The notes below the pieces were generated by a model. The model worked only from the letters and a program-made list of their open reading frames with translations, was not told where the DNA came from and made no database searches. Shown piece after piece: positions 1 through 64,000 of a stretch of 64,000 bases of DNA. The position numbers were made by a program, and so were the translations under genes. The DNA lies in assembly GCF_030028105.1 (NCBI RefSeq), contig NC_092397.1, positions 12,167,271-12,231,270 on the forward strand, read 5' to 3'. Origin of the DNA: Mobula birostris. Its lineage: Eukaryota. Position 1 is the first letter of the stretch, and each line of letters begins with the position of its first letter.

Positions 1-309
1 GCGAACCCATCACTACTTGAGGGACCTGCATGGTGAATTAATGGAACAGGCTCCCCCCTTTAAAACGTGCTGGGAAGTAGTTACTGAAGGCGCCTTTTTG
101 CCAACTTGCATTCAGAGAGATCTGTAGGACTTGTACGGAGAGATTTTTTTTTCGGAAGGGGGGAGGGATTGGGTTTGGGTGCAGGGAGATGTCCGGAAAA
201 TGGAACCAAAAATAAAACCCCTGGAACAGCATCCAATCACAATCAGGGAGAGAGATAAGCGTCAAGTGTGTTCACATAACCTACGGATCACACGGTGGAG
301 CTGCAGAGA

Positions 310-538
310 TTATATGTTTTGAGAAAGAGAGAAAGATATAATATATATAATTTTTTTTTGTTTAAATGCCACGGCGCTGTTCGTGCCACGATCGCGCGGG
401 TCGTGTATTCGTCTGGAGAGAGCAAACTTCCGGTCGGACGGCGGCGGCGGCGGCGGAGGAGGAGGAGGAGGAGGAAATCGTCGGTTCATTGGGCAATAGT
501 GGGGTTCGGTGGAATAAGCGTAGCCGTACTGATCATAC
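310..538 (-). CDS. rbm4: RBM4/RBM14-family protein, probable terminal coding exon 3
   Basis: Acceptor ctttttctcttag|G at 538. With the phase-2 donor after 3046 it reads R-YDQYGYAYSTEPHYCPMNRRF-polyPro-SDRK..., stop at 312-310. Confidence 0.55.
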
Positions 539-2852
539 CTAAGAGAAAAAGCACATCATGTCAATACAGAGAGGGTGGCAAGGAAAGACGCTCACGCATT
601 CACCGAGGGAGAGGGTGCGGGGGGAGGAGGCAAGCTAGAAGTGAGCACTGTGGGGGACTAATATAATGGGGCTCTGTGGGGAGGGAGGGTCACCTAACAA
701 TTTGAAAATTCATCTCTCGCCAATGAAGCACGGAATTTGAGGTGAGGACATGGTGTTCAGCCAGGTTTTGTGATGGTATCTGGGGCCATAAATGACCAAA
801 GATGGTGCCGTAAGCACCCCAGCAACCACTTCCCCCACCCAGTCACTCTGGTTCACAAGTCACCTCTTCCACTCTTAAACCAACAGTGGTGGGGGTTCAC
901 CTTTTTTTTAAAACCCTGACAACCTGCTATAAGGCAATTTGGAACACCATTCTCCCTCACCTACATCCCTCCTACTCAAGGGTTTAGGGTCTCTGGAATA
1001 GGCATCTTACTGTGCTACCAACACCCTCAATGTCTGTGAATGACGTATGGTTCAGGGACAATCTGAACTCATCCAGGAGGGAGTCACCACCCCTCCATCA
1101 CTTTTTGAGTCCATACCTCCAGTAGAGACACTGTCAAAGATGCAGAGATCCAGACCATTTGCGTGACACAGAGAATATAAAGGGACGTTTAACAGAAGCA
1201 GGCCCCGGCACAACACACAAGACCCACCAGCACCACAAACAGGAGTGAAGCAGCCTCTGGTAGATTATCTAAAGCATCCACAACCGTCAATGAAGTAAAT
1301 GCCAAGGCAAGAACGGAGACGGCTCATCCCTTCAACCAAAAGGCCACTGTGAGGGCTGCAGGCCACCAGGTGATCCCACCTACAACTATGGCAGGGCTGG
1401 AAACAGCACGTCAGTCTCTCCCAAGACCTCGCAATCTCTTTCTTACACATCCCCTGGGTAGGACCAAGGGAAGCGGTGATGGTAATCTCTAAATGGGCTC
1501 TGCATCCAGCCTAAGGCACAAGGTAAAATCAAACAGGAGTATAACTAAAGCGTTTGCCTACTCAAGATATTCTTACTTGTTCATCACCGTTCAGGATTAC
1601 AGGATCCCGGGAAACATGATGCAGATGTAACTCAGCACCTGGGTGATTTTCCAAGGCAGGCACACTTATCAGAATCAAAAAGGGGCTATCGCAAGACTTT
1701 CACCTTTTTCACATTCAGAATGAAACCAGTCTGAGGAAAGATGGCAAGAGCATCAAAGGCTAATAATCTGACACTCTGTGAATGGATTTATTGCAGAAGA
1801 ATGGGGTCCAGGCCAATTAAACCAGTGCCGTGTACTTGTGGGAATTTTATTACCACAAGATAAACTACTGGGTTACCAGGGATGTCCGAAGTTGTGACAC
1901 ATAAAAAGGGTTTAACGATTAGGATTGAGTCAGATTCCACTTGGGTTGCTTTCATAAGATTGCGTTCTCAATAAAAGCAAATCTGGGGTGTGGCGATGGG
2001 GAGGAGCAGTCACTGCCCTGTCCTTAACAGTGCAATTACATTACCAAATCAATGTTTGTGCTAGGATGCAAGTTCAGGGCATTGCAGAATAATCTAACAC
2101 AGTAGTCATTCAAGCCCATTCACTGTGTTTGCAATGACTCCCAAAGGGGCACCCCATCAATCCTGATCCTGTTCTTTGCCTGTGATTATTTATAATTTCA
2201 CACCTCGCCAAATATTCTTCGTGAAGTTACTGACTTGGCTTTGGGGGGGGGGGGGTCACAGACTTTTCTGCTCTCCTGAACTTGGAATATCTGTCAAAGC
2301 TCTGTTTCAGAGGTAATTCCCACCTTCAGTATCCTAGTAAATGTCCACTTACAGCCTTGTTAACCCCAACGTTCTCTCTGCTGCTCAGAGTGGGGACGGG
2401 AGGGTTCCCCTCCAGTTACGTATGGCTCTATAGCAGGCTTCGTATTTGCATGTGATGGCTACGATTGGTTAATGACCCAAAAGTCATCAATTTGCAGCTG
2501 GGGGTGGAAAGCTAACATGGCCTCCTTTAGCCTCATCTTTGACAAACGTCCTCTGGGACCTTTACACAGGCAGTGTCCAAATCAAGAACTCCAGAAACTC
2601 ACACACAATACCTGTTTCTGGCAACATTCATCCAAATCCAAACAGAGAGGGCACCATTCCCACATATGCATTCTCAAAGTAGATAACAGGGGACACCCAA
2701 CCCCATTTCAGAAGGCAAATGCTGAGATAATTTCATCTCTTTTCTCCCCAGCAACTCCTCACCCGCCCCAACCGCCACGCAACACGCCACTCCGCGCCAG
2801 CGCCAAGTTCTGCGTTACTTACTGTGGAGCCCACAGGATGCCTGGTGTGGCA

Positions 2853-3532
2853 TTACTGCTCCGTCACCTGGGCAGTCCCAAGGGAAGAGTCTTCAACGGG
2901 TGCCACCGTATTCCACGCAGCAGCAGCGACGTAAACGACATTATTCGCTGCCGAGGCCGCCATGCTCTCCCCTGTCCCCACTGCAGAAGTAAGGGCGGCA
3001 TGCCCTGCTGCCGCCGCCGCCTGCTTGCGTGCTACGGCTATGTACCTGAGGCTTTCGTCCATGTATTTCTCTGTTTGATATTTTGGCACCGTGAGCGGCG
3101 AGAGGCGGGTGCGCTCATACAGGGAGTTGTTACTGGTGGTCACTGCAGACGAGGCAAGACGATTAGGGCTCCTCTCTCTTCCATAATCGAGAGTCGCATA
3201 ACCAGCGGCAGCGGTGGCCGTCTGGTAATCTTCGTAATAGTCGTAATAGGAGCCGTGACCGTAATCGTAGTCGTAATAGGAATAGTAAGAGGGGTAGTAT
3301 TGGGACGCCAGCTGGTACTGGCTGTACTGATTCAGGCGCAGTGAGTGGCAATCTCGAGCTTGGTGGCCCTGCCTTCCGCAACGCTGACATACTTCCCGCT
3401 GCCCACCAGATTTCCCATAGGTCGACCTGGAGAGCTGCACCCTGAGCTTGTTCCCTAGGAACTCCTGGCCGTCTAGGCTGGCTATTGCTTTGATTGCATC
3501 TTCCTCTTTTTCCATGTGGACAAAAGCATAAT
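2853..3532 (-). CDS. rbm4: RBM4/RBM14-family protein, coding exon 2 (end of RRM2, CCHC zinc knuckle, Tyr/Ala-rich region)
   Basis: Acceptor tttttcag|AT completes D-YAFVHMEKEED in phase. CQRCGRQGHQARDC knuckle. Read-through stop at 2853; possible internal donors after 3046 and 2868. Confidence 0.85.
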
Positions 3533-5908
3533 CTGAAAAAGAGGAGGAAGGAAAGTTACATTCGCATCTTAGAAAACAGCATTGGCACCCAATTGCTGCC
3601 CAATCCCCAGCAGGGCCATTAGAAAGCTGTTGTTTGAATCATGACACAGTAGCACTAAACCTCCGCTATGATACACAAGCAGATGCCTAGTCACCTTCAG
3701 TCCTGTCAATTACTTAATTTTCTTTCATGATCAGATCTAGTCAATATCCAGGCTGAAAAGTGGAAAATTACACGGTGGATGATGGTCATTTCTGATCAGA
3801 GTTCACCTTGAAATGGGGCAGGTACAATGATACGATTTAAAAACCACTGGGATACTATGGGGGGTGGATCTGGGCCAAATGGAGGAAATTGAGATTAGAT
3901 GGTTGGGCATCATGATATGACATGGACACATTGGGCTCTACGCCTCTGCAAGTTTGCCTCCATCTGACTGGGAGCTCAGTGAACCAACCGTGGCTAACAG
4001 AGCTGCTCAGCGCCCCATCCACTACTGTAAACGCTCGCTCCAATCCACATCCCCCCACAGAGAGGCTTCAGTGGGAATCAGCTACAAAACCAAGGGGGTG
4101 TATCGGTTAGTGGAAGCTGTTACAGCTCAGAGTCAATTCCAGAGATTATACGTTCTCCCCATAACCTCGTGGACTTTCTCCCACATTCCAAAGAGGTACT
4201 GGTTAGTAGGTTAATTTGTCCTGTGATTCGGTTAGCGTTAAAGAGTGGAGTGCTGGACAGCGTGACTCTTTGGATTGGAAGGACCAGTTCCACACTAAAC
4301 TAAAGCATACTACAATTGTGGCAGCAAGTAGAGCTGCTGCCATATGGCACCCAGTGAACTGAGGCTCAATCCTCACTGCAGGGGCTGTTTGCATGGAGGT
4401 TTCATGCCTTCTCCGGGACTGCACCGAGTTTCCCGAGGTCCCCCGATTCCGTCTCACACCAAAGACGTGCATTTTGCTTGGTTAACTCGCCTCTGCAAGT
4501 TGCGCCCAGTGCATGGGCAGGTGGTAGAATATGAGAGGAGGCAGGAGAGAGGAGAGTCAATGAGGATGTGGGGGGGGGGGGGAGGGAGGGGCAGGGGAAC
4601 ATAAACAGGACTAACCAACGTTAGCACTAATGGTTCAGTGTGGATGTGGCGGACTGGTCATCCTTTAATTCTTTCTACATCGGTCTGCAGCAACTGGAAC
4701 ACCACCCCGTGCAATACCACGCACCATACCAAATAACACACTACTTCTGTGATCTTTGGCTTTGAACCTACCTAACATTACTATGGACATTATTATCGTG
4801 TCTGCTGAAGGGTCTTGGCCTGTAGTTCTTTTCCATTGATGGTGCATGGCCTGCTGAGTTCCTCCAGCATTTTGTGAGTGTTGATTGGACTTCCAGTGCC
4901 TGCAGATTTTCTCTTGTTTGTGATTGGAATACTACAGGTGTACCTTCACTGGAGAATCTTAGTGATCCCAGCAGTAACCCTGGGGTCACTGACTGGGAAA
5001 TAATATATCTAACAGCAGCACCCTTTGCCAGAATGAATGGAATGGACCTGACACATTCCCCTGAATGTATCTCGGGTCTCCAATTTACCTTTCTGTCAGT
5101 GAATTAGTCAACCACACATCTTCACATATCCTACTAAATCCATGTAATCACATAAAGCCTGTAAGACATAGGAGTTCATTTAGTCCATTCAACCCATCAG
5201 CAAATCAACAATTGCATCATGGCTGATTTATTATCCTTTCCAAACCTACTCTTCTGCCTTCTCCCCATAAGCTACGTCCTTACTAATCAAGAACGTCATT
5301 GCCTTTGTATAGAAAATCCTACAGAAGGTAGTGGATTTGACCCAGTACATCACAGGCAAAGCCCTCACCATCATTGAGCACATCTACTTGAAACGTTGCC
5401 GTAGAAAAGCAGCGTCCATCACCAGAGATCCCCACCACCCTTCTCGCTGCTGCCTTCAGGTAGAAGGTACAGGAGCCTCAGGACTCGCACCACCAGGTTG
5501 AGGAACAGTTACTACCCCTCAACCATCAGGCTCTCGAACTAGTGATTAACTACACTCACTTGCCCCATCATTGAGATGCTCTCACACTTTAAGGACTCTT
5601 TATCTCATGTTCTCGTTATTTATCGCTTATTTGCATCCGCAGACTTTGTTGTCTTGTGCACTCTGATTAATCTTTCACTGATCCTGTTAAAGCAACAGAT
5701 CACCTTTAGATTCTAAAACTCAGGGTTGTATACGCACTTTTGATAATAAAATGTACACAGAACGGGCTCATTCTCCCTTTGACGTGCAATGGCGCCGGGC
5801 TGCGTAACGTCATGACGTCAGAGGAATCCCTTCTATTCCTCCGCCGGGCTCTCGGAGGCCCTAAGCGAACCTGCGCCTCCCCCCACCAACCCCCCGGGGC
5901 CCCCTCAC

Positions 5909-6248
5909 CTTTGACGATGTCGCACTCGACCACGCGGCCGTACTCCTCGAACTTGGCCCGCAGCTCCTGGTTGCTGCAGCTGGCCGCCAGGTTGCCCACG
6001 TAGACCTTGGTGACGGCCGCGGAGATCGGGGGCTTAGGCCGCGACTCGGCCACGTTGAGCTTCTGGCCGTGCAGCTCGTACTGGTTGAGCGCGGCGATGG
6101 CCTGCGCCGCCTCCTCGGGGCTGTCCATGTGCACGAAGCCGTAGTGCCGGATGATATCGCACTCCCGCACCGTGCCATAATACTCGAAGAGCGTACGCAA
6201 CTCCTCCACCGTGCCCTCAGTCGGGATGTTGCCCACAAATATCTTCAT
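5909..6248 (-). CDS. rbm4: RBM4/RBM14-family RNA-binding protein, coding exon 1 (RRM1 and first half of RRM2)
   Basis: MKIFVGN..HYGFVHM (RNP2/RNP1) and [26 protein letters not shown]. Ends at donor AAG|gtgag; 340 nt, phase 1. Confidence 0.9.
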
Positions 6249-6369
6249 TTTGCTCTCTGTGCCTCCCTTCCCTTTCTACAGTAATCGCTTTATCCAAACA
6301 CCGCTGGCCTCGCGTATTTATGTTTAAACTGTTTGTTTTATTTTGAATAGAGCGCGACGATGCTGCCCC

Positions 6370-6690
6370 CCACTCTACAAAATGGCGCCGGTCCCAACGT
6401 TCGCCCAGGCAGTTGGAGTGGGAGGGGACGACCCTCTTTAAATGATGGTGCTCTCAGCCAATCAGAATCGGAGTACCGTCCCGCCGCCGGATGGGCAGCC
6501 AATCGTGTTCCGATATTCCCCTCCGTTTGTCTCCAAAGCCCGCCCACTCCCTCTCGCACAGCTACATCCGGCGGAAAGGGGCGGGACACACTGCCCCTTT
6601 CTGCAGCGCGGATTGGGCGCGCTGCGTGACCACGCGTGTTCCCATTCGCTCACATACTTCTCACTCCCGTCAGCTATAAATTTTGCGTCG
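6370..6690. promoter_or_regulatory. CpG-rich promoter of the RBM4-like gene, probably bidirectional
   Basis: YY1-type AAAATGGCG (~6379), CCAAT boxes (~6458, ~6499, reverse ~6612), GC boxes, and plus-strand TATAAA at 6675. Confidence 0.6.
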
Positions 6691-6859
6691 AAAGGATGCG
6701 GGGTTACTTTTATGTGCGAAACAGCTTCTGATGATGTTGAGGTGTGAGAATTGGAAGAATTCGTATACGGAGGGGTAAGGGCAAGTGACGAGGCTTTCGG
6801 TCGGATCGCTGGTCAAAGGTGAGAGGTCAGAGGTCTCACATGGCCGCCACCTGTTAGAT

Positions 6860-6995
6860 ACATAGAGGAGGAATTCCGCAGATGCTGGAAATTCAAGCAA
6901 CACACATCAAAGTTGCTGGTGAACGCAGCAGGCCAGGCAGCATCTCTAGGAAGAGGTACAGTCGACGTTTCAGGCCGAGACCCTTCGTCAGGACC
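6860..6995 (-). mobile_element. Solo Penelope terminal fragment carrying a hammerhead motif
   Basis: Reverse complement of 10463-10558 and matches 8398-8450. Confidence 0.75.
6960..6995 (-). ncRNA. Minimal type-I hammerhead ribozyme motif
   Basis: GGUC-CUGACGA-AGG(gucucgg)CCU-GAAAC-GUC-GACU: intact core, stems I and II, and palindromic ACGU helix III. Confidence 0.65.
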
Positions 6996-7253
6996 CGTTG
7001 TTAGATGCATAGAGTGTTTTTCAAGTGACGGATAGTTGTCAAGCCACACCATTGCTCTTTTCATTTTGTTAGAACCCTACCCCGCCTTTGTATTGCTTTA
7101 TACCCTCCTGGCCTCATTACTCCTGTCACCAATGCCTCCCTGCAGTGTTCCCCACCTTCATTCCATGGTGCACTGCCACCTCCTATGAAAGTCCACCTTC
7201 TTCAACTCTTTATAAACAGAGGGGACACTGTACAGAGGCTGGAATACTTGAGC

Positions 7254-7285
<32 letters not shown>

Positions 7286-7539
7286 GAGCTGGATGAATTC
7301 AGAGGGTCGACAAGACATGGAGCAGAATTGGGCCATTCTGCTCCGCCATTCCATCATGCCTGGTCCCGGAGGCCAAGTCCGTAAGTATATTTAAGGCGGA
7401 AGTTCGAAGTTCCATCAAGGGATCAAAGGATGTGGTGAGAAGGCAGGTGTGTGGGGTTGAGTGGGATCCGGGAGCAGCCATACTGAAATGGCAGAGCAGA
7501 CTCAATGGGCCAAATGGCCCAATTTTGCTCCTACGTCTT

Positions 7540-7970
7540 ATGGTGTTGCCCCTCCAGCCTGAGGGTGGACTCACCTTGCCATGAGGGAAGGCCATGGATT
7601 GACACGCCGGAATGGGAATGGGAATTAAAATGGTTGGCCGCTGTGAAGTCCTGTTTTTGTATCGGATAGAGTGGTGCTGCTTGATGAAGTGTTTTCCCAG
7701 TGTATGACAGTTCTCACCAATGTAGAAGAGGCCGCATCACTTCGGGAGCACTGGACACAATGGGGGACCCCAGCAGATCTGTAGGTGAAGTGTTTGGGGC
7801 CCTGAATGGAGGTGAGGGAGGAGGTGTATGGGCAGGTGTAGCACTTGGCCGTTTGTGGGGATAAGTGCTGGGAGGGAGATTAGTGGGGAGGGACAAATGG
7901 TTAAGGGAATTCCAGAGGAAGCGATCCCTGGGGAAATCGTACGGGGGAGGTAAAGATATGTTTAGTGGGG
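7540..7970 (-). mobile_element. Degraded Penelope-like fragment (GIY-YIG end)
   Basis: Diverged reverse-complement similarity to ~9650-10130. Confidence 0.55.
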
Positions 7971-8386
7971 ATGTTTAATGGGGACAAGCTCTCACTACCT
8001 ATTAAGTGCTCCCAATAGCGTGCACCTCAAATAGCTGCTGACAACCAAGTCCAGCTCCTGGCCTTCACATGTGACTTAGCTATTAAGCCCGGTGGAAGGG
8101 AAGGAAAAATTCCCATGACCGATTAATTTCATGGGATATGGGCAAAAAGTGGCCAAAACAGCATTTAGTTGAGATGGCAGCAGTAACACTGATGTGTGGG
8201 ACATAACGGAAAGCATTGACTACGAATGTAAAAAATGAAAAGGCATTCAATGGTTTATTCCTGTAAATAATTTTATTATGAATAAAGTTTATTTTGTTGA
8301 AAAAGTATTTTAGATTGATGTTGCCCCCTCCCAAAATAATCATGTTCTGATCAGATAAGGACGGCATGGTAGCGTAGTAGTTAGCA

Positions 8387-10560
8387 TGCAAACAACAGGA
8401 ATTCTGCAGATGCTGGAAATTCAAGCAACACACATAAAAGTTGCTGGTGACTCAGTTGCTGGTCCCTGGATCGTGACCCCACTAAGGAGCACCAGGCCAT
8501 TGTCTCCCACACCATCACCGACTTTATCAGCTCAGGGGATCTCCCATCCACTGCTACCAACCTTATTGTTCCCACACCCCGCACTTCCCGTTTCTACCTC
8601 CTACCCAAGATCCACAAACCTGCCTGTCCTGGCCGACCTATTGTCTCAGCTTGCTCCTGCCCCACCGAACTCGTTTCTGCATACCTCGACACAATTTTAT
8701 CCCCCCTTGTTCAATCCCTTCCTACCTATGTTCGTGACACTTCTCACGCTCTTAAACTTTTCGATGATTTTAAGTTCCCTGGCCCCCACCACTTTATTTT
8801 CACCATGGATGTCCAGTCCTTATATACTTCCATCCCCCATCAGGAAGGTCTCAAAGCTCTACGCTTCTTTTTGGATTCCAGACCTAATCAGTTCCCCTCT
8901 ACCACCACTCTGCTCCGTCTAGCGGAATTAGTCCTTACTCTTAATAATTTCTCCTTTGGCTCCTCCCACTTCCTCCAAACTAAAGGTGTAGCTATGGGCA
9001 CCCGTATGGGTCCTAGCTATGCCTGCCTTTTTGTTGGCTTTGTGGAACAATCTATGTTCCGTGCCTATTCTGGTATCTGTCTCCCACTTTTCCTTCGCTA
9101 CATCGACGACTGCATTGGTGCTGCTTCCTGCACGCATGCAGAGCTCATTGACTTTATTAACTTTGCCTCCAACTTTCACCCTGCCCTCAAGTTTACCTGG
9201 TCCATTTCTGACACCTCCCTCCCCTTTCTAGATCTTTCTGTCTCTGTCTCTGGAGACAGCTTATCCACTGATGTCTACTATAAGCCTACTGACTCTCACA
9301 GCTATCTGGACTATTCCTCTTCTCACCCTGTCTCTTGCAAAAACGCCATCCACTTCTCGCAATTCCTCCGTCTCCGCCGCATCTGCTCTCAGGATGAGGC
9401 TTTTCATTCTAGGACAAGGGAGATGTCCTCCTTTTTTAAAGAAAGGGGCTTCCCTTCCTCCACTATCAACTCTGCTCTTAAACGCATCTCCTCCATTTCA
9501 TGTACATCTGCCCTCACTCCATCCTCCCGCCACCCCACTAGGAATAGGGTTCCCCTGGTCCTCACCTACCACCCCACCAGCCTCCGGGTCCAACATATTA
9601 TTCTCCGTAACTTCCGCCACCTCCAACGGGATCCCACCACTAAGCACATCTTTCCCTCCCCTCCCCCTGCATTCCGCAGGGATCGCTCCCTACGCGACTC
9701 CCTTGTCCATTCGTCCCCCCCATCCCTCCCCACTGATCTCCCTCCTGGCACTTAGCCGTGTAAGTGGAAAAAGTGCTACACATGCCCTTACACTTCCTCC
9801 CTTACCACCATTCAGGGCCCCAAACAGCCCTTCCAGGTGAGGCGACACTTCACCTGTGAGTCGGCTGGGGTGATATACTGCGTCCGGTGCTCCCGATGTG
9901 GCCTTTTATATATTGGCGAGACCCGACGCAGACTGGGAGACCGCTTTGCTGAACACCTACGCTCTGTCTGCCAGAGAAAGCAGGATCTCCCAGTGGCCAC
10001 ACGTTTTAATTCTACATCCCATTCCCATTCTGACATGTCTATCCACGGCCTCCTCTACTGTAAAGATGAAGCCACACTCAGGTTGGAGGAACAACACCTT
10101 ATATTCCGTCTGGGTAGCCTCCAACCTGATGGCATGAACATCGACTTCTCTAACTTCCGCTAATGCCCCACCTCCCCCTTGTACCCCATCTGTTACTTAT
10201 TTTTATGCACACATTCTTTCTCTCACTCTCCTTTTTCTCCCTCTGTCCCTCTGAATATACCCCTTGCCCATCCACTGGGTCCCCTCCCCCCCCCCCCGTC
10301 TTTCTTCCCGGACCTCCTGTCCCATGATCCTCTGGTATCCCTTTTGCCAATCACCTGTCCAGCTCTTGGCTCCATCCCTCCCCCTCCTGTCTTCTCCTAT
10401 CATTTTGGATCTCCCCCTCCCCCTCCAACTTTCAAATCCCTTACTCACTCTTCCTTCAGTTAGTCCTGACAAAGGGTCTCGGCCTGAAACGTCGACTGCA
10501 CCTCTTCCTAGAGATGCTGCCTGGCCTGCTGCGTTCACCAGCAACTTTGATGTGTGTGGC
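8387..10560 (+). mobile_element. Penelope-like retroelement (Neptune type), 5'-truncated
   Basis: RT motifs GVAMGTRMGPSYA and RYIDD, Cys linker (CKWKKCYTC), GIY-YIG endonuclease (VIYC..LYIGET..RFAEH). One in-frame stop at 9753. 12-bp TSD TAGTAGTTAGCA at 8375-8386 and 10561-10572. Confidence 0.92.
10462..10497 (+). ncRNA. Hammerhead motif in the Penelope 3' terminus, core-mutated
   Basis: AGUC-CUGACAA-AGG..CCU-GAAAC-GUC-GACU, with G8>A relative to the 6960-6995 copy. Confidence 0.55.
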
Positions 10561-10825
10561 TAGTAGTTAGCACAATGGTTTACAGTACGGACGACCCGGG
10601 TTCAGTTCCTGCTGCTGCCTATAAGGAGTTTGAACGCTCTCCCCCGTGACCGTGTAGGTTTCCTCTGGGTGCCACGGTTTCCTCCCACAGTCCAAAGACG
10701 TTCCGGTTGTTAGATAAATTGGTCAGTGTAAATTGTCCCGTGATTAGGCCACGACTAATTCGGGAGGTTGCTGGGCAGCGTGGCTCGAAGGGCCGATTCC
10801 GCGCTGTACCTCAATGAGTAAATTA
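10561..10825 (+). mobile_element. tRNA-derived SINE (HE1/V-SINE-like), split by the Penelope insertion; head at 8362-8386
   Basis: A-box-like TAGCGTAGTAG, B-box GGTTCAGTTCC, core GGTTTCCTCCCACAGTCCAAAGAC shared with other copies in the window. Confidence 0.7.
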
Positions 10826-11179
10826 TCTTTGAGTGATCTTCGAGGACCCAGCTGGTATTTATGACAATATGGTCATTTCCGAAACTATTTTTTCCCCATT
10901 CCACATACATCTAATTGTGTGGAATTTTAATTCCCTAACCAGTCACGGTGAGATCGCTGGTAGATAGTTCTGACCGGCCGCCCGTTCAGTAAATGTCACC
11001 GTTGTCCCATTTGGGGTACTGAGACCTGCATTTCAGTCCATCCTGGGGAGTTTTGAAGACCAGACCTCCTATTCCCTTCATCTTCTATTCTCTCCCAAAC
11101 TTTCTGACAACGCTCTGGCTCGTAGAATGGTGGATCGCACTAAATTCTCTTTATTCGCAAGAAATAGTGAATACTGCAG

Positions 11180-11570
11180 ATAGTAGTCATAGTCATACTT
11201 TATTGATCCTGGGGGAAATTGGTTTTCGTTACAGTTGCACCATAAATAATTAAATAGTAATATGTAAATTATGCCAGGAAATAAGTCCAGGACCAGCCTA
11301 TTGGCTCGGGGTGTCTGACCCTCCAAGGGAGGAGTTGTAAAGTTTGATGGCCACAGGCAGGAATGACCTCCTATGACGTTCTGTACTGCATCTCGGAGGA
11401 ATGAGTCTCTGGCTGAATGTACTCCTGTGCCCACCCAGTACATTATGTAGTGGCTGGGAGACATTGTCCAAGATGGCATGCAACTTGGACAGCATCCTCT
11501 TTTCAGACACCACTGTCAGAGAGTCCAGTTCCATCCCCACAACATCACTGGCCTTACGAATGAGTTTGTT
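11180..11570 (-). mobile_element. Rex1/Babar-like LINE 3' fragment
   Basis: ORF ..PRCSTERHRRSFLPVAIKLYN, AATAAA plus (ATGACT)n tail; near-identical to 39240-39848. Confidence 0.7.
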
Positions 11571-12369
11571 GGTTCAATGAAGAAAGACCGTTTTCTCTGA
11601 GTCCAGACATGCCAAACGCTGGTGGGACTCAGCAATTCGGGCAGTATCTATCTAAGGAGGGGGAAAAAAAGGCAATGTTGTGGGCCGAGCCTCTTCATCA
11701 CAACCAGGCAAAAACATTCAAAAGTTCAAAGTAAATTTATTATCAAAGTGTATATATATGTCAGCATATGCAATCCTGAGATTCATTTTCTTGCAGGCAT
11801 GCTCAATAAATCCATAATAGAATAATAACCATATTATTATATAAAGACCGCATCGACTTGGACAGTCAAGCAGTGTGCAAAAGACAACAAACTACGCAAA
11901 TAGAAAAAGAATTAATAATAATGATACTAAATAAATATTCAGAATATGAAATAAAGAGTCCTTGAAAGTGAGTCCACGGGTTGTGGGAACAGTTCAGTGA
12001 TGGGGCGAGTGAAGTTATCCCCTCTGGTTTAGTAACCAGCTCGACTCACTCCAGGCAGGTACCAGCTCCAACATTCACAAAGCAGGGAACACCTCACAAA
12101 TAACTTTGGAAACGACCTCCAGCCCAGCAGATGACCCGAAGCATCACTGTGTCTACTTTAAAACACAGAAAGCAAAGGGACTCCGTCTCACAAAATGGAG
12201 GATGTAAAACAGTTCCACAAAATGGCAGCCTCCATCTCATAGAAAGGTAGAAAACCCACAGCACGTGCTTATTCTTAATAGAATAAGGATCCAATTGAAT
12301 GCTGTTCTTAGAGACCTATTTCCTTACTTCATGTTGATACTAAAATTTTACCTAAACTTTTGGCCTGTA

Positions 12370-15178
12370 GGATTGAAAATATGTTGCCATCTATTATCTC
12401 TGATGATCAGACTGGGTTTATCAAAAATCGATACTCCCATTTTAATATTCGTCATTTATTGAATCTTATTTATTCTCCTTCTAAAGAGGTTTCGGAATGT
12501 GTGATACCTTAGATGCTGAGAAAGCCTTTCATCGGGTTGAATGGAATTATTTATTTAAAACTTTAGAAAAATTTAACTTTGGGCCCGATTTTATTCAATG
12601 GATTAGATTACTTATCTCCCTCTGCTCAGGTTCTTACTAACTCTCAGTACTCTAAACTATTTAAACTTTATCGTGGAACTAGACAAGGTTGTCCTTTGAG
12701 TCCTTCGCTTTTTGATTTGGCTTTAGAACCTTTAGCTATTGCTTTCCGGGAATCTAATGATATCACTGGTATTTTAAGGAGGGGTATTACCCTCAAAGTT
12801 TTGCTTTATGCTGATGACCTTTTGCTCTACACTTCTAATGTGGAGTCTTTTCCTGCTTTAGTCAGTTTTCTGGATATAAACTTAACTTTCATAACAGTGA
12901 ACTTTTTCCTTTGAATATTTTGGTATTAACCTTCCTCTTAAAATTGTAAGAAATCAATTTACTTATTTGGATGTAACAATTACTAGGAATTATAAATTCC
13001 TTTTTAAAGAAATTTGTTTTACACTTCTGAATTATGTTAAGAAGGCACTTTCAAATTGGTCACCTCTCTCTTTGTCGTTGATTGGCCGAATCAATTCCAT
13101 TAAAATGAATATTTTGCCTATATTTCCATATTTATTTCAGACCATACCTATTTTTATTCCTAAATCCTTTTTTGATTCTTTGGATTCTATTATATCTTAT
13201 ATATGGAAAATAAAATTTCTGGATTAAATAAAGTTCATCTTCAAAAAGCTAAAAAGAATGGAGGTTTAACTTTACCGAATTTTAGGTTTTATTACTGGGC
13301 AGTCAATATACAGAATCTTACGTTTTGGTTATATTATATTAATCAAGAGGACTGTCCGGTCTGGGTTTCATTAGAAGCTAACTCTGTTAATAAATTCTCT
13401 ATCATTTCTCTTCTCGGATCCTCAATTCCTTTATCTATAAGTAATTTAATTGTAGTTAAACGTGGTGGTGGCATCCGTTAGTCTTGCGAGACCATGGATC
13501 TGTGCCTGGAAAGCCTTGCTTCAGTCTCTGTTGGTAGAGCAGCGTCTGTTGTGGCTGTAGAGGCCCACACGGGAGTGACAGTCTTGGCTGCAGTGACTGC
13601 CCTTGAAGCCACTGTCCTCCAGTATTGTCCTGGTGCTGTTTTTCCGATGAGTGCGCTTTTCTTCAGCAGCAAGCCTCAGCTTCTCTTCTCCTCTTTTTAG
13701 ACCTCTGCGTAGTTCCAGCCTCCAGTGAGAGCGATCGCTTGTGAAGTCTCCCACCTCTCGACGTTCATGTTCAGTGACTTCATGTCGCTCTTGCAAACGT
13801 CTTTGAAACAAAGATGGGGCCGCCCTTGTGCTCTCTTGCCGGAGGCCAGTTCCCCATACAGCAGGTCTTTCGGGATCCTCCTGTCTGACATGCAGTGTAA
13901 CCAGTTATAAACACAGTTTGAGGACTTGGATACAGTTTAGAAAATATTTTGGTTTATTGAGTTTTTCACTTTCCAGTCCCATTTTTTCTAACTTTTTTTT
14001 AAACCTTATATGTCTGATGTAGTTTTTAAGGAGTGGAATAGATTGGGTATTAAATGTTTTCATGATTTGTTTGTTGGAGATGGTCTCTCTTCATTTGAAC
14101 AACTGTCAGTTAAGTATAGCCTACCAAGAACTCACTTTTTTCGATATTTACAAATTAGAGACTTTTTGCGTTCTCAAGTACAAACATTTCCTAAGCGTCC
14201 AGATAAAAATTTACTTGATATAATTTTTAATTAAAAACCCTTCCATAATGCATCTATATCCAATATTTATGGTATGTTGTTGGGAATGAGAAATATTCCT
14301 TTAGATAAAATTAAAAACCTTTGGGAACAAGATTTACAGATTTCAATTTCAGAGGACACTTGGAATGAAATTTTTAAATTGGTTAATACCTCATCGTTAT
14401 GTGCCCGTCATTCCGTTCTACAATTTAAAGTGGTTCATAGAGCCCATATGTCTAAAGACAAGCTGTCTCGTTTTTATTCGGATATATCTCCCTTTTGTGG
14501 TAGATGTAGTAATGGAGAAGCTTCATTAATCCATATGTTTTGGAGTTGTCCGAGTCTTGAAAAATATTGGAAGGAAGTATTTCAAACTTTTTCAGTGCTT
14601 TTTAAAGTAAATTTTAAACCTAATCCTTCGACTGCCTTATTTGGTATTGTTGGAGGAAATGACATTATTTCAGAGTCACATGATTTGCACATTTTGGCCT
14701 TTATTTCTGTTATAGGCATTGTTGCTTAAGTGGAAGGATGCCACACCGCCTACTCATACTCATTAGTTACATGATGTTACGTCATGCTTAAATTTAGAGA
14801 AGATTCACTGTTCAATTTCTGAACCTAGATGAGATTTTTTAACATTGTGGGGACCTTTTTTGAATTATTTTCAAAATCTTTGATTTGCTATTAAGCACAG
14901 ATGTTGGCTAATAATATGTTTTATTATATATTAAGGATTTCTTCCTTTTTTTTTTAACCTAACAGCTGTTTTTTTTCCTAGTAGTGGGTTTAAATTTTTT
15001 TGTACAATAAAATTATCTCTTTTCAATATTATGTTTAAACTTAATTTATATGGATATGGGGTAATTACACTTTATTTGTGATTTCAATATATTGTAATCG
15101 ATATATATTATATATCCTACTGTACTCTGTATTCTTTTCTGTAAGAATTTAATAAAAATATTGAAAAAGAAAAGAAAA
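12370..15178 (+). mobile_element. L1-clade LINE, degraded ORF2 and 3' end
   Basis: GTRQGCPLSP and LYADD RT motifs, C-terminal CGRC..HMFWSC, AATAAA and A-rich tail at ~15151-15178. Confidence 0.85.
13461..13896 (-). mobile_element. RTE-clade LINE 3' fragment nested in L1
   Basis: RIPKDLLYGELASGKRAQGRP and CHSRVGLYSH motifs, (CCA)n tail, higher GC than the flanking L1. Confidence 0.75.
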
Positions 15179-15179
15179 C

Positions 15180-16485
15180 CTACAGCACAATACAGGCCCT
15201 TCAGCCCACAATGCTGTGGCAAACATGTACTTACTTTAGAAATTACCTAGGGTTACCCATAGCCCTCTATTTTTTTTCTCAGCTCCATTTATCCATCCAG
15301 GAGTCTCTTAAAAGACCCTATCGTATCGGCCGCCACCACCATCGCTCGCAGCCCATTCCACGCACTCACCACTCTCTGTGTAAAAAGTCTTACCCCTGAC
15401 ATCTCCTCTGTACCTACTTCCAAGCACCTTAAAACTATGCCCTCTTGTGCTAGCCATTTCAGCCCTGGGAAAAAGACTCTGGCTATCCACACAATCAATG
15501 CCTCTCATCATCTTATACACCTTTATCAGGTCACCTCTCATCCTCCGCCTCTCCAAGGAGAAAAGGCCAAGTTCACTCAACCTATCCCCAGTACAGACAA
15601 CATCCTTGTAAATCTCCTCTGCACCCTTTCTATAGTTTCCACATCCTTCCTGTAGTGAGGCGACCAGAACTGAGCACAGTACTCCAAGTGGGGTCTGACC
15701 AGGATCCTATATAACTGTAACATTACCTCTCAGCTCTTAAACTCAATCCCGTGATTGAGGAAAGCCAATGCACTGTATGCCTTCTTAACCACACAGTCAA
15801 TCTGCATAGCAGCTTTGAATCCCAAGATCCCTTTGATCCTCCACACTGCCAAGCGTCTTACCATTAATACTATATTCTGCCATCATATTTGACCTACCAA
15901 AATGAACCACTTCACACTTACCTGGGTTGAACTCCATCTGCCACTTCTCAGCCCAGTTTTGCATCCTATCGATGTCCTGCTGTAACCTCTGACAGCCCTC
16001 CACTCTATCCACAACACCCCCAACCTTTGTGTCATCAGCAAATTTACTAACCCATCCCTCCACTTCCTCATCCAGGTCATTTATAAAAATCACAAAGAGA
16101 AGGGGTTCCAGAACAGATCCCTGAGGTACACCACTGGTCACCGGCCTCCATGCAGAATATGACCTGGCGACAACCACTCTTTGCCTTCTGTGGGCAAGCC
16201 AGTTCTGGATCCACAAAGCAAGGTCCCCTTGGATCCCATGCCTCCTTACTGAAATCCATATACACTACATCTACTGCTCCACCTTCATCAATGTGTTTGG
16301 TCACATCCTCAAAAAATACCATCAGGCTGTAAGGCATGACCTGCCTTTGACAAAACCATGCTGACTATTCCTAATCATATTATGCCTCTCCAAATGTTCA
16401 CAAGTCCTGCTCTCAGGATCTTTTCCATCAACTTCCCAACCACTGAAGTAAGACTCACTGTTGTATAATATCCTGGGCTATTTCC
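15180..16485 (-). mobile_element. CR1 LINE fragment
   Basis: [23 protein letters not shown] and RGDLIKVYK motifs. Confidence 0.85.
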
Positions 16486-16759
16486 AAGCACGTGGCAGGA
16501 ACAAAGACAATTGATCTGTCTGCTTCAACTGGCTAGACCCATTTGAGTTCAATGTTTTAAATCCACCATGGCCAAAACCTTACTCCACTCCATTACCCAC
16601 AGGTCATGCTCTCTTCTCGCTACTGCCACCAGGAAGAAGGTACAAGTGCCTCACAGCACCCCTCAGCCATCAGGGGCTAACTTCACTCAACTTAATTTGT
16701 CCCATCGTTGGTATGTTCCCACAACCAATGGACTCATTTTCAAGGACTCTTCATCTAAT

Positions 16760-17870
16760 TCAGAATGAAAATCAGGTTTAATATCACCGGCATTTGTCAT
16801 GAAATTTGTTAACTTTACGGCAGCAGGACAATGTAATACATAATAAATAAATATAAAGATAAAAATTACCAAGTTACGTTAAGTATATATCTGTCTATTA
16901 AATAGTTAAGTTAAAATAAGCAGTGTAAAAACAGGGATAATAAAAGTGAGGCATTGTTCATGGGTTCACTGTCCATTCAGAAATCAGATGGCAGAGGGGA
17001 AGAAGCTGTTCCTGAATCGCTCAGTGTGTGCCTTCAGGCTCCTGTACCTCCTCCCTGATGGTAACAATGAGGAGAGGGCATGTCCTGGGTTATGAGGGTC
17101 CTTAATGATGGATGCTGCCTTCCTAAGGCACTGCTCCTTGAAGATGTCTTGGATACTATGGAGGTTAGTACCCATGATGGAGCTGACTAATTTTACAAGT
17201 TTCTGCAACTTATTTTGATCTTGTGCAGTAGCCAAACCTCCCCCCCCCCACCCACCCACCCACCCACCCACCCAATACCAGACGGTGATGCAGTCAGTCA
17301 GTCAGAATGCTCTCCACAGTACATTTGTCGAAGTTTTCGAAAGTTTTAATTGACAAACCAAATCTCCTCAAACTCCTAGTAAAATATAACCATTGTGTTG
17401 CCTTCTTTGTAGCTGCATCGATATGTTGCATCCAGATTAGGTCCTCAGAGATATTCACACTGGGAACTTGAAATTATTCACTTTCTCCACTTCTGATCCC
17501 TCTATAAGGATTGATTTGTGTTCCCTTTTGTTACCCTTCCAGAAGTCCACAATCAGCACTTTGGTCTTATTGATGTTGAGCGCAAGGCTGTTATGCAACA
17601 CCACTCAACAAGCTGGTATATCTCACTCCTGTACGCCCTTTCGTCACTGTGTAAGATTCTACGAACAATGGTTGTATCATGAGCAAATTTATAGATGCTT
17701 TTTGAACTATACCTGGCCATGCAGTCATGGGTGTAGAGAAAGTAGACAGGTGGGCTAGGCACACATCCCTGAGGTGCACCAGTGTTAATTGCCAGCAAGC
17801 TGGAGATGTTATTTCCAATTCACGCAGATTGTGGTCTTCTGGTTCAGAAGTCAAGGATCCAGTTGCAGAG
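16760..17870 (-). mobile_element. Rex1/Babar-like LINE fragment
   Basis: TGAPQGCV..KFAHDTT and LLPSGRRYRSL..RFRNSFFP. Confidence 0.75.
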
Positions 17871-18072
17871 GCTTAATTTTCTTGTTTGTTGTTTATTTAT
17901 TTATTATTATTACTTCTTCTTTCTGTATTTGCACAGTTTGTTATATTCTGCACTCTGCTTGAACACCCTAGTTGGGCAGTCTTTTGTTGATTCTGTTATG
18001 GTTATTATTTTATAGATTTATTGAGTATGCCCACAAGAAAAGGATTCTCAGGTTTGTATATTGTGACATATA

Positions 18073-19716
18073 CAGTGCCTATAGAAAGTATTCACCACGC
18101 TTCCCCCCCACCCCCGGCTTGGAAGTTTTCATGCTTTATTGTTTTACAATATTGAATCACAGTGGATTTAATTTGGCTATTTTTGACACTGATCAACAGA
18201 AAAATACACTTTTGTGCCAGAATGAAAACAGATCTCTACAAAGTGATCTAAATTAATTACAAATATAAAACACAAAAGAATTGATTGCATAAGTATTCAC
18301 CCCCTTCAAGTCAGTATTTAGTAGATGCACCTTTGGCAGCAATTACAGCCTTGAGTCTATGTGGATATGTCTCCATCAGCTTTGCACATCTGCACACTGC
18401 AATTTTTCCCCATTCTTCTTTACAGAACTGCTCAAGCTCTGTGAGATTGCGTGGGGATCATGAGTGAATAGCCCTTTTCAAGTCCAGCCACAAATTGTAT
18501 GTTGGATTGAGATCTGGACTCTGACTTGGCCACTCCAGGACATTAACTTTGTTGTTTTTAAGCCATTTCTGTGTAGCTTTGGCATTAAAATTGGGGTCAT
18601 TGTCTTGCTGGAAAACAAATCTCCCAGGTCACAGTTCTCTTGCAGACTGCATCAGGTTTTCCTCTAGGATTTCCCTGTGTTTTGCTGCATTCATTTTATT
18701 GTCTACCTTCACAAGCCTTCTAGGGCCTGCTGCGGTGAAGCATCACCACAGCATGATACAGTCACCACCATGCTTCACGGTAGGGATGGTGTGTTTTCGA
18801 TTATATGCGGTGTTTGGGTTACACCAAACATAGTGTCAAGTCTGATGGCCAAAAAACTCAATTTCGGTTTCATCAGACCATAGAACCTTCTTCCAGCTGA
18901 CTTCAGAGTCTCTCACATGCCATCTGGCAAACTTCAGCCAAGAATTCATGTCAGTTTTTTTCAACAGAGGCTTTCTCTTTGCCACTCTCCCATAAAGCTG
19001 CAACTGGTGAAGCTCCTGGGCAACAGTTGTTGCATGCACAGTCTCTCCCATCTCAGCCACTGAAGCTTGTAACCCGTCCAGAGTTGTCATAGGTCTCTTG
19101 GTGGCCTCCCTCACTAGTCCCCTTCTTACACAGTCACTCAGTTTTTGAGGACGGCCTGCTCTGGGCAGATTTACAGCTGAGCCATATTCTTTCCATTTCT
19201 TGATGATTGAATTAACTGTACTCCAAGTATTCAGTGACTTGGAAATTTTCTTGTATCCATCTCCTGACTTATGCTTTTCAATAACTTTTTCGCAGAGTTG
19301 CTTGGAGTGTTCTTTTGTCTTCATGGTGTAGTTTTTGCCAGGATACTGACTCACCAGTAGTTGGACCTTCCAGATACGGGGGTATTTCTACAACAATCAA
19401 TGGAAACACCTTGACTGCACACAGGTGATCTCTATTTAACTATTATGTGACTTCTAACAGCAATTGGCCACACCAGTGATGATATGGTGTGACATGTTAA
19501 AGAGGGTGAATACTTATGCAATCGATTATTTTGTGTTTTTTATTTGTAATTAATTCAGATCACCTTGTAGAGATCTGTTTTCAATTTGACAGGAAAGAGT
19601 CATTTTCTATTGATCAGTGTCAAAAGCCAAATTAAATCCACTGTGATTCAATGTCGTAAAACAATAAAACATGAAAACTTCCATGGGGGGGGGGGAGGAT
19701 GGTTTTATAGGTACCA
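18073..19716 (-). mobile_element. Tc1 DNA transposon (IR/DR type) with frameshifted transposase
   Basis: TA|CAGTG terminus, ~230-bp imperfect TIRs with internal direct repeat AAGTATTCACC. ORF 18836-19354 has GRPQK and WSDET; [10 protein letters not shown] follows downstream of the ORF's stop. Confidence 0.9.
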
Positions 19717-20779
19717 ATAATAAAATTTAATTTGAACTTTTCATACCGACGTAATATATCTGACTGAAAACAAGACAGGCCAGACATGGACGGTGTTTGC
19801 CGACTGGAAATGCACGAAGGATCTTGCATGGAGAATCGAGATCTCCGTTTAGTATGACGGCAGGTACCAAGCGCGTTTAGCCCATCGAGATTGCACCTCA
19901 TGCTCCCATCCCCCACCCCTGCAAATTATTTCCCCTCAGTCCCGCTTTGAAGCTCCTGTCGTCTCTGAATCTCAACAGGCTCAACTCAACCCTAAACCAC
20001 TGTGAGCTTCTGATATATTTTCTTTCCTTTTTATTTCCACAGGACAATTGTCACAGCCACTGGGAGCCCCAGTGAGATTAGGTTTACCTGTAGCGCAGGA
20101 CGTGAGCGTTGCTGGTGAGAGCCAGTATTTTATTTTATCCTTCGAGCCACACCACCTATGAACTCATAGCCGCAGACGGTGGCGGCCAACTCCACAGATT
20201 CACCAACTTCCGGCTAAAAGTATTCCTCCTCATCTCTGTTCTAAAGGGACGTACTTCCCTGCTGTGGCTGTGCTCTCTGGGCCTAGACTCTCCCACTATT
20301 GGAAATGTACTGAGCCAGAGGGTGGTGAATCTGTGGAATTCATTGCCACAGGCCAAGTCATGGGGGTATATTTAAAGCGGAGATTGATAGGTTCTCTATT
20401 AGTCAGGAGAGTGGGGTTCAAAGGGATAATAAATCAGCCATGATGGAATGGTGGAGCCGACTTGACGTAAACTATGGGAGGAAGCCAGAGCACACCGAGG
20501 CAACTCGGGCAGTCACGGGGATCGTACAAGCTCCTTACAGACAGCAGCAGGCGGTGCAGACGACAATAAACCAGAGTCTGATTTCCACTTCATGCCCAGA
20601 CAGGCGAGTGCCAACATAAGAGGTGGGGGCATGGCCAGTCTGCCCTGAATACCATTTCTTCCCTCGGCAGCACTACCCTTTAATACGTGACACTATTGGT
20701 CTCTGCCTTGCATACACTCGGTGATGGTACCTCTGCAGCAACCCCCCCGCCCCCGCATTCAAACTTCCACAGCCTGGGG

Positions 20780-23700
20780 GGAGAACCGCGTTATGGAACT
20801 GGAGCTGCAGCTCGATGACCTTCGTCTGGTCAGGGAGAGTGAGGAGCTGATAGAGAGGAGTTACAGGCAGGTGGTCACACCGGGGCCACGGGAGGCAGAC
20901 AAGTGGGTCACGGTTAGGAGGGGGAAGGGTAAGACTCAGGTAATAGAGAGTACCCCGGTGGCTGTGCCCCTTAACAATAGGTACTCCTGTTTGAGTACTG
21001 TTGGGAGTGACAGCTTACCTGGGGGAAGCAACAGTGGCCGTGCCTCCGGCATGGAGTCCGGCCCTCTAGCTCAGAGGGGTAGGGAAAGGAAGAGGAGGGC
21101 AGTTGTGATAGGGGACTCGATAGTAAGGGGGTCAGATAGGCGATTCTGTGGACACAGTCCAGAGACCCGGATGGTAGTCTGCCTCCCTGGTGCCAGGGTC
21201 CGGGATATTTCTGATCGTGTCCCAAGATATCCTGAAGTGGGAGGGTGAGGAGCCAGAGGTCGTGGTACATATAGGTACCAATGACATAGGTAGGAAAAGG
21301 GATGAGGTCCTGAAAGGAGAATATAGGGAGCTAGGAAGGGAGTTGAGAAAAAGGACTGCAAAGGTAGTAATCTCAAGATTACTGCCTGTGCCACGCGACA
21401 GTGAGAGTAGGAATGCGATGAGGTGGAGGATAAATGCGTGGCTGAGGGATTGGAGCAGGAGGCAGGGATTCAAGTTTTTGGATTGGGACCTCTTTTGGCG
21501 CGGGCGTGACCTGTACAAAAAGGACGGGTTACACTTGAATCCTAGGGGAACCAATATCCTGGCAGGGAGATTAGCGAGGGCTACTGAGGTGACTTTAAAC
21601 TAGAATGGTTGAGGGGTGGGAATCAAATTAAAGAGGCTAGGCGAGAGGAGGTTAGTTCACAACAGGGGGATGGGAACCAGTATAGAGAGACAGAGGGGTG
21701 TAAAGTGAGGGTAGAAGCAAAAAGTAGTAAGGAGAAAAGTAAAAGTGGCAGGCCGACAAATCCAGGGCAAGCATCAAAAAGGGCCACTTTTCAACATAAT
21801 TGTATAAGGGCTAAGAGAGTTGTAAAAGAGCACCTGAAGGCTTTGTGTGTCAATGCAAGGAGCATTCGTAACAAGGTGGATGAATTGAAAGTGCAGATTG
21901 TTATTAATGATTATGATATAGTTGGGATCACAGAGACATGACTCCAGGGTGACCAAGGATGGGAGCTCAACGTTCAGGGATATTCAATATTCAGGAGGGA
22001 TAGACATGAAGGAAGGGGAGGTGGGGTGGCGTTGCTGGTTAAAGAGGAGATTAACGCAATAGAAAGGAAGAACATAAGCCGGGAAGATGTGGAATTGATA
22101 TGGGTAGAGCTGCATAACACTAAGGGGCAGAAAACGCTGGTGGGAGTTGTGTACAGGCCACCTAACAGTAGTAGTGAGGTCGGAGATGGTATTAAACAGG
22201 AAATTAGAAATGTGTGCAATAAAGGAACAGCAGTTATAATGGGTGACTTCAATCTACATGTAGATTGGGTGAACCAAATTGGTAAAGGTGCTGAGGAAGA
22301 GGATTTCTTGGAATGTATGCGAGATGGTTTTTTGAACCAACATGTCGAGGAACCAACTAGAGAGCAGGCTATTCTAGACTGGGTTTTGAGCAATGAGGAA
22401 GGGTTAATTAGCAATCTTGTCGTGAGAGGCCCCTTGGGTAAGAGTGACCATAATATGGTGGAATTCTTCATTAAGATGGAGAGTGACATAGTTAATTCAG
22501 AAACAAAGGTTCTGAACTTAAAGAGGGGTAACTTTGAAGGTATGAGACGTGAATTAGCTAAGAGAGACTGGCAAATGACACTTAAAGGATTGACGGTGGA
22601 TATGCAATGGCAAGCATTTAAAGGTTGCATGGATGAACTACAACAATTGTTCATCCCAGTTTGGCAAAAGAATAAATCAAGGAAGGTAGTGCACCCGTGG
22701 CTGACAAGAGAAATTAGGGATAGTATCAATTCCAAAGAAGAAACATACAAATTAGCCAGAAAAAGTGGCTCACCTGAGGACTGGGAGAAATTCAGAGTTC
22801 AGCAGAGGAGGACAAAGAGCTTAATTAGGAAGGGGAAAAAAGATTATGAAAGAAAACTAGCAGGGAACATAAAAACTGACTGTAAAAGCTTTTATAGATA
22901 TGTAAAAAGGAAAAGACTGGTAAAGACAAATGTAGGTCCCCTACAGACAGAAACAGGTGAATTGATTATGGGGAGCAAGGACATGGCAGACCAAATGAAT
23001 AATTACTTTGGTTCTGTCTTCACTAAGGAGGACATAAATAATCTTCCAGAAATAGTAGGGGACAGAGGGTCCAGTGAGATGGAGGAACTGAGCGAAATAC
23101 ATGTTAGTCGGGAAGTGGTGTTAGGTAAATTGAAGGGATTAAAGGCAGATAAATCCCCAGGGCCAGATGGTCTGCATCCCAGAGCGCTTAAGAAAGTAGC
23201 CCAAGAAATAGTGGATGCATTAGTGACAATTTTTCAAAACTCGTTAGATTCTGGACTAGTTCCTGAGGATTGGAGGGTGGCTAATGTAACCCCTCTTTTT
23301 AAAAAAGGAAGGAGAGAGAAACCGGGGAATTATAGACCGGTTAGCCTAACGTCGGTGGTGGGGAAACTGCTGGAGTCAGTTATCAAAGATGTGATAACAG
23401 CACATTTGGAAAGCGGTGAAATCATCGGACAAAGTCAGCATGGATTTGTGAAAGGAAAATCATGTCTGACGAATCTCATAGAATTTTTTGAGGATGTAAC
23501 TAGTAGAGTGGATAGGGGAGAACTAGTGGATGTGGTATATTTGGATTTTCAAAAGGCTTTTGACAAGGTCCCACACAGATTAGTGTGCAAACTTAAAGCA
23601 CACGGTATTGGGGGTAAGGTTTTGATGTGGATAGAGAATTGGTTAGCAGACAGGGAGCAAAGAGTGGGAATAAACGGGACCTTTTCAGAATGGCAGGCAG

Positions 23701-24718
23701 TGACTAGTGGGGTACTGCAAGGCTCAGTGCTGGGACCCCAGTTGTTTACAATATATATTAATGACTTGGATGAGGGAATTAAATGCAGCATCTCCAAGTT
23801 TGCGGATGACACGAAGCTGGGCGGCAGTGTTAGCTGTGAGGAGGATGCTAAGAGGATGCAGGGTGACTTGGATAGGTTGGGTGAGTGGGCAAATTCATGG
23901 CAGATGCAATTTAATGTGGATAAATGTGAAGTTATCCATTTTGGTGGCATAAATAGGAAAACAGATTATTATCTGAATGGTGGCCGATTAGGAAAAGGGG
24001 AGGTGCAACGAGACCTGGGTGTCATTATACACCAGTCATTGAAAGTGGGCATGCAGGTACAGCAGGCGGTGAAAAAGGCGAATGGTATGCTGGCATTTAT
24101 AGCGAGAAGATTTGAGTACAGGAGCAGGGAGGTACTACTGCAGTTGTACAAGGCCTTGGTGAGACCACACCTGGAGTATTGTGTGCAGTTTTGGTCCCCT
24201 AATCTGAGGAAAGACATTCTTGCCATAGAGGGAGTACAAAGAAGGTTCACCAGATTGATTCCTGGGATGGCAGGACTTTCATATGAAGAAAGACTGGATG
24301 AACTAGGCTTGTACTCGTTGGAATTTAGAAGATTGAGGGGGGATCTGATTGAAACGTATAAAATCCTAAAGTGATCGGACAGGCTAGATGCAGGAAGATT
24401 GTTCCCGATGTTGGGGAAGTCCAGAACGAGGGGTCACAGTTTGAGGATAAGGGGGAAGCCTTTTAGGACTGAGATTAGGAAAAACTTCTTCACACAGAGA
24501 GTGGTGAATCTGTGGAATTCTCTGCCACAGGAAACAGTTGAGGCCAGTTCATTGGCTATATTGAAGAGGGAGTTAGATATGGCCCTTGTGGCTAAAGGGA
24601 TCAGGGGGTATGGAGGGAAGGCTGGTGCAGGGTTCTGAGTTGGATGATCAGCCATGATCATAATAAATGGCGGTGCAGGCTCGAAGGGCCGAATGGCCTA
24701 CTCCTGCACCTATTGTCT
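20780..24718 (+). mobile_element. Near-full-length CR1 LINE (SGNH-esterase ORF1; APE + RT ORF2)
   Basis: ORF1 VIGDSIVRG, HIGTND, DGLHL. ORF2 NARS, YRPP, MGDFN, SDH, YLDFQKAFDKV, KFADD. 782-aa open stretch 22026-24374. Confidence 0.95.
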
Positions 24719-25631
24719 AATAACCTCATCTCGCTCTTTATTTATAAAAGGACTGCTTTGTAAACTGTATTGTAAGTTCCTGCCATCCCTGGGAGTGGAG
24801 GTGTGCTTTCCCTTTGCAAGTAATAAAGGCACTTGATTAAGATCCACTCAGTGTTGGTATTGCGTTTCGTGAGACTTAGCGGAGAAAGTCTCACAAAGTC
24901 TCGCTGCGAAGTGGTCCCCAGTCCTGCCCGCTATTTGCCCCACTCTGTATGGCACTGAGGCCGTGAGGCTGCTCCAGGCTTTGTCCCTGCGAGCTTCGCG
25001 TTGATTTGCCCTGCTGTGTGATGAACTGACACTGAGGCTGTGGGCCTACTCTGAGCTTTGTGTCTATGGACTCAATTTCATCCTGAGTGCTGTTGCTTTG
25101 CTTCTATTGTTTGCACAATTTGTTGTTGTTTTTTCTCTTTCTCTGTGCATTCCAGGTTGTTTTTTTTTACATTGGGTTCTTTTGGGTTTCTTGTTTCGTG
25201 GCTGCCTATAGGCAGACAAATCTCAAGGTTGTATAATGTATACATACTTTTGATAATAAATGTACTCCAATCTTAGAGTTGATTTGCATTCTGGCACCGG
25301 ACCGAACCTAACAAGGTCCATGTGACGGCCACCCCTGGATCAGCGTTCCCAAAGTCACACACAGGCATCCACCATTGAGCCAATCCGCCCTAACATCCCG
25401 GATTAAGTTCCGTAGAGAAGGGGGGGAGCGCTTTGGGGTTGTAAGCATTTAACTGTCATTCATTCTTTGGGGCACTCTTCTGTTTTCGTGGATGTTTGCG
25501 AAGAAAAAGAATTTCAGGATGTGTATTGTCTACACTTCTCTGACATTAAATGTACTTATTGAACCTATTGTGATGCAGACTCAGGATTGGCCTCTACAGC
25601 CACCCGAGGACCCAATAGACAGCCCCTTAGA

Positions 25632-25718
25632 GCAGAGGTTCCCAGCCTGGGGTCGAGGGACCCCTCGGTTAAGGGTAGGGGTCCACAGCGTTAAAAAAAA
25701 GAGGTTGGGAACCCCTGC
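25632..25718. mobile_element. Short hAT-like MITE
   Basis: Termini CAGAGGTTCCCAGCC..GGTTGGGAACCCCTG; related copy at ~50000-50065. Confidence 0.5.
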
Positions 25719-26060
25719 CTCAAGGTAACATCATACTCAACTGGAATGCCCGCAATACTACCGTGTAGCCGGGAGCCACTGTTGAAAGATACGACGTTTA
25801 AGATGGGTGGCAACCCTCATCCTCAAAGGGGCCTTTAAGGCGCTGTAGGCAAGAGGCCGGACAATGACTGTGGAATTGTGGTTACACCACGATCACACCA
25901 AATGGTAGAGCGGGCTCAAGGGGTTGAGTGGGATCTTCCTGTGCCTGGGTCACATGCTCGTACAGCACAGGGAGGAGTCAGCAAAGGGGGTTATCCAGTG
26001 AGGGTAAAAGACATTGGAGGAGGGCTTCAGCATTTGGTGAACTGATGTTATCAATGTGTC

Positions 26061-27387
26061 TGTCAGTACTTCCAGTTGAACTCCCTTTTTGTGTGTTTCC
26101 TGTCACGTGATCGGCAACAATGACTATATCGAGTCAGGATTTATAAACAAACAAGCATTTATTAATGAAAAAAAAAACAAACGGAAACCTAACTGGAAGT
26201 AAACTGCTATGCGGCCATTCATTAAACCGCTACTCAGTACTAGCTCTTAAAGTGATAAATGAGAAACCAGTTCTTAAAGTGATAAATTCAAACACAGTTC
26301 TTCAAATGGTAAATTTTAAAGTCCAAGAGATTTATATGAGAGACTTTCATGAAGTAGCGAATTCCTCAAAGACACGACGTCACTGCCACTCCCAGCCGGA
26401 TCCCGCCTCGTCCGCAGGATTCACGACGACAACGGAAATAAAACGGTTTAAAGGCACGGACCTTCCTCCTCCGTAGAATAGATCCTGCACAGCCTTTTCT
26501 GCCACTTTTAGCAGAGGCTATCTCATGCAGATTACTCTTTCTTGAACGAATTCAATAATGGTCGATCCTTTCCAAACCCGTCGAACATCTCCTTCAGGGT
26601 CCCGTCTTCACTCTCCAATGTTACTGAAAAGATACATTAACAAACCTGGCAGCAATTGGTCAAACTGCCGGCCCAGACTTCTGTACCTTACAATAGAACA
26701 TAAAACTCTGTTTAAAATCAAAACTGCGTCATAATGCAAATATGCAGCGGAGTGGAGTATCTCATTGACGTTCTAACTGGAAAACTAACTGCGTCACCAG
26801 GGGTCTTCCCTTTTATACCCGTGGCGAACATGTCATCTTGTGACCTCACATCGGCGGGAAAATTACATCAGGTGACCTCCAAAAGACCAGTACATCATTC
26901 TACAAGAAAGTCACAAGATCTCCATGAGGTATGTAACATTCCCCCTAGCTGTCAGTCTGTGGGTTTTGTATTGCCATGTGCTCCTGCTCTACTCCGGCCC
27001 CTGTATCACTGAGTACTCTGTCTCTCACCTGTTTCTCATTATTACCTGTATTGCTGCCGCCTGTGTCTCATTGTGCTCCACCTATCATCTGCCTCTCTGT
27101 TTATTGCTCAGTGTATTTCAGTCCTGTGTTTTCACCTGTTTGTTGCTAGATTGTGCCAGTGAATTTTCCTGAGCCTTTCCAGCATTTGTATCTATACTCT
27201 GTCCGTCTGAATATCGACTCTGCCTGTTTCCCGATTCTGGTTTTTGGATTTCTCTGGATGTTTTGATCTCTGCCTGAATGAACTTTGATGCCGACTTCGT
27301 TTGCACCTCGGGATTTGTTACTCAGTAAATATCACAGTGCACATAGTACTGGACCTGTGATTGCATCCCTGCTCCAGCATCCTGACA
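26061..27387 (+). mobile_element. Outer solo LTR, interrupted by a second solo LTR
   Basis: TGTCAG...CTGACA inverted termini; flanks GTGTC and GTCTC (near-TSD). Confidence 0.5.
26101..26938 (-). mobile_element. Solo LTR (Gypsy-like)
   Basis: TGTCAC...GTAACA termini, perfect 4-bp TSD TTCC, minus-strand TATAAAA (~26811-26817) and AATAAA (~26158-26163). Confidence 0.7.
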
Positions 27388-27725
27388 GTCTCATTTAATT
27401 ATTCAGTGTAATTATTTAATTATTCAATGTAATTAATTATTTAAAGATATAGTGCAGAACAGGCCCTTCGAGCCACGCCGACCAGCAACCCATCTATTTA
27501 ATCCTGGCTGAACCACAGGACAATTTACAATGACTAATTAACCTGGCAACCGGTATGTCTTTGGACTGTGAGAGGAAACCCACACGGTTACAGAATGGAC
27601 TCCAACACCCCGAGCTGTGACCTCACTGTGCTGCCTTAACTTGGATAAGCAAGTAGATCAAAAACGGAAATTATAATCAACATAGTCCATTTCGATGAAT
27701 TTACACTCATAGGGATAGACGGCCA

Positions 27726-28550
27726 GTGAAGCTCCCTCTACACTGTCCCATCACACACTCCCGGGGTCAGATGCAGACTGAAGCTCCCTCCACACCGTCC
27801 CATCACACACTCCCGGGGTCAGACACAGAGTGAAGCTCCCTCTACACCGTCCCATCACACACTCCCGGGGTCAGACACAGACTGAAGCTCCCTCCACACT
27901 GTCCCATCACACACTCCCGGGGTCAGACACAGAATGAAACTCCCTCTACACCGTCCCATCACACACTCCCAGGGTCAGACACAGAGTGAAGCTCCCTCTA
28001 CACCGTCCCATCACACACTCCCAAGGTCAGACACAGAGGGAAGCTCCCTCTACACCGTCCCATCACACACTCCTGGGGGTCAGACACAGAAGCTCCCTCT
28101 ACACCGTCCCATCACACACTCCTGGGGTCAGACACAGAATGAAGCTCCCTCCACACCGTTCCATCACACACTCCCGAGGTCAGACACAGAGTGAAGCTCC
28201 CTCTACACCGTCCCATCACACACTCCCGGGGTCAGACACAGAATGAAACTCCCTCTACACCGTTCCATCACACACTCCCGAGGTCAGACACAGAGTGAAT
28301 CTCCCTCTACACCGTCCCATCACACACTCCCGGGGTCAGACACCGAGTTAAGCTCCCTCCACACCGCCCCATCACACACTCCTGGGGTCAGACACAGAGT
28401 GAATCTCCCTCTACACCGTCCCATCACACACTCCAGGGGTCAGACACAGAAGGAAGCTCCCTCTACACCGTCCCATCACACACTCCCGGAGTCAGACACA
28501 GAGTGAAACTCCCTCTTTACTGTCCCATCACACACCCCCGGGGTCAGACA
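27726..28550. repeat. 52-bp minisatellite, ~16 units
   Basis: Unit GAAGCTCCCTCTACACCGTCCCATCACACACTCCCGGGGTCAGACACAGAGT, no unique spacers. Confidence 0.95.
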
Positions 28551-28941
28551 GCTGCCCCACCTACTTATATATGGTCATCCAGTAAGGAGAGGGGCACAGA
28601 GGGATGAGGATGTCCTTGTCAACTTGCTCCTGGGGCTGGCGAAATCAGCCATCCGTGGGTCTTGGGAACGGGTGGTGGGAGGATCTGCCCGGTTAGACTG
28701 CCTGGCAACGTTTAGGGGGTGTATTCGTGCCCAGGTAAATATTGAGAAGGAACACGCGCTGTCCACGGTGACCTTAAGGCGTTCCGGGACCATTGGGCTC
28801 CATGGGGAGTTATTGCTATCAATGACAGAGATGGAGATGTTTAAAGTGTATTGTCTATTTGTAGTGAAGTAATTGTGTTCGTCACTGTTTTGTATATATA
28901 GCGCTGAATTTGTAATAAAGATATTTTGTATTTTTGAAAAA
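28551..28941 (+). mobile_element. Tx1-clade LINE 3' fragment inserted in the minisatellite
   Basis: NLLLGLAKSAI..FRGCIRAQVNIE resembles the Tx1 ORF2 C-terminus; AATAAA and A tail; GGGGTCAG(A/T)CA on both sides. Confidence 0.65.
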
Positions 28942-29741
28942 GGGGGTCAGTCACAGACTGAATCTGCTCCACACTGTCCCACCAAGCCTTCCCAAGTGCC
29001 TGAGGGACCACTTCTGTATTTCCCACGTCAATCTGCTATTCTTGTGGCCTTGCCCCACCGCCACTGACCCAGAGGCCAGGGAGCGCCCAATCCTTGGGGG
29101 ACTTCATTCAAATCTACCGAATCCTGGACGTAGTGAACGTGGAGAGGATGCTTCCATCGGTAGGGGAGTGCAGGGTCCCAAGGCACCGCCACAGACGAGG
29201 AGAATGTTTCAACCCTCGGGCCGTGAACCTGTGGAATTTGTTGCCACTTAGATGGTGGAGGCCAAGTACTTAAGACAGAGGTTGACATGTTCTTGATTGG
29301 TAATGGGTTTAAGGGTCAGGAAGAGCAGGTTGAGAAAGGGAATTAGCATGTTTGAATGGCCTGAATGCACTAACTCTGCATTTGATACCTTAGGGTGTAA
29401 GTTTTATTTACGTATTGAGATACAATGTGGAACAGTCCCTTTCGGCGCTTCAAGTCGAGCTGCCCAGCAATCCCCCGATTTAATCCTGGTCTAATCACGG
29501 GACGATTTACAATGACCAATTAACCTACCAACCGGTACGTCTTCAGACAGTGGGGGGCCCCCGGTGGACATGCAGGCGGTCACGGGGAGAATGTACAAAC
29601 ACCTCACAGGCCGCTGGTACAGGGACGCGTCGCGCTAACCGCTACGCTTCCCAGTGAAGTCAAGGGGTCAGACAGCAGAACACAAAAGGCGACCAAAACC
29701 AGTTTTCAGAACGGAAACTACCAGTCCCAATGGTTTCTACT

Positions 29742-30011
29742 TCATATGGTGATGTGGAAGGAGTCCTCCAGCCACTTGTCCCGGGAGTTCTGGGTGTGGG
29801 GAACCTTCAGACTGCTGCGTGGTGCCTCGTCCCCCACCTGCTCGGCCTCGTATTCCTCCTCCTCCTCGTAGTAGCTGTTCTCTGGGGAGAAGGGGCCCTC
29901 GGGGGCCGCGGCGGCGCTGGCGTCCTGGTACAGGCCCTTGTATTCCTGGATGGCCTCGTAGAGCGACCAGAGCTTGCACAGGAGGGACATGTCCAGCTGC
30001 CGGAGGCCCAC
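29742..30011 (-). CDS. fam89b: FAM89B (LRAP25) coding exon 2
   Basis: cag|VGLRQLDMSLLCKLWSLYEAIQEYKG..DKWLEDSFHITI*; phase 0, 270 nt. Confidence 0.9.
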   Translation of the reverse strand: MGLRQLDMSLLCKLWSLYEAIQEYKGLYQDASAAAAPEGPFSPENSYYEEEEEYEAEQVGDEAPRSSLKVPHTQNSRDKWLEDSFHITI

Positions 30012-30363
30012 CTGCGGAGGGGAGAGGACAGCACTGGTGAGGGACACGGCATGGCCTGACAGGGGGCCCAGTAGCCAGCTTGTTACCGACACAACTGCCC
30101 TGTAACCCCTCGGGGAGGGGGGAGAGAGGGAGGGAGAGGGGGAAGGAGAGGAGAAGGGGGAGGGATGGGGAGGGAGAGATAAGGAATGGGGAGGGGGAGG
30201 GAGGGATAGGGGATGGGGAGAGGGGGAGGGGGAAGGAAGGGGAGAGGGGGGAGGGAGAGGGGAGAGGAGGGAGTGAGGAGCAGAGGGAGAGGGGGAGAGG
30301 GAGAGTGGGGGGGGGGGAAGAGAGGGGAAAAAAAAAACAGCCAGGGTTCCAGCTCTCCATCAC

Positions 30364-30810
30364 GACCGGTCCACCCCTGGGTTAGAGAGAGAGGGGAATC
30401 AGTCAGGTTTCCTGTTCCCCGTCACTGACCGGTCACCCCTGGGTTAGAGAGAGAGGGGAATCAGTCAGGGTTCCTGTTCCCCGTCACTGACCGGTCACCC
30501 CTGGGTTAGAGAGAGAGGGGAATCAGTCAGGGTTCCCGCTCCCGCTCACTGACCGGTCACCCCTGGGTTAGAGAGAGAGGGGAATCAGTCAGGGTTCCTG
30601 TTCCCCGTCACTGACCGGTCACCCCTGGGTTAGAGAGAGAGGGGAATCAGTCAGGGTTCCCGCTCCCGCTCACTGACCGGTCACCCCTGGGTTAGAGAGA
30701 GAGGGGAATCAGTCAGGGTTCCTGTTCCCCGTCACTGACCGGTCACCCCTGGGTCAGAGAGGGAGAGGAAATCAGCCAGGGTTCCTGTTCCCCGTCACTG
30801 GGTTAGAGAG
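30364..30810. repeat. 62-bp tandem repeat (~7 units) in the FAM89B intron
   Basis: Unit GACCGGTCACCCCTGGGTTAGAGAGAGAGGGGAATCAGTCAGGGTTCCTGTTCCCCGTCACT. Confidence 0.95.
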
Positions 30811-31105
30811 AGGGTGGGGGTGAATCCGCCAGGGTTCGGCGAGGCAGATAATGATAATGAAGTAAGCAGGCAGCAGCTGCCCGGAGCGGGTAACCGTGTC
30901 AACCTCGGCACCTGCTGGGTCCTCTCTCCTTTCTCGTATCACGCTCTCACTTCCCTCAGCGGCTACTGCCGCATCCTGTGTAGGAGCTGGGAGAGAGACG
31001 GGGCAAACGCACCCCTCGGGCTCAGCTCCAGAGTTCCCAGCAAGTTCACCTCTGCTTGACTTCCAATGGCTGGGAGGGTCAGTGGTGGATGGGACACATT
31101 TCCTA

Positions 31106-31489
<384 letters not shown>

Positions 31490-32249
31490 CTAATCCGGCT
31501 TCCATCCGGTTTATCGATGCCCCCTTCTCCAATTTAGTCCATCGCGGACTCCCGGTCACGATTTGGAACCTTCTCTCCCCCCCGCCCTTCCTGTGCGTTC
31601 GGTCTCTCCACCCCGGCTTTCCCCTTCCGAGTTGTGTGGTTACAGCCCTCTCGTACAAAGCGCTCCCAATCTCTTTGTTCATTGAACGGCACGCCCCGAG
31701 CTCAGCTGCCAAGACAGAGACGCCGCCACTCGCGACTTCAAAACTTTGATTTTGTTTTTCCAACACTTCCTTCGCATGGCTTATTGTTGCACTAAACGCC
31801 CAGAACTAGCGAGGGCCGTCTCGCTTATTTTTAGAAAGTAAAACGTCTGATTTTCTTTTTACAAATACGAGGAAATCTGCTGACGCTGGAAGCCCAAAGC
31901 AGGACACACAAAACACAGGGGAACTCAGCGGGTCGGGCAGTATCCACGGAAATGAATAAACAGTTGACGTTTCGGGCCGGACCCTTCTTTATTTTCTTCT
32001 AACCTGAGGCGTTTTAATTTTATTTTGAGGGGACTCTGTGGAGATTGCTTTCTCCAGTTAACAGCCGGTGGAGATCCTCGGGCCGATGCTGAGTCACTCC
32101 TCCAGTAAATTGGTGGAGTTTCTTGTCAGACGGGAAACGCGACAATGAGCACAGCAGGATCCCACCTAGACATTAGCACCATCTCTACTTGCTTAGGGAG
32201 GTTCTTCATGACATCAAAACAGTGACAAACTCCTATAGATGTGTAGTGC

Positions 32250-32775
32250 AGTGTATTGACACCAATGCCTTTAATGGAAAATCCTACAAAAGGTAGTGCG
32301 TCCGGCCCGGGCAATCACAGGTAGAGCCCTCCCCGCTATTGAGCACGTCTACATGAAACGCTGTCGTGGGAAAGCAGCATCCATCATCAGAGACCCCCAC
32401 CACCCAGGCCGCGCTCTCTTCTCGCCGCTGCCATCAGGTTAGAAGGTACAAGAGCCTCAGGACTCGCACCACCAGGTTCAGGAACAGTTACTACCCCTCA
32501 ACCATCAGGCTCCTGAACAAAAGGGGATAACCACACTCATCCCACAACCAATGATCTCACTTTAAAGTCTCTTCATCTCATGTTCTCGTTATTTATTGCT
32601 ATTTATTTATACTTGCATTTGCACAGTTTGTTGTCTTCTGCACTCTGGTTGATCTTTCATTGATCCTGTTTACAGTTACTCTTCTGTAGATTCGCAGAGT
32701 ATGCCCGCAGGAAAATGAATCTCAGGGTTGTATGCGGTGACATGCATGTACATGGATAGTAAAATTAACTTTGAT
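32250..32775 (+). mobile_element. Rex1-like LINE 3' tail
   Basis: Shares the AGGTAC..CTCAGGACTCGCACCACCAGGTT..CCCTCAACCATCAGG segment with 5310-5690 and, inverted, 43820-44450. Confidence 0.6.
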
Positions 32776-33329
32776 TGTGGAGGGTTTACAGTTGCCCCAC
32801 CTTCCCTTAATAGGATTTTCCCGTGAGGGGGGCAGTCATGGTGCAGGTCGAGGGGAATAGGCAGTGTAAAAGGGTCGGCACGGATTAGATGGGCCAAAGG
32901 GCCTGTTTCTGTGCTGCACTCTTCTCTGACTCTACAGCGCCCCCGTCTGGAAACACTGCAGCCCAATCTGAGTGCTCCTCTACCCCCACCCCACCCCACA
33001 CAACACACCGAGAGATGTATTTGCACTATATTCTTGCCAAGATCTTCCCTGCTTGATCACTGTTCGCCCCTTCCCTCCCAGGATTTGGGAACTCTGTTCT
33101 GTGGTTAATAAGGACCATCAGGGTTCCTGAACGGAACCAGTGTGGATGACTTCACTCACCTCAGCACTGCCCACTCACTTTCAAGGACTCATATTCTCAG
33201 TATTATTTACTTTGTTTTGTATTTATAGTTTGTCTTTACATGTCAGTCAGCCTTTGTGTGCAGTTTTTCATTGTTTCTATTGTATTTCCTTGTTCTACCG
33301 CGAATGCCCGCAAGAACAGGGTTCATAGG

Positions 33330-34078
33330 CACCTTCTGTACAAGATAAAGTGGCCACTTTTGTGTACTTGTGGTTTTCTGCTGATTCAAGGTTTGACATG
33401 TTGTGCGTTCAGAGATGCTCTTCTGCACACCACCGTTGTAACGTGTGGTTATTTGAGTTACTGTGAGCTTGAACCAGTCTGGCCGTTCTCCTCTGATCTC
33501 TCTCATAAACGAGGTGTTTTCACTCACAGAACTGCCACTCGCTGGGTGTTTATTTGTTTCTCGCACCCATTCTCTATAAACTCCAGAGTCTTGTGCGTGA
33601 AAACCCCAGATCAGCAGCTTCTGAGATACTCAAACCACCCCATCTGGCACCAACAATCATGGTCACTTAGATCGCATTTCTTCCCCCATTCTGATGTTTG
33701 GTCTGAACAAGTGAACCTCTTGACCGTGTCTGTGTGCGTTAATGCACTGAGTTGCTGCCACACGATTGGCTGATTAGCTATTTCGATATTAGACTCCGCG
33801 GGCACGATAGCACAGAATCAGCGCGACGCTGGGGTGGCGCCTGGGAGTGTCCTCCCCGTGGAATGTGTGGTTTTTTCCCAGGTGCTCCAGTTTCTTCCCA
33901 CAGCCGAAAGGTGTACCGTGTAGGTGAACTGCTTATTGTAAATTGCCCCGTGATTAGGTTAGGGTTAAATTGGGGTTGCTGGTGCGATGTAGCACGAAGG
34001 GCCAGCTCCGCACCGTATCACCAAACAACTTTGCATTAGCACGCAGGGGTACCTAATAAAGTGGCCACTGAGTCTATA
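33330..34078 (-). mobile_element. Non-autonomous Tc1-like element with an internal SINE (~33795-34020)
   Basis: Terminus AATAAAGTGGCCACTGAGT..TA; body is the reverse complement of 61476-61710 and 62945-63190. Confidence 0.6.
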
Positions 34079-35261
34079 CATACTCAAGACAATAAATTCT
34101 GAACTTTAAATCCAAACTCTTTATTAGCTTTAAATTAAAATTCAAAAACGAGGATCGTGCTTTACATTCATTCTCGGCGGGGCGCTGTTCTACAATGAGT
34201 GGAAACACTTGATCCCAGAGGCCGATGTCCATACAACACTGAAGCTACCTAAAGACCGCAATTGGCTTCAAACTTGGTCAAGACTGAATTATGCCCCAAC
34301 TTACTCTGGCCTGATCTCTTTTTTTTTTGCAGAGTAATACTTCCCGTCAAAGAGAATACGATTTAAGGTTCTCCCTCACGGGCGGCTGGCAGCCTGGATT
34401 CCCCCACGGAGAAAAGTTTCTCCCAGGAGTACTGAACAGATGCGCAAGGTCAAAGGTTACAGCCCGACTGACCTTAACTGCATCTTCCTCCCCTCCCTAT
34501 CATAAATCCGCACAGCCGTGTTCAACCCTCCTTTTGAAACGTTAGCAAGTCTGCACGAAGGCAGAGTAACACATACGGACCGCTGGAGGATCTCAGCGGG
34601 TCAGGCAAGGGATGGGAGTAAAGCATTGGCGTTTCAGACTGACACCCTTCGTCAGTCTAACAGCAGAGCTCTCCATTTGAATGGCCAATGCTCCAGAATT
34701 GTCTCAGACACCAAGGAGTAAATATTAATGCCGGCACTGCCACCAATAATGCATCAAAGTCACCAACAAAATATGTTTTGACATTTTGAGTGTAGAGAAG
34801 ATGGGATTAGTTGACAAGGCAGGACACTTGGTCTTGCATTGAAACTTTCATAAATATGTCTGTGATGTTGGCCGGTACACAAAAAAAAAAATTGAAGTCC
34901 ACAGGCTGTCTTGAGGTAGCGAATGGGTTCGGATTTTACATCAGTCACTTTTGGCTGTAATATATTTACAAACTCTCTCAGTACCGCAACTCCGTTGTGT
35001 AATGAATGGTGCCAGAAACACACAAGACTGAGAAGAAAGGGCAAATACCGAAAGTGGAGGGAGGGGACTAATTCTGCCGTTTGCAGAAACCAACATTAGG
35101 GCGTATTCTGGAGTTATGGAATGCAGCAAATATCAATTTCAACAGCAACTGGTCTTCAGATCTGAATGTGAATTGCAGACTGAATTTAAAATGCAGCTCA
35201 GAACAATGGTCTTCCTGGAGTTGCAGGCTGGGGTCAGTTGCAGACCAGGAAACATCCCATT

Positions 35262-35425
35262 GACCTGAGATGTCTACATATGCATGAATGCAATAAACAC
35301 CCCACTGGCCTGAGATGTCTGCATATGCATGAATGCAATAAACACCCTACTGGACTGAGATGTCTGCATGTGCATGAATGCAATACACTCCACTAGCCTG
35401 AGATGCCTGCATATGCATGAATGCA
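35262..35425. repeat. ~45-bp tandem repeat, ~3.5 units
   Basis: CCTGAGATGTCTGCATATGCATGAATGCAATAAACACCC units. Confidence 0.8.
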
Positions 35426-35461
35426 GCTCAGAGACAGCAGTAAATAACATTCAATCTAGTG

Positions 35462-35801
35462 CAGTGGTCCCCAACCTCCGGGCTGCGGACTGATATCAGA
35501 CCGCGAAGCATGCAGGGGGGCAGCAGTAGCCGGGATGCACCCAGCACATCTTTAAGAAAAAGGCCGAAATAAACAAGCTAATTAATTAGGTGCCGCCTTG
35601 CTCTCTGTCACATGATCTACGCAATCGGCAATCTCCTCTGATCTGGGCTGACATTTATGTGCCGGGGCGGCACCTAATTAATCAGCTTGTTTATTTCGGC
35701 TTTTTTCTTAAAGATGTGCTGGGTGCGCTCCAGCTACCGCTGCACCCCTGCATGCTTTGCGGATCGGTATTGGTCCGCGGCCCGGAGGTTGGGGACCAGT
35801 G
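35462..35801. mobile_element. Palindromic hAT (Charlie-like) MITE
   Basis: CAGTGGTCCCCAACC terminus, ~135-bp inverted arms, TCTAG-like target site. Confidence 0.8.
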
Positions 35802-35994
35802 CGTCTGGAGTGTTCGTGTGAAGGTCTAGGTGTTTTGGAAATTATATGTAACTCAAAGAAGGCATTGTCAACCCAAGGTATTGAAGCAAATGATGTTATT
35901 GTAACTATTGATCCTGGTTAAGGTTTAAATGTATTGAGTTACAATTGATCTTAAGGGTATAAAAATGTGATGTGCTTTGAGTTTACGAGCCTCT

Positions 35995-36630
35995 GTCCAA
36001 GTATGAGAATGATTTGGGTATCCTGATAGACTCATCACTGTCAACTAGACAATGCACAGAAGCGATGAGGAAAGCGAACAGAATGTTGGGCTACATAATG
36101 CGCCCAGTGAGAGTTCAAGTCTAGGGACGTTCTCCTTAAGCTGTATAATGTACTTATGAGGCATTTTGGTCTCCATGTTGAGTGAAGGATGTAAGAGCAG
36201 AGAAGGGCGATGAGACTCATTTCGGGTCTGCAGGGTATGAGCTATGAAGGAAGATTGAAAGGATTAAATCTGTTTAGCCTAAGTAGATGTAGAATGAGAG
36301 GAGACATGATAGAAGTGTTCAAAATCATTAGGGGTAGAGGTGAGGTGGATGCCAGCTGCTATTTCAAAATTAATCCATCAATGAGGACATGGGGCCATAG
36401 GTGGAGACTGGTTAAGGGGAGATTTCAGATTAACCTCAGGAAACATTTCTTTACACAGTGAGTTGTGGACACAGGGAACAAACTACCTAGTTGCGTAGTT
36501 GAGGGAAGTAACTTAACAGACTTTCAAATCTAAACTTGAAAGTTATTTCAACACACTGTGTGAATAGGAATTTGGCTAGCTTTATTGGGCCGAATGGCTG
36601 GTTCTTGCCAAAAACTTCCCGATGTTCTAA
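35995..36630 (+). mobile_element. CR1 3' fragment, possibly inside an LTR remnant ending at 36723
   Basis: RGDMIEVFKII..RKHFFTQ; flanking TATAAAAA (~35958) and AATAAA (36660) followed by ..AACA. Confidence 0.65.
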
Positions 36631-37827
36631 CGTCTCCGGTACGACGCCTGCTTGTGTTGAATAAAGACTTCCCGATCCACTAGTGTCAGTGTCTCTCTGC
36701 TGATTTTGTTTGCAGTAACAACACCGAAGCATACACTTACGTCAGGCGACAGAATTTAATACTGCTGTGGGTGCCCGCTCCTGCGTGAGGCTGTCAGGAA
36801 GTTTGGGCTGGAGGCACTGCAGGGCGTCGGGCAGTCCTGATGCAGAATCCCAATCCAAAATCTCCACTGTCCCTCTACCTCCACGGATGCTGCTTGTCCT
36901 CGTTGGGCTCCTCTAGCAGCTTGTTTCGTGGCTGGCCCGGAGTCGAACCCAAACTCGTCGGATCAATGCGGCTTTTAACCAGGCTTCCAGCATTGGTTAC
37001 GTGATGTCTTGGTGGTGGGTGGTTGGTGGTGGGTGGTGGGTGGTGGTGGGGGGGGGGTGGGCACCTTCACTCCAGTGGCAAGAGACGCAGGGTGGGGAGG
37101 CCTGTGAAGTGGAGCTACTGTGGAACCTCCTCCTCAGATGCTCACGTTCCAGCTCCCTGGAGCCCAGACGTGGAATCGCAACGACCGCTTCCGCGGGGAG
37201 CAGGACAGTGGCAGGGTTCAGGGACCTACACGGGGAGCGTCAAACAGCAGCTACGCGGCACATCAAGGCAATCGCGTGCTGCGGGGGCGGGGTTTGTCCA
37301 AGGGTGGGGGGTGGGGTGTGCTCAGCACTAGCAGGGGGGGGGGGGGCCACATGTCAAGCCCTCTGGAGTTTGGGGTGCACTGACCGTTTCAAACGATAGC
37401 CCTTAGCTTCAGCAGAGCGTGGAAATGCTGGGGGGGGGGGCAGGAGAGGAAGAGGGTCTGCGGAGGCAGGGTCAGTGCGAGGAGGGCCAGGAGCGTGACC
37501 GGCCAGAGGGAGACTGAGGGCGTTCTGCCTGGTGCTGAGTGGACGAGGCCAGCGACCCCGGGGTGGGGGGGGGGGGTGGAGGAATGAGGAGGCGTGACTG
37601 ATTCCAGGTAGGTGCGGCCAGCGATGAGAAGGGGTTGAGGGCCGTAGCGAGTGCAGAGTGGGTGTGGCCTACGTCGAGAAGGACCCCCGGCGGGTTCTGA
37701 GCGCTCCTGAGCAGCGGGTCCGAGGGCAAGGCCACCGCCCAGGGTGGGAAGCAGGAGGGGCGTGACCATTGCTGGGTAGGCGCGACCAGCGCCGGGGGGA
37801 GGCAGGGACGCTCCTCACCGCCCGCGC

Positions 37828-38180
37828 CTACGCCAGCCGCTTCAGGCTGTGCAGGGAATCGGCGCAGCTCCGGATCAGGCCGCAGAGCTGCGCGCTGTAC
37901 TCGACGGACGCGGCCCGCTCCAGCTCGGCGCAGGCCCAAGCCAACTTCCGCAGCACCGCCCGCTCGGCCTCGGCGGGGGCGCCGGCCTCAGGGGCCGGGG
38001 GAGGGGGGGCCGCGGCGTCCGGCGCCGCCAGATGGGCGGCGGGGAAGGAAGCCGCTGGCTCGGGCCGCTCCTCCACCTGCAGGTCCGGGGTGGGACAGCT
38101 CCTGTACGGCTGCTCGGGCTGGCCGTTGTAGAGACGTTGCCGCTCCCTCACTTGGGTCAGTGCTGCCTGCGGGTTCAAGG
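37828..38180 (-). CDS. znrd2: ZNRD2/SSSCA1 coding exon 4
   Basis: cag|CC gives A-LNPQAALTQVRERQ..AVLRKLAWA..QLCGLIRSCADSLHSLKRLA*; phase consistent. Confidence 0.9.
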
Positions 38181-39239
38181 CTGTGGGATGAAGAAGGCAT
38201 GAACAGCACCCGTTAGACTTGCATCTGTACAGCACCATCACCGTCCCATAGACCAAGCAGATCGCCGGGTCTCTCTTCCACATTTACTGGGGGGCGTCAT
38301 AGATGGAGGGCCCCTGCCACGCGTCCCACAATCTCTTTGACCCTCGACAGTCAGGAAGGAGGTACAGGAGCCTCAGCACTAGGACTGCCAGACTGGTTAA
38401 CAGCTTCTTCCTTCAGGCTGTGAGGTTAATGAATACCCTGCCACTACCATGGTCTCGTCACCGAGCTGTTTACTGTCTGTCTGTCTGTCCGGCGCCCTAC
38501 AGGCATTCTGAATTATATTTTAATAACTTATTTATGGTAATATTTTGTTTGACGTCCTGTGTGCGATATACATTCTGTGCTCCAGAGGAATGTTTTGTTG
38601 CGTTGCATACCTGTACTCAAGAATCGAGTTTCTCCTCTTCCTTCCCACGGGGGGGTGGGGGGGTCCCAGTTTCTCCACCGTGCTCCCCTCAAGGTGGTAA
38701 ACCAGTAAATCACCACAAGGCCGGGCGTGTGTGGCAACAGGCCACGGGGACAGGAGAGGCACGGGAGGGTGCGTTTGACAGGGGTAATATATCACTCTAC
38801 CCCTCCCATTTCACGTGTCACAGGGTACCGCAGCATCAGGACAGGCCTTTCGGCCCATCTAGCCCCCTGCCGACCTCACCCCCGGCTCACATCCGCCCAA
38901 AACTTCCCTCGAGCGTTACAGCCGAACTCGCGCACACCACCTCTGGCCGCCGGCAGCTCGCTCCACGTTCGCGCTGCCCTCTGAGGAAGCTGCCCCTTAA
39001 TACTTCACCTTTCACCCTAAACCTGTGACCTTTAGTCTCACCTGAGCTGAGGAGTGGGGCGGGGGGGGATGAAGCCTGCACGCAATTACCCTATCTATAC
39101 CCATCTTACACACACAGGGGATTCTGCAGATGCTGAAAATAATAAGCCACACACACAAAATGCGGGAGGAACTCAGCAGGTCGGGCAGCCGCCTACGGAG
39201 GCGCGAAACGTTGACAGTTCATTCCTCTCCACGGATGCT

Positions 39240-39848
39240 GTCTACAGAACACTGAGGCTGTCTACAAGAAGGGTCAGAGCTGTCTCTATTTCCTGAGGAG
39301 ACTGAGGTCCTTTAACATCTGCTGGACGATGCTGAGGATGTTCTACGGGTCTGTGGTGGCCAGTGCTATCATGTTTGCTGTTGTGTGCTGGGGCAGCAGG
39401 CTGAGGGCAGCAGACACCAACAGAATCAACAAACTCATTCGTAAGGCCAGTGATGTTGTGGGGGTGGAACTGGACTCTCTGACGGTGGTATCTGAAAAGA
39501 GGACGCTGTCCAAGTTATATGCCATCTTAGTCAATGTCTCCCATCCACTACATAATGTACTGGGTGGGCACAGGAGTACATTTAGCCAGAGACTCATTCC
39601 ACCGAGATGCAGCACAGAGCGTCATAGGAAGTCATTCCCGCCTGTGACCATCAAACTTTACAACTCCTTCCTTGGAGGGTCTGACACCCTGAGCCAATAG
39701 GCTGGTCCTAGACATATTTCATTATTTCCTGGCATAATTTACATATTACTATTTAACTATTTATGGTTCTATTACTATTTATTACTTATGGCGCAACTGT
39801 AACGAAAACCAATTTCCCCCCGGGATCAATAAAGTATGACTATGACTG
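39240..39848 (+). mobile_element. Rex1/Babar-like LINE 3' fragment
   Basis: MFYGSVVASAIMFAVVCWG ORF, AATAAAG plus (TATGAC)n tail. Confidence 0.75.
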
Positions 39849-39924
39849 TGCTGCCTGACTTACTGCATTTTGTGTGTGTGTGTCGCTCAGAGTGACTCTT
39901 TATGCCCTGCCCTGTACTGTTGAC

Positions 39925-40190
39925 ACGGCCACCATCGTCATGGAGATGGATTGGGGACGTGATGAGAGGAGAGGCCAACATCATCGAGACAGCAGTTGAC
40001 TGGACCCCCGAGGGATTGAGGAGAGGTGGGAGACCAAGGACAACCTGGTTCTGTACCGTAGAGGCAGAAGTGAGGACCCCGAACCACACCTGGGGCACCA
40101 TAGGGAAGATAGCCGAGAACAGGCAGAGACAGGGGACCTTCATCGCTGCCCTAAATGCTCAAGCAGCATAACAGGGTGAGGAAAATGGAC
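39925..40190 (+). mobile_element. RTE-X-like fragment
   Basis: WRWIGDVMR..WTPEG.RRGGRPRTTW. Confidence 0.6.
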
Positions 40191-40695
40191 TGTATTGCTG
40201 TCACCAACTCCAGCAGATTTCTGCAGATGCACCGAGGAGAGCATTTTCCAACTCCGGTACTGCACAGGACTGGGAAAGAGTTGCAGAGGGTTGTGAAAAC
40301 TCAAGACAGCTCCATGAGGACACCCTCAAAGAGCAATGCCTCAAAAAGAGGCTTCATCCTGCTTTGAGGACCCCCGCCACCCGGGACATGCCCTCGTCTC
40401 ACTGCTACCGCCAGGGGAGGGGATACAGGAGCCTCGCCGTTTCTTCAGCGTTTTGTCTGTTTTTTTTTAACGAGGCCGAGTTGCTAGCCCGACACTGCCG
40501 GCCTTGTGGTGACTTACCAGTCTACCACCTGGGGGGCACGACAGAGAAACTGGAGGAAAGTGCGCAAGGGGCCGGCCGGATTTCAGCCGGGGACCGCCTG
40601 CCCCGAAGTCCAGTGCTGATGCCACACCGCCGGCCGGCTGTACCGCCTACATAGCCTGATAATTAACTTTGAAGTTTTCTGTACCGTTAGCACCT

Positions 40696-41000
40696 GGCTG
40701 GTGGCGTAGTGGCATCAGCCGCCGGACTTCGGGATGAAAGGTCCCGAGTTCAAATCCAGCCGGCTCCCTTGCACGCTTTCCATCCGTGCTGGGTTACGAG
40801 CTGGTGATCTCACCCTGCAGTAAACCACTGCCGTAACTTCCCTCGTACGCGGTTCCCCACTACGTCAGAGAGGCGTGGAGGGAAATCGTCCACTAACTGG
40901 AGAAACTCTGAATGCGACGTACCTTTCCCTTATACCACTGGCAAATCACCCCACAGCCTCTGAGAAAACAGTTTGTCCAGCTTACCCCTGCGCTAATGAA
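40696..41000 (+). mobile_element. tRNA-derived SINE of a second family
   Basis: A box TGGCGTAGTGG and B box GAGTTCAAATCC; no complete cloverleaf. Confidence 0.5.
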
Positions 41001-41122
41001 CCAACCGAGGCTTGTGAAGCTCCAACACCCTCCCCAGCACCTCACTTTCCTCCCGCGCCAACGCAACGCCCCGCGACACTCAAAGTGCGATCCGAGCATA
41101 ATCGCACTGACGCTCCCTTTAC

Positions 41123-41207
41123 CTGGGTTGTCTTTGTCCACATCAGAGTTCAGCTCCTGGCAGGCCACACAGTAGGTCTTCTGCTTCTTGTCCTGGAGAA
41201 GGACGGT
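41123..41207 (-). CDS. znrd2: ZNRD2 coding exon 3
   Basis: TVLLQDKKQKTYCVACQELNSDVDKDNP; 85 nt, AG/GT flanked. Confidence 0.92.
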
Positions 41208-41229
41208 CTGCGGAGCGGAATGGGTAACT

Positions 41230-41925
41230 TATGAATAGAGAATAGGTGCAGGAGTAGGCCATTCAGCCCTTCGAGCCAGCACCACCATTCACTGTGATCA
41301 TGGCTGATCATCCACAATCAGTACCCTTTTCCTGCCTTCTCCCCATATCCCTTCACTCCGTTATGTTTAAGAGCTCTATCTAACTCTTTTTTGAAAGAAT
41401 CCAGAGAGTTGGCCTCCACTGCCTTCTGAGGCAGAGCATTCCACAGAACCACAACCCTCTGTGTGAAAAAGTTTTTCCTCAACTCCGTTCTAAATTGTCT
41501 ACCCCTTATTCTCAAACTGTGGCCTCTGGTTCTGGACTTCCCCAACATCGGGAACATGTTTCCTGCCTCCAGCATGTCCAATCCCTTAATAATCTTATAT
41601 GTTTCAATCAGATCCCCTCTCATCCCTCTAAATTCCAGTGTATACAACCCCAGTCGCTCCAATCTTTCAACATATGACAGTCCCGCCATCCCGGGAATTA
41701 ACCTCGTGAACCTACGCTGCACTCCCTCAATAGCTAGGATATCTTTCCTCAAATTTGGAGACCAAAACTGCACACAATATTCCAGGTGTGGTCTCACCAG
41801 GGTTTTGTACAACTGCAGAAGGACCTCTTTGCTCCTATACTCTACTCCCCTTGTTATGAAGGCCAGCATGCCATTAGCTTTCTTCACTGCCTGCTGTACC
41901 TGCACGCTTACTTTCAGTGACTGAT
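41230..41925 (-). mobile_element. CR1 3' fragment
   Basis: LVRPHLEYCVQFWSP..RGDLIETYKI..NFFTQRVV. Confidence 0.9.
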
Positions 41926-41939
41926 GTACAAGCTCATCA

Positions 41940-42570
41940 TCAAGCTTATCAGCTCCGTCCGCCAGAAAAAAGCGGGGTCTCCTGGTGGCCACCCATTTTA
42001 ATTCCACTTCCCATTCCAATATGCCAGTCCGCGGCCTCTTCCACTGCTGGGATGAGGCCACACTCAGGTTGGAGAAACAACAGCTTATATTCCATCTGGG
42101 CATGAACATCTGGGAAACAGTCATAGTCATACTTTATTGATCCCGAGGGGAAATTGATTTTTGTTACAGTTGCCCCAACCTAGAGTATAAAACACAACCA
42201 CCCCACCCCCGCCCTCTCTGACACCATTCCCCATTCTCATTTCCCTCTCTCGCCTTACCTCCATACCTCCCCTCCTACTTTTCTTTCTTCCATGGCCTTC
42301 TGTCCTCTCCTATCAGATTCCCCCTTCTCCAGCCCTGTATCACTTTTGCCAATCGACTTCCCAGCTCGGTACTTCATCCCGCTCCCCACCCTCCCGGTTT
42401 CACCTATCACCCTGTGGTTCTCTCTTCCCTACCCCACTTCCCTTTTAAATCTATTCCTCAGCCTTTCCTCTCTGGTCCTGCCGAAGGGTCTTGGCCCGAG
42501 ACGTCAACTCTTTACTCTTTTCCAGGGATGCTCCCTGGCCTGCTGAGTTCCTCCAGCATTTTGTGTGCAA
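41940..42570 (+). mobile_element. Degraded Penelope 3' end with decayed hammerhead motif (~42474-42509)
   Basis: Similar to 9960-10550; CTGCCGAAGGG..CCCGAGACGTCAAC. Confidence 0.6.
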
Positions 42571-43435
42571 TGAACGAATTACCCACCAGGTGAACCACCA
42601 GAGGAGCCATGCCAGCCCTAATGAGCCTAAGACCGAATTCCATCTCTAGAGCATTAAATACTGCAGTACCGTCCAGGCCCTTGGCCCACAATGTTGTACT
42701 GGCCGTTTAACCTACCTCAAGATTAATCTAACCCGGCCCCCCCCCCCACCCCACTAGCCAGCACTCTGTCGTTCCCTCACCCGCGTGCGGCACGGTCAGG
42801 GCAACACGGCTGCAGAGCCAGCGGCCACTCCTCGGGGTTCCCCTCTGCCGCCGCCCGGAAGGAGTTTCAACGTCCTCCCCGTGACCGCGTGGGTTTCCCG
42901 CGAGCGCTCGAGTCTCCCCTCCCACCCCCAATCCCGAACCTCATTCGAAAGGTCAGCGAGGTGAGGGCACGTGACGCGGGCGCCGGACGCGAGGCGATGC
43001 CCGCGGGCCACCCGGCATAACGCTCGCCAATGTGACTGAGCAGGAGCGCTGCATTTCGATGCACGCATCACAAATAAAGCTAATCTTACCCAATCCTAAA
43101 CGTCCCTAACATACCAGCTGTTACTGTCACCCCAGCAGTGCATCATAGGCACCCAGCACCCTGTAGAAACACTTACATCTGACAACCACCCCCCCTGCCC
43201 CCTGGCATAAGCTAATTCTGCCATGGGATTGTTCAGAGACGTTGGCATGGATGGGGGATATCTGGAGGTCTACGTACACCTCTTATCGTCTGGTATCCCC
43301 CCCACCCAATCAAGTTACCTCTCATCCTCCTTCTCTCCGAGTCACTGTTTATTCAGGGTGAGGGTCAGTCACTGTTTATTCAGAGAGATAAGCACTGTGG
43401 GTGAAGAGTACAGTCAGCAGTTGTACAGTACTCAC

Positions 43436-43587
43436 CCCGCACTCCGCACAACAGTCTGCCAGCATCCGGTAGCCCTTCAGCAGGTAGTCCCCCATCAGCT
43501 TGCTGATCTTGTCCTGGCGCTCCCGCCGAGCCTCGATCACCTTCATCTCCGCCGCCGTGGGGGGTGTCCAGGCGAACTCCTCGTCAC
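43436..43587 (-). CDS. znrd2: ZNRD2 coding exon 2
   Basis: DEEFAWTPPT..ARRERQDKISKLMGDYLLKGYRMLADCCAECG|gtgagt; 152 nt, zinc-ribbon CxxC. Confidence 0.92.
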
Positions 43588-44049
43588 CTGTGGGACACAC
43601 AGCCAGAAAGCATGTCACGGCCAGCCCCTTCCTTCACCGGTCAATCACGCCCAAGGGAACAACACACAACCCACGGGGCTGTCACTTGTGAACCACCATC
43701 TCTGGCCTCCTGTCCCACGGGGTACTCACCCCTGAACACCCTAACTCCCTGCTCGTACACCCCCACCCCACCACCCTTTCACTCTCACTTCACCCCTATA
43801 ATATGGGGCCCATATTCAAGTTCAAAGTAAATTTTATTATCAGGGTACATGTACGTCACCACAAATTGCGGGCACACTCAGGAAATCTATACAACAGGAT
43901 CAGTGAAAGATTAGCTAGAGTGCAGATGCAAATATAAAGAAATAGCAATAAATAACGAGAACATGAGGTAAAGAATCCTTAAAGTGAGGTCATTGGTTGT
44001 GGGAACATCTCAATGGATGGGCAAGTGAGTGTAGTTATGTTCGGGAGCC

Positions 44050-44405
44050 TGATGGTTGAGGGGTGGTAACTGTTCCTGAACCTGGTGATGCGAGTCCTGA
44101 GGCTCCTGTACCTCCTTCCTGATGGTTGAGGGGTAATAACTGTTCCTGAACCTGGTGATGTGAGTCCTGAGGCTCCTGTACCTCCTTCCTGATGGTTGAG
44201 GGGTAATAACTGTTCCTGAACCTGGTGGTGCGAGTCCTGAGGCTCCTGTACCTCCTTCCTGATGGTTGAGGGGTAATAACTGTTCCTGAACCTGGTGGTG
44301 TGGGACCTGAGGCTGTTGTATCTCCTTCCTGATGGTTGAGGGGTTAATAACCGTTCCTGAACCTGGTGATGCGAGTCCTGAGGCTCCTGTACCTTCTACC
44401 TGATG
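44050..44405. repeat. 70-bp tandem repeat x5 inside a LINE tail
   Basis: GATGGTTGAG recurs at 44051, 44121, 44191, 44261 and 44331. Confidence 0.95.
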
Positions 44406-44602
44406 GCAGCAGCGAGAAGAGAGCATGGCCTGGGTGGTGGGGATCTCCAATGCTGCTTCCCTAGCTCTTGCTCCGCTAAATTTCTGAAGGCAAGTCTTTC
44501 CCCATCCTTCTATTTCCCCCGTCCCCGAAATCTGGGCGCCCCCTTCACGTCCGATCCCCGACCCCCATGACCCCGGGATTCCCAAAGACGCCCAGACACT
44601 AC

Positions 44603-44618
44603 CTCCACTCATTGCCAT
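44603..44618 (-). CDS. znrd2: ZNRD2 coding exon 1 (MAMSG)
   Basis: agaATGGCAATGAGTGGAG|gtagtg; phase 1 fits exon 2. Total 606 nt, 201 aa. Confidence 0.7.
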
Positions 44619-44619
44619 T

Positions 44620-44807
44620 CTGCCTCCAGGTCGTTCCCACCCCTCAACCACGCCGGAAATGACATCACCGTCACGTAGCGCGGTGGGGGCGGAAGTGAGT
44701 GGAGGAAGCGGGGCTGCCGCCGCTTGGCTCGGCCCGCGTCTCCATGGCGACGCTGCGGCCTAGTGGTCGGGGTTAAGCGTTTCTGCCCAAGGTCTGGGCA
44801 GTGGCGG
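44620..44807. promoter_or_regulatory. Bidirectional CpG promoter for ZNRD2/SRR, with putative non-coding SRR exon 1
   Basis: ETS motifs CCGGAAAT and GCGGAAGTG, TGACATCA, GC box, plus-strand donor G|GTAAGG at 44808. Confidence 0.6.
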
Positions 44808-44969
44808 GTAAGGTTGGCGTCTCCGCCTGTGGGTTGGGGGAACCTCCTTCATACCTGGGCCGTCGTTACCCCTCACCCCCGGGCTGCTGGGTGTAGAGAG
44901 GTTTTCATGTGTTCCCGTCAGCGCTCCCTCCGTGCAAACTGATAGGGGCTGAGGGAGCGCCGTTCTAGG

Positions 44970-45125
44970 AGAGGGGCGCTGAAGAGGGAGCCTCGCGTTG
45001 CGTGAGGGGCGCTGAGGAGGGAGCCTCGCGTTGCGTGAGGGGCGCTGAGGAGGGAGCCTCGCGTTGCGTGAGGGGCGCTGAGGAGGGAGCCTCGCGTTGC
45101 GTGGGGGGGGCGCTGAGGAGGGAGC
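44970..45125. repeat. 33-bp GC-rich tandem repeat, ~4.5 units
   Basis: GAGGGGCGCTGAGGAGGGAGCCTCGCGTTGCGT units. Confidence 0.9.
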
Positions 45126-45358
45126 GCACCCCTGAGAGAGTGGTGAGGAGGAGGGAGTGCCGTATTGGAGGAGGGGTGAGGAGGAGGGAGTGCCGTATTG
45201 GAGGAGGGCTGGTGAAAGAGCGTCAAGTTGGAATGGGTTGGTGAGGAGGGAGCGCAGCCCTGAGGGAGCACCATGGTTGGGGCGGGACGGTGTTGAGGGA
45301 GCCTCACATTCTGAGGGAGCTGCACATTGTGAGAGGTTGTGAGGAGGTACCACATTGT

Positions 45359-46074
45359 ATGAATGAATGAAAGAAATTTATTTCCGTCAGTACAAACATA
45401 ACAGAAAGCATCATTTTCAACGATAATTTCACAGGACAAAATTACAACAGAAACCAGATGTTCTTTAAAACCCCGAAAGGGTGTAGACTGAAGCTACAGC
45501 TTATTATGCCTTACCCCTCTTACTGAAACAACAACATAGCTGGCGTCAATCATCACATCAAAACAAATTACATAATCCTTTAACACAAAATCCAATTCCA
45601 AGTATCATTTACATTACTCCCATTCACTTTAAATCACGTATTTTATATTTGTTCAGTAAATTATTTTTAAATTTTTTTAAACTTGTTAAGTGTGGTGCAT
45701 GTTTTTAAATTCTCACGACAAATGTTCCATAGATTCAACCCTCTGACTGAAACACAATGATTTTTTTTTACATTTGTTCTTATCCTTTGTTTTTGAAACA
45801 TACACGTTCCTCTCAAATCATGTCGGCTTTCTCTCATTTTAAACAACCTTTGGATACTTTGTGGTAGCTGTCCATTTTTTACTTTATACATAATCTGTAT
45901 TATTTTAAAATCTACAAAATCTCGTAATTTTGAGGTGTTTAGTCGAATAAATAGTGGATTGGTTGGCTCACAATAACTTGCCTTATTTACAATTCGTATG
46001 ACTGTCTTTTGGAGTAGAAATATTGAGTTTATATTTGTTTTGTATGTATTTCCCCATACCTCTGCTCAGTAAGC
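45359..46074 (-). mobile_element. AT-rich L2/Crack-like LINE 3' fragment
   Basis: MYKVKNGQLP..VSVRGLNLWN, AATAAA plus (CATT)n tail, flanking ACCACATTGT duplication. Confidence 0.65.
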
Positions 46075-46377
46075 ACCACATTGTGAGAGGGGTGCTGAGG
46101 AGGGAGCTGCACATTGTGAGAGGTTATGAGGAGGCACCACATTGTGAGAGGGGTGGTGAGGAGGGAGCACCGCCATGTTGGAGGAAAGCTGTTGAGGGAG
46201 GCTAACATTGTGAGACAGGTGGAGAGTAGGGAGCGCAGCCCTGAGGGAGGGGGGCTGCTGGAAAGCCTCGCATTGTGAGGGGGTGGCGAGGAGGAAGAGC
46301 AGTCCTAATGGAGAACCGCAGTCTCAGATGGATGAGGGGGCGTTTACAGACGGTTTACAAATAGTCCAGTGTGATTA

Positions 46378-47035
46378 GTCCATGCAGGTACAGCAGGCAG
46401 TGAAGAAAGCTAATGGCATGCTGGCCTTCATTACAAGAGGAATTGAGTATAGGAGCAAAGAGGTCCTTCTGCAGTTGTACAGGGCCCTGGTGAGACCACA
46501 CCTGGAATTTTGTGTGCAGTTTTGGTCTCCAAATTTGAGGAGAGACATTCTAGCTATTGAGGGAGTGCAGCGTAGGTTCACGAGGTTAATTCCCGGATGG
46601 CGGGACTGTCATATGTTGAAAGATTGGAGCGACTGGGGTTGTATACACCGGAATTTAGGAGGATGAGAGGGGATCTGATTGAAACATATAAGATTATTAA
46701 GGGATTGGACACGCTAGAGGCAGGTAACATGTTCCCGCTGATGGGTGAGTCCAGAACCAGAGGCCACAGTTTAAGAATAAGGGGTAGGCCATTTAGAACG
46801 GAGTTGAGGAAACACTTTTTCACACAGAGGGTCGTGGTTCTGTGGAATGCTCTGCCTCAGAAGCCAATTCTCTGGATTCTTTCAAGAAAGAGATAGAGCT
46901 CTTAAAGATAATGGAGTGAAGGGATATGGGGAGAAGGCAGGAAAAGGGTACTGATTGTGGATGATCAGCCTTGATCACAGTGAATGGTGGTGCTGGCTCG
47001 AAGGGCTGAATGACCTACTCCTGCATGTATTGTCC
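46378..47035 (+). mobile_element. CR1 3' fragment
   Basis: Near-identical inverted counterpart of 41230-41910. Confidence 0.9.
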
Positions 47036-47329
47036 ATCGTCTTCAAAGAAAAGCAGTTGTTCTGACTGGAGCCAAATGTTAAGCTGTTAGCCACCGTTAC
47101 GGGAATGGATGAGGTCATTCAGTACCACCATGTCTGTGTTTGGCGGGGTCTTGGGCAAGGTTTAGTCGGTGCAGTTTGTGGATTGAGACTCTGTGGTTCA
47201 TGTTTCTGCTCACTCCCGCACTGCTATTTTGTGCCATTTTGATGGGGGTGGACTGGCACTGCAGCCACTAAATGGAACTAAGCCTGGACTGTTCAGTGAC
47301 TCTATGGTTTGGTGCTTAGTGCTCGCCTG

Positions 47330-48100
47330 ACTTGAGTTGACTGTATTTCTTACATCCTTCACGTACATGAGGAGTAAAAATCTTTACATTACCTCTCAGT
47401 CTAAACGTGCAACTTACAGTGATTTATAATAAATAGCATGTACAACAGGACAGACAATATAACATAGAAATACAGTTGTATCAGCATGAAATAATCAGTC
47501 TGATGGCCTGGTGGAAGAAGCTGTCCCGGAGCCTGTTGGTCCTGGCTTTTATGCTGCGGTACCGTTTCCCGGATGGTAGCAGCTGGAACAGTTTGTGGTT
47601 GGAGTGACTCAGGTCCCCAATGATCCTTCGGGCCCTTTTTACACACCTGTCTTTGTAAATGTCCTGAATAGTGGGAAGTTCACATCTACAGATGTGCTGG
47701 GCTGTCCACACCACTCTCTGCAGAGTCCTGCGATTGAGGGAAGTACAGTTCCCAAACCAGGCAGTGATGCAGCCAGTCAGGATGCTCTCAATTGTGCCCC
47801 TGTAAGAAGTTCTTAAAATTTGAGGGCCCATACCAAACTTCTTCAACCGTCTGAGGTGAAAGAGGCGCTGTTGTGCCTTTTTCACCACACAGCTGGTGTG
47901 TACAGACCACAAAAGATCCTCGGTGATGTGTATGCCGAGGAACTTAAAGCTGTTTACCCTCTCAACCTCAGAACCATTGATGTGTATAGGGGTTAGCCTG
48001 TCTCTATTCCTCCTGTAATCCACAACCAGCTCCTTTGTTTTTGCAACATTGAGGGAGAGTTTGTTTTTTGACGCACTGTGTCAGGGTGATGACTTCTTCT
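47330..48100 (-). mobile_element. Rex1/Babar-like LINE fragment (DUF1891-like region)
   Basis: FKFLGIHIT..KKAQQRLFHLRRL..IESILTGCITAW..LLPSGKRYRS. Confidence 0.85.
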
Positions 48101-48689
48101 CTGGAAGGAGAATGTGGAAGCAATCCACACGGGGAGAAAGTAAACTTCCAGACAGAGCGGGAATTGGGCTGAAGTGCCTTTTTCTATGTTGTGTGGGTCA
48201 ACGTCTGGAGGGCTGACGCCTTACTTTGTGATCTGTAATTCTAGACATCCCAGCTAGGGGGCAGCATGATGCCGATCAAGCCCCATGAGAACTTTTAAAT
48301 TTTACCTTTTGAAGGTTGGAGTCCAGTTCAGTATTCTCCACGGTCGAAGGCCAGTGATCCTGGAGGAAGTAGATCGGGTCAGTGGGCCCAGAGTTCTCTG
48401 CGGTCGAAGGCCAGTGATCCTTGAGGAAGGAGGTTGGGTCTGTGGGCCCCGAGGAGCCTGTGATCCTCAGTGGGGAGGGGGGCTAGGAAGGGGCTTGTTT
48501 TGCTGTTGTTGTCTGCCTTCCCGTACATTAGCTGCGTGTTGTTCCGCTGAACACTGTGCGCAGGTGTGGCAACGCTCGCAGGACATCCTTAGGGGTAGCT
48601 TGACATTTGGGCGAACAGCATAAAACAGGCTGGTATGCTGGAACATGGTGACATTAAGAAAGAGGATGCGCTCTATTCATGAAGGTGAG

Positions 48690-48790
48690 AGGATTTTAGA
48701 GAGGTATTTGGTGAAAGGATTTTAGAGAGGTATTTGGTGAAAGGATTTTAGAGAGGTATTTGGTGAAAGGATTTTAGAGAGGTATTTGGT
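48690..48790. repeat. 26-bp perfect tandem repeat x~4
   Basis: AGGATTTTAGAGAGGTATTTGGTGAA units. Confidence 0.9.
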
Positions 48791-49096
48791 AAGATTTCCC
48801 ATGTCAGGCTCATTCAGAAAGTCGGGAAGGATGTATTCTAGGAGAACTTGGCTGTCCAGATTAAGAATTGACTTGCCCATAGAAAGCAGAGGGTGGTTGT
48901 AGATGAAGCCCTAATGCAAATGACGCATTTCACTATATGTTTGATATAGGTTCAAAGTACATTTATTATCTATGTACACCCTGAAATTGTCCAGCAGACA
49001 GCCACAAAATAAACACAGTGGAACCTGTTCAAAAGAAACCCCAAACACCCGAAGTGCAAGAGAAAAGAGCAAATCGCACAAATGGCAATAAATAGG

Positions 49097-49497
49097 AACT
49101 GAACCTCCCTCAGTCGCAGGACTCTGCAGAGAGTGGTGCAGACAGCCCAGCGCATCTGTGGATGTGAACTTCCCACTATTCCAGACATTGACAGAGACAG
49201 GTGTGTAAAAAGGGCCCGAAGGATCATTGGGGACCCGTCACCCCAACCACAAACTGTTCCAGCTGCTACCATCCGGAAAGCGGTACCGCAGCATAAAAGC
49301 CAGGGCCAGCAGGCTCTGGGACAGCTTCTTCCACCAGACCATCAGACTGATTAATTCAGGCTGATACAGTTGTATTTCTAAGCTATATTGACTGTCCTGT
49401 TGTACATACTACCAATTACTCATTTAGACGGAGACGTAACGTAAAGATTTTTACTCATGTATGTGAAGGATGTAGGAAATAAAGTCAGTTCAATTCA
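49097..49497 (+). mobile_element. Rex1/Babar-like 3' fragment
   Basis: Inverted near-copy of 47330-47745. Confidence 0.8.
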
Positions 49498-49659
49498 AAG
49501 GGGTACAGTTCGGTAGTTAATTGCTCACATGAGTAAATTAGGCAGTGCGGGCTCACTGGGTCTATCACGGTGCTGTATCTAAATAAAATTTAAAAGTTTT
49601 AAAAGAACGGCAAATTTTGCATCCTATAATTCAGTAATAATACTTGTTGGGCACAACAG

Positions 49660-49925
49660 TCACGTAGCAGTTAGCGGGACGCTATTACAGCTCGGGCATT
49701 GGAGCTCGGAGTTCAATTCTGACGTTGTTTGTGGGCAGTTTGTACGTCCTCCCCGTGACTGCGTGGGTTCCCTCCAGTTTACTCCCACAGTCCAAAGGCG
49801 TACCGGTCGGAAGGTTAACTAGTCGTTGTAAATTGTCCCGTGATTAGGCTGGGGTTAAATTGGCAGGTTGCTGGGTGGTGCGGCTTGAGGGACCGGAAGG
49901 GCCTGTGTGTGCCCTGTCGCTAAAT
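49660..49925 (+). mobile_element. tRNA-derived SINE (HE1-like)
   Basis: B box GAGTTCAATTC and core CCCACAGTCCAAAG, as at 10561-10825. Confidence 0.65.
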
Positions 49926-50837
49926 AACTAACTGAGTAAAGAGACCAAGATGCTCATTCAAGCTCACTTGCCCAGCTTTGCCCCATATACATCTAAACCA
50001 GGGGTCCATGGGCCCCTCAGTGAATGGCAGGGGTCCACGGTGTAAAAGGAAGGTTGGGAACCCCTACAACCTTTCCTAGCCATGTCCCTTCCTCTAGCTG
50101 CTGGTTTCACCGAAGTGACAGCCTCTGTGTGAAGAATTTGCCACTCAGGCCCGTTTCACATCTCTTCCCCCCAATACCTCAAACCTATGCCCTGTCCCTG
50201 GGGAAAAGACTACACACATTCACCCTGGGTAGGCCCTTTATTTAATACACTTCCCTCCGGTCACCTCTCAGTCTTAACTGTGTAGCAGATGGTCTAATGC
50301 TATCACAGCACCAGCGACCCCGGGTCAGTTTTACCAGGGTCGTGACCGAGCGGGTTTGCTCCGGGTGCTCTGGTCTCATCCCACGTTCCAGAAGGTCACG
50401 TGGACGTAATTGGGCAGTGAGGGGTCATTGGGCCAGAGGGGCCTGTGGCCGAGCTGTATCTCCAAATTGAAAAGAAATAGCCCAGCCTCTGCCTATAACT
50501 CAGGCTCTTGATTCTTGAAAACGTTCTCATTTGTTGATGAGAGGCATTGATGGTGTGATAGCCAGAGGCTTTTTCCCAGGGCTGAAATGGCTAACATCAG
50601 GGGGCACAGTTTTAAGGTGCTTGGAAGTAGGTACAAGGGCCCAGTTCTGCTCCTGTGTTTTAGTCTTATGGTCTGTTTTCAAAGCAGAAACAAACAGACT
50701 TTTGAATACTAATGAACGTGCAAGAAAGCAGTGCAGAGTAGACTCTACCTTATGGACGGGCAGGGTGAGTACAAAGCGGCCAAGTGGCCTACCCCCTGAT
50801 TCACAATGTCTTTTCGCTTCCTGTCGTTCCAGGCAGG

Positions 50838-51005
50838 ATGCTCCCTCAGTACTGCGTCTCGCTGGCCAGCGTGCAGAAGGCTCAGGCCACCATCGATGGC
50901 TTGGTCCACCGAACCCCTGTCCTCACCAACTCCACCCTGGACCGTCGGGCGGAGCGGCGGGTCTTCCTCAAGTGCGAGCTTTTCCAGAAAACGGGATCGT
51001 TCAAG
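50838..51005 (+). CDS. srr: Serine racemase, first coding exon
   Basis: MLPQYCVSLASVQKA..HRTPVLT..FLKCELFQKTGSFK|gtagg; 168 nt, PLP lysine is residue 56. Confidence 0.93.
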
Positions 51006-51544
51006 GTAGGACACCTCTGGCCAGACCTCTGCAATCCTCTGAAGGCAAATGGGGACGGTATTCGCTTTCTCTTGCAACTTGGCTGTGTGTCAGTCTTTAC
51101 GTATAGTTAATTAGGTCAACGTTCGGTCAGACGGCGGCGCGCATGGTCGCAACTGCCACTCTGGGTCCAACCAAAGGACTCCATGCTGGGTTGGGGGGGC
51201 TGCCCCTCTCCGTCGATGCTGCCCTCCAGTGTTCGCTCACTGGCAGATAAGCTGGATTGCGTTTGTCTGTGGCTGCACCAGTAAACTGCTGGGGGCTTGT
51301 CATTGCCGACAACATCCATGCATCCTCAATCTACAGGACAAGACACTCAGGGACTTGGGCTATATTATATTTTTTTGTGTGACTGTATATTTACTGCTAT
51401 CTTACAGGTGCGATGTGTACCTTGTGCTGTGTATGACTGATGATATTGTGTTTTGTACCTTGGCCCCGGAGTAACACTGTTTCATTTGGCTGTATTCGTG
51501 TATGGTTAAATAACAATTAAATTGAACTTAAATTCAAACTTGAT

Positions 51545-52410
51545 TTGGATAATGGCTTTGTGGCCAAATTTGCGGACCATACAAAGGTAGATGGAGGGGT
51601 GGTCGGTGTTAAGGGAGCTGAGGTCTTGGATAGATTAGCGGAATTGGTAAAAAAAAGTGGCAGATGGAATACACTGTATAGTCATGCACTTCAGTTCAAA
51701 TGATAAAGGCATAGAATATTTTCCAAGCAGGGAGCAAATTCGGAAATCCAAGATGCAAAGGGACATTGTAATCCTTATGCCGGATTTCCTAACAGTTGAG
51801 TCAGTGGTGAGGAAGGCAAATGCAATGCTAGCGTTCATTTCTAGAGGGCTGGTATATAAAAGCAAGGGTGTGATGCTGAGGCTTTATAAGGCACTGGTCA
51901 GACCGCACCTGGAGTACTGTGAGCTGTTTCGGGCCCCAAGTCTAGCTGGCATTTTAGAAGGTCCAGAAAAGGTTTGCGAGAATGATCCCAGGAGTGAATG
52001 GGTTAATGTATGAGGAGCATTTGGTACCTCATGCTGGAGTTTAGAAGATTGATGGGGCGGGGGGATCTCATTGAAACATTGAAAGGCCAAGATAGAGTGG
52101 ATGTGGAGTGTATGTTTCCAGTAGTGGGGGAATCTAGGACCAGAGGGCACAGGGTCAGAGTACAAGGACGTCCCTTTCAAACAGATAAGAAGGAATTTCT
52201 TTAGTCAGAGGGTGGAGAGTCTGTGGAATTCATTACCACAGATGGCTGTGGAGGCTGTCATTGGGTATATTTAAAGTGGGGGGTGATAGGTTCTTAACTA
52301 GTGAGGATAGCAGGAGAACAGGGTTGAGAATGACAACAATTCACCCATGTTGGACTGGCTGAGCAGACTCGATGGGCTGAATGGCCTAATTCTGCTCCTG
52401 CGTCTTACAG
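51545..52410 (+). mobile_element. Degraded CR1 3' fragment
   Basis: KANAMLAFISRG..LVRPHLEYC. Confidence 0.75.
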
Positions 52411-52436
52411 TCTTATTGGTGTACGTGTTGTTGCAG

Positions 52437-52566
52437 ATCCGAGGAGCCCTGAATGCGGTGTCCGGCCTCGCTGAGAGGGGGCAGGAAGGCCTCCAGGCCC
52501 GAGCGGCGGTGACCCACAGCAGTGGCAACCATGGACAGGCGCTGGCCCTCGCTGCCCGAATGAAAG
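52437..52566 (+). CDS. srr: Serine racemase, coding exon 2
   Basis: IRGALNAV..VTHSSGNHGQALALAA; 130 nt, phase 1. Confidence 0.93.
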
Positions 52567-52839
52567 GTGCGGAGGGCTGGATGTGGCGTGGAGGCTAACC
52601 TTTCCTGCACCACGGTGCTGTACGGTGTGAGAAGAAGGCCCCATTGTATACAGTGGCACCAGTACTGGAGCTCAGCGCACTCAGTCATAGAGATCGGGGG
52701 TAATGGGATGGCAGAGGGAACGCCCCGCGTCTCTTTAACTGGCCACAGCACGGCCACCCCTTTAATTGCCTGTGCTGGCCCTGTTCCATTATCCCATAAG
52801 CTATGACTGAATGTCTTCACATCACTGCACGTTCCTTCA

Positions 52840-53590
52840 TAGAACATAGAAACCTACAGCACATCGGAGGCCCTTCGGACCACAGTGTTGTGCCAACCTC
52901 GCAACCCACTCTAGAAGCTGCCTTGAATTACCCTACCGCATAGCCCTATATTTTTTTTAAACTCCATGTACCTATCTAAGAGTCTATTAAAGGACCTTAT
53001 TGTATCTGCCTCCACCACCGTTGCCCGCATTGTACTCCACGCACCCACCACTCTCTGTGTGAAAAACGTATCTCCAAGTACCTACTTCCAAGCCCCCTCA
53101 TGTTAGCCATTTCAGCCCTGGGGAAAAGCCTCTGACTATCCACATGATCAATGCCTCTCATCATCTTGTACACCTGTATCAGATCATCTCTCATCCTCCA
53201 TCGCTCCAAGGAGAAAAGGCCAAAAGTTCACGCAACCTATTCTGATAAGGCATGCTCTCCAATCCCGGCAACATCCTTGTAAATCTTTCCTGCACTCTAT
53301 GGTATCCACATCCTTCCTGTAGTGAGGTGACCAGAACTTAGAACAGTACTCCAAGTGTGGTCTGACCAAGGTCTTGTATAGCTGTAACGTTACCTCTCAG
53401 CTCTTGAACTCAGTCCCACGGTTAATGAATGCCAACTCACCATACACCTTCTTAACAACACTGTCAACCTGTGCGGCAGCTTTGAGTGTCCTATGGACAC
53501 GGACCCCATGATCTCGCTGATCCTCCACACTGCCAAGAGTCTTATCATTAACATTATATCCTGTCTTCAAATTTGACCTTCCAAAATGAT
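52840..53590 (-). mobile_element. CR1 3' fragment
   Basis: VRPHLEYCSKFWSPHYRKD; same subfamily as 15180-15910. Confidence 0.8.
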
Positions 53591-53669
53591 CATCTTCTAA
53601 CTCAATGTGTTTGTTTATCTGAGATGTGGCTTGTTCACTGTCCTACTGTACAGGCATTGCCCCTTTGAA

Positions 53670-55880
53670 AGAGAGGAGGGGATTAGGTGAGGGGAGAGGA
53701 TGGAGAGAGGGGCTTGAGGGAGGAGTTAAGGGGAAAGAGGGAGGGGCTAAGGGGAGGGTGGAGTTGGAAAGAGGGAGGGGGTAAGGGGAGGAAGGAGCTG
53801 GGGGAAAGAGGGAGGGTTTAGAGAAGATGAGGGAGGAAGAGCGGTTTAAGGGAGGCATTCAGGGGGTTAAGGAAAGAAGTTTAGGGAGGGGGATTAGTGA
53901 AGGAAAGGGTCAGGGGAAGGGAGAGAGGAGGACTGGGGAGGGGGTTTATAGGGAGGGAGGCAGATTCGAGAAAGGAAGGAGATTAGAGGAGGGCAGGAAG
54001 GGTTTTAGAGGAAAGGGGTGATTAGGGAAGGAGGGTGTTAGAGGAAAGGGTTTAGGGGAGGGAGGAATTGAGAAAGGAAAGGGTTAGGTGATAGGAGGAA
54101 GGGGGTTAGGGAAGGAAGGGGTTAGGTGAAGGAAGAAAGGGGGATTTAGAGGAAGGGAGGAAGGGAATTGGGGAGGAGGGGGTTAGAGGAAGGGGAGAAG
54201 TGGATTGGGGAGGAAGGGGAGGGAAGAGGATTGGGGAAGGAGGGGTTAGAGGTAGGTGGGGGAGGGGGTTTGGGGAAGGAGGGGATTAGAAGAAGGGGGA
54301 AGGGAATTGGGGCAAGAAGGGGGTTAGAGGAAGGGGAGGGAGAGGATTGGAGAAGGGGAGGAGGGGAGGGAGGGGCATTGGAGAAGGAGGAGGTTGAAGG
54401 GGGTTAGAGGAGGGGAGAGGCATTGGGGAAAGAGGGGTTAGAGGAAGGGGAAGGGAATTGGGGAGGAGGGGGTTAGAGAAAGGGGAGGTTAGGGGATTGG
54501 GGAAGGAAGGGTTAGAGGTAGGTGGGGGAGGGTGTTTGGGAAGAGGGGTTTAGAGGAAGGGGTGGAGGGGGATTGGGGAAGAAGAGGGTTAGAGGAACGG
54601 GAGGGAAGAGGATTGGGGAAGGAGGGGTTAGAGGTAGGTGGGGGAGGGGGTTTGGGGAAAGAGAGGATTAGAAGAAGGGGAAAGGAATTGGAGAAAGGGG
54701 TTAGAGGAAGGGGAGGGACGGGGATTGGGGAAGGAGGGGGAGGAGGGGGTTAGAGGAGGGGAGGGAGGGGCATTGGGGAAGGAGGGTTTAGAGGAAGGGG
54801 AAGGGAATTGGGGAGGAGGGGGTTAGAGAAGGGGGAGGTTAGGGGATTGGGGAAGGAGGGGGTTAGAGGAAGGGAAAGGGAATTGGGGAGGAGGGGGTTA
54901 GGGAAAGGGGAGGTTAGGGGATTGGGGAAGGAGGGGGTTAGAGGAAGGGGAAGGGAATTGGGGAAGAAGGGGAGGGAAGAGGATTGGGGAAGGAGGGGGT
55001 TAGAGGAAGGGGAAAGGGAATTGGGAAAGGAAGGGGTTAGAAGAAGGGGAGGGAAGAGGATTGGGGAAGAGGGGGTTAGAGGTAGGCGGGGAGGGGGTTT
55101 GGGGAAGGAGGGGATTAGAAGAAGAGGGAAGGGAATTGGAAAAAGCGGTTAGAGGAAGGGGAGGGAAGAGGATTGGGGAAGGAGGAGGTTAGAGGGGAGG
55201 GAAGAGGATTGGGGAGGAAGGGGTTAGAGGAGGGGAGGGAAGAGGATTGGGGAAAGAGGAGGTTAGAGGGGAGGGAAGAGGATTGGGGAAGAGGGGGTTA
55301 GAGGAAGGGGAGGGAAGAGGATTGGGGAAGGAGGAGGTTAGAGGGGAGGGAAGAGGATTGGGGAAGGAGGAGGTTAGAGGAGGGGAGGGAAGAGGATTGG
55401 GGAAGGAGGAGGTTAGAGGGGAGGGAAGAGGATTGGGGAAGGAGGAGGTTAGAGGAGGGGAGGGAAGAGGATTGGGGAAGGAGGAGGTTAGAGGGGAGGG
55501 AAGAGGATTGGGGAAGGAGGAGGTTAGAGGAGGGGAGGGAAGAAGATTGGGGAAGGAGGGGATTAGAGGAAGGGGAGGGAAGAGGATTGGGGAAGGAGGA
55601 GGTTAGAGGGGAGGGAAGAGGATTGGGGAAGGAGGGGATTAGAGGAAGGGGAGGGAAGAGGATTGGGGAAGGAGGAGGTTAGAGGGGAGGGAAGAGGATT
55701 GGGGAAGGAGGGGTTAGAGGAAGGGGAAGGGAATTGAGAGGAGGGGGTTAGAGAAAGGGGAGGTTAGGGGATTGGGGAAGGAGGGGGTTGGAGGAAGAGG
55801 AGGGAGGGGTTAGGGAAGGGAGTGCTGTGAAGGGGAGAGTTTGAGAAGGAGATGCCAAGGGAGGAGGAGGAGGGAGGATG
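53670..55880 (+). repeat. Polypurine, G-rich low-complexity minisatellite tract
   Basis: Almost C-free plus strand built from GGGGTTAGAGG and GGATTGGGGAAGG motifs; 36/41-bp units at ~55150-55720. Confidence 0.95.
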
Positions 55881-55987
55881 GGGTCCCTGCTCTGCTGAGG
55901 GAGGGCCAGTTAATTCACCTAATGACCTCAAACTCCTTTCTTGCTGCATTTCCAACCATTCACAACCATACCTTTGAACCTCCTCAG

Positions 55988-56091
55988 GAATTCCCTCGTA
56001 CGTGGTTGTACCTCGAACAGCCCCAGCCTGCAAGAAGGCCGCCATGCTGGAGTACGGCGCACACCTCCTGGAGTGTGAACCCACCGACGAG
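55988..56091 (+). CDS. srr: Serine racemase, coding exon 3
   Basis: GIPSYVVVPRTAPACKKAAMLEYGAHLLECEPTDE|gtgag; 104 nt. Confidence 0.93.
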
Positions 56092-57139
56092 GTGAGGAGG
56101 TGCCCGCTGGGAGTGTGGATTGAGGGTTGGGAAAGGGCCAGACTGAGGGTGAGGGGCAGGAGAACGGGAGAGGGAGGACTGTGCCGAGGGGAAGGAGTAA
56201 GGGAGGTAGGAGACTGGATGGAGGGAACAGAATCTGCAAAGAGAGGTCAACCATTCCAGTTAGCCCCCCACCCCCTCTATCTGTTACCTCAGTCACCGCA
56301 CTGTAAACACTTCAAACCAGTTTTTATAATGCTGTTTACTTTGTAAATCCATGCCGGTATTCAACAGGTCAGGCAGCATCTATGGAGAGTCAACGTTTTG
56401 GGATGACAACTTCGGCCCAAAACATTGTCTCTATTCCTTTCCATTGATGCTGCCTGACCTTCTGAGTTCCTCCAGCGCTTTGTGTGTGTTACTCTGGATT
56501 TCCAGCATCTGCAAATTCTGTTGTGTTTATGACATACTAGCATTTATATATTTATGTACATTTAATTCACTATCCATAGAGGAAGGGAATGAGGAGAAAG
56601 AAAACACTGATTCTAAATCTCCGCTGCCTTGCGGCCACACCCACCCATGGGAAAGGCTTCGGGGGTAAACCCCGGGAAAGAAATCCGGAGCCAGGGTCCC
56701 TCAGGCTGTTTGACGTTGGCAACCTCTGTGATGACACTGGCACCAAGCTATATTGTTGCTTGCCCTTCCCTTGGACTACATCGGTGATGTGGCGAGGGGG
56801 AGCCCGCTGCATGGGCCACAGCTGGTTCCTCAAATCTGCCCTCCCAGGCTTGCGCCCTGGAGAGGACACTGTTCACCAGAGGCGCAAACCCATAATCCCC
56901 TGGGGTTGACGGCTACTTACTCACTACTCACTTCTAACTTATTTTATAGAATTCTTTATTCTCTATATATGCTGCATGTTGTTTTGTGTTGCATCTCGCA
57001 CCGACACACCACAGCAAATTCCTAATACATGTAAATGTATCTGGTGAATAACGTTAATCCTTGACAATGAAGGGATAAGGCAGAGAAAGGGAGTAAGGAG
57101 AAGAGACAGAGGTAGAAAACGTTGGACTATTGTTTGCGT

Positions 57140-60100
57140 ACTGTTGGGGGGGGATAGCATACCTGGGGGAAGCAACACTGGCCATACCTCCGACACAGAG
57201 TCCGGCCCTGTAGCTAAGAAGGGTAGGGAACGGAAGAGGAGGGCAGTAGTAATAGGAGACTCAATAGTCAAGGGGTCAGATAGACGATTCTGTGGACGAA
57301 GTCCGGAGACCCGGATGGTGGTTGCCTTCCTGGTGCCAGGGTCCGGGATGTTTCTGATCGCATCCAAGAGATCCTGAAGTGGGAGGGAGAGGAGCCAGAG
57401 GTCGTGGTACATATAGGTACCAATGACATAGGTAGGAAAAGGGGAGAGGTCCTGAAAGAAGAATATAGGGAGTTAGGAAGGGAGTTGAGAAAAGGGACCG
57501 CAAAGGTAGTAATCTTGGGATTACTTCCTGTGCTACGCGACAGTGAGAGTAGGAATGCAATGAGATATAGGATAAATGCGTGGCTGAGGGATTGGAGCAG
57601 GGGGCAGGGATTCGTGTTTTTGGATCATTGGAACCACTATTGGCGCAGGGGTGACCTGTACAAAGGGGACGGGTTACACTTGAATCGTAGGGGGACGAAT
57701 ACCCTGGCGGGGAGATTTGCAAGGGCTACTAAGGTGACTTTAAACTAGAATGGTTGGGGGGAGGGAATCAAATTAAGGAGACTAGGAGAGGGGAGGTTGA
57801 TGTAGGGGAAAAGGCAGAAAAAGATAACAAAGTTTGCTCCATTAAGGATAAACAGAGAGTGGGAGGTGGAGAGTTTCTTAAATGCATCTATTTTAATGCT
57901 AGGAGCATTGTAAGAAAGCTGCATGTGCTTAGAGCATGGATTGATACCTGGGAATATGATGTTGTAGCTATTAGTGAAATGTGGTTACAGGAGGGGTGTG
58001 ATTGGCAACTAAATATTCCAGGATTTCGTTGCTTCAGGTGTGATAGAATAGGAGGGGCAAGAGGGGGAGGTGTTGCATTGCTTGTCAGAGAATGTATAAC
58101 AGTGGTGCTCTGGCAGGATAGATTAGTGGACTCGTCTAGGGAGGATATTTGGGTGGAATTGAGGAATAGGAAAAGTGTTGTGACACTTATAGGGGTGTAT
58201 TATAGACCACCTTATGGGGACTGAAAACTGGAAGAGCAAATTTGTAAGGAGATAGCAGATATTTGTAGTAAGCGCAAGGTTGTGATTGTGGGAGATTTTA
58301 ATTTTCCACACGCAGACTAGGAAGCCCATTCTGTAAAAGGGCTGGATGGTTTGGAGTTTGTCAAATGTGTGCAGAGTAGTTTTTTGGAGCAATACATAGA
58401 GGTACCAACTAGAGAAGGGGCAATGTTGGATCCCCTGTTAGGGAATGAGACAGGGCAGGTGACAGAGGTATGTGTCGGGGAGCACTTCAGGTTAAGTGAT
58501 CACAATACCATTAGTTTCAGTGTAATTATGGAGGAGGATAGGACTGGACCTAGGATTGAGATTTTTGATTGGAGAAAGGCTAACTTTGAGGAGATGCGAA
58601 AGGATTTAGAAGGAGTGGATTGGGACAGTTTGTTTTATGGGAAGGATGTAATAGAGAAATGGAGGTCATTTAAAGGTGAAATTTTGAGGGTTCAGAATCT
58701 TTATGTTCCTGTTAGGTTGAAAGGAAAGGTTAAATGTTTGAGAGAGCCATGATTTTCAAGGGATATTGGAAACTTGGTTCGGAAAAAGAGAGAGATCTTC
58801 AATAAATATAGGCAGCTTGGAGTTAATGAGGTACTCGAGGAATATAAAGAATGTAAAAAGAATCTTAAGAAAGAAATTAGAAAAGCTAAAAGAAGATACG
58901 AGGCTGCTTTGGCAAGTAAGGTGAAAATAAATCCAAAGTGTTTCTACAGTTATGTTAGTGGCAAAAGGATAGTGAGGGATAAAATTGGTCCCTTGGAGAA
59001 TCAGAGTGGACGGCTATGTGCGGAGCCAAAAGAGGTGGGGGAGATTTTGAACAATTTCTTTTCTTCGGTATTCACTAAGGAGAAGGATATTGGATTGTGT
59101 AAGGTAAAGGAAACAAGAAGGGTAGTATGGGAAGTATGACGATTAAAGAAGAGGAAGTACTGGCGCTTTTAAGGAATATAAAAGTGGATAAGTCTCCGGG
59201 TCCGGACAAGATATTCCCTAGAATCTTGAGGGAAGTTAGCGTAGAAGTAGCAGGGGCTCTGACAGAAATATTTCAAATGTCATTAGAAACGGGGATGGTG
59301 CCGGAGGATTGGCATATTGCTCATGTGGTTCCATTGTTTAAAAAGTATTCTAAGAGTAAACCTGGCAATTATGTCCTGTGAGTTTGACGTCAGTGGTGGG
59401 TAAATTGATGGAAAGTATTCTTAGAGATGGTATATATAATTACCTGGATAGACAGAGTCTGATTAGGAACAGTCAACATGAATTTGTGCGTGGAAGGTCA
59501 TGTTTGACAAATCTTATTAAATTTTTTGATGAGGTTACTAAGAAAGTTGACGAGGGTAAAGCCTTGGATGTTGTCTATATGGACTTCAGTAAGGCCTTTG
59601 ACAAGGTTCCACACGGGAGGTTAGTTAGGAAGGTTCAATCGTTAGGCATTAATATGGAAGTAGTAAAATGGATTCAGCAGTGGCTAGATGGGAGACACCA
59701 GAGAGTAGTGGTGGATAACTGTCAGGTTGGAGGACGGTGTGTAGCGGTGTGCCTCAGGGATCTGTACTGGGTCCAATGTTGTTTGTCATATATACTAATG
59801 ATCTGGATGATGGGGTGGTAAATTGGATTAGTAAGTATGCAGATGATACTAAGATAGGTGGCGTTGTGGATGATGAGGTAGGTTTTCAAAGCTTGCAGAG
59901 AGATTTAGGACAGAAGAGTGGGCTGAAGGATGGCAGATGGAGTTTAATGCTGAAAAATGTGAGGTGCTACATTTTGGTAGGACTAATCAAAACAGGACAT
60001 ACATGGTAAATGGTAGGGCATTGAAGAATGCAGTAAAACAGAGGGATCTGGGAATAATGGTGCATAGTTCCCTGAAGGTGGAATCTCATGAAGATAGGAT

Positions 60101-60745
60101 GGTGAAGAAAGCTTTTGGTATGCTGGCCTTTATTAATCAGAGCATTGAGTATAGAAGTTGGGATGTAATGTTGAAATTGTATAGGGCATTGGTAAGGCCA
60201 AATTTGGAGTATTGTCTACAGTTCTGGCCACCGAATTATAGGAAAGATGTCAATAAAATTGAGAGAGTACAGAGGAGGTTTACTAAACTGTTGCCTGGGT
60301 TTCATCTAAGTTACAGGGAAAGGTTGAACGAGTTAGGTCTTTATACTTTGGAGCGTAGAAGGTTGAGGAGGGACTTGATAGAGGTGTTTAAAATTGTGAA
60401 GGGGAATGATAGAGTTGACGTGGATAGGCTTTTTCCATTGAGAGTGGGAGAGATTCAAACAGGAGGACATGAGTTGAGAGTTAAAGGACAGAAGTTTAGG
60501 GGTAACATGATGGGGAACTTCTTTACTCAGAGAGTGGTAGCTGTGTGGAATGAGCTTCCAGCAGAAGTGGTTGAGGCAGGTTCGATGTTGTCGTTTAAAG
60601 TTAAATTGGATAGATATATGGACAGGAAAGGAATGGAGGGTTATGGGCCGAGTGCAGGTCGGTGGGACTAGGTGAGAGTAAGAGTTCGGCACGGACTAGA
60701 AGGGCCGAGATGGCCTGTTTCTGTGCTGTAATTGTTATATGGTTG
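57140..60745 (+). mobile_element. CR1 LINE (esterase ORF1 and fragmented ORF2)
   Basis: VIGDSIVKG, HIGTND, FNARS, YYRPP, SDH, YMDFSKAFDKV, KYADD; many stops and frameshifts. Confidence 0.92.
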
Positions 60746-61299
60746 GATCTTATCCCAATTTTCCACGTGATAGAGAATTTCCCCAGGTTTAATCCTCCCC
60801 ACCCCTCCCTTCACTGCCACCCAAGTAAATCACTTCTCTCTCGCTCAGGTCCACTCAGCGGTTCCTCAACTGGAACTATTTCACCTTTCCCACTTGCTCC
60901 CTGAGGGGTTTTTGTTTCCCAACAATACGAGGGGGCATAGTTTTAAGGTGTTTGGAAATGGGTACCGAGGGGATGTCAGGTGTAAGTTTTTCACACAGAG
61001 AGTGATGGGTGCCTGGAATGCACTGCCAGCGACAGTGGTGGGGGTGGATACAGTGGGGTCTTTTAAGAGCCTCTTGGATAGGTACATGGAGCTTAGAAAA
61101 ACAGAGGGCTGTGTGGTAGGGAAATTCTAGGCAGTTTCTAGAGTGGGTCACATGGTCGGCACAACATTGTGGGCCGAAGGGCCTGTAATGTGCTGTAAAT
61201 TTTCATGTCTATGTACTTATTTTTAAATATATTCTTAAAAATATATTTTAAAAAATATTTCTGTAGCTTATAATCTATTATTTATTTATTTATTGCACT

Positions 61300-61463
61300 N
61301 NNNNNNNNNNNNNNNNNNNNNNNNNNNNNNNNNNNNNNNNNNNNNNNNNNNNNNNNNNNNNNNNNNNNNNNNNNNNNNNNNNNNNNNNNNNNNNNNNNNN
61401 NNNNNNNNNNNNNNNNNNNNNNNNNNNNNNNNNNNNNNNNNNNNNNNNNNNNNNNNNNNNNNN
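61300..61463. other. Assembly gap (164 N)
   Basis: Run of N. Confidence 1.
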
Positions 61464-63192
61464 AGGTACACTCGTACACATGCTCGTTAATGCAAATATC
61501 TAATCAGCCAGTCGTGTGACAACAACTCAATGCATAAAAGCATGCAGACACGGTCAAGAGGTTCAGTTGCTGTTCAGACCAAGCATCAGAATGGGGGAGA
61601 AATTTGATCTAAGTGACTTTGACTGTGGAATGATTGTTGGTGCTGGACAGTGTGTGCTTTGAATATCCCAGAAACTGCAGATCTGCTGGAGTTTTCACAC
61701 ACAATAGTCTCTAGAGCAGCGGTCCCCAACCACCGGGCCGTGGACCGATACCGGGCTGCAAAGCATGTGCTACAGGGCCGCGAGGGAACGATATGATTTG
61801 GCGATATGAGTCAGCTGCACCTTTTCTCGTTCCCTGTCAAGCTCTGTTGAGTCATTACGCATGCGAGGTCATGACCCGCGCGTCATCCATGTCAGCGCGG
61901 GAAGGAAATCAACTCCTTAAGCTTGCAAATGACAGCGGGCTGAAAAGTATGCTTGACATAACATGTCTGCCGGCATTCTGGATCAAAGTCAAGGCTAAAT
62001 ATCCTGAGATAGCTACGAAAGCACTGAAAACATTGCTTCCATTTCCAACATCATATCTCTGCTAAGCAGAGTTTTCTGCAATGAATGCAACGAAAACTAA
62101 ATTGCGGAATAGACTGGACATAAGGAACCCCCTTCGAGTATCGTTGTCTCCCATCACCCCTTGATGGGACCGTGTTGTTGCAGGGAAACAAGCTCAGAGC
62201 TCCCACTGATTCAGCGATATTGGTGTGTTGCAATGACTTCATATGTTCATACAGGGAAAATATGTGCTGTGTGTTTAATATCCAAACGTTACTTAAAATG
62301 TTATGATGCTATTGACTTTTATAACCATATAACAATTACAGCTCGGAAACAGGCCATCTCTGCCCTTCTAGTTCGTGCTGAACGCTACTCTCACCTAGTC
62401 CCACCGACTTGCACTCAGTCCATAACCCTCCATTCCTTTCCTGTCCATATACCTATCCAATTTTTCTTTAAATGATAATATTGAACTACCTTCTACCACT
62501 TCTACTGGAAGTTCGTTCAACACTTACTTCAAGCTCCCCGTCCTCCCCGATAATTGACTTATCACTATATTCATGCCAGGAAAATATGCACTGTGTTTAA
62601 TATTAAATTCGTCAGATAAATCCTTTTAGAAAGCCACTTATCACCGATATTCTGGTCGTGATTAACACCAACCCCCCCCCCCCCCCAAACAGAATCTCCA
62701 AAAACGATTTGCAGAACAAAAATCGGCAGGTACATGCATGCACAAGTCACGCGTACACAATGGTGCCGTGCAAGGCTTCATGGTCATTGTAGTCTTTCTT
62801 GGGGTAAACACAACGTATTTGACTGCTACTCTTGGCCGTTGGCAACCCTACCCCCACCCACCTCGGGTCTGCCGGTCCGCAAGAATATTGTCAATATTAA
62901 ACCGGTCTGCAGTGCGAGAAAGGTTGGGGACCCCTGCTCTAGAGTTTTTAGAGAGCGGAAAATGCCTTGCTAATGACAGAGGTCAGAGGGGAATGGCCAG
63001 ACTGATTCAACGTGATACGAAGGCGACAGTAATTCAGATAACCACACGTTACAACAGTGGTGTGTATAAGAGCATGTCTGAACCTTAAAGTGGATGGGCT
63101 ACAGCAGCAAAAGACCACGAACACATATAAATACGGTCAGTGGCCCCTTTATCAGCGACAGGAGTTACTGAATAAAGTGGTCACTGAGTGTA
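61464..63192 (+). mobile_element. Non-autonomous Tc1-like element interrupted by a hAT element
   Basis: HTH remnant (DLSDFDCGMIVGA), right end AATAAAGTGGTCACTGAGTG|TA. Confidence 0.65.
61717..62936 (+). mobile_element. hAT Buster/Charlie-type deleted transposon
   Basis: TIRs CAGCGGTCCCCAACC and GGTTGGGGACCCCTG, perfect 8-bp TSD CTCTAGAG, dimerisation-domain remnant FWIKVKAKYPEIA..LLPFPTSYLC. Confidence 0.9.
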
Positions 63193-63478
63193 TATCAGTG
63201 ATAATAAACCTGATTCTGATTGTGAAGGAAGTTTCTCATCCTTCCCCTTCAGCTCTGACTCTGAGATGGTTCTCTAAAATGGCTCAGCAATCACCGCGTT
63301 CAACGCCAGCCAGCGTCAGTAATAACATCCAGTGACTGAATAAGAAAACTAATGTTCCGTTTCGTTCCAGTCAGGCTGACCCCTGTAGGCACTTAGTAAC
63401 CATTGCGTTCAAATGCTGTGCGGAATGAGTACACACGGGGATGTGGCTGGTGGCCAACTCACACTCTCCTTCTGTTAG

Positions 63479-63598
63479 TCTAGAGCGGAAACCGCGTCCA
63501 GAGCGGTCATTGAGACCCAAGGAATCCTTGTCCACCCCAATCAGGATCCTCTCGTGATTGCGGGCCAGGGCACCATTGGATTGGAGATTTTAGAACAG
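63479..63598 (+). CDS. srr: Serine racemase, coding exon 4 (gene continues beyond the window)
   Basis: SRAETASRAVIETQGILVHPNQDPLVIAGQGTIGLEILEQ|gtaac; 120 nt, absent from the ORF track. Confidence 0.92.
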
Positions 63599-63619
63599 GT
63601 AACGGAAGGGGTTGGAGAA

Positions 63620-64000
63620 GGGGTTTGGAAGCCTTGGGAGCAATATCATCAATAAGACTGAAAAGGGTGGAGAAAATTTACAAGGAAAGGTTGAAGAGCT
63701 TAGGACTTCATACCCTGGAGCGTTGGAGAATGAGGGGAGATTTGATTGAAAATCTACAAAACTATGAAGGGGATAGATAGGGAAAATGCAAGCAGGCTTT
63801 TACCACTGAGGTTAGATGGGACTAGAAATGGAGGTCATGGGCTAAGGGTGAGAGGTGAAATGTTTAAGGGGAAACTTTTGTATTCAGAGGGTGGTGAGAG
63901 AGTTGAACGAGCAAGTGGTGCATGTGAGCTCGATTTCGATGTTTAAGAGAAGTTTGGGTAGTACATGGATGGGAGTGGTATGGAGGTCGATGGGAGTAGG
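63620..64000 (+). mobile_element. CR1 3' fragment
   Basis: RGDLIEIYKTMKGIDR-like sequence. Confidence 0.7.

What the first reader, a model, noticed from the sequence alone, without database searches (positions are those of the whole stretch)
310..6248. RBM gene combining RBM14-type exon structure with an RBM4-type zinc knuckle
Seen: intron 1 splits IVK-D/YAFVHM, the last junction is a phase-2 R|Y, the protein starts MKIFVGN, and it contains YERTRLSP. It also has [10 protein letters not shown] and an intact CX2CX4HX4C knuckle. From recall of the human genes, the first set of traits matches RBM14 (no knuckle) and the second matches RBM4/LARK (intron placed later, near FQG/K). Inference: this may be an ancestral-type paralog that shows how RBM14 arose from an RBM4-like gene.
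Basis: partly seen in the sequence, partly recalled or inferred. Interest (0 to 1): 0.7.

Follow-up and report, generated by a model that had tools for sequence, protein, structure and literature searches.

The report
Ray RBM14 keeping ancestral zinc knuckle
This is a ray's splicing-factor gene, most likely its copy of RBM14 although databases call it RBM4-like; it has a zinc knuckle that fish RBM14 also has and land-vertebrate RBM14 lacks, so it is probably the old form of a known gene, not a new hybrid.

Summary
The gene is real: three exons on the minus strand, two RRMs, an intact CCHC knuckle, 339 aa, identical to a database ray protein named RBM4-like. Intron 1 (IVK-D, phase 1) is confirmed. 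The R|Y junction is not the one seen in 8 of 8 runs laid: they splice from a donor 223 nt further on, after the stop. R|Y is the junction in shark protein models, and ray exon 3 keeps a frameshifted relic of the shark tail. MKIFVGN and YERTRLSP also occur in RBM4 or hagfish proteins. The mix is not unique: bowfin and bichir rbm14 have the knuckle and isoform breaks at both positions. Three true RBM4 genes in this genome have other introns. The gene sits beside CCS, and one RBM4 near a spectrin gene, splitting the mammalian cluster. Trees keep it out of RBM4 but do not settle its sister: RRMs alone lean to RBM4 plus hagfish, RRMs plus knuckle weakly to RBM14. Verdict: likely the elasmobranch RBM14 orthologue (0.75), knuckle ancestral, no long prion-like domain. 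The scan noted a different shark RBM4/14 copy earlier. Modest interest.

The parts
5909..6248 (-). Exon 1, coding part (340 nt): RRM1 and first half of RRM2; contigs extend the 5' UTR to at least 6379
   Evidence: Pfam RRM_1
3533..5908 (-). Intron 1, GT-AG, phase 1, splits IVK-D/YAFVHM (RBM14-type position)
   Evidence: joint 3532/5909 in 4 of 4 runs; isoform census
2823..3532 (-). Exon 2 (710 nt): end of RRM2, knuckle, Tyr-rich stretch, RERSP, YERTRLSP, Ala-rich tail, stop, 30 nt of 3' UTR
3348..3389 (-). CCHC zinc knuckle, residues 162-175; lacks the LRxxPGMG and GHWS signature of RBM4, hagfish and Lark knuckles, as bowfin and reedfish rbm14 do
3165..3179 (-). RERSP motif, predicted SRPK1 phosphorylation site by analogy with RBM4
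   Evidence: PMC3602429 parts 1-2
3096..3119 (-). YERTRLSP motif, shared by RBM14, many RBM4 and hagfish proteins; not diagnostic
3040..3048 (-). R|Y phase-2 donor (last exon base 3046): the break point of shark protein models, not seen used in 8 of 8 runs; +5 base is A here, G in read-through forms of other batoids and sharks (inferred from Val against Ile)
2853..2855 (-). TAA stop of the 339-aa product
539..2822 (-). Intron 2, GT-AG, in the 3' UTR; also covered by lower-depth contigs, likely a retained-intron form
1..538 (-). Exon 3, non-coding in the observed splice form; runs on left of the window
486..538 (-). Relic of the shark coding tail: 14 codons line up with the shark peptide, then one extra base shifts the final Ala-Gln-stop out of frame
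   Evidence: against P0004-P0006, P0008, P0031, P0035

Best explanation
This expressed, spliced ray gene is most likely the cartilaginous-fish orthologue of RBM14, which keeps the zinc knuckle likely inherited from the Lark-like ancestor of RBM4 and RBM14. Shown: exon structure, 339-aa product, knuckle, neighbours. Inferred history: RBM4 and RBM14 arose by local duplication before jawed vertebrates split; RBM14 kept the knuckle in cartilaginous and ray-finned fishes and lost it in lobe-finned fishes (and again in one teleost copy); the long YxxQ prion-like domain was added later, between the RDRSP and YERTRLSP motifs, in tetrapods. In rays the main transcript reads through the old R|Y donor, stops in the extended exon 2 and splices 30 nt after the stop, which should escape nonsense-mediated decay; exon 3 lost its coding role. 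Predicted function, untested: a nuclear splicing regulator that binds RNA with two RRMs and the knuckle, uses a short Tyr-rich stretch for weak multivalent contacts, and is regulated by phosphorylation at RERSP.
For: Intron 1: 11 of 106 RBM14-type proteins break right after xVK, 0 of 85 classified RBM4-type proteins (of 97) do, and 33 of those 85 break at F[QK]G instead (35 flagged, 2 misflagged). Bowfin rbm14b X1 has an insert at that site and Polypterus X2 ends at the R of the R|F junction. Three ray RBM4 genes have introns at codon 35 (phase 0) and FK-G (phase 1) and none at IVK-D. Knuckle: present in 6 of 7 bowfin/bichir rbm14 rows (the seventh is cut short inside it), 0 of 107 lobe-finned RBM14 rows; present in sturgeon P0301 and P0304, absent in coelacanth. 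Synteny: CCS is the next gene; a spectrin-repeat gene lies about 170 kb behind the C33 RBM4, tail to tail; a pig table puts CCS, RBM14, RBM4B and SPTBN2 within 46 kb of one SNP (PMC11165779, one passage). The best genome hit of newt RBM14 is this gene, and no other RBM14-like locus was among 7 matches (strict first look). Trees: RBM4 is a clade without it (95/98; 97/95); grouping with the ray RBM4s is rejected (AU p 0.004); with the knuckle it joins RBM14 (63/81; 91/86; 74/89).
Against: RRM-only trees put it with RBM4 plus hagfish (89/93; 94/92). No AU test between sister placements was significant (with RBM14 p 0.21, 0.29, 0.17; with RBM4 p 0.50, 0.20, 0.19, 0.47, 0.44). RRM identity is higher to RBM4 (56.9%) and hagfish (57.5%) than to RBM14 (50.9%). 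Informative RRM columns: 3 side with RBM4, 1 with RBM14. One tree put a third family (X) between it and RBM14 (85/82). The 91/86 tree left out Lark, family X and two other rows and used blocks chosen after seeing the data. R|Y also appears in hagfish isoforms and the SRPR linker in tunicates, so these may be ancestral; the same could hold for IVK-D, which I could not test. ESM Atlas ranks RBM4 clusters first (0.95 against 0.91). Gene order against CCS is reversed from the human order I recall.
Confidence: 0.75

Rival explanations
1. A separate, old paralog near the RBM4/RBM14 split, kept only in cartilaginous fishes, with ancestral introns; cartilaginous fishes would have lost true RBM14.
For: RRM-only trees group it with RBM4 and hagfish; one tree makes it sister to X plus RBM14 (86/78); R|Y seems present in hagfish (P0010 against P0045); it lacks the derived RRM1 residues of RBM14.
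Against: Needs two reciprocal losses; the distributions are complementary in what the searches returned; it lies beside CCS; its knuckle has lost LRxxPGMG/GHWS as fish RBM14 has; with hagfish X and tunicates added, X leaves RBM14.
Confidence: 0.2
2. A divergent RBM4 duplicate of cartilaginous fishes, as database names imply.
For: RefSeq names RBM4-like; knuckle, [10 protein letters not shown], a stop just before the last junction as in the C33 RBM4; Atlas features.
Against: Outside the RBM4 clade; grouping with ray RBM4s rejected at p 0.004; it lacks both RBM4 introns and has one that RBM4 lacks; the stop-before-junction state is secondary, since sharks code into exon 3.
Confidence: 0.05

Closest known systems
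Ray-finned fish Rbm14 (bowfin, reedfish and bichir rbm14b; zebrafish rbm14a/b)
   Same: Two RRMs plus CCHC knuckle without the RBM4 signature; isoform breaks at VK-x/YAF and at the late R junction; RDRSP-type motif.
   Different: Fish proteins are 544-581 aa with a long Ala/Tyr/Gln region before RDRSP (8 YxxQ in bowfin, 0 in the ray), lack YERTRLSP and have more derived RRMs.
Lobe-finned RBM14 / CoAA (lungfish, coelacanth, tetrapods)
   Same: Intron 1 position, RDRSP then YERTRLSP then R|Y order, neighbour CCS; lungfish also has a short spacer and 0 YxxQ.
   Different: No knuckle (0 of 107; coelacanth); tetrapods carry a prion-like domain (27 YxxQ in a rodent; same count in PMC6796953) and a longer coding last exon.
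RBM4 / RBM4B / Lark
   Same: Two RRMs, knuckle, RD/ERSP, higher RRM identity.
   Different: Different introns, different knuckle linker, a separate clade; three true RBM4 genes exist in this genome.
Elasmobranch database proteins named RBM4-like or RBM4B-like (P0001-P0008, P0011)
   Same: Direct orthologues; P0011 is identical.
   Different: Shark main models end in a 16-residue exon-3 tail; batoid models read through; the name is probably wrong.

Membership tests
RBM14 orthologue group | Phase-1 intron after xVK in RRM2 | tested here: met
   position in RBM14 inferred from isoform breaks, not from their genomic DNA
RBM14 orthologue group | Coding junction at R|Y after YERTRLSP | tested here: inconclusive
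   donor present but unused in 8 of 8 runs; break point of shark models; also seen in hagfish
RBM14 orthologue group | One clade with bony-vertebrate RBM14 | tested here: inconclusive
   joined in 3 trees, not in 3; never at the starred level, never rejected
RBM14 orthologue group | Locus next to CCS in the RBM4-SPTBN2 region | tested here: met
   mammalian cluster from PMC11165779; gene order recalled
Mammal-type RBM14 (CoAA) | No knuckle and a long YxxQ prion-like domain | tested here: not met
   knuckle present, 0 YxxQ; fish rbm14 fails the knuckle part too, so this marks the tetrapod form only
Mammal-type RBM14 (CoAA) | Paraspeckle localisation, phase separation, coactivation | not testable with these tools
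   needs expression in cells
RBM4 | Two RRMs and a CCHC knuckle, RD/ERSP | tested here: met
RBM4 | Phase-1 intron at F[QK]G, none at IVK-D | tested here: not met
RBM4 | LRxxPGMG linker and GHWS knuckle | tested here: not met
RBM4 | Inside the vertebrate RBM4 clade | tested here: not met
   a sister position to RBM4 is not rejected

The most novel reading that the evidence does not exclude
The gene is a living proxy of the RBM4/RBM14 common ancestor, kept as its own paralog in sharks and rays, and the rays' shift of the last donor past a new stop replays how RBM4 got its 3' UTR intron: RBM4's terminal R-Y and RBM14's R|Y junction would be the same ancestral splice site.
Probability: 0.2. Interest if true: 0.55.

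Novelty: new member of a known kind. Interest (0 to 1): 0.33.

Why it matters
It fixes the likely order of changes in RBM14: knuckle first, loss in lobe-finned fishes, prion-like domain last. It suggests a misnamed gene across sharks and rays. It offers a natural RBM14 without YxxQ repeats, a ready test of what the paraspeckle protein did before it had its prion-like domain (zebrafish Rbm14 needs both RRMs and phase separation; PMC6796953). The ray splice shift is a clean case of a coding exon turning into UTR. None of this would greatly surprise a specialist.

Tried and rejected
No RNA holder was on record as RNA; the runs are guessed RNA. Tandem paralogs left of the window: none in 200 kb. 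Family X (knuckle-less, Pro-rich, in hagfish, sharks and ray-finned fishes) is not the shark RBM14, since bowfin has both; no X copy was among 8 matches in this genome. The likeness of shark and lungfish sequence before R|Y is weak: p 0.017 uncorrected, 1 of 12 comparisons for the shark query and 0 of 12 for the ray (one search took the wrong lungfish segment). The SRPR linker was dropped as a shared derived trait because tunicates have it. The RBM14-CCS joint does not mean CCS lacks a first exon; it has a candidate of its own. Ten paper searches listed no paper on the RBM14 knuckle or on shark RBM14; subscription journals are not covered, and Brooks 2009 (PMC2709364) was not held. No chimaera or lamprey orthologue was identified, and intron positions outside this genome rest on protein isoforms. 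No fold was run: the domains are standard.
Full report
Structure. The gene lies on the minus strand. Exon 1 has 340 coding nt (6248-5909), exon 2 runs 3532-2823, and exon 3 starts at 538. Contigs of 4 runs join 5909 to 3532 and 2823 to 538; 4 more runs show the 2823/538 joint and exon-1 sequence at 3534. The product stops at 2855-2853, 30 nt before the last junction, at 339 aa, and is identical to P0011, named RBM4-like in Mobula.

The last junction. Shark orthologues end R then YDQFDYDN..RYAQ, and their isoforms diverge at this Arg or Ser, which fits phase 2. Some shark models also read through, ending in a tail like the ray's (P0032, P0033). Ray exon 3 lines up with the shark tail for 14 codons, then one extra base shifts the last Ala-Gln-stop.

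Are the traits diagnostic? MKIFVGN starts hagfish proteins, and YERTRLSP or ERTRLSP occurs in sole and lungfish RBM4 and in hagfish. The knuckle is not confined to RBM4: 6 of 7 bowfin and bichir rbm14 rows have it, the seventh being cut inside it, against 0 of 107 lobe-finned rows. Sturgeon P0301 and P0304 have it; coelacanth, P0361 and P0362 do not (reading P0304, P0361 and P0362 as teleost is my inference from likeness, not a name from a call). RBM4, hagfish and Lark share LRxxPGMG and GHWS around the knuckle; the ray gene and fish RBM14 lack both.

Introns. This genome holds three RBM4 genes (C33 9.75 Mb, C6 189.7 and 191.6 Mb) with introns at codon 35 in phase 0 and at FK-G in phase 1, none at IVK-D. 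Among fetched proteins, 33 of 85 classified RBM4-type rows break at F[QK]G and none after xVK; 11 of 106 RBM14-type rows break after xVK. Bowfin rbm14b has an isoform with an insert at that site, and a Polypterus isoform ends at the late Arg. Knuckle plus RBM14-type junctions is therefore also the state in ray-finned fishes. These positions are inferred from protein models.

Neighbours. No paralog lies in 200 kb to the left. The next gene is CCS: a Sod_Cu exon 19.5 kb left, an HMA exon matching CCS structures and a candidate first exon in a CpG-rich stretch. A spectrin-repeat gene lies about 170 kb behind the C33 RBM4 on the opposite strand; SF1 and BBS1 are on the same contig. A pig table places CCS, RBM14, RBM4B and SPTBN2 within 46 kb of one marker (PMC11165779, one passage), and RBM14 lies just upstream of RBM4 in human and mouse (PMC4267627, passages). 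The cluster appears split in the ray into this gene plus CCS, and RBM4 plus spectrin; calling the spectrin SPTBN2 is inferred.

Trees. In the five trees with both full groups RBM4 and RBM14 are each a clade without the ray gene, and joining it to the ray RBM4s is rejected (p 0.004). Its sister is not settled. RRMs alone give RBM4 plus hagfish (89/93, 94/92). Adding the knuckle gives RBM14 (63/81, 91/86, 74/89), or X plus RBM14 (86/78). No AU test between these was significant. Rows were chosen by hand from 393 fetched proteins; one search left out Lark, X and two more rows, ten near-duplicates. RRM identity and site patterns favour RBM4, as expected either from kinship or from faster change on the bony-vertebrate RBM14 stem.

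Reading. Gene structure, knuckle type, neighbours and complementary distribution make orthology with RBM14 the simplest account (0.75); a separate old paralog remains (0.2). Function is predicted by analogy: RNA binding by the RRMs and knuckle, splice-site control, and phosphorylation at RERSP, which SRPK1 is reported to target in RBM4 homologues (PMC3602429, parts 1-2 of 4 read). The ray protein has 0 YxxQ motifs against 27 in a rodent; PMC6796953 (passages and section 11) reports the same 27, three in zebrafish Rbm14b, and has no occurrence of the word zinc in its main text; its supplements were not read and may show the knuckle. The long repeat sits between RDRSP and YERTRLSP in tetrapods but before RDRSP in bowfin and reedfish, which suggests separate expansions.

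Novelty. The protein is in databases and the combination exists in fish rbm14, so this is a new member of a known kind, likely misnamed. Ten searches listed no paper that states the knuckle history, within an open-access library.

Noticed in passing
window 2823 to G000:C33 about 12151360 (L011:4090): One contig in run X1 joins the 2823 donor to CCS exon 2 in the reading phase of the RBM gene but after its stop: a likely read-through transcript. Contigs in X2, X6 and X11 also break at 2823.
   Followed up: partly
G000:C33:9746272-9760344; C6:189.7 Mb; C6:191.6 Mb: Three RBM4 genes share a phase-0 intron at codon 35, one base from the site that matches this gene's RRM2 intron; one has a tail of YSPGR-type repeats.
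   Followed up: partly
P0081, P0096, P0228, P0231, P0232, P0323, P0367: A third, knuckle-less, Pro-rich RBM4/14-like family in hagfish, sharks and ray-finned fishes, named lark or RBM4-like; not found in this genome.
   Followed up: partly
P0249: Sevengill shark has a divergent second copy of this gene, with the accession number next to the orthologue's.
   Followed up: partly
window 539-2822: Intron 2 is covered by lower-depth contigs in 7 of 8 runs, while intron 1 shows mostly repeat-derived cover: likely a retained-intron long 3' UTR.
   Followed up: no
window 29742-31489, 37828-41228, 50769-56346: Exons resembling FAM89B (recalled; no Pfam match), ZNRD2/SSSCA1 (weak Pfam E 0.02) and a serine-racemase-like PALP enzyme.
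   Followed up: partly
window 8451-10163, 18836-19387, 21942-24374, 57284-60671: LINE-type reverse transcriptase remnants and a Tc1-like transposase fragment, by recalled likeness.
   Followed up: no
P0054, P0056, P0061, P0070: Teleost rbm4.1 models named splicing factor 1, one fused to SF1 domains: read-through into neighbours seems common in this family.
   Followed up: no

What the first reader, a model, noticed from the sequence alone, without database searches (positions are those of the whole stretch)
6960..6995. Intact minimal hammerhead ribozyme motif dispersed with Penelope termini
Seen on the minus strand: stem I GGUC/GACU, core CUGACGA, stem II AGG/CCU, GAAAC and cleavage triplet GUC, with a palindromic ACGU in place of helix III. 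A G8A copy ends the Penelope element (10462-10497). Decayed copies lie at ~4803, ~31962, ~39204, ~42474 and ~56390. Known: Penelope-like elements carry minimal type-I hammerheads thought to act as dimers. Inference: the short terminal module may spread on its own as a retrozyme-like non-autonomous element. The intact copy lies ~0.7 kb upstream of the RBM start codon on the same strand and could cut upstream read-through RNA.
Basis: partly seen in the sequence, partly recalled or inferred. Interest (0 to 1): 0.72.

Follow-up and report, generated by a model that had tools for sequence, protein, structure and literature searches.

The report
Penelope retrotransposon stub with hammerhead
The motif is a real copy of the small self-cutting RNA motif already known from Penelope-type jumping genes, sitting in a 130-base stub of one such gene among about 88,000 similar motifs in this genome; it is likely inert here, and the one extra is that many stubs begin at the motif's front edge, probably where the element's RNA starts.

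Summary
The hammerhead motif at 6960-6995 (-) is real. It lies in a 131-nt insertion between 16-nt target-site duplications. The insertion matches the terminus of the neighbouring Neptune-type Penelope element at 95 of 98 bases. The genome holds 87,952 such cores (control 631). Full-length units carry the same module at both ends of one RT-GIY-YIG ORF.

The stub is a 5'-truncated Penelope retrocopy, not an independent retrozyme. Edge-starting copies and long copies share haplotypes, tandem arrays are rare, and core positions decay like flanks (G8A fits CpG decay). The motif is the published minimal, dimer-type PLE hammerhead. Alone, it is predicted to fold with its core hidden, so cutting RNA upstream of the RBM gene is unlikely.

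The extra observation: 22 of 97 copies start at the motif's 5' edge (about ten times background) and none at the cut site. This suggests an RNA start there, with internal priming about 135 nt downstream. Rare joins fall exactly at the cut bond, but a second site is hit as often. The scan noted this family before, in this genome and others.

The parts
6960..6995 (-). Minimal type I hammerhead motif: stem I, CUGACGA, extra A, stem II, GAAAC-GUC with palindromic ACGU and no loop III; predicted cut between 6964 and 6963
   Evidence: sequence; matches the min-HHR description in PMC4209133
6868..6998 (-). Solo insertion: 127 nt of the Penelope pLTR terminus (hammerhead plus tail, numbered +1..+127 from the G at 6994), preceded by 4 junction bases
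   Evidence: 95 of 98 identical to 10463-10560; 96% to the tail piece at 8397-8450
6999..7014 (-). 5' copy of the 16-nt target-site duplication
   Evidence: 15 of 16 identical to 6852-6867
6852..6867 (-). 3' copy of the target-site duplication
8387..8450 (-). Inverted tail piece (about +77 to +137, no hammerhead) at the 5' end of the Penelope insertion
8451..10163 (+). 5'-truncated Neptune-type Penelope ORF (RT, CX4CX2C linker, GIY-YIG) with a premature stop at 9753-9755; family sequence starts at about 8464
   Evidence: Pfam RVT_1 and GIY-YIG; ORFs; linker motif in 6 of 6 full units
10164..10560 (+). pLTR / 3' UTR ending at the short end (about +98), with the G8A hammerhead at 10462-10497 (change at 10471, a CpG site)
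8375..8386 (+). 12-nt target-site duplication of the Penelope insertion (other copy at 10561-10572); the target is a tRNA-like SINE (name recalled, not tested)
   Evidence: identical 12-mers
4802..4912 (+). Decayed older copy in the RBM intron; core altered, GAAAC-GUC missing
11607..11705 (-).
31869..31991 (-). Older copy lacking the CUGANGA half
34569..34655 (-).
36834..36922 (+).
39118..39225 (-). Older copy, mostly tail, no core
42473..42583 (+). Older-subfamily terminus of a Penelope fragment; core mutated at A6 and A13
56356..56515 (.). Head-to-head pair of older stubs, no complete core
5900..6248 (-). First coding exon of an RRM-RRM-zinc-knuckle gene (RBM4-like; name recalled), ATG at 6248; neighbour only

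Best explanation
The motif is the known minimal hammerhead of a very abundant Neptune-type Penelope retrotransposon, carried here in a 131-nt TSD-flanked stub that the element's own enzyme likely copied from uncut RNA and that is likely inert at this spot. Steps: (1) Shown: full units are head-to-tail, so the hammerhead-plus-tail module is both the 3' end and the 5' leader of the ORF. (2) Shown: copies share two 3' ends (about +98 and +131 to +137) and have variable 5' ends. (3) Inferred from the anole PLE work: the enzyme nicks DNA and starts copying inside the RNA at these two points. (4) Shown: about a quarter of copies begin within a few bases of the hammerhead's 5' edge and none of 97 at the cut site. 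Inferred: the transcript starts at that edge (an initiator-like YYANWYY lies there; consensus recalled). Priming in the leader copy then runs off after about 135 nt and the stub is joined to the target or folds back, much like a strong-stop product. (5) Inferred: the ribozyme matters, if at all, in active tandem units, as a dimer or with protein help. Single genomic copies decay neutrally.
For: TSD and 95/98 identity to the adjacent element. 42,639 exact tail 26-mers and 87,952 cores against 631. 6 of 6 fetched full units have the module at both ends; one has a 1,114-aa open frame with RT and GIY-YIG. In 97 copies chosen only by the tail, 5' ends run from +94 to beyond -900; 22 fall in -6..+4 (0.033 per nt against 0.003 elsewhere; p=2e-15, window chosen after seeing the data) and 0 at +32. 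Genome-wide purine-preceded junctions, normalised: about 3,900 at position 0, 1,800 at +6, 920 at +32. Edge and long copies share haplotypes. C7T 6/69 against G8A 5/70; core against flank decay not significant. The monomer MFE pairs the core GACG with CGUC. PMC11167929: internal priming defines the tail, hammerhead mutants insert normally, cleavage needs protein. PMC4209133: most min-HHRs are single motifs of truncated PLEs and a monomer did not cleave.
Against: No transcript start was observed; the edge could be an RT stall or a joining hot spot. The cap-G test failed to discriminate: G exceeds A before position 0 (1,272 against 797), but also before +6 and +32. Upstream of the edge lies a branch-point-like, pyrimidine-rich stretch ending in YAG in every subfamily seen, and the D. 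virilis intron ends at helix I. Non-CpG core decay is about half the flank rate (5/644 against 69/4,159, p=0.12), so weak selection is not excluded. Five loci show a blunt join exactly at the cut bond. The 97 copies all come from the first 7 Mb of one contig.
Confidence: 0.72

Rival explanations
1. Same stub origin, but the edge is a splice acceptor as in D. virilis Penelope, and short copies derive from spliced or splicing-intermediate RNA.
For: Branch-point-like TACTAAC, a pyrimidine tract and YAG lie directly before the motif, and YAG is kept across subfamilies. The intron end maps to the 5' end of helix I in D. virilis, and introns overlap the pLTR promoter in Penelope and Chlamys.
Against: No GTRAG-type donor among the 10 GT sites in the 330 nt upstream. 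0 of 90 junction copies carry an element-derived upstream piece followed by GT in six full units. The AG is also needed for stem I, and the whole sense strand is pyrimidine-rich. Branch-point positions vary among copies.
Confidence: 0.12
2. The edge reflects an RT stall or a preferred microhomology join on longer RNA, not an RNA end.
For: Many edge junctions use microhomology with the target or with an inverted arm; 11 of 21 edge-region copies carry an inverted arm; the three GUC triplets of the motif produce slippage joins.
Against: Simple, non-inverted junctions are still several-fold more common at position 0 (15 of 30 rows in each of two samples) than at +6 (5 of 30) or +32 (3 of 30). Stem I is already opened when RT reaches its 5' strand.
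Confidence: 0.1
3. One reading: the module is an independent retrozyme-like element that spreads through its own RNA.
For: Fixed-ended short copies with their own TSDs are very numerous. A few micro-tandems of the hammerhead segment exist. A 2026 preprint derives animal retrozymes from pLTRs.
Against: No separate lineage. Retrozymes are defined as tandem repeats with a hammerhead in each unit, yet only 381 places match a core-to-core micro-join pattern, and about half of the inspected rows are not hammerhead joins. Unit ends do not lie at the cut site.
Confidence: 0.04
4. This particular copy has been co-opted to cut read-through RNA upstream of the RBM gene.
For: Intact core, same strand, 716 nt before the ATG.
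Against: Young copy (97% identical to its sister), and 46 of 68 comparable copies are equally intact. No same-strand intact partner in the window. The junction bases favour a further misfold. The density makes such neighbours common.
Confidence: 0.02

Closest known systems
Minimal hammerheads (min-HHR) in pLTRs of metazoan PLEs (Cervera and de la Pena 2014, PMC4209133; parts 1-2 of 4 read)
   Same: Type I core without helix III, palindromic 15.2-16.2, extra base between 9 and 10.1, short helix I, mostly dispersed single motifs from truncated elements, some in opposite-strand pairs; reported for Xena, Poseidon and Neptune of fishes.
   Different: About 88,000 cores here against 4,000-9,000 reported for coelacanth and Xenopus (different descriptor); helix II is shorter, and its first pair is G-U in two thirds of young copies.
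EN+ Penelope-like elements, Neptune/Nematis type (Craig et al. 2021, PMC8557442, passages; Arkhipova et al. 2013, PMC3846280, passages)
   Same: Single RT-GIY-YIG ORF with a CX2-5CxxC linker, partial tandems forming pLTRs, 5' truncation, inverted 5' copy, 30-40-nt tail at one end, TSDs, solo pLTRs.
   Different: The passages read do not describe a pile-up of 5' ends at the hammerhead's edge.
PAc, Poseidon of Anolis (Frangieh et al. 2024, PMC11167929; parts 1-2 of 4 read)
   Same: Two adjacent internal RT start points that define the tail; uncut RNA as template; hammerhead upstream of the start points.
   Different: In PAc the ORF starts inside the hammerhead; here the first in-frame ATG is about 170 nt downstream; different clade.
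Animal non-LTR retrozymes (Li et al. 2026 preprint 10.64898/2026.07.22.740005; parts 1-3 of 5 read; supplements closed)
   Same: pLTR-derived, type I hammerhead, many monomers.
   Different: Defined by tandem units that each carry a hammerhead; this copy is a monomer that shares haplotypes with autonomous copies.

Membership tests
PLE minimal hammerhead (min-HHR) | CUGANGA and GAAA core with NUH triplet | tested here: met
PLE minimal hammerhead (min-HHR) | No loop III; palindromic 15.1-16.1 segment | tested here: met
   ACGU
PLE minimal hammerhead (min-HHR) | Unpaired base between 9 and 10.1, then G10.1-C11.1 | tested here: inconclusive
   Extra A present; the pair is G-U in this copy, G-C in 21 of 75 sampled copies and in the sister subfamily
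PLE minimal hammerhead (min-HHR) | Located in the pLTRs of a PLE | tested here: met
   module at both ends of 6 of 6 full units; the core pattern matched 10 of the 12 modules
PLE minimal hammerhead (min-HHR) | Self-cleavage as a dimer or with protein help | not testable with these tools
   the crossed dimer cannot be scored by the folding tool; 5 blunt joins at the cut bond are only a hint
EN+ PLE, Neptune type | One ORF with RT and C-terminal GIY-YIG | tested here: met
   1,114-aa open frame in L393; broken in the window copy
EN+ PLE, Neptune type | CX2-5CxxC linker between RT and EN | tested here: met
   6 of 6 units; shared with Nematis
EN+ PLE, Neptune type | RT phylogeny places it in Neptune | not tested
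   no tree built; no reference PLE proteins fetched
EN+ PLE, Neptune type | Partial tandems, 5' truncation, inverted arm, one-sided tail, TSD | tested here: met
Non-LTR retrozyme | Tandem units, each with a hammerhead | tested here: not met
   monomer here; micro-tandems rare
Non-LTR retrozyme | Own lineage apart from the autonomous element | tested here: not met
   24 edge against 36 long copies, p=0.77
Non-LTR retrozyme | Circular RNA intermediate | not testable with these tools
   no raw RNA reads were offered

The most novel reading that the evidence does not exclude
The junctions of this family are a fossil record of the PLE RNA life cycle. The transcript starts at the first base of hammerhead stem I. 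Internal priming in the leader yields strong-stop-like 135-nt stubs, which make up about a quarter of all insertions. Rare blunt joins of C17 to that same first base record RT jumping onto the 32-nt 5' cleavage product, which would be evidence that a minimal PLE hammerhead cuts in vivo.
Probability: 0.22. Interest if true: 0.6.

Novelty: new member of a known kind. Interest (0 to 1): 0.26.

Why it matters
The motif and its link to Penelope elements are published, so the locus itself is ordinary. What PLE hammerheads do in vivo is still open (PMC4209133, PMC8557442, PMC11167929). A family with tens of thousands of young copies gives junction statistics that make two questions testable: where the RNA begins, and whether cut RNA is ever used as a template.

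Tried and rejected
Rfam scan: no hammerhead family hit at E<=10.

RNA evidence: no RNA holder listed; only contigs of runs guessed to be RNA. Laid contigs of the RBM gene reach 6418, 6379 and 6405 in three runs, and nothing covers 6464-6839. Contigs cannot show a start and there was no DNA comparator, so this is not counted. Loose ends at the hammerhead edge are not counted either, because their majority letters resemble the different upstream sequence of older subfamilies.

Cap-derived G at the junction: G was also in excess at two control positions, where microhomology confounds it; inconclusive.

Spliced retrocopies: 0 of 90.

Pile-up at the cut site: 0 of 97, and the lowest of three genome-wide junction counts.

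Cleavage-fossil joins: among 50 loci read (the first 30 rows, plus 20 picked from the other 70 listed rows of 381 matches), 23 have a hammerhead segment joined back to the edge. Of these, 5 end bluntly at +31, 2 are ambiguous between +28 and +31, 3 end at +30, and 10 end at +36 to +38. Poisson p for 5 to 7 at one of ten positions is 0.08 to 0.009, uncorrected; suggestive only.

Dimer folding: the cofold minimum is not the active form, and the crossed form cannot be scored. No formal covariation count was run.

A strict first breakpoint calling gave false breaks in the poly-C tract and was replaced. There, one copy (L129) misaligned and about three near -9 to -15 are alignment overshoots; all 97 were kept in the count.

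Pfam named none of three neighbouring host ORFs.

Full report
Numbering. +1 is the G at window 6994 (minus strand). The core CUGACGA is +4..+10, GAAAC +24..+28, GUC +29..+31; the predicted cut is +31/+32.

Observation. It is not a chance match: the tight core pattern occurs 87,952 times in the 4.0-Gb genome against 631 for the reversed control, one per about 46 kb. Rfam has no matching model at E<=10. The G8A copy is on the plus strand, and the five decayed copies are present but lack a full core. The family base at position 0 is A, so this copy's first stem I pair is a G-U made by a junction base. Stem II most likely starts at G+12 after an unpaired A, because C at +23 (21 of 75 copies, and a sister subfamily) cannot pair with that A. 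This is the register described by Cervera and de la Pena.

The insertion. The motif lies in 131 nt (6998-6868) between 16-nt duplications with one mismatch. It matches the terminus of the neighbouring Penelope copy at 95 of 98 bases. That neighbour is a 5'-truncated RT-GIY-YIG ORF with a premature stop. It ends at about +98, carries an inverted tail piece at its 5' end and has its own 12-nt TSD, the one-sided-tail layout described for PLEs. Among 30 loci found with the ORF's 5' part, many are preceded by the same module. All six extended units have it at both ends, 3.5-3.7 kb apart, and all have the CX4CX2C linker of Neptune/Nematis. One has a 1,114-aa open frame with RT and GIY-YIG. The first in-frame ATG is at about +171.

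Where copies begin and end. A tail 26-mer occurs 42,639 times. I read 97 of the 100 listed places, all in the first 7 Mb of contig C1. In 95 of 97, the alignment ends at +126 to +145 (selected for the long end); a second end near +98 is common in another sample. 5' ends run from +94 to beyond -900. 22 of 97 fall in -6..+4, about ten times the rate elsewhere (p=2e-15; window chosen after seeing the data), and none falls at +32. Genome-wide counts of purine-preceded starts, corrected for point mutants in 30-locus samples and for pattern pass rate, give about 3,900 at position 0, 1,800 at +6 and 920 at +32. Templates therefore carried an uncut hammerhead, as found in vitro for the anole element, where internal priming defines the tail and hammerhead mutants insert normally.

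Independent element? The 24 edge copies and 36 long copies share alleles at four polymorphic sites (Fisher p 0.12-1.0) and show no clustering (p=0.77). The short copies are thus drawn from the same source elements as the long ones. Retrozymes are tandem by definition; here core-to-core micro-joins match only 381 places.

Selection. In single copies the core decays like the flank: C7T 6/69 and G8A 5/70; essential CpG positions 19/297 against non-essential 35/391 (p=0.25); non-CpG core 5/644 against flank 69/4,159 (p=0.12). G8A fits ordinary CpG decay. 46 of 68 copies spanning the motif are intact, so this copy is not exceptional. Across subfamilies, the core and stem I persist while loop II and both flanks differ (by eye; no formal covariation count). 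This fits selection in source lineages.

Activity here. The monomer's predicted fold pairs the core GACG with CGUC, and in context the junction bases pair with stem II. A published min-HHR monomer did not cleave, and dimers cleaved weakly. No same-strand intact partner exists in the window. A role for the RBM gene is unlikely.

What makes the edge. Three readings remain. (a) An RNA start: an initiator-like YYANWYY (consensus recalled) is centred on position 0, and PLE promoters lie in the pLTR. A test for cap-derived G did not discriminate. (b) A splice acceptor, as in D. virilis: the sequence looks like one, but there is no good donor in the pLTR and 0 of 90 junction copies look spliced. (c) A stall or microhomology hot spot. 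I favour (a): priming in the leader copy would run off after about 135 nt and give exactly these stubs. This is inferred.

Does it cut in vivo? Following leads from earlier notes, I read 50 loci. Of 23 with a hammerhead segment joined back to the edge, 5 end bluntly at +31, 2 are ambiguous, and 10 end at +36 to +38, where no cut is predicted. This is a hint, not a demonstration.

Literature seen. PMC4209133 and PMC11167929: parts 1-2 of 4. Preprint 10.64898/2026.07.22.740005: parts 1-3 of 5, supplements closed. PMC8557442, PMC2377424, PMC3846280 and PMC6155905: passages. Searches gave no paper on this family or on the edge pile-up, but none was aimed narrowly at the latter. The supplements of PMC4209133, which may list cartilaginous fish, were not read. 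The host looks like a cartilaginous fish from recalled repeat types and earlier notes; I did not test this. The scan has noted the family and the edge pile-up before; my own counts up to preceded that look-up.

Verdict. A real, known motif in an ordinary dead stub: a new member of a known kind, with modest interest for the junction statistics.

Noticed in passing
window 8364-8386 and 10561-10830 (+): The Penelope copy is inserted into a tRNA-like SINE whose two halves flank it (type recalled as an elasmobranch SINE; not tested).
   Followed up: partly
window 7539-7968 (-): An older Penelope endonuclease fragment, 68% identical to the young family, lies between the stub and the young element.
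   Followed up: no
L078; L445 (G000:C4:178772050-178772750); L401; L443: Small head-to-tail arrays of the hammerhead segment (units of about 32-40 and 90 nt). These are the only places seen where same-strand cores are close enough for dimers, and possible seeds of retrozyme-like arrays.
   Followed up: partly
module +29..+38 in loci L397-L446: Two hot spots for joins back to the hammerhead edge, at +30/31 and at +36 to +38. The second ends in UGC/UGU(A), like the two main 3' ends, and may be a weak third priming point.
   Followed up: partly
module +52..+100: A 16-codon upstream ORF lies between the hammerhead and the element's first in-frame ATG.
   Followed up: no
L228, L229, L231, L234, L239, L240: A sister subfamily with a different loop II and different flanks keeps the core and a G-C first pair of stem II.
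   Followed up: partly
window 29742-31489 (-), 37828-38283 (-), 50519-56346 (+): Host-gene-like ORFs, recalled as FAM89-like, SSSCA1/ZNRD2-like and serine-racemase-like. Pfam gave only a weak PALP hit for the last.
   Followed up: partly
window 18836-19387 (-): Tc1/Sleeping Beauty-type transposase remnant.
   Followed up: no
window 63129-63195: Hairpin with a sub-threshold Rfam mir-9256 hit on both strands; probably an inverted-repeat transposon end.
   Followed up: no
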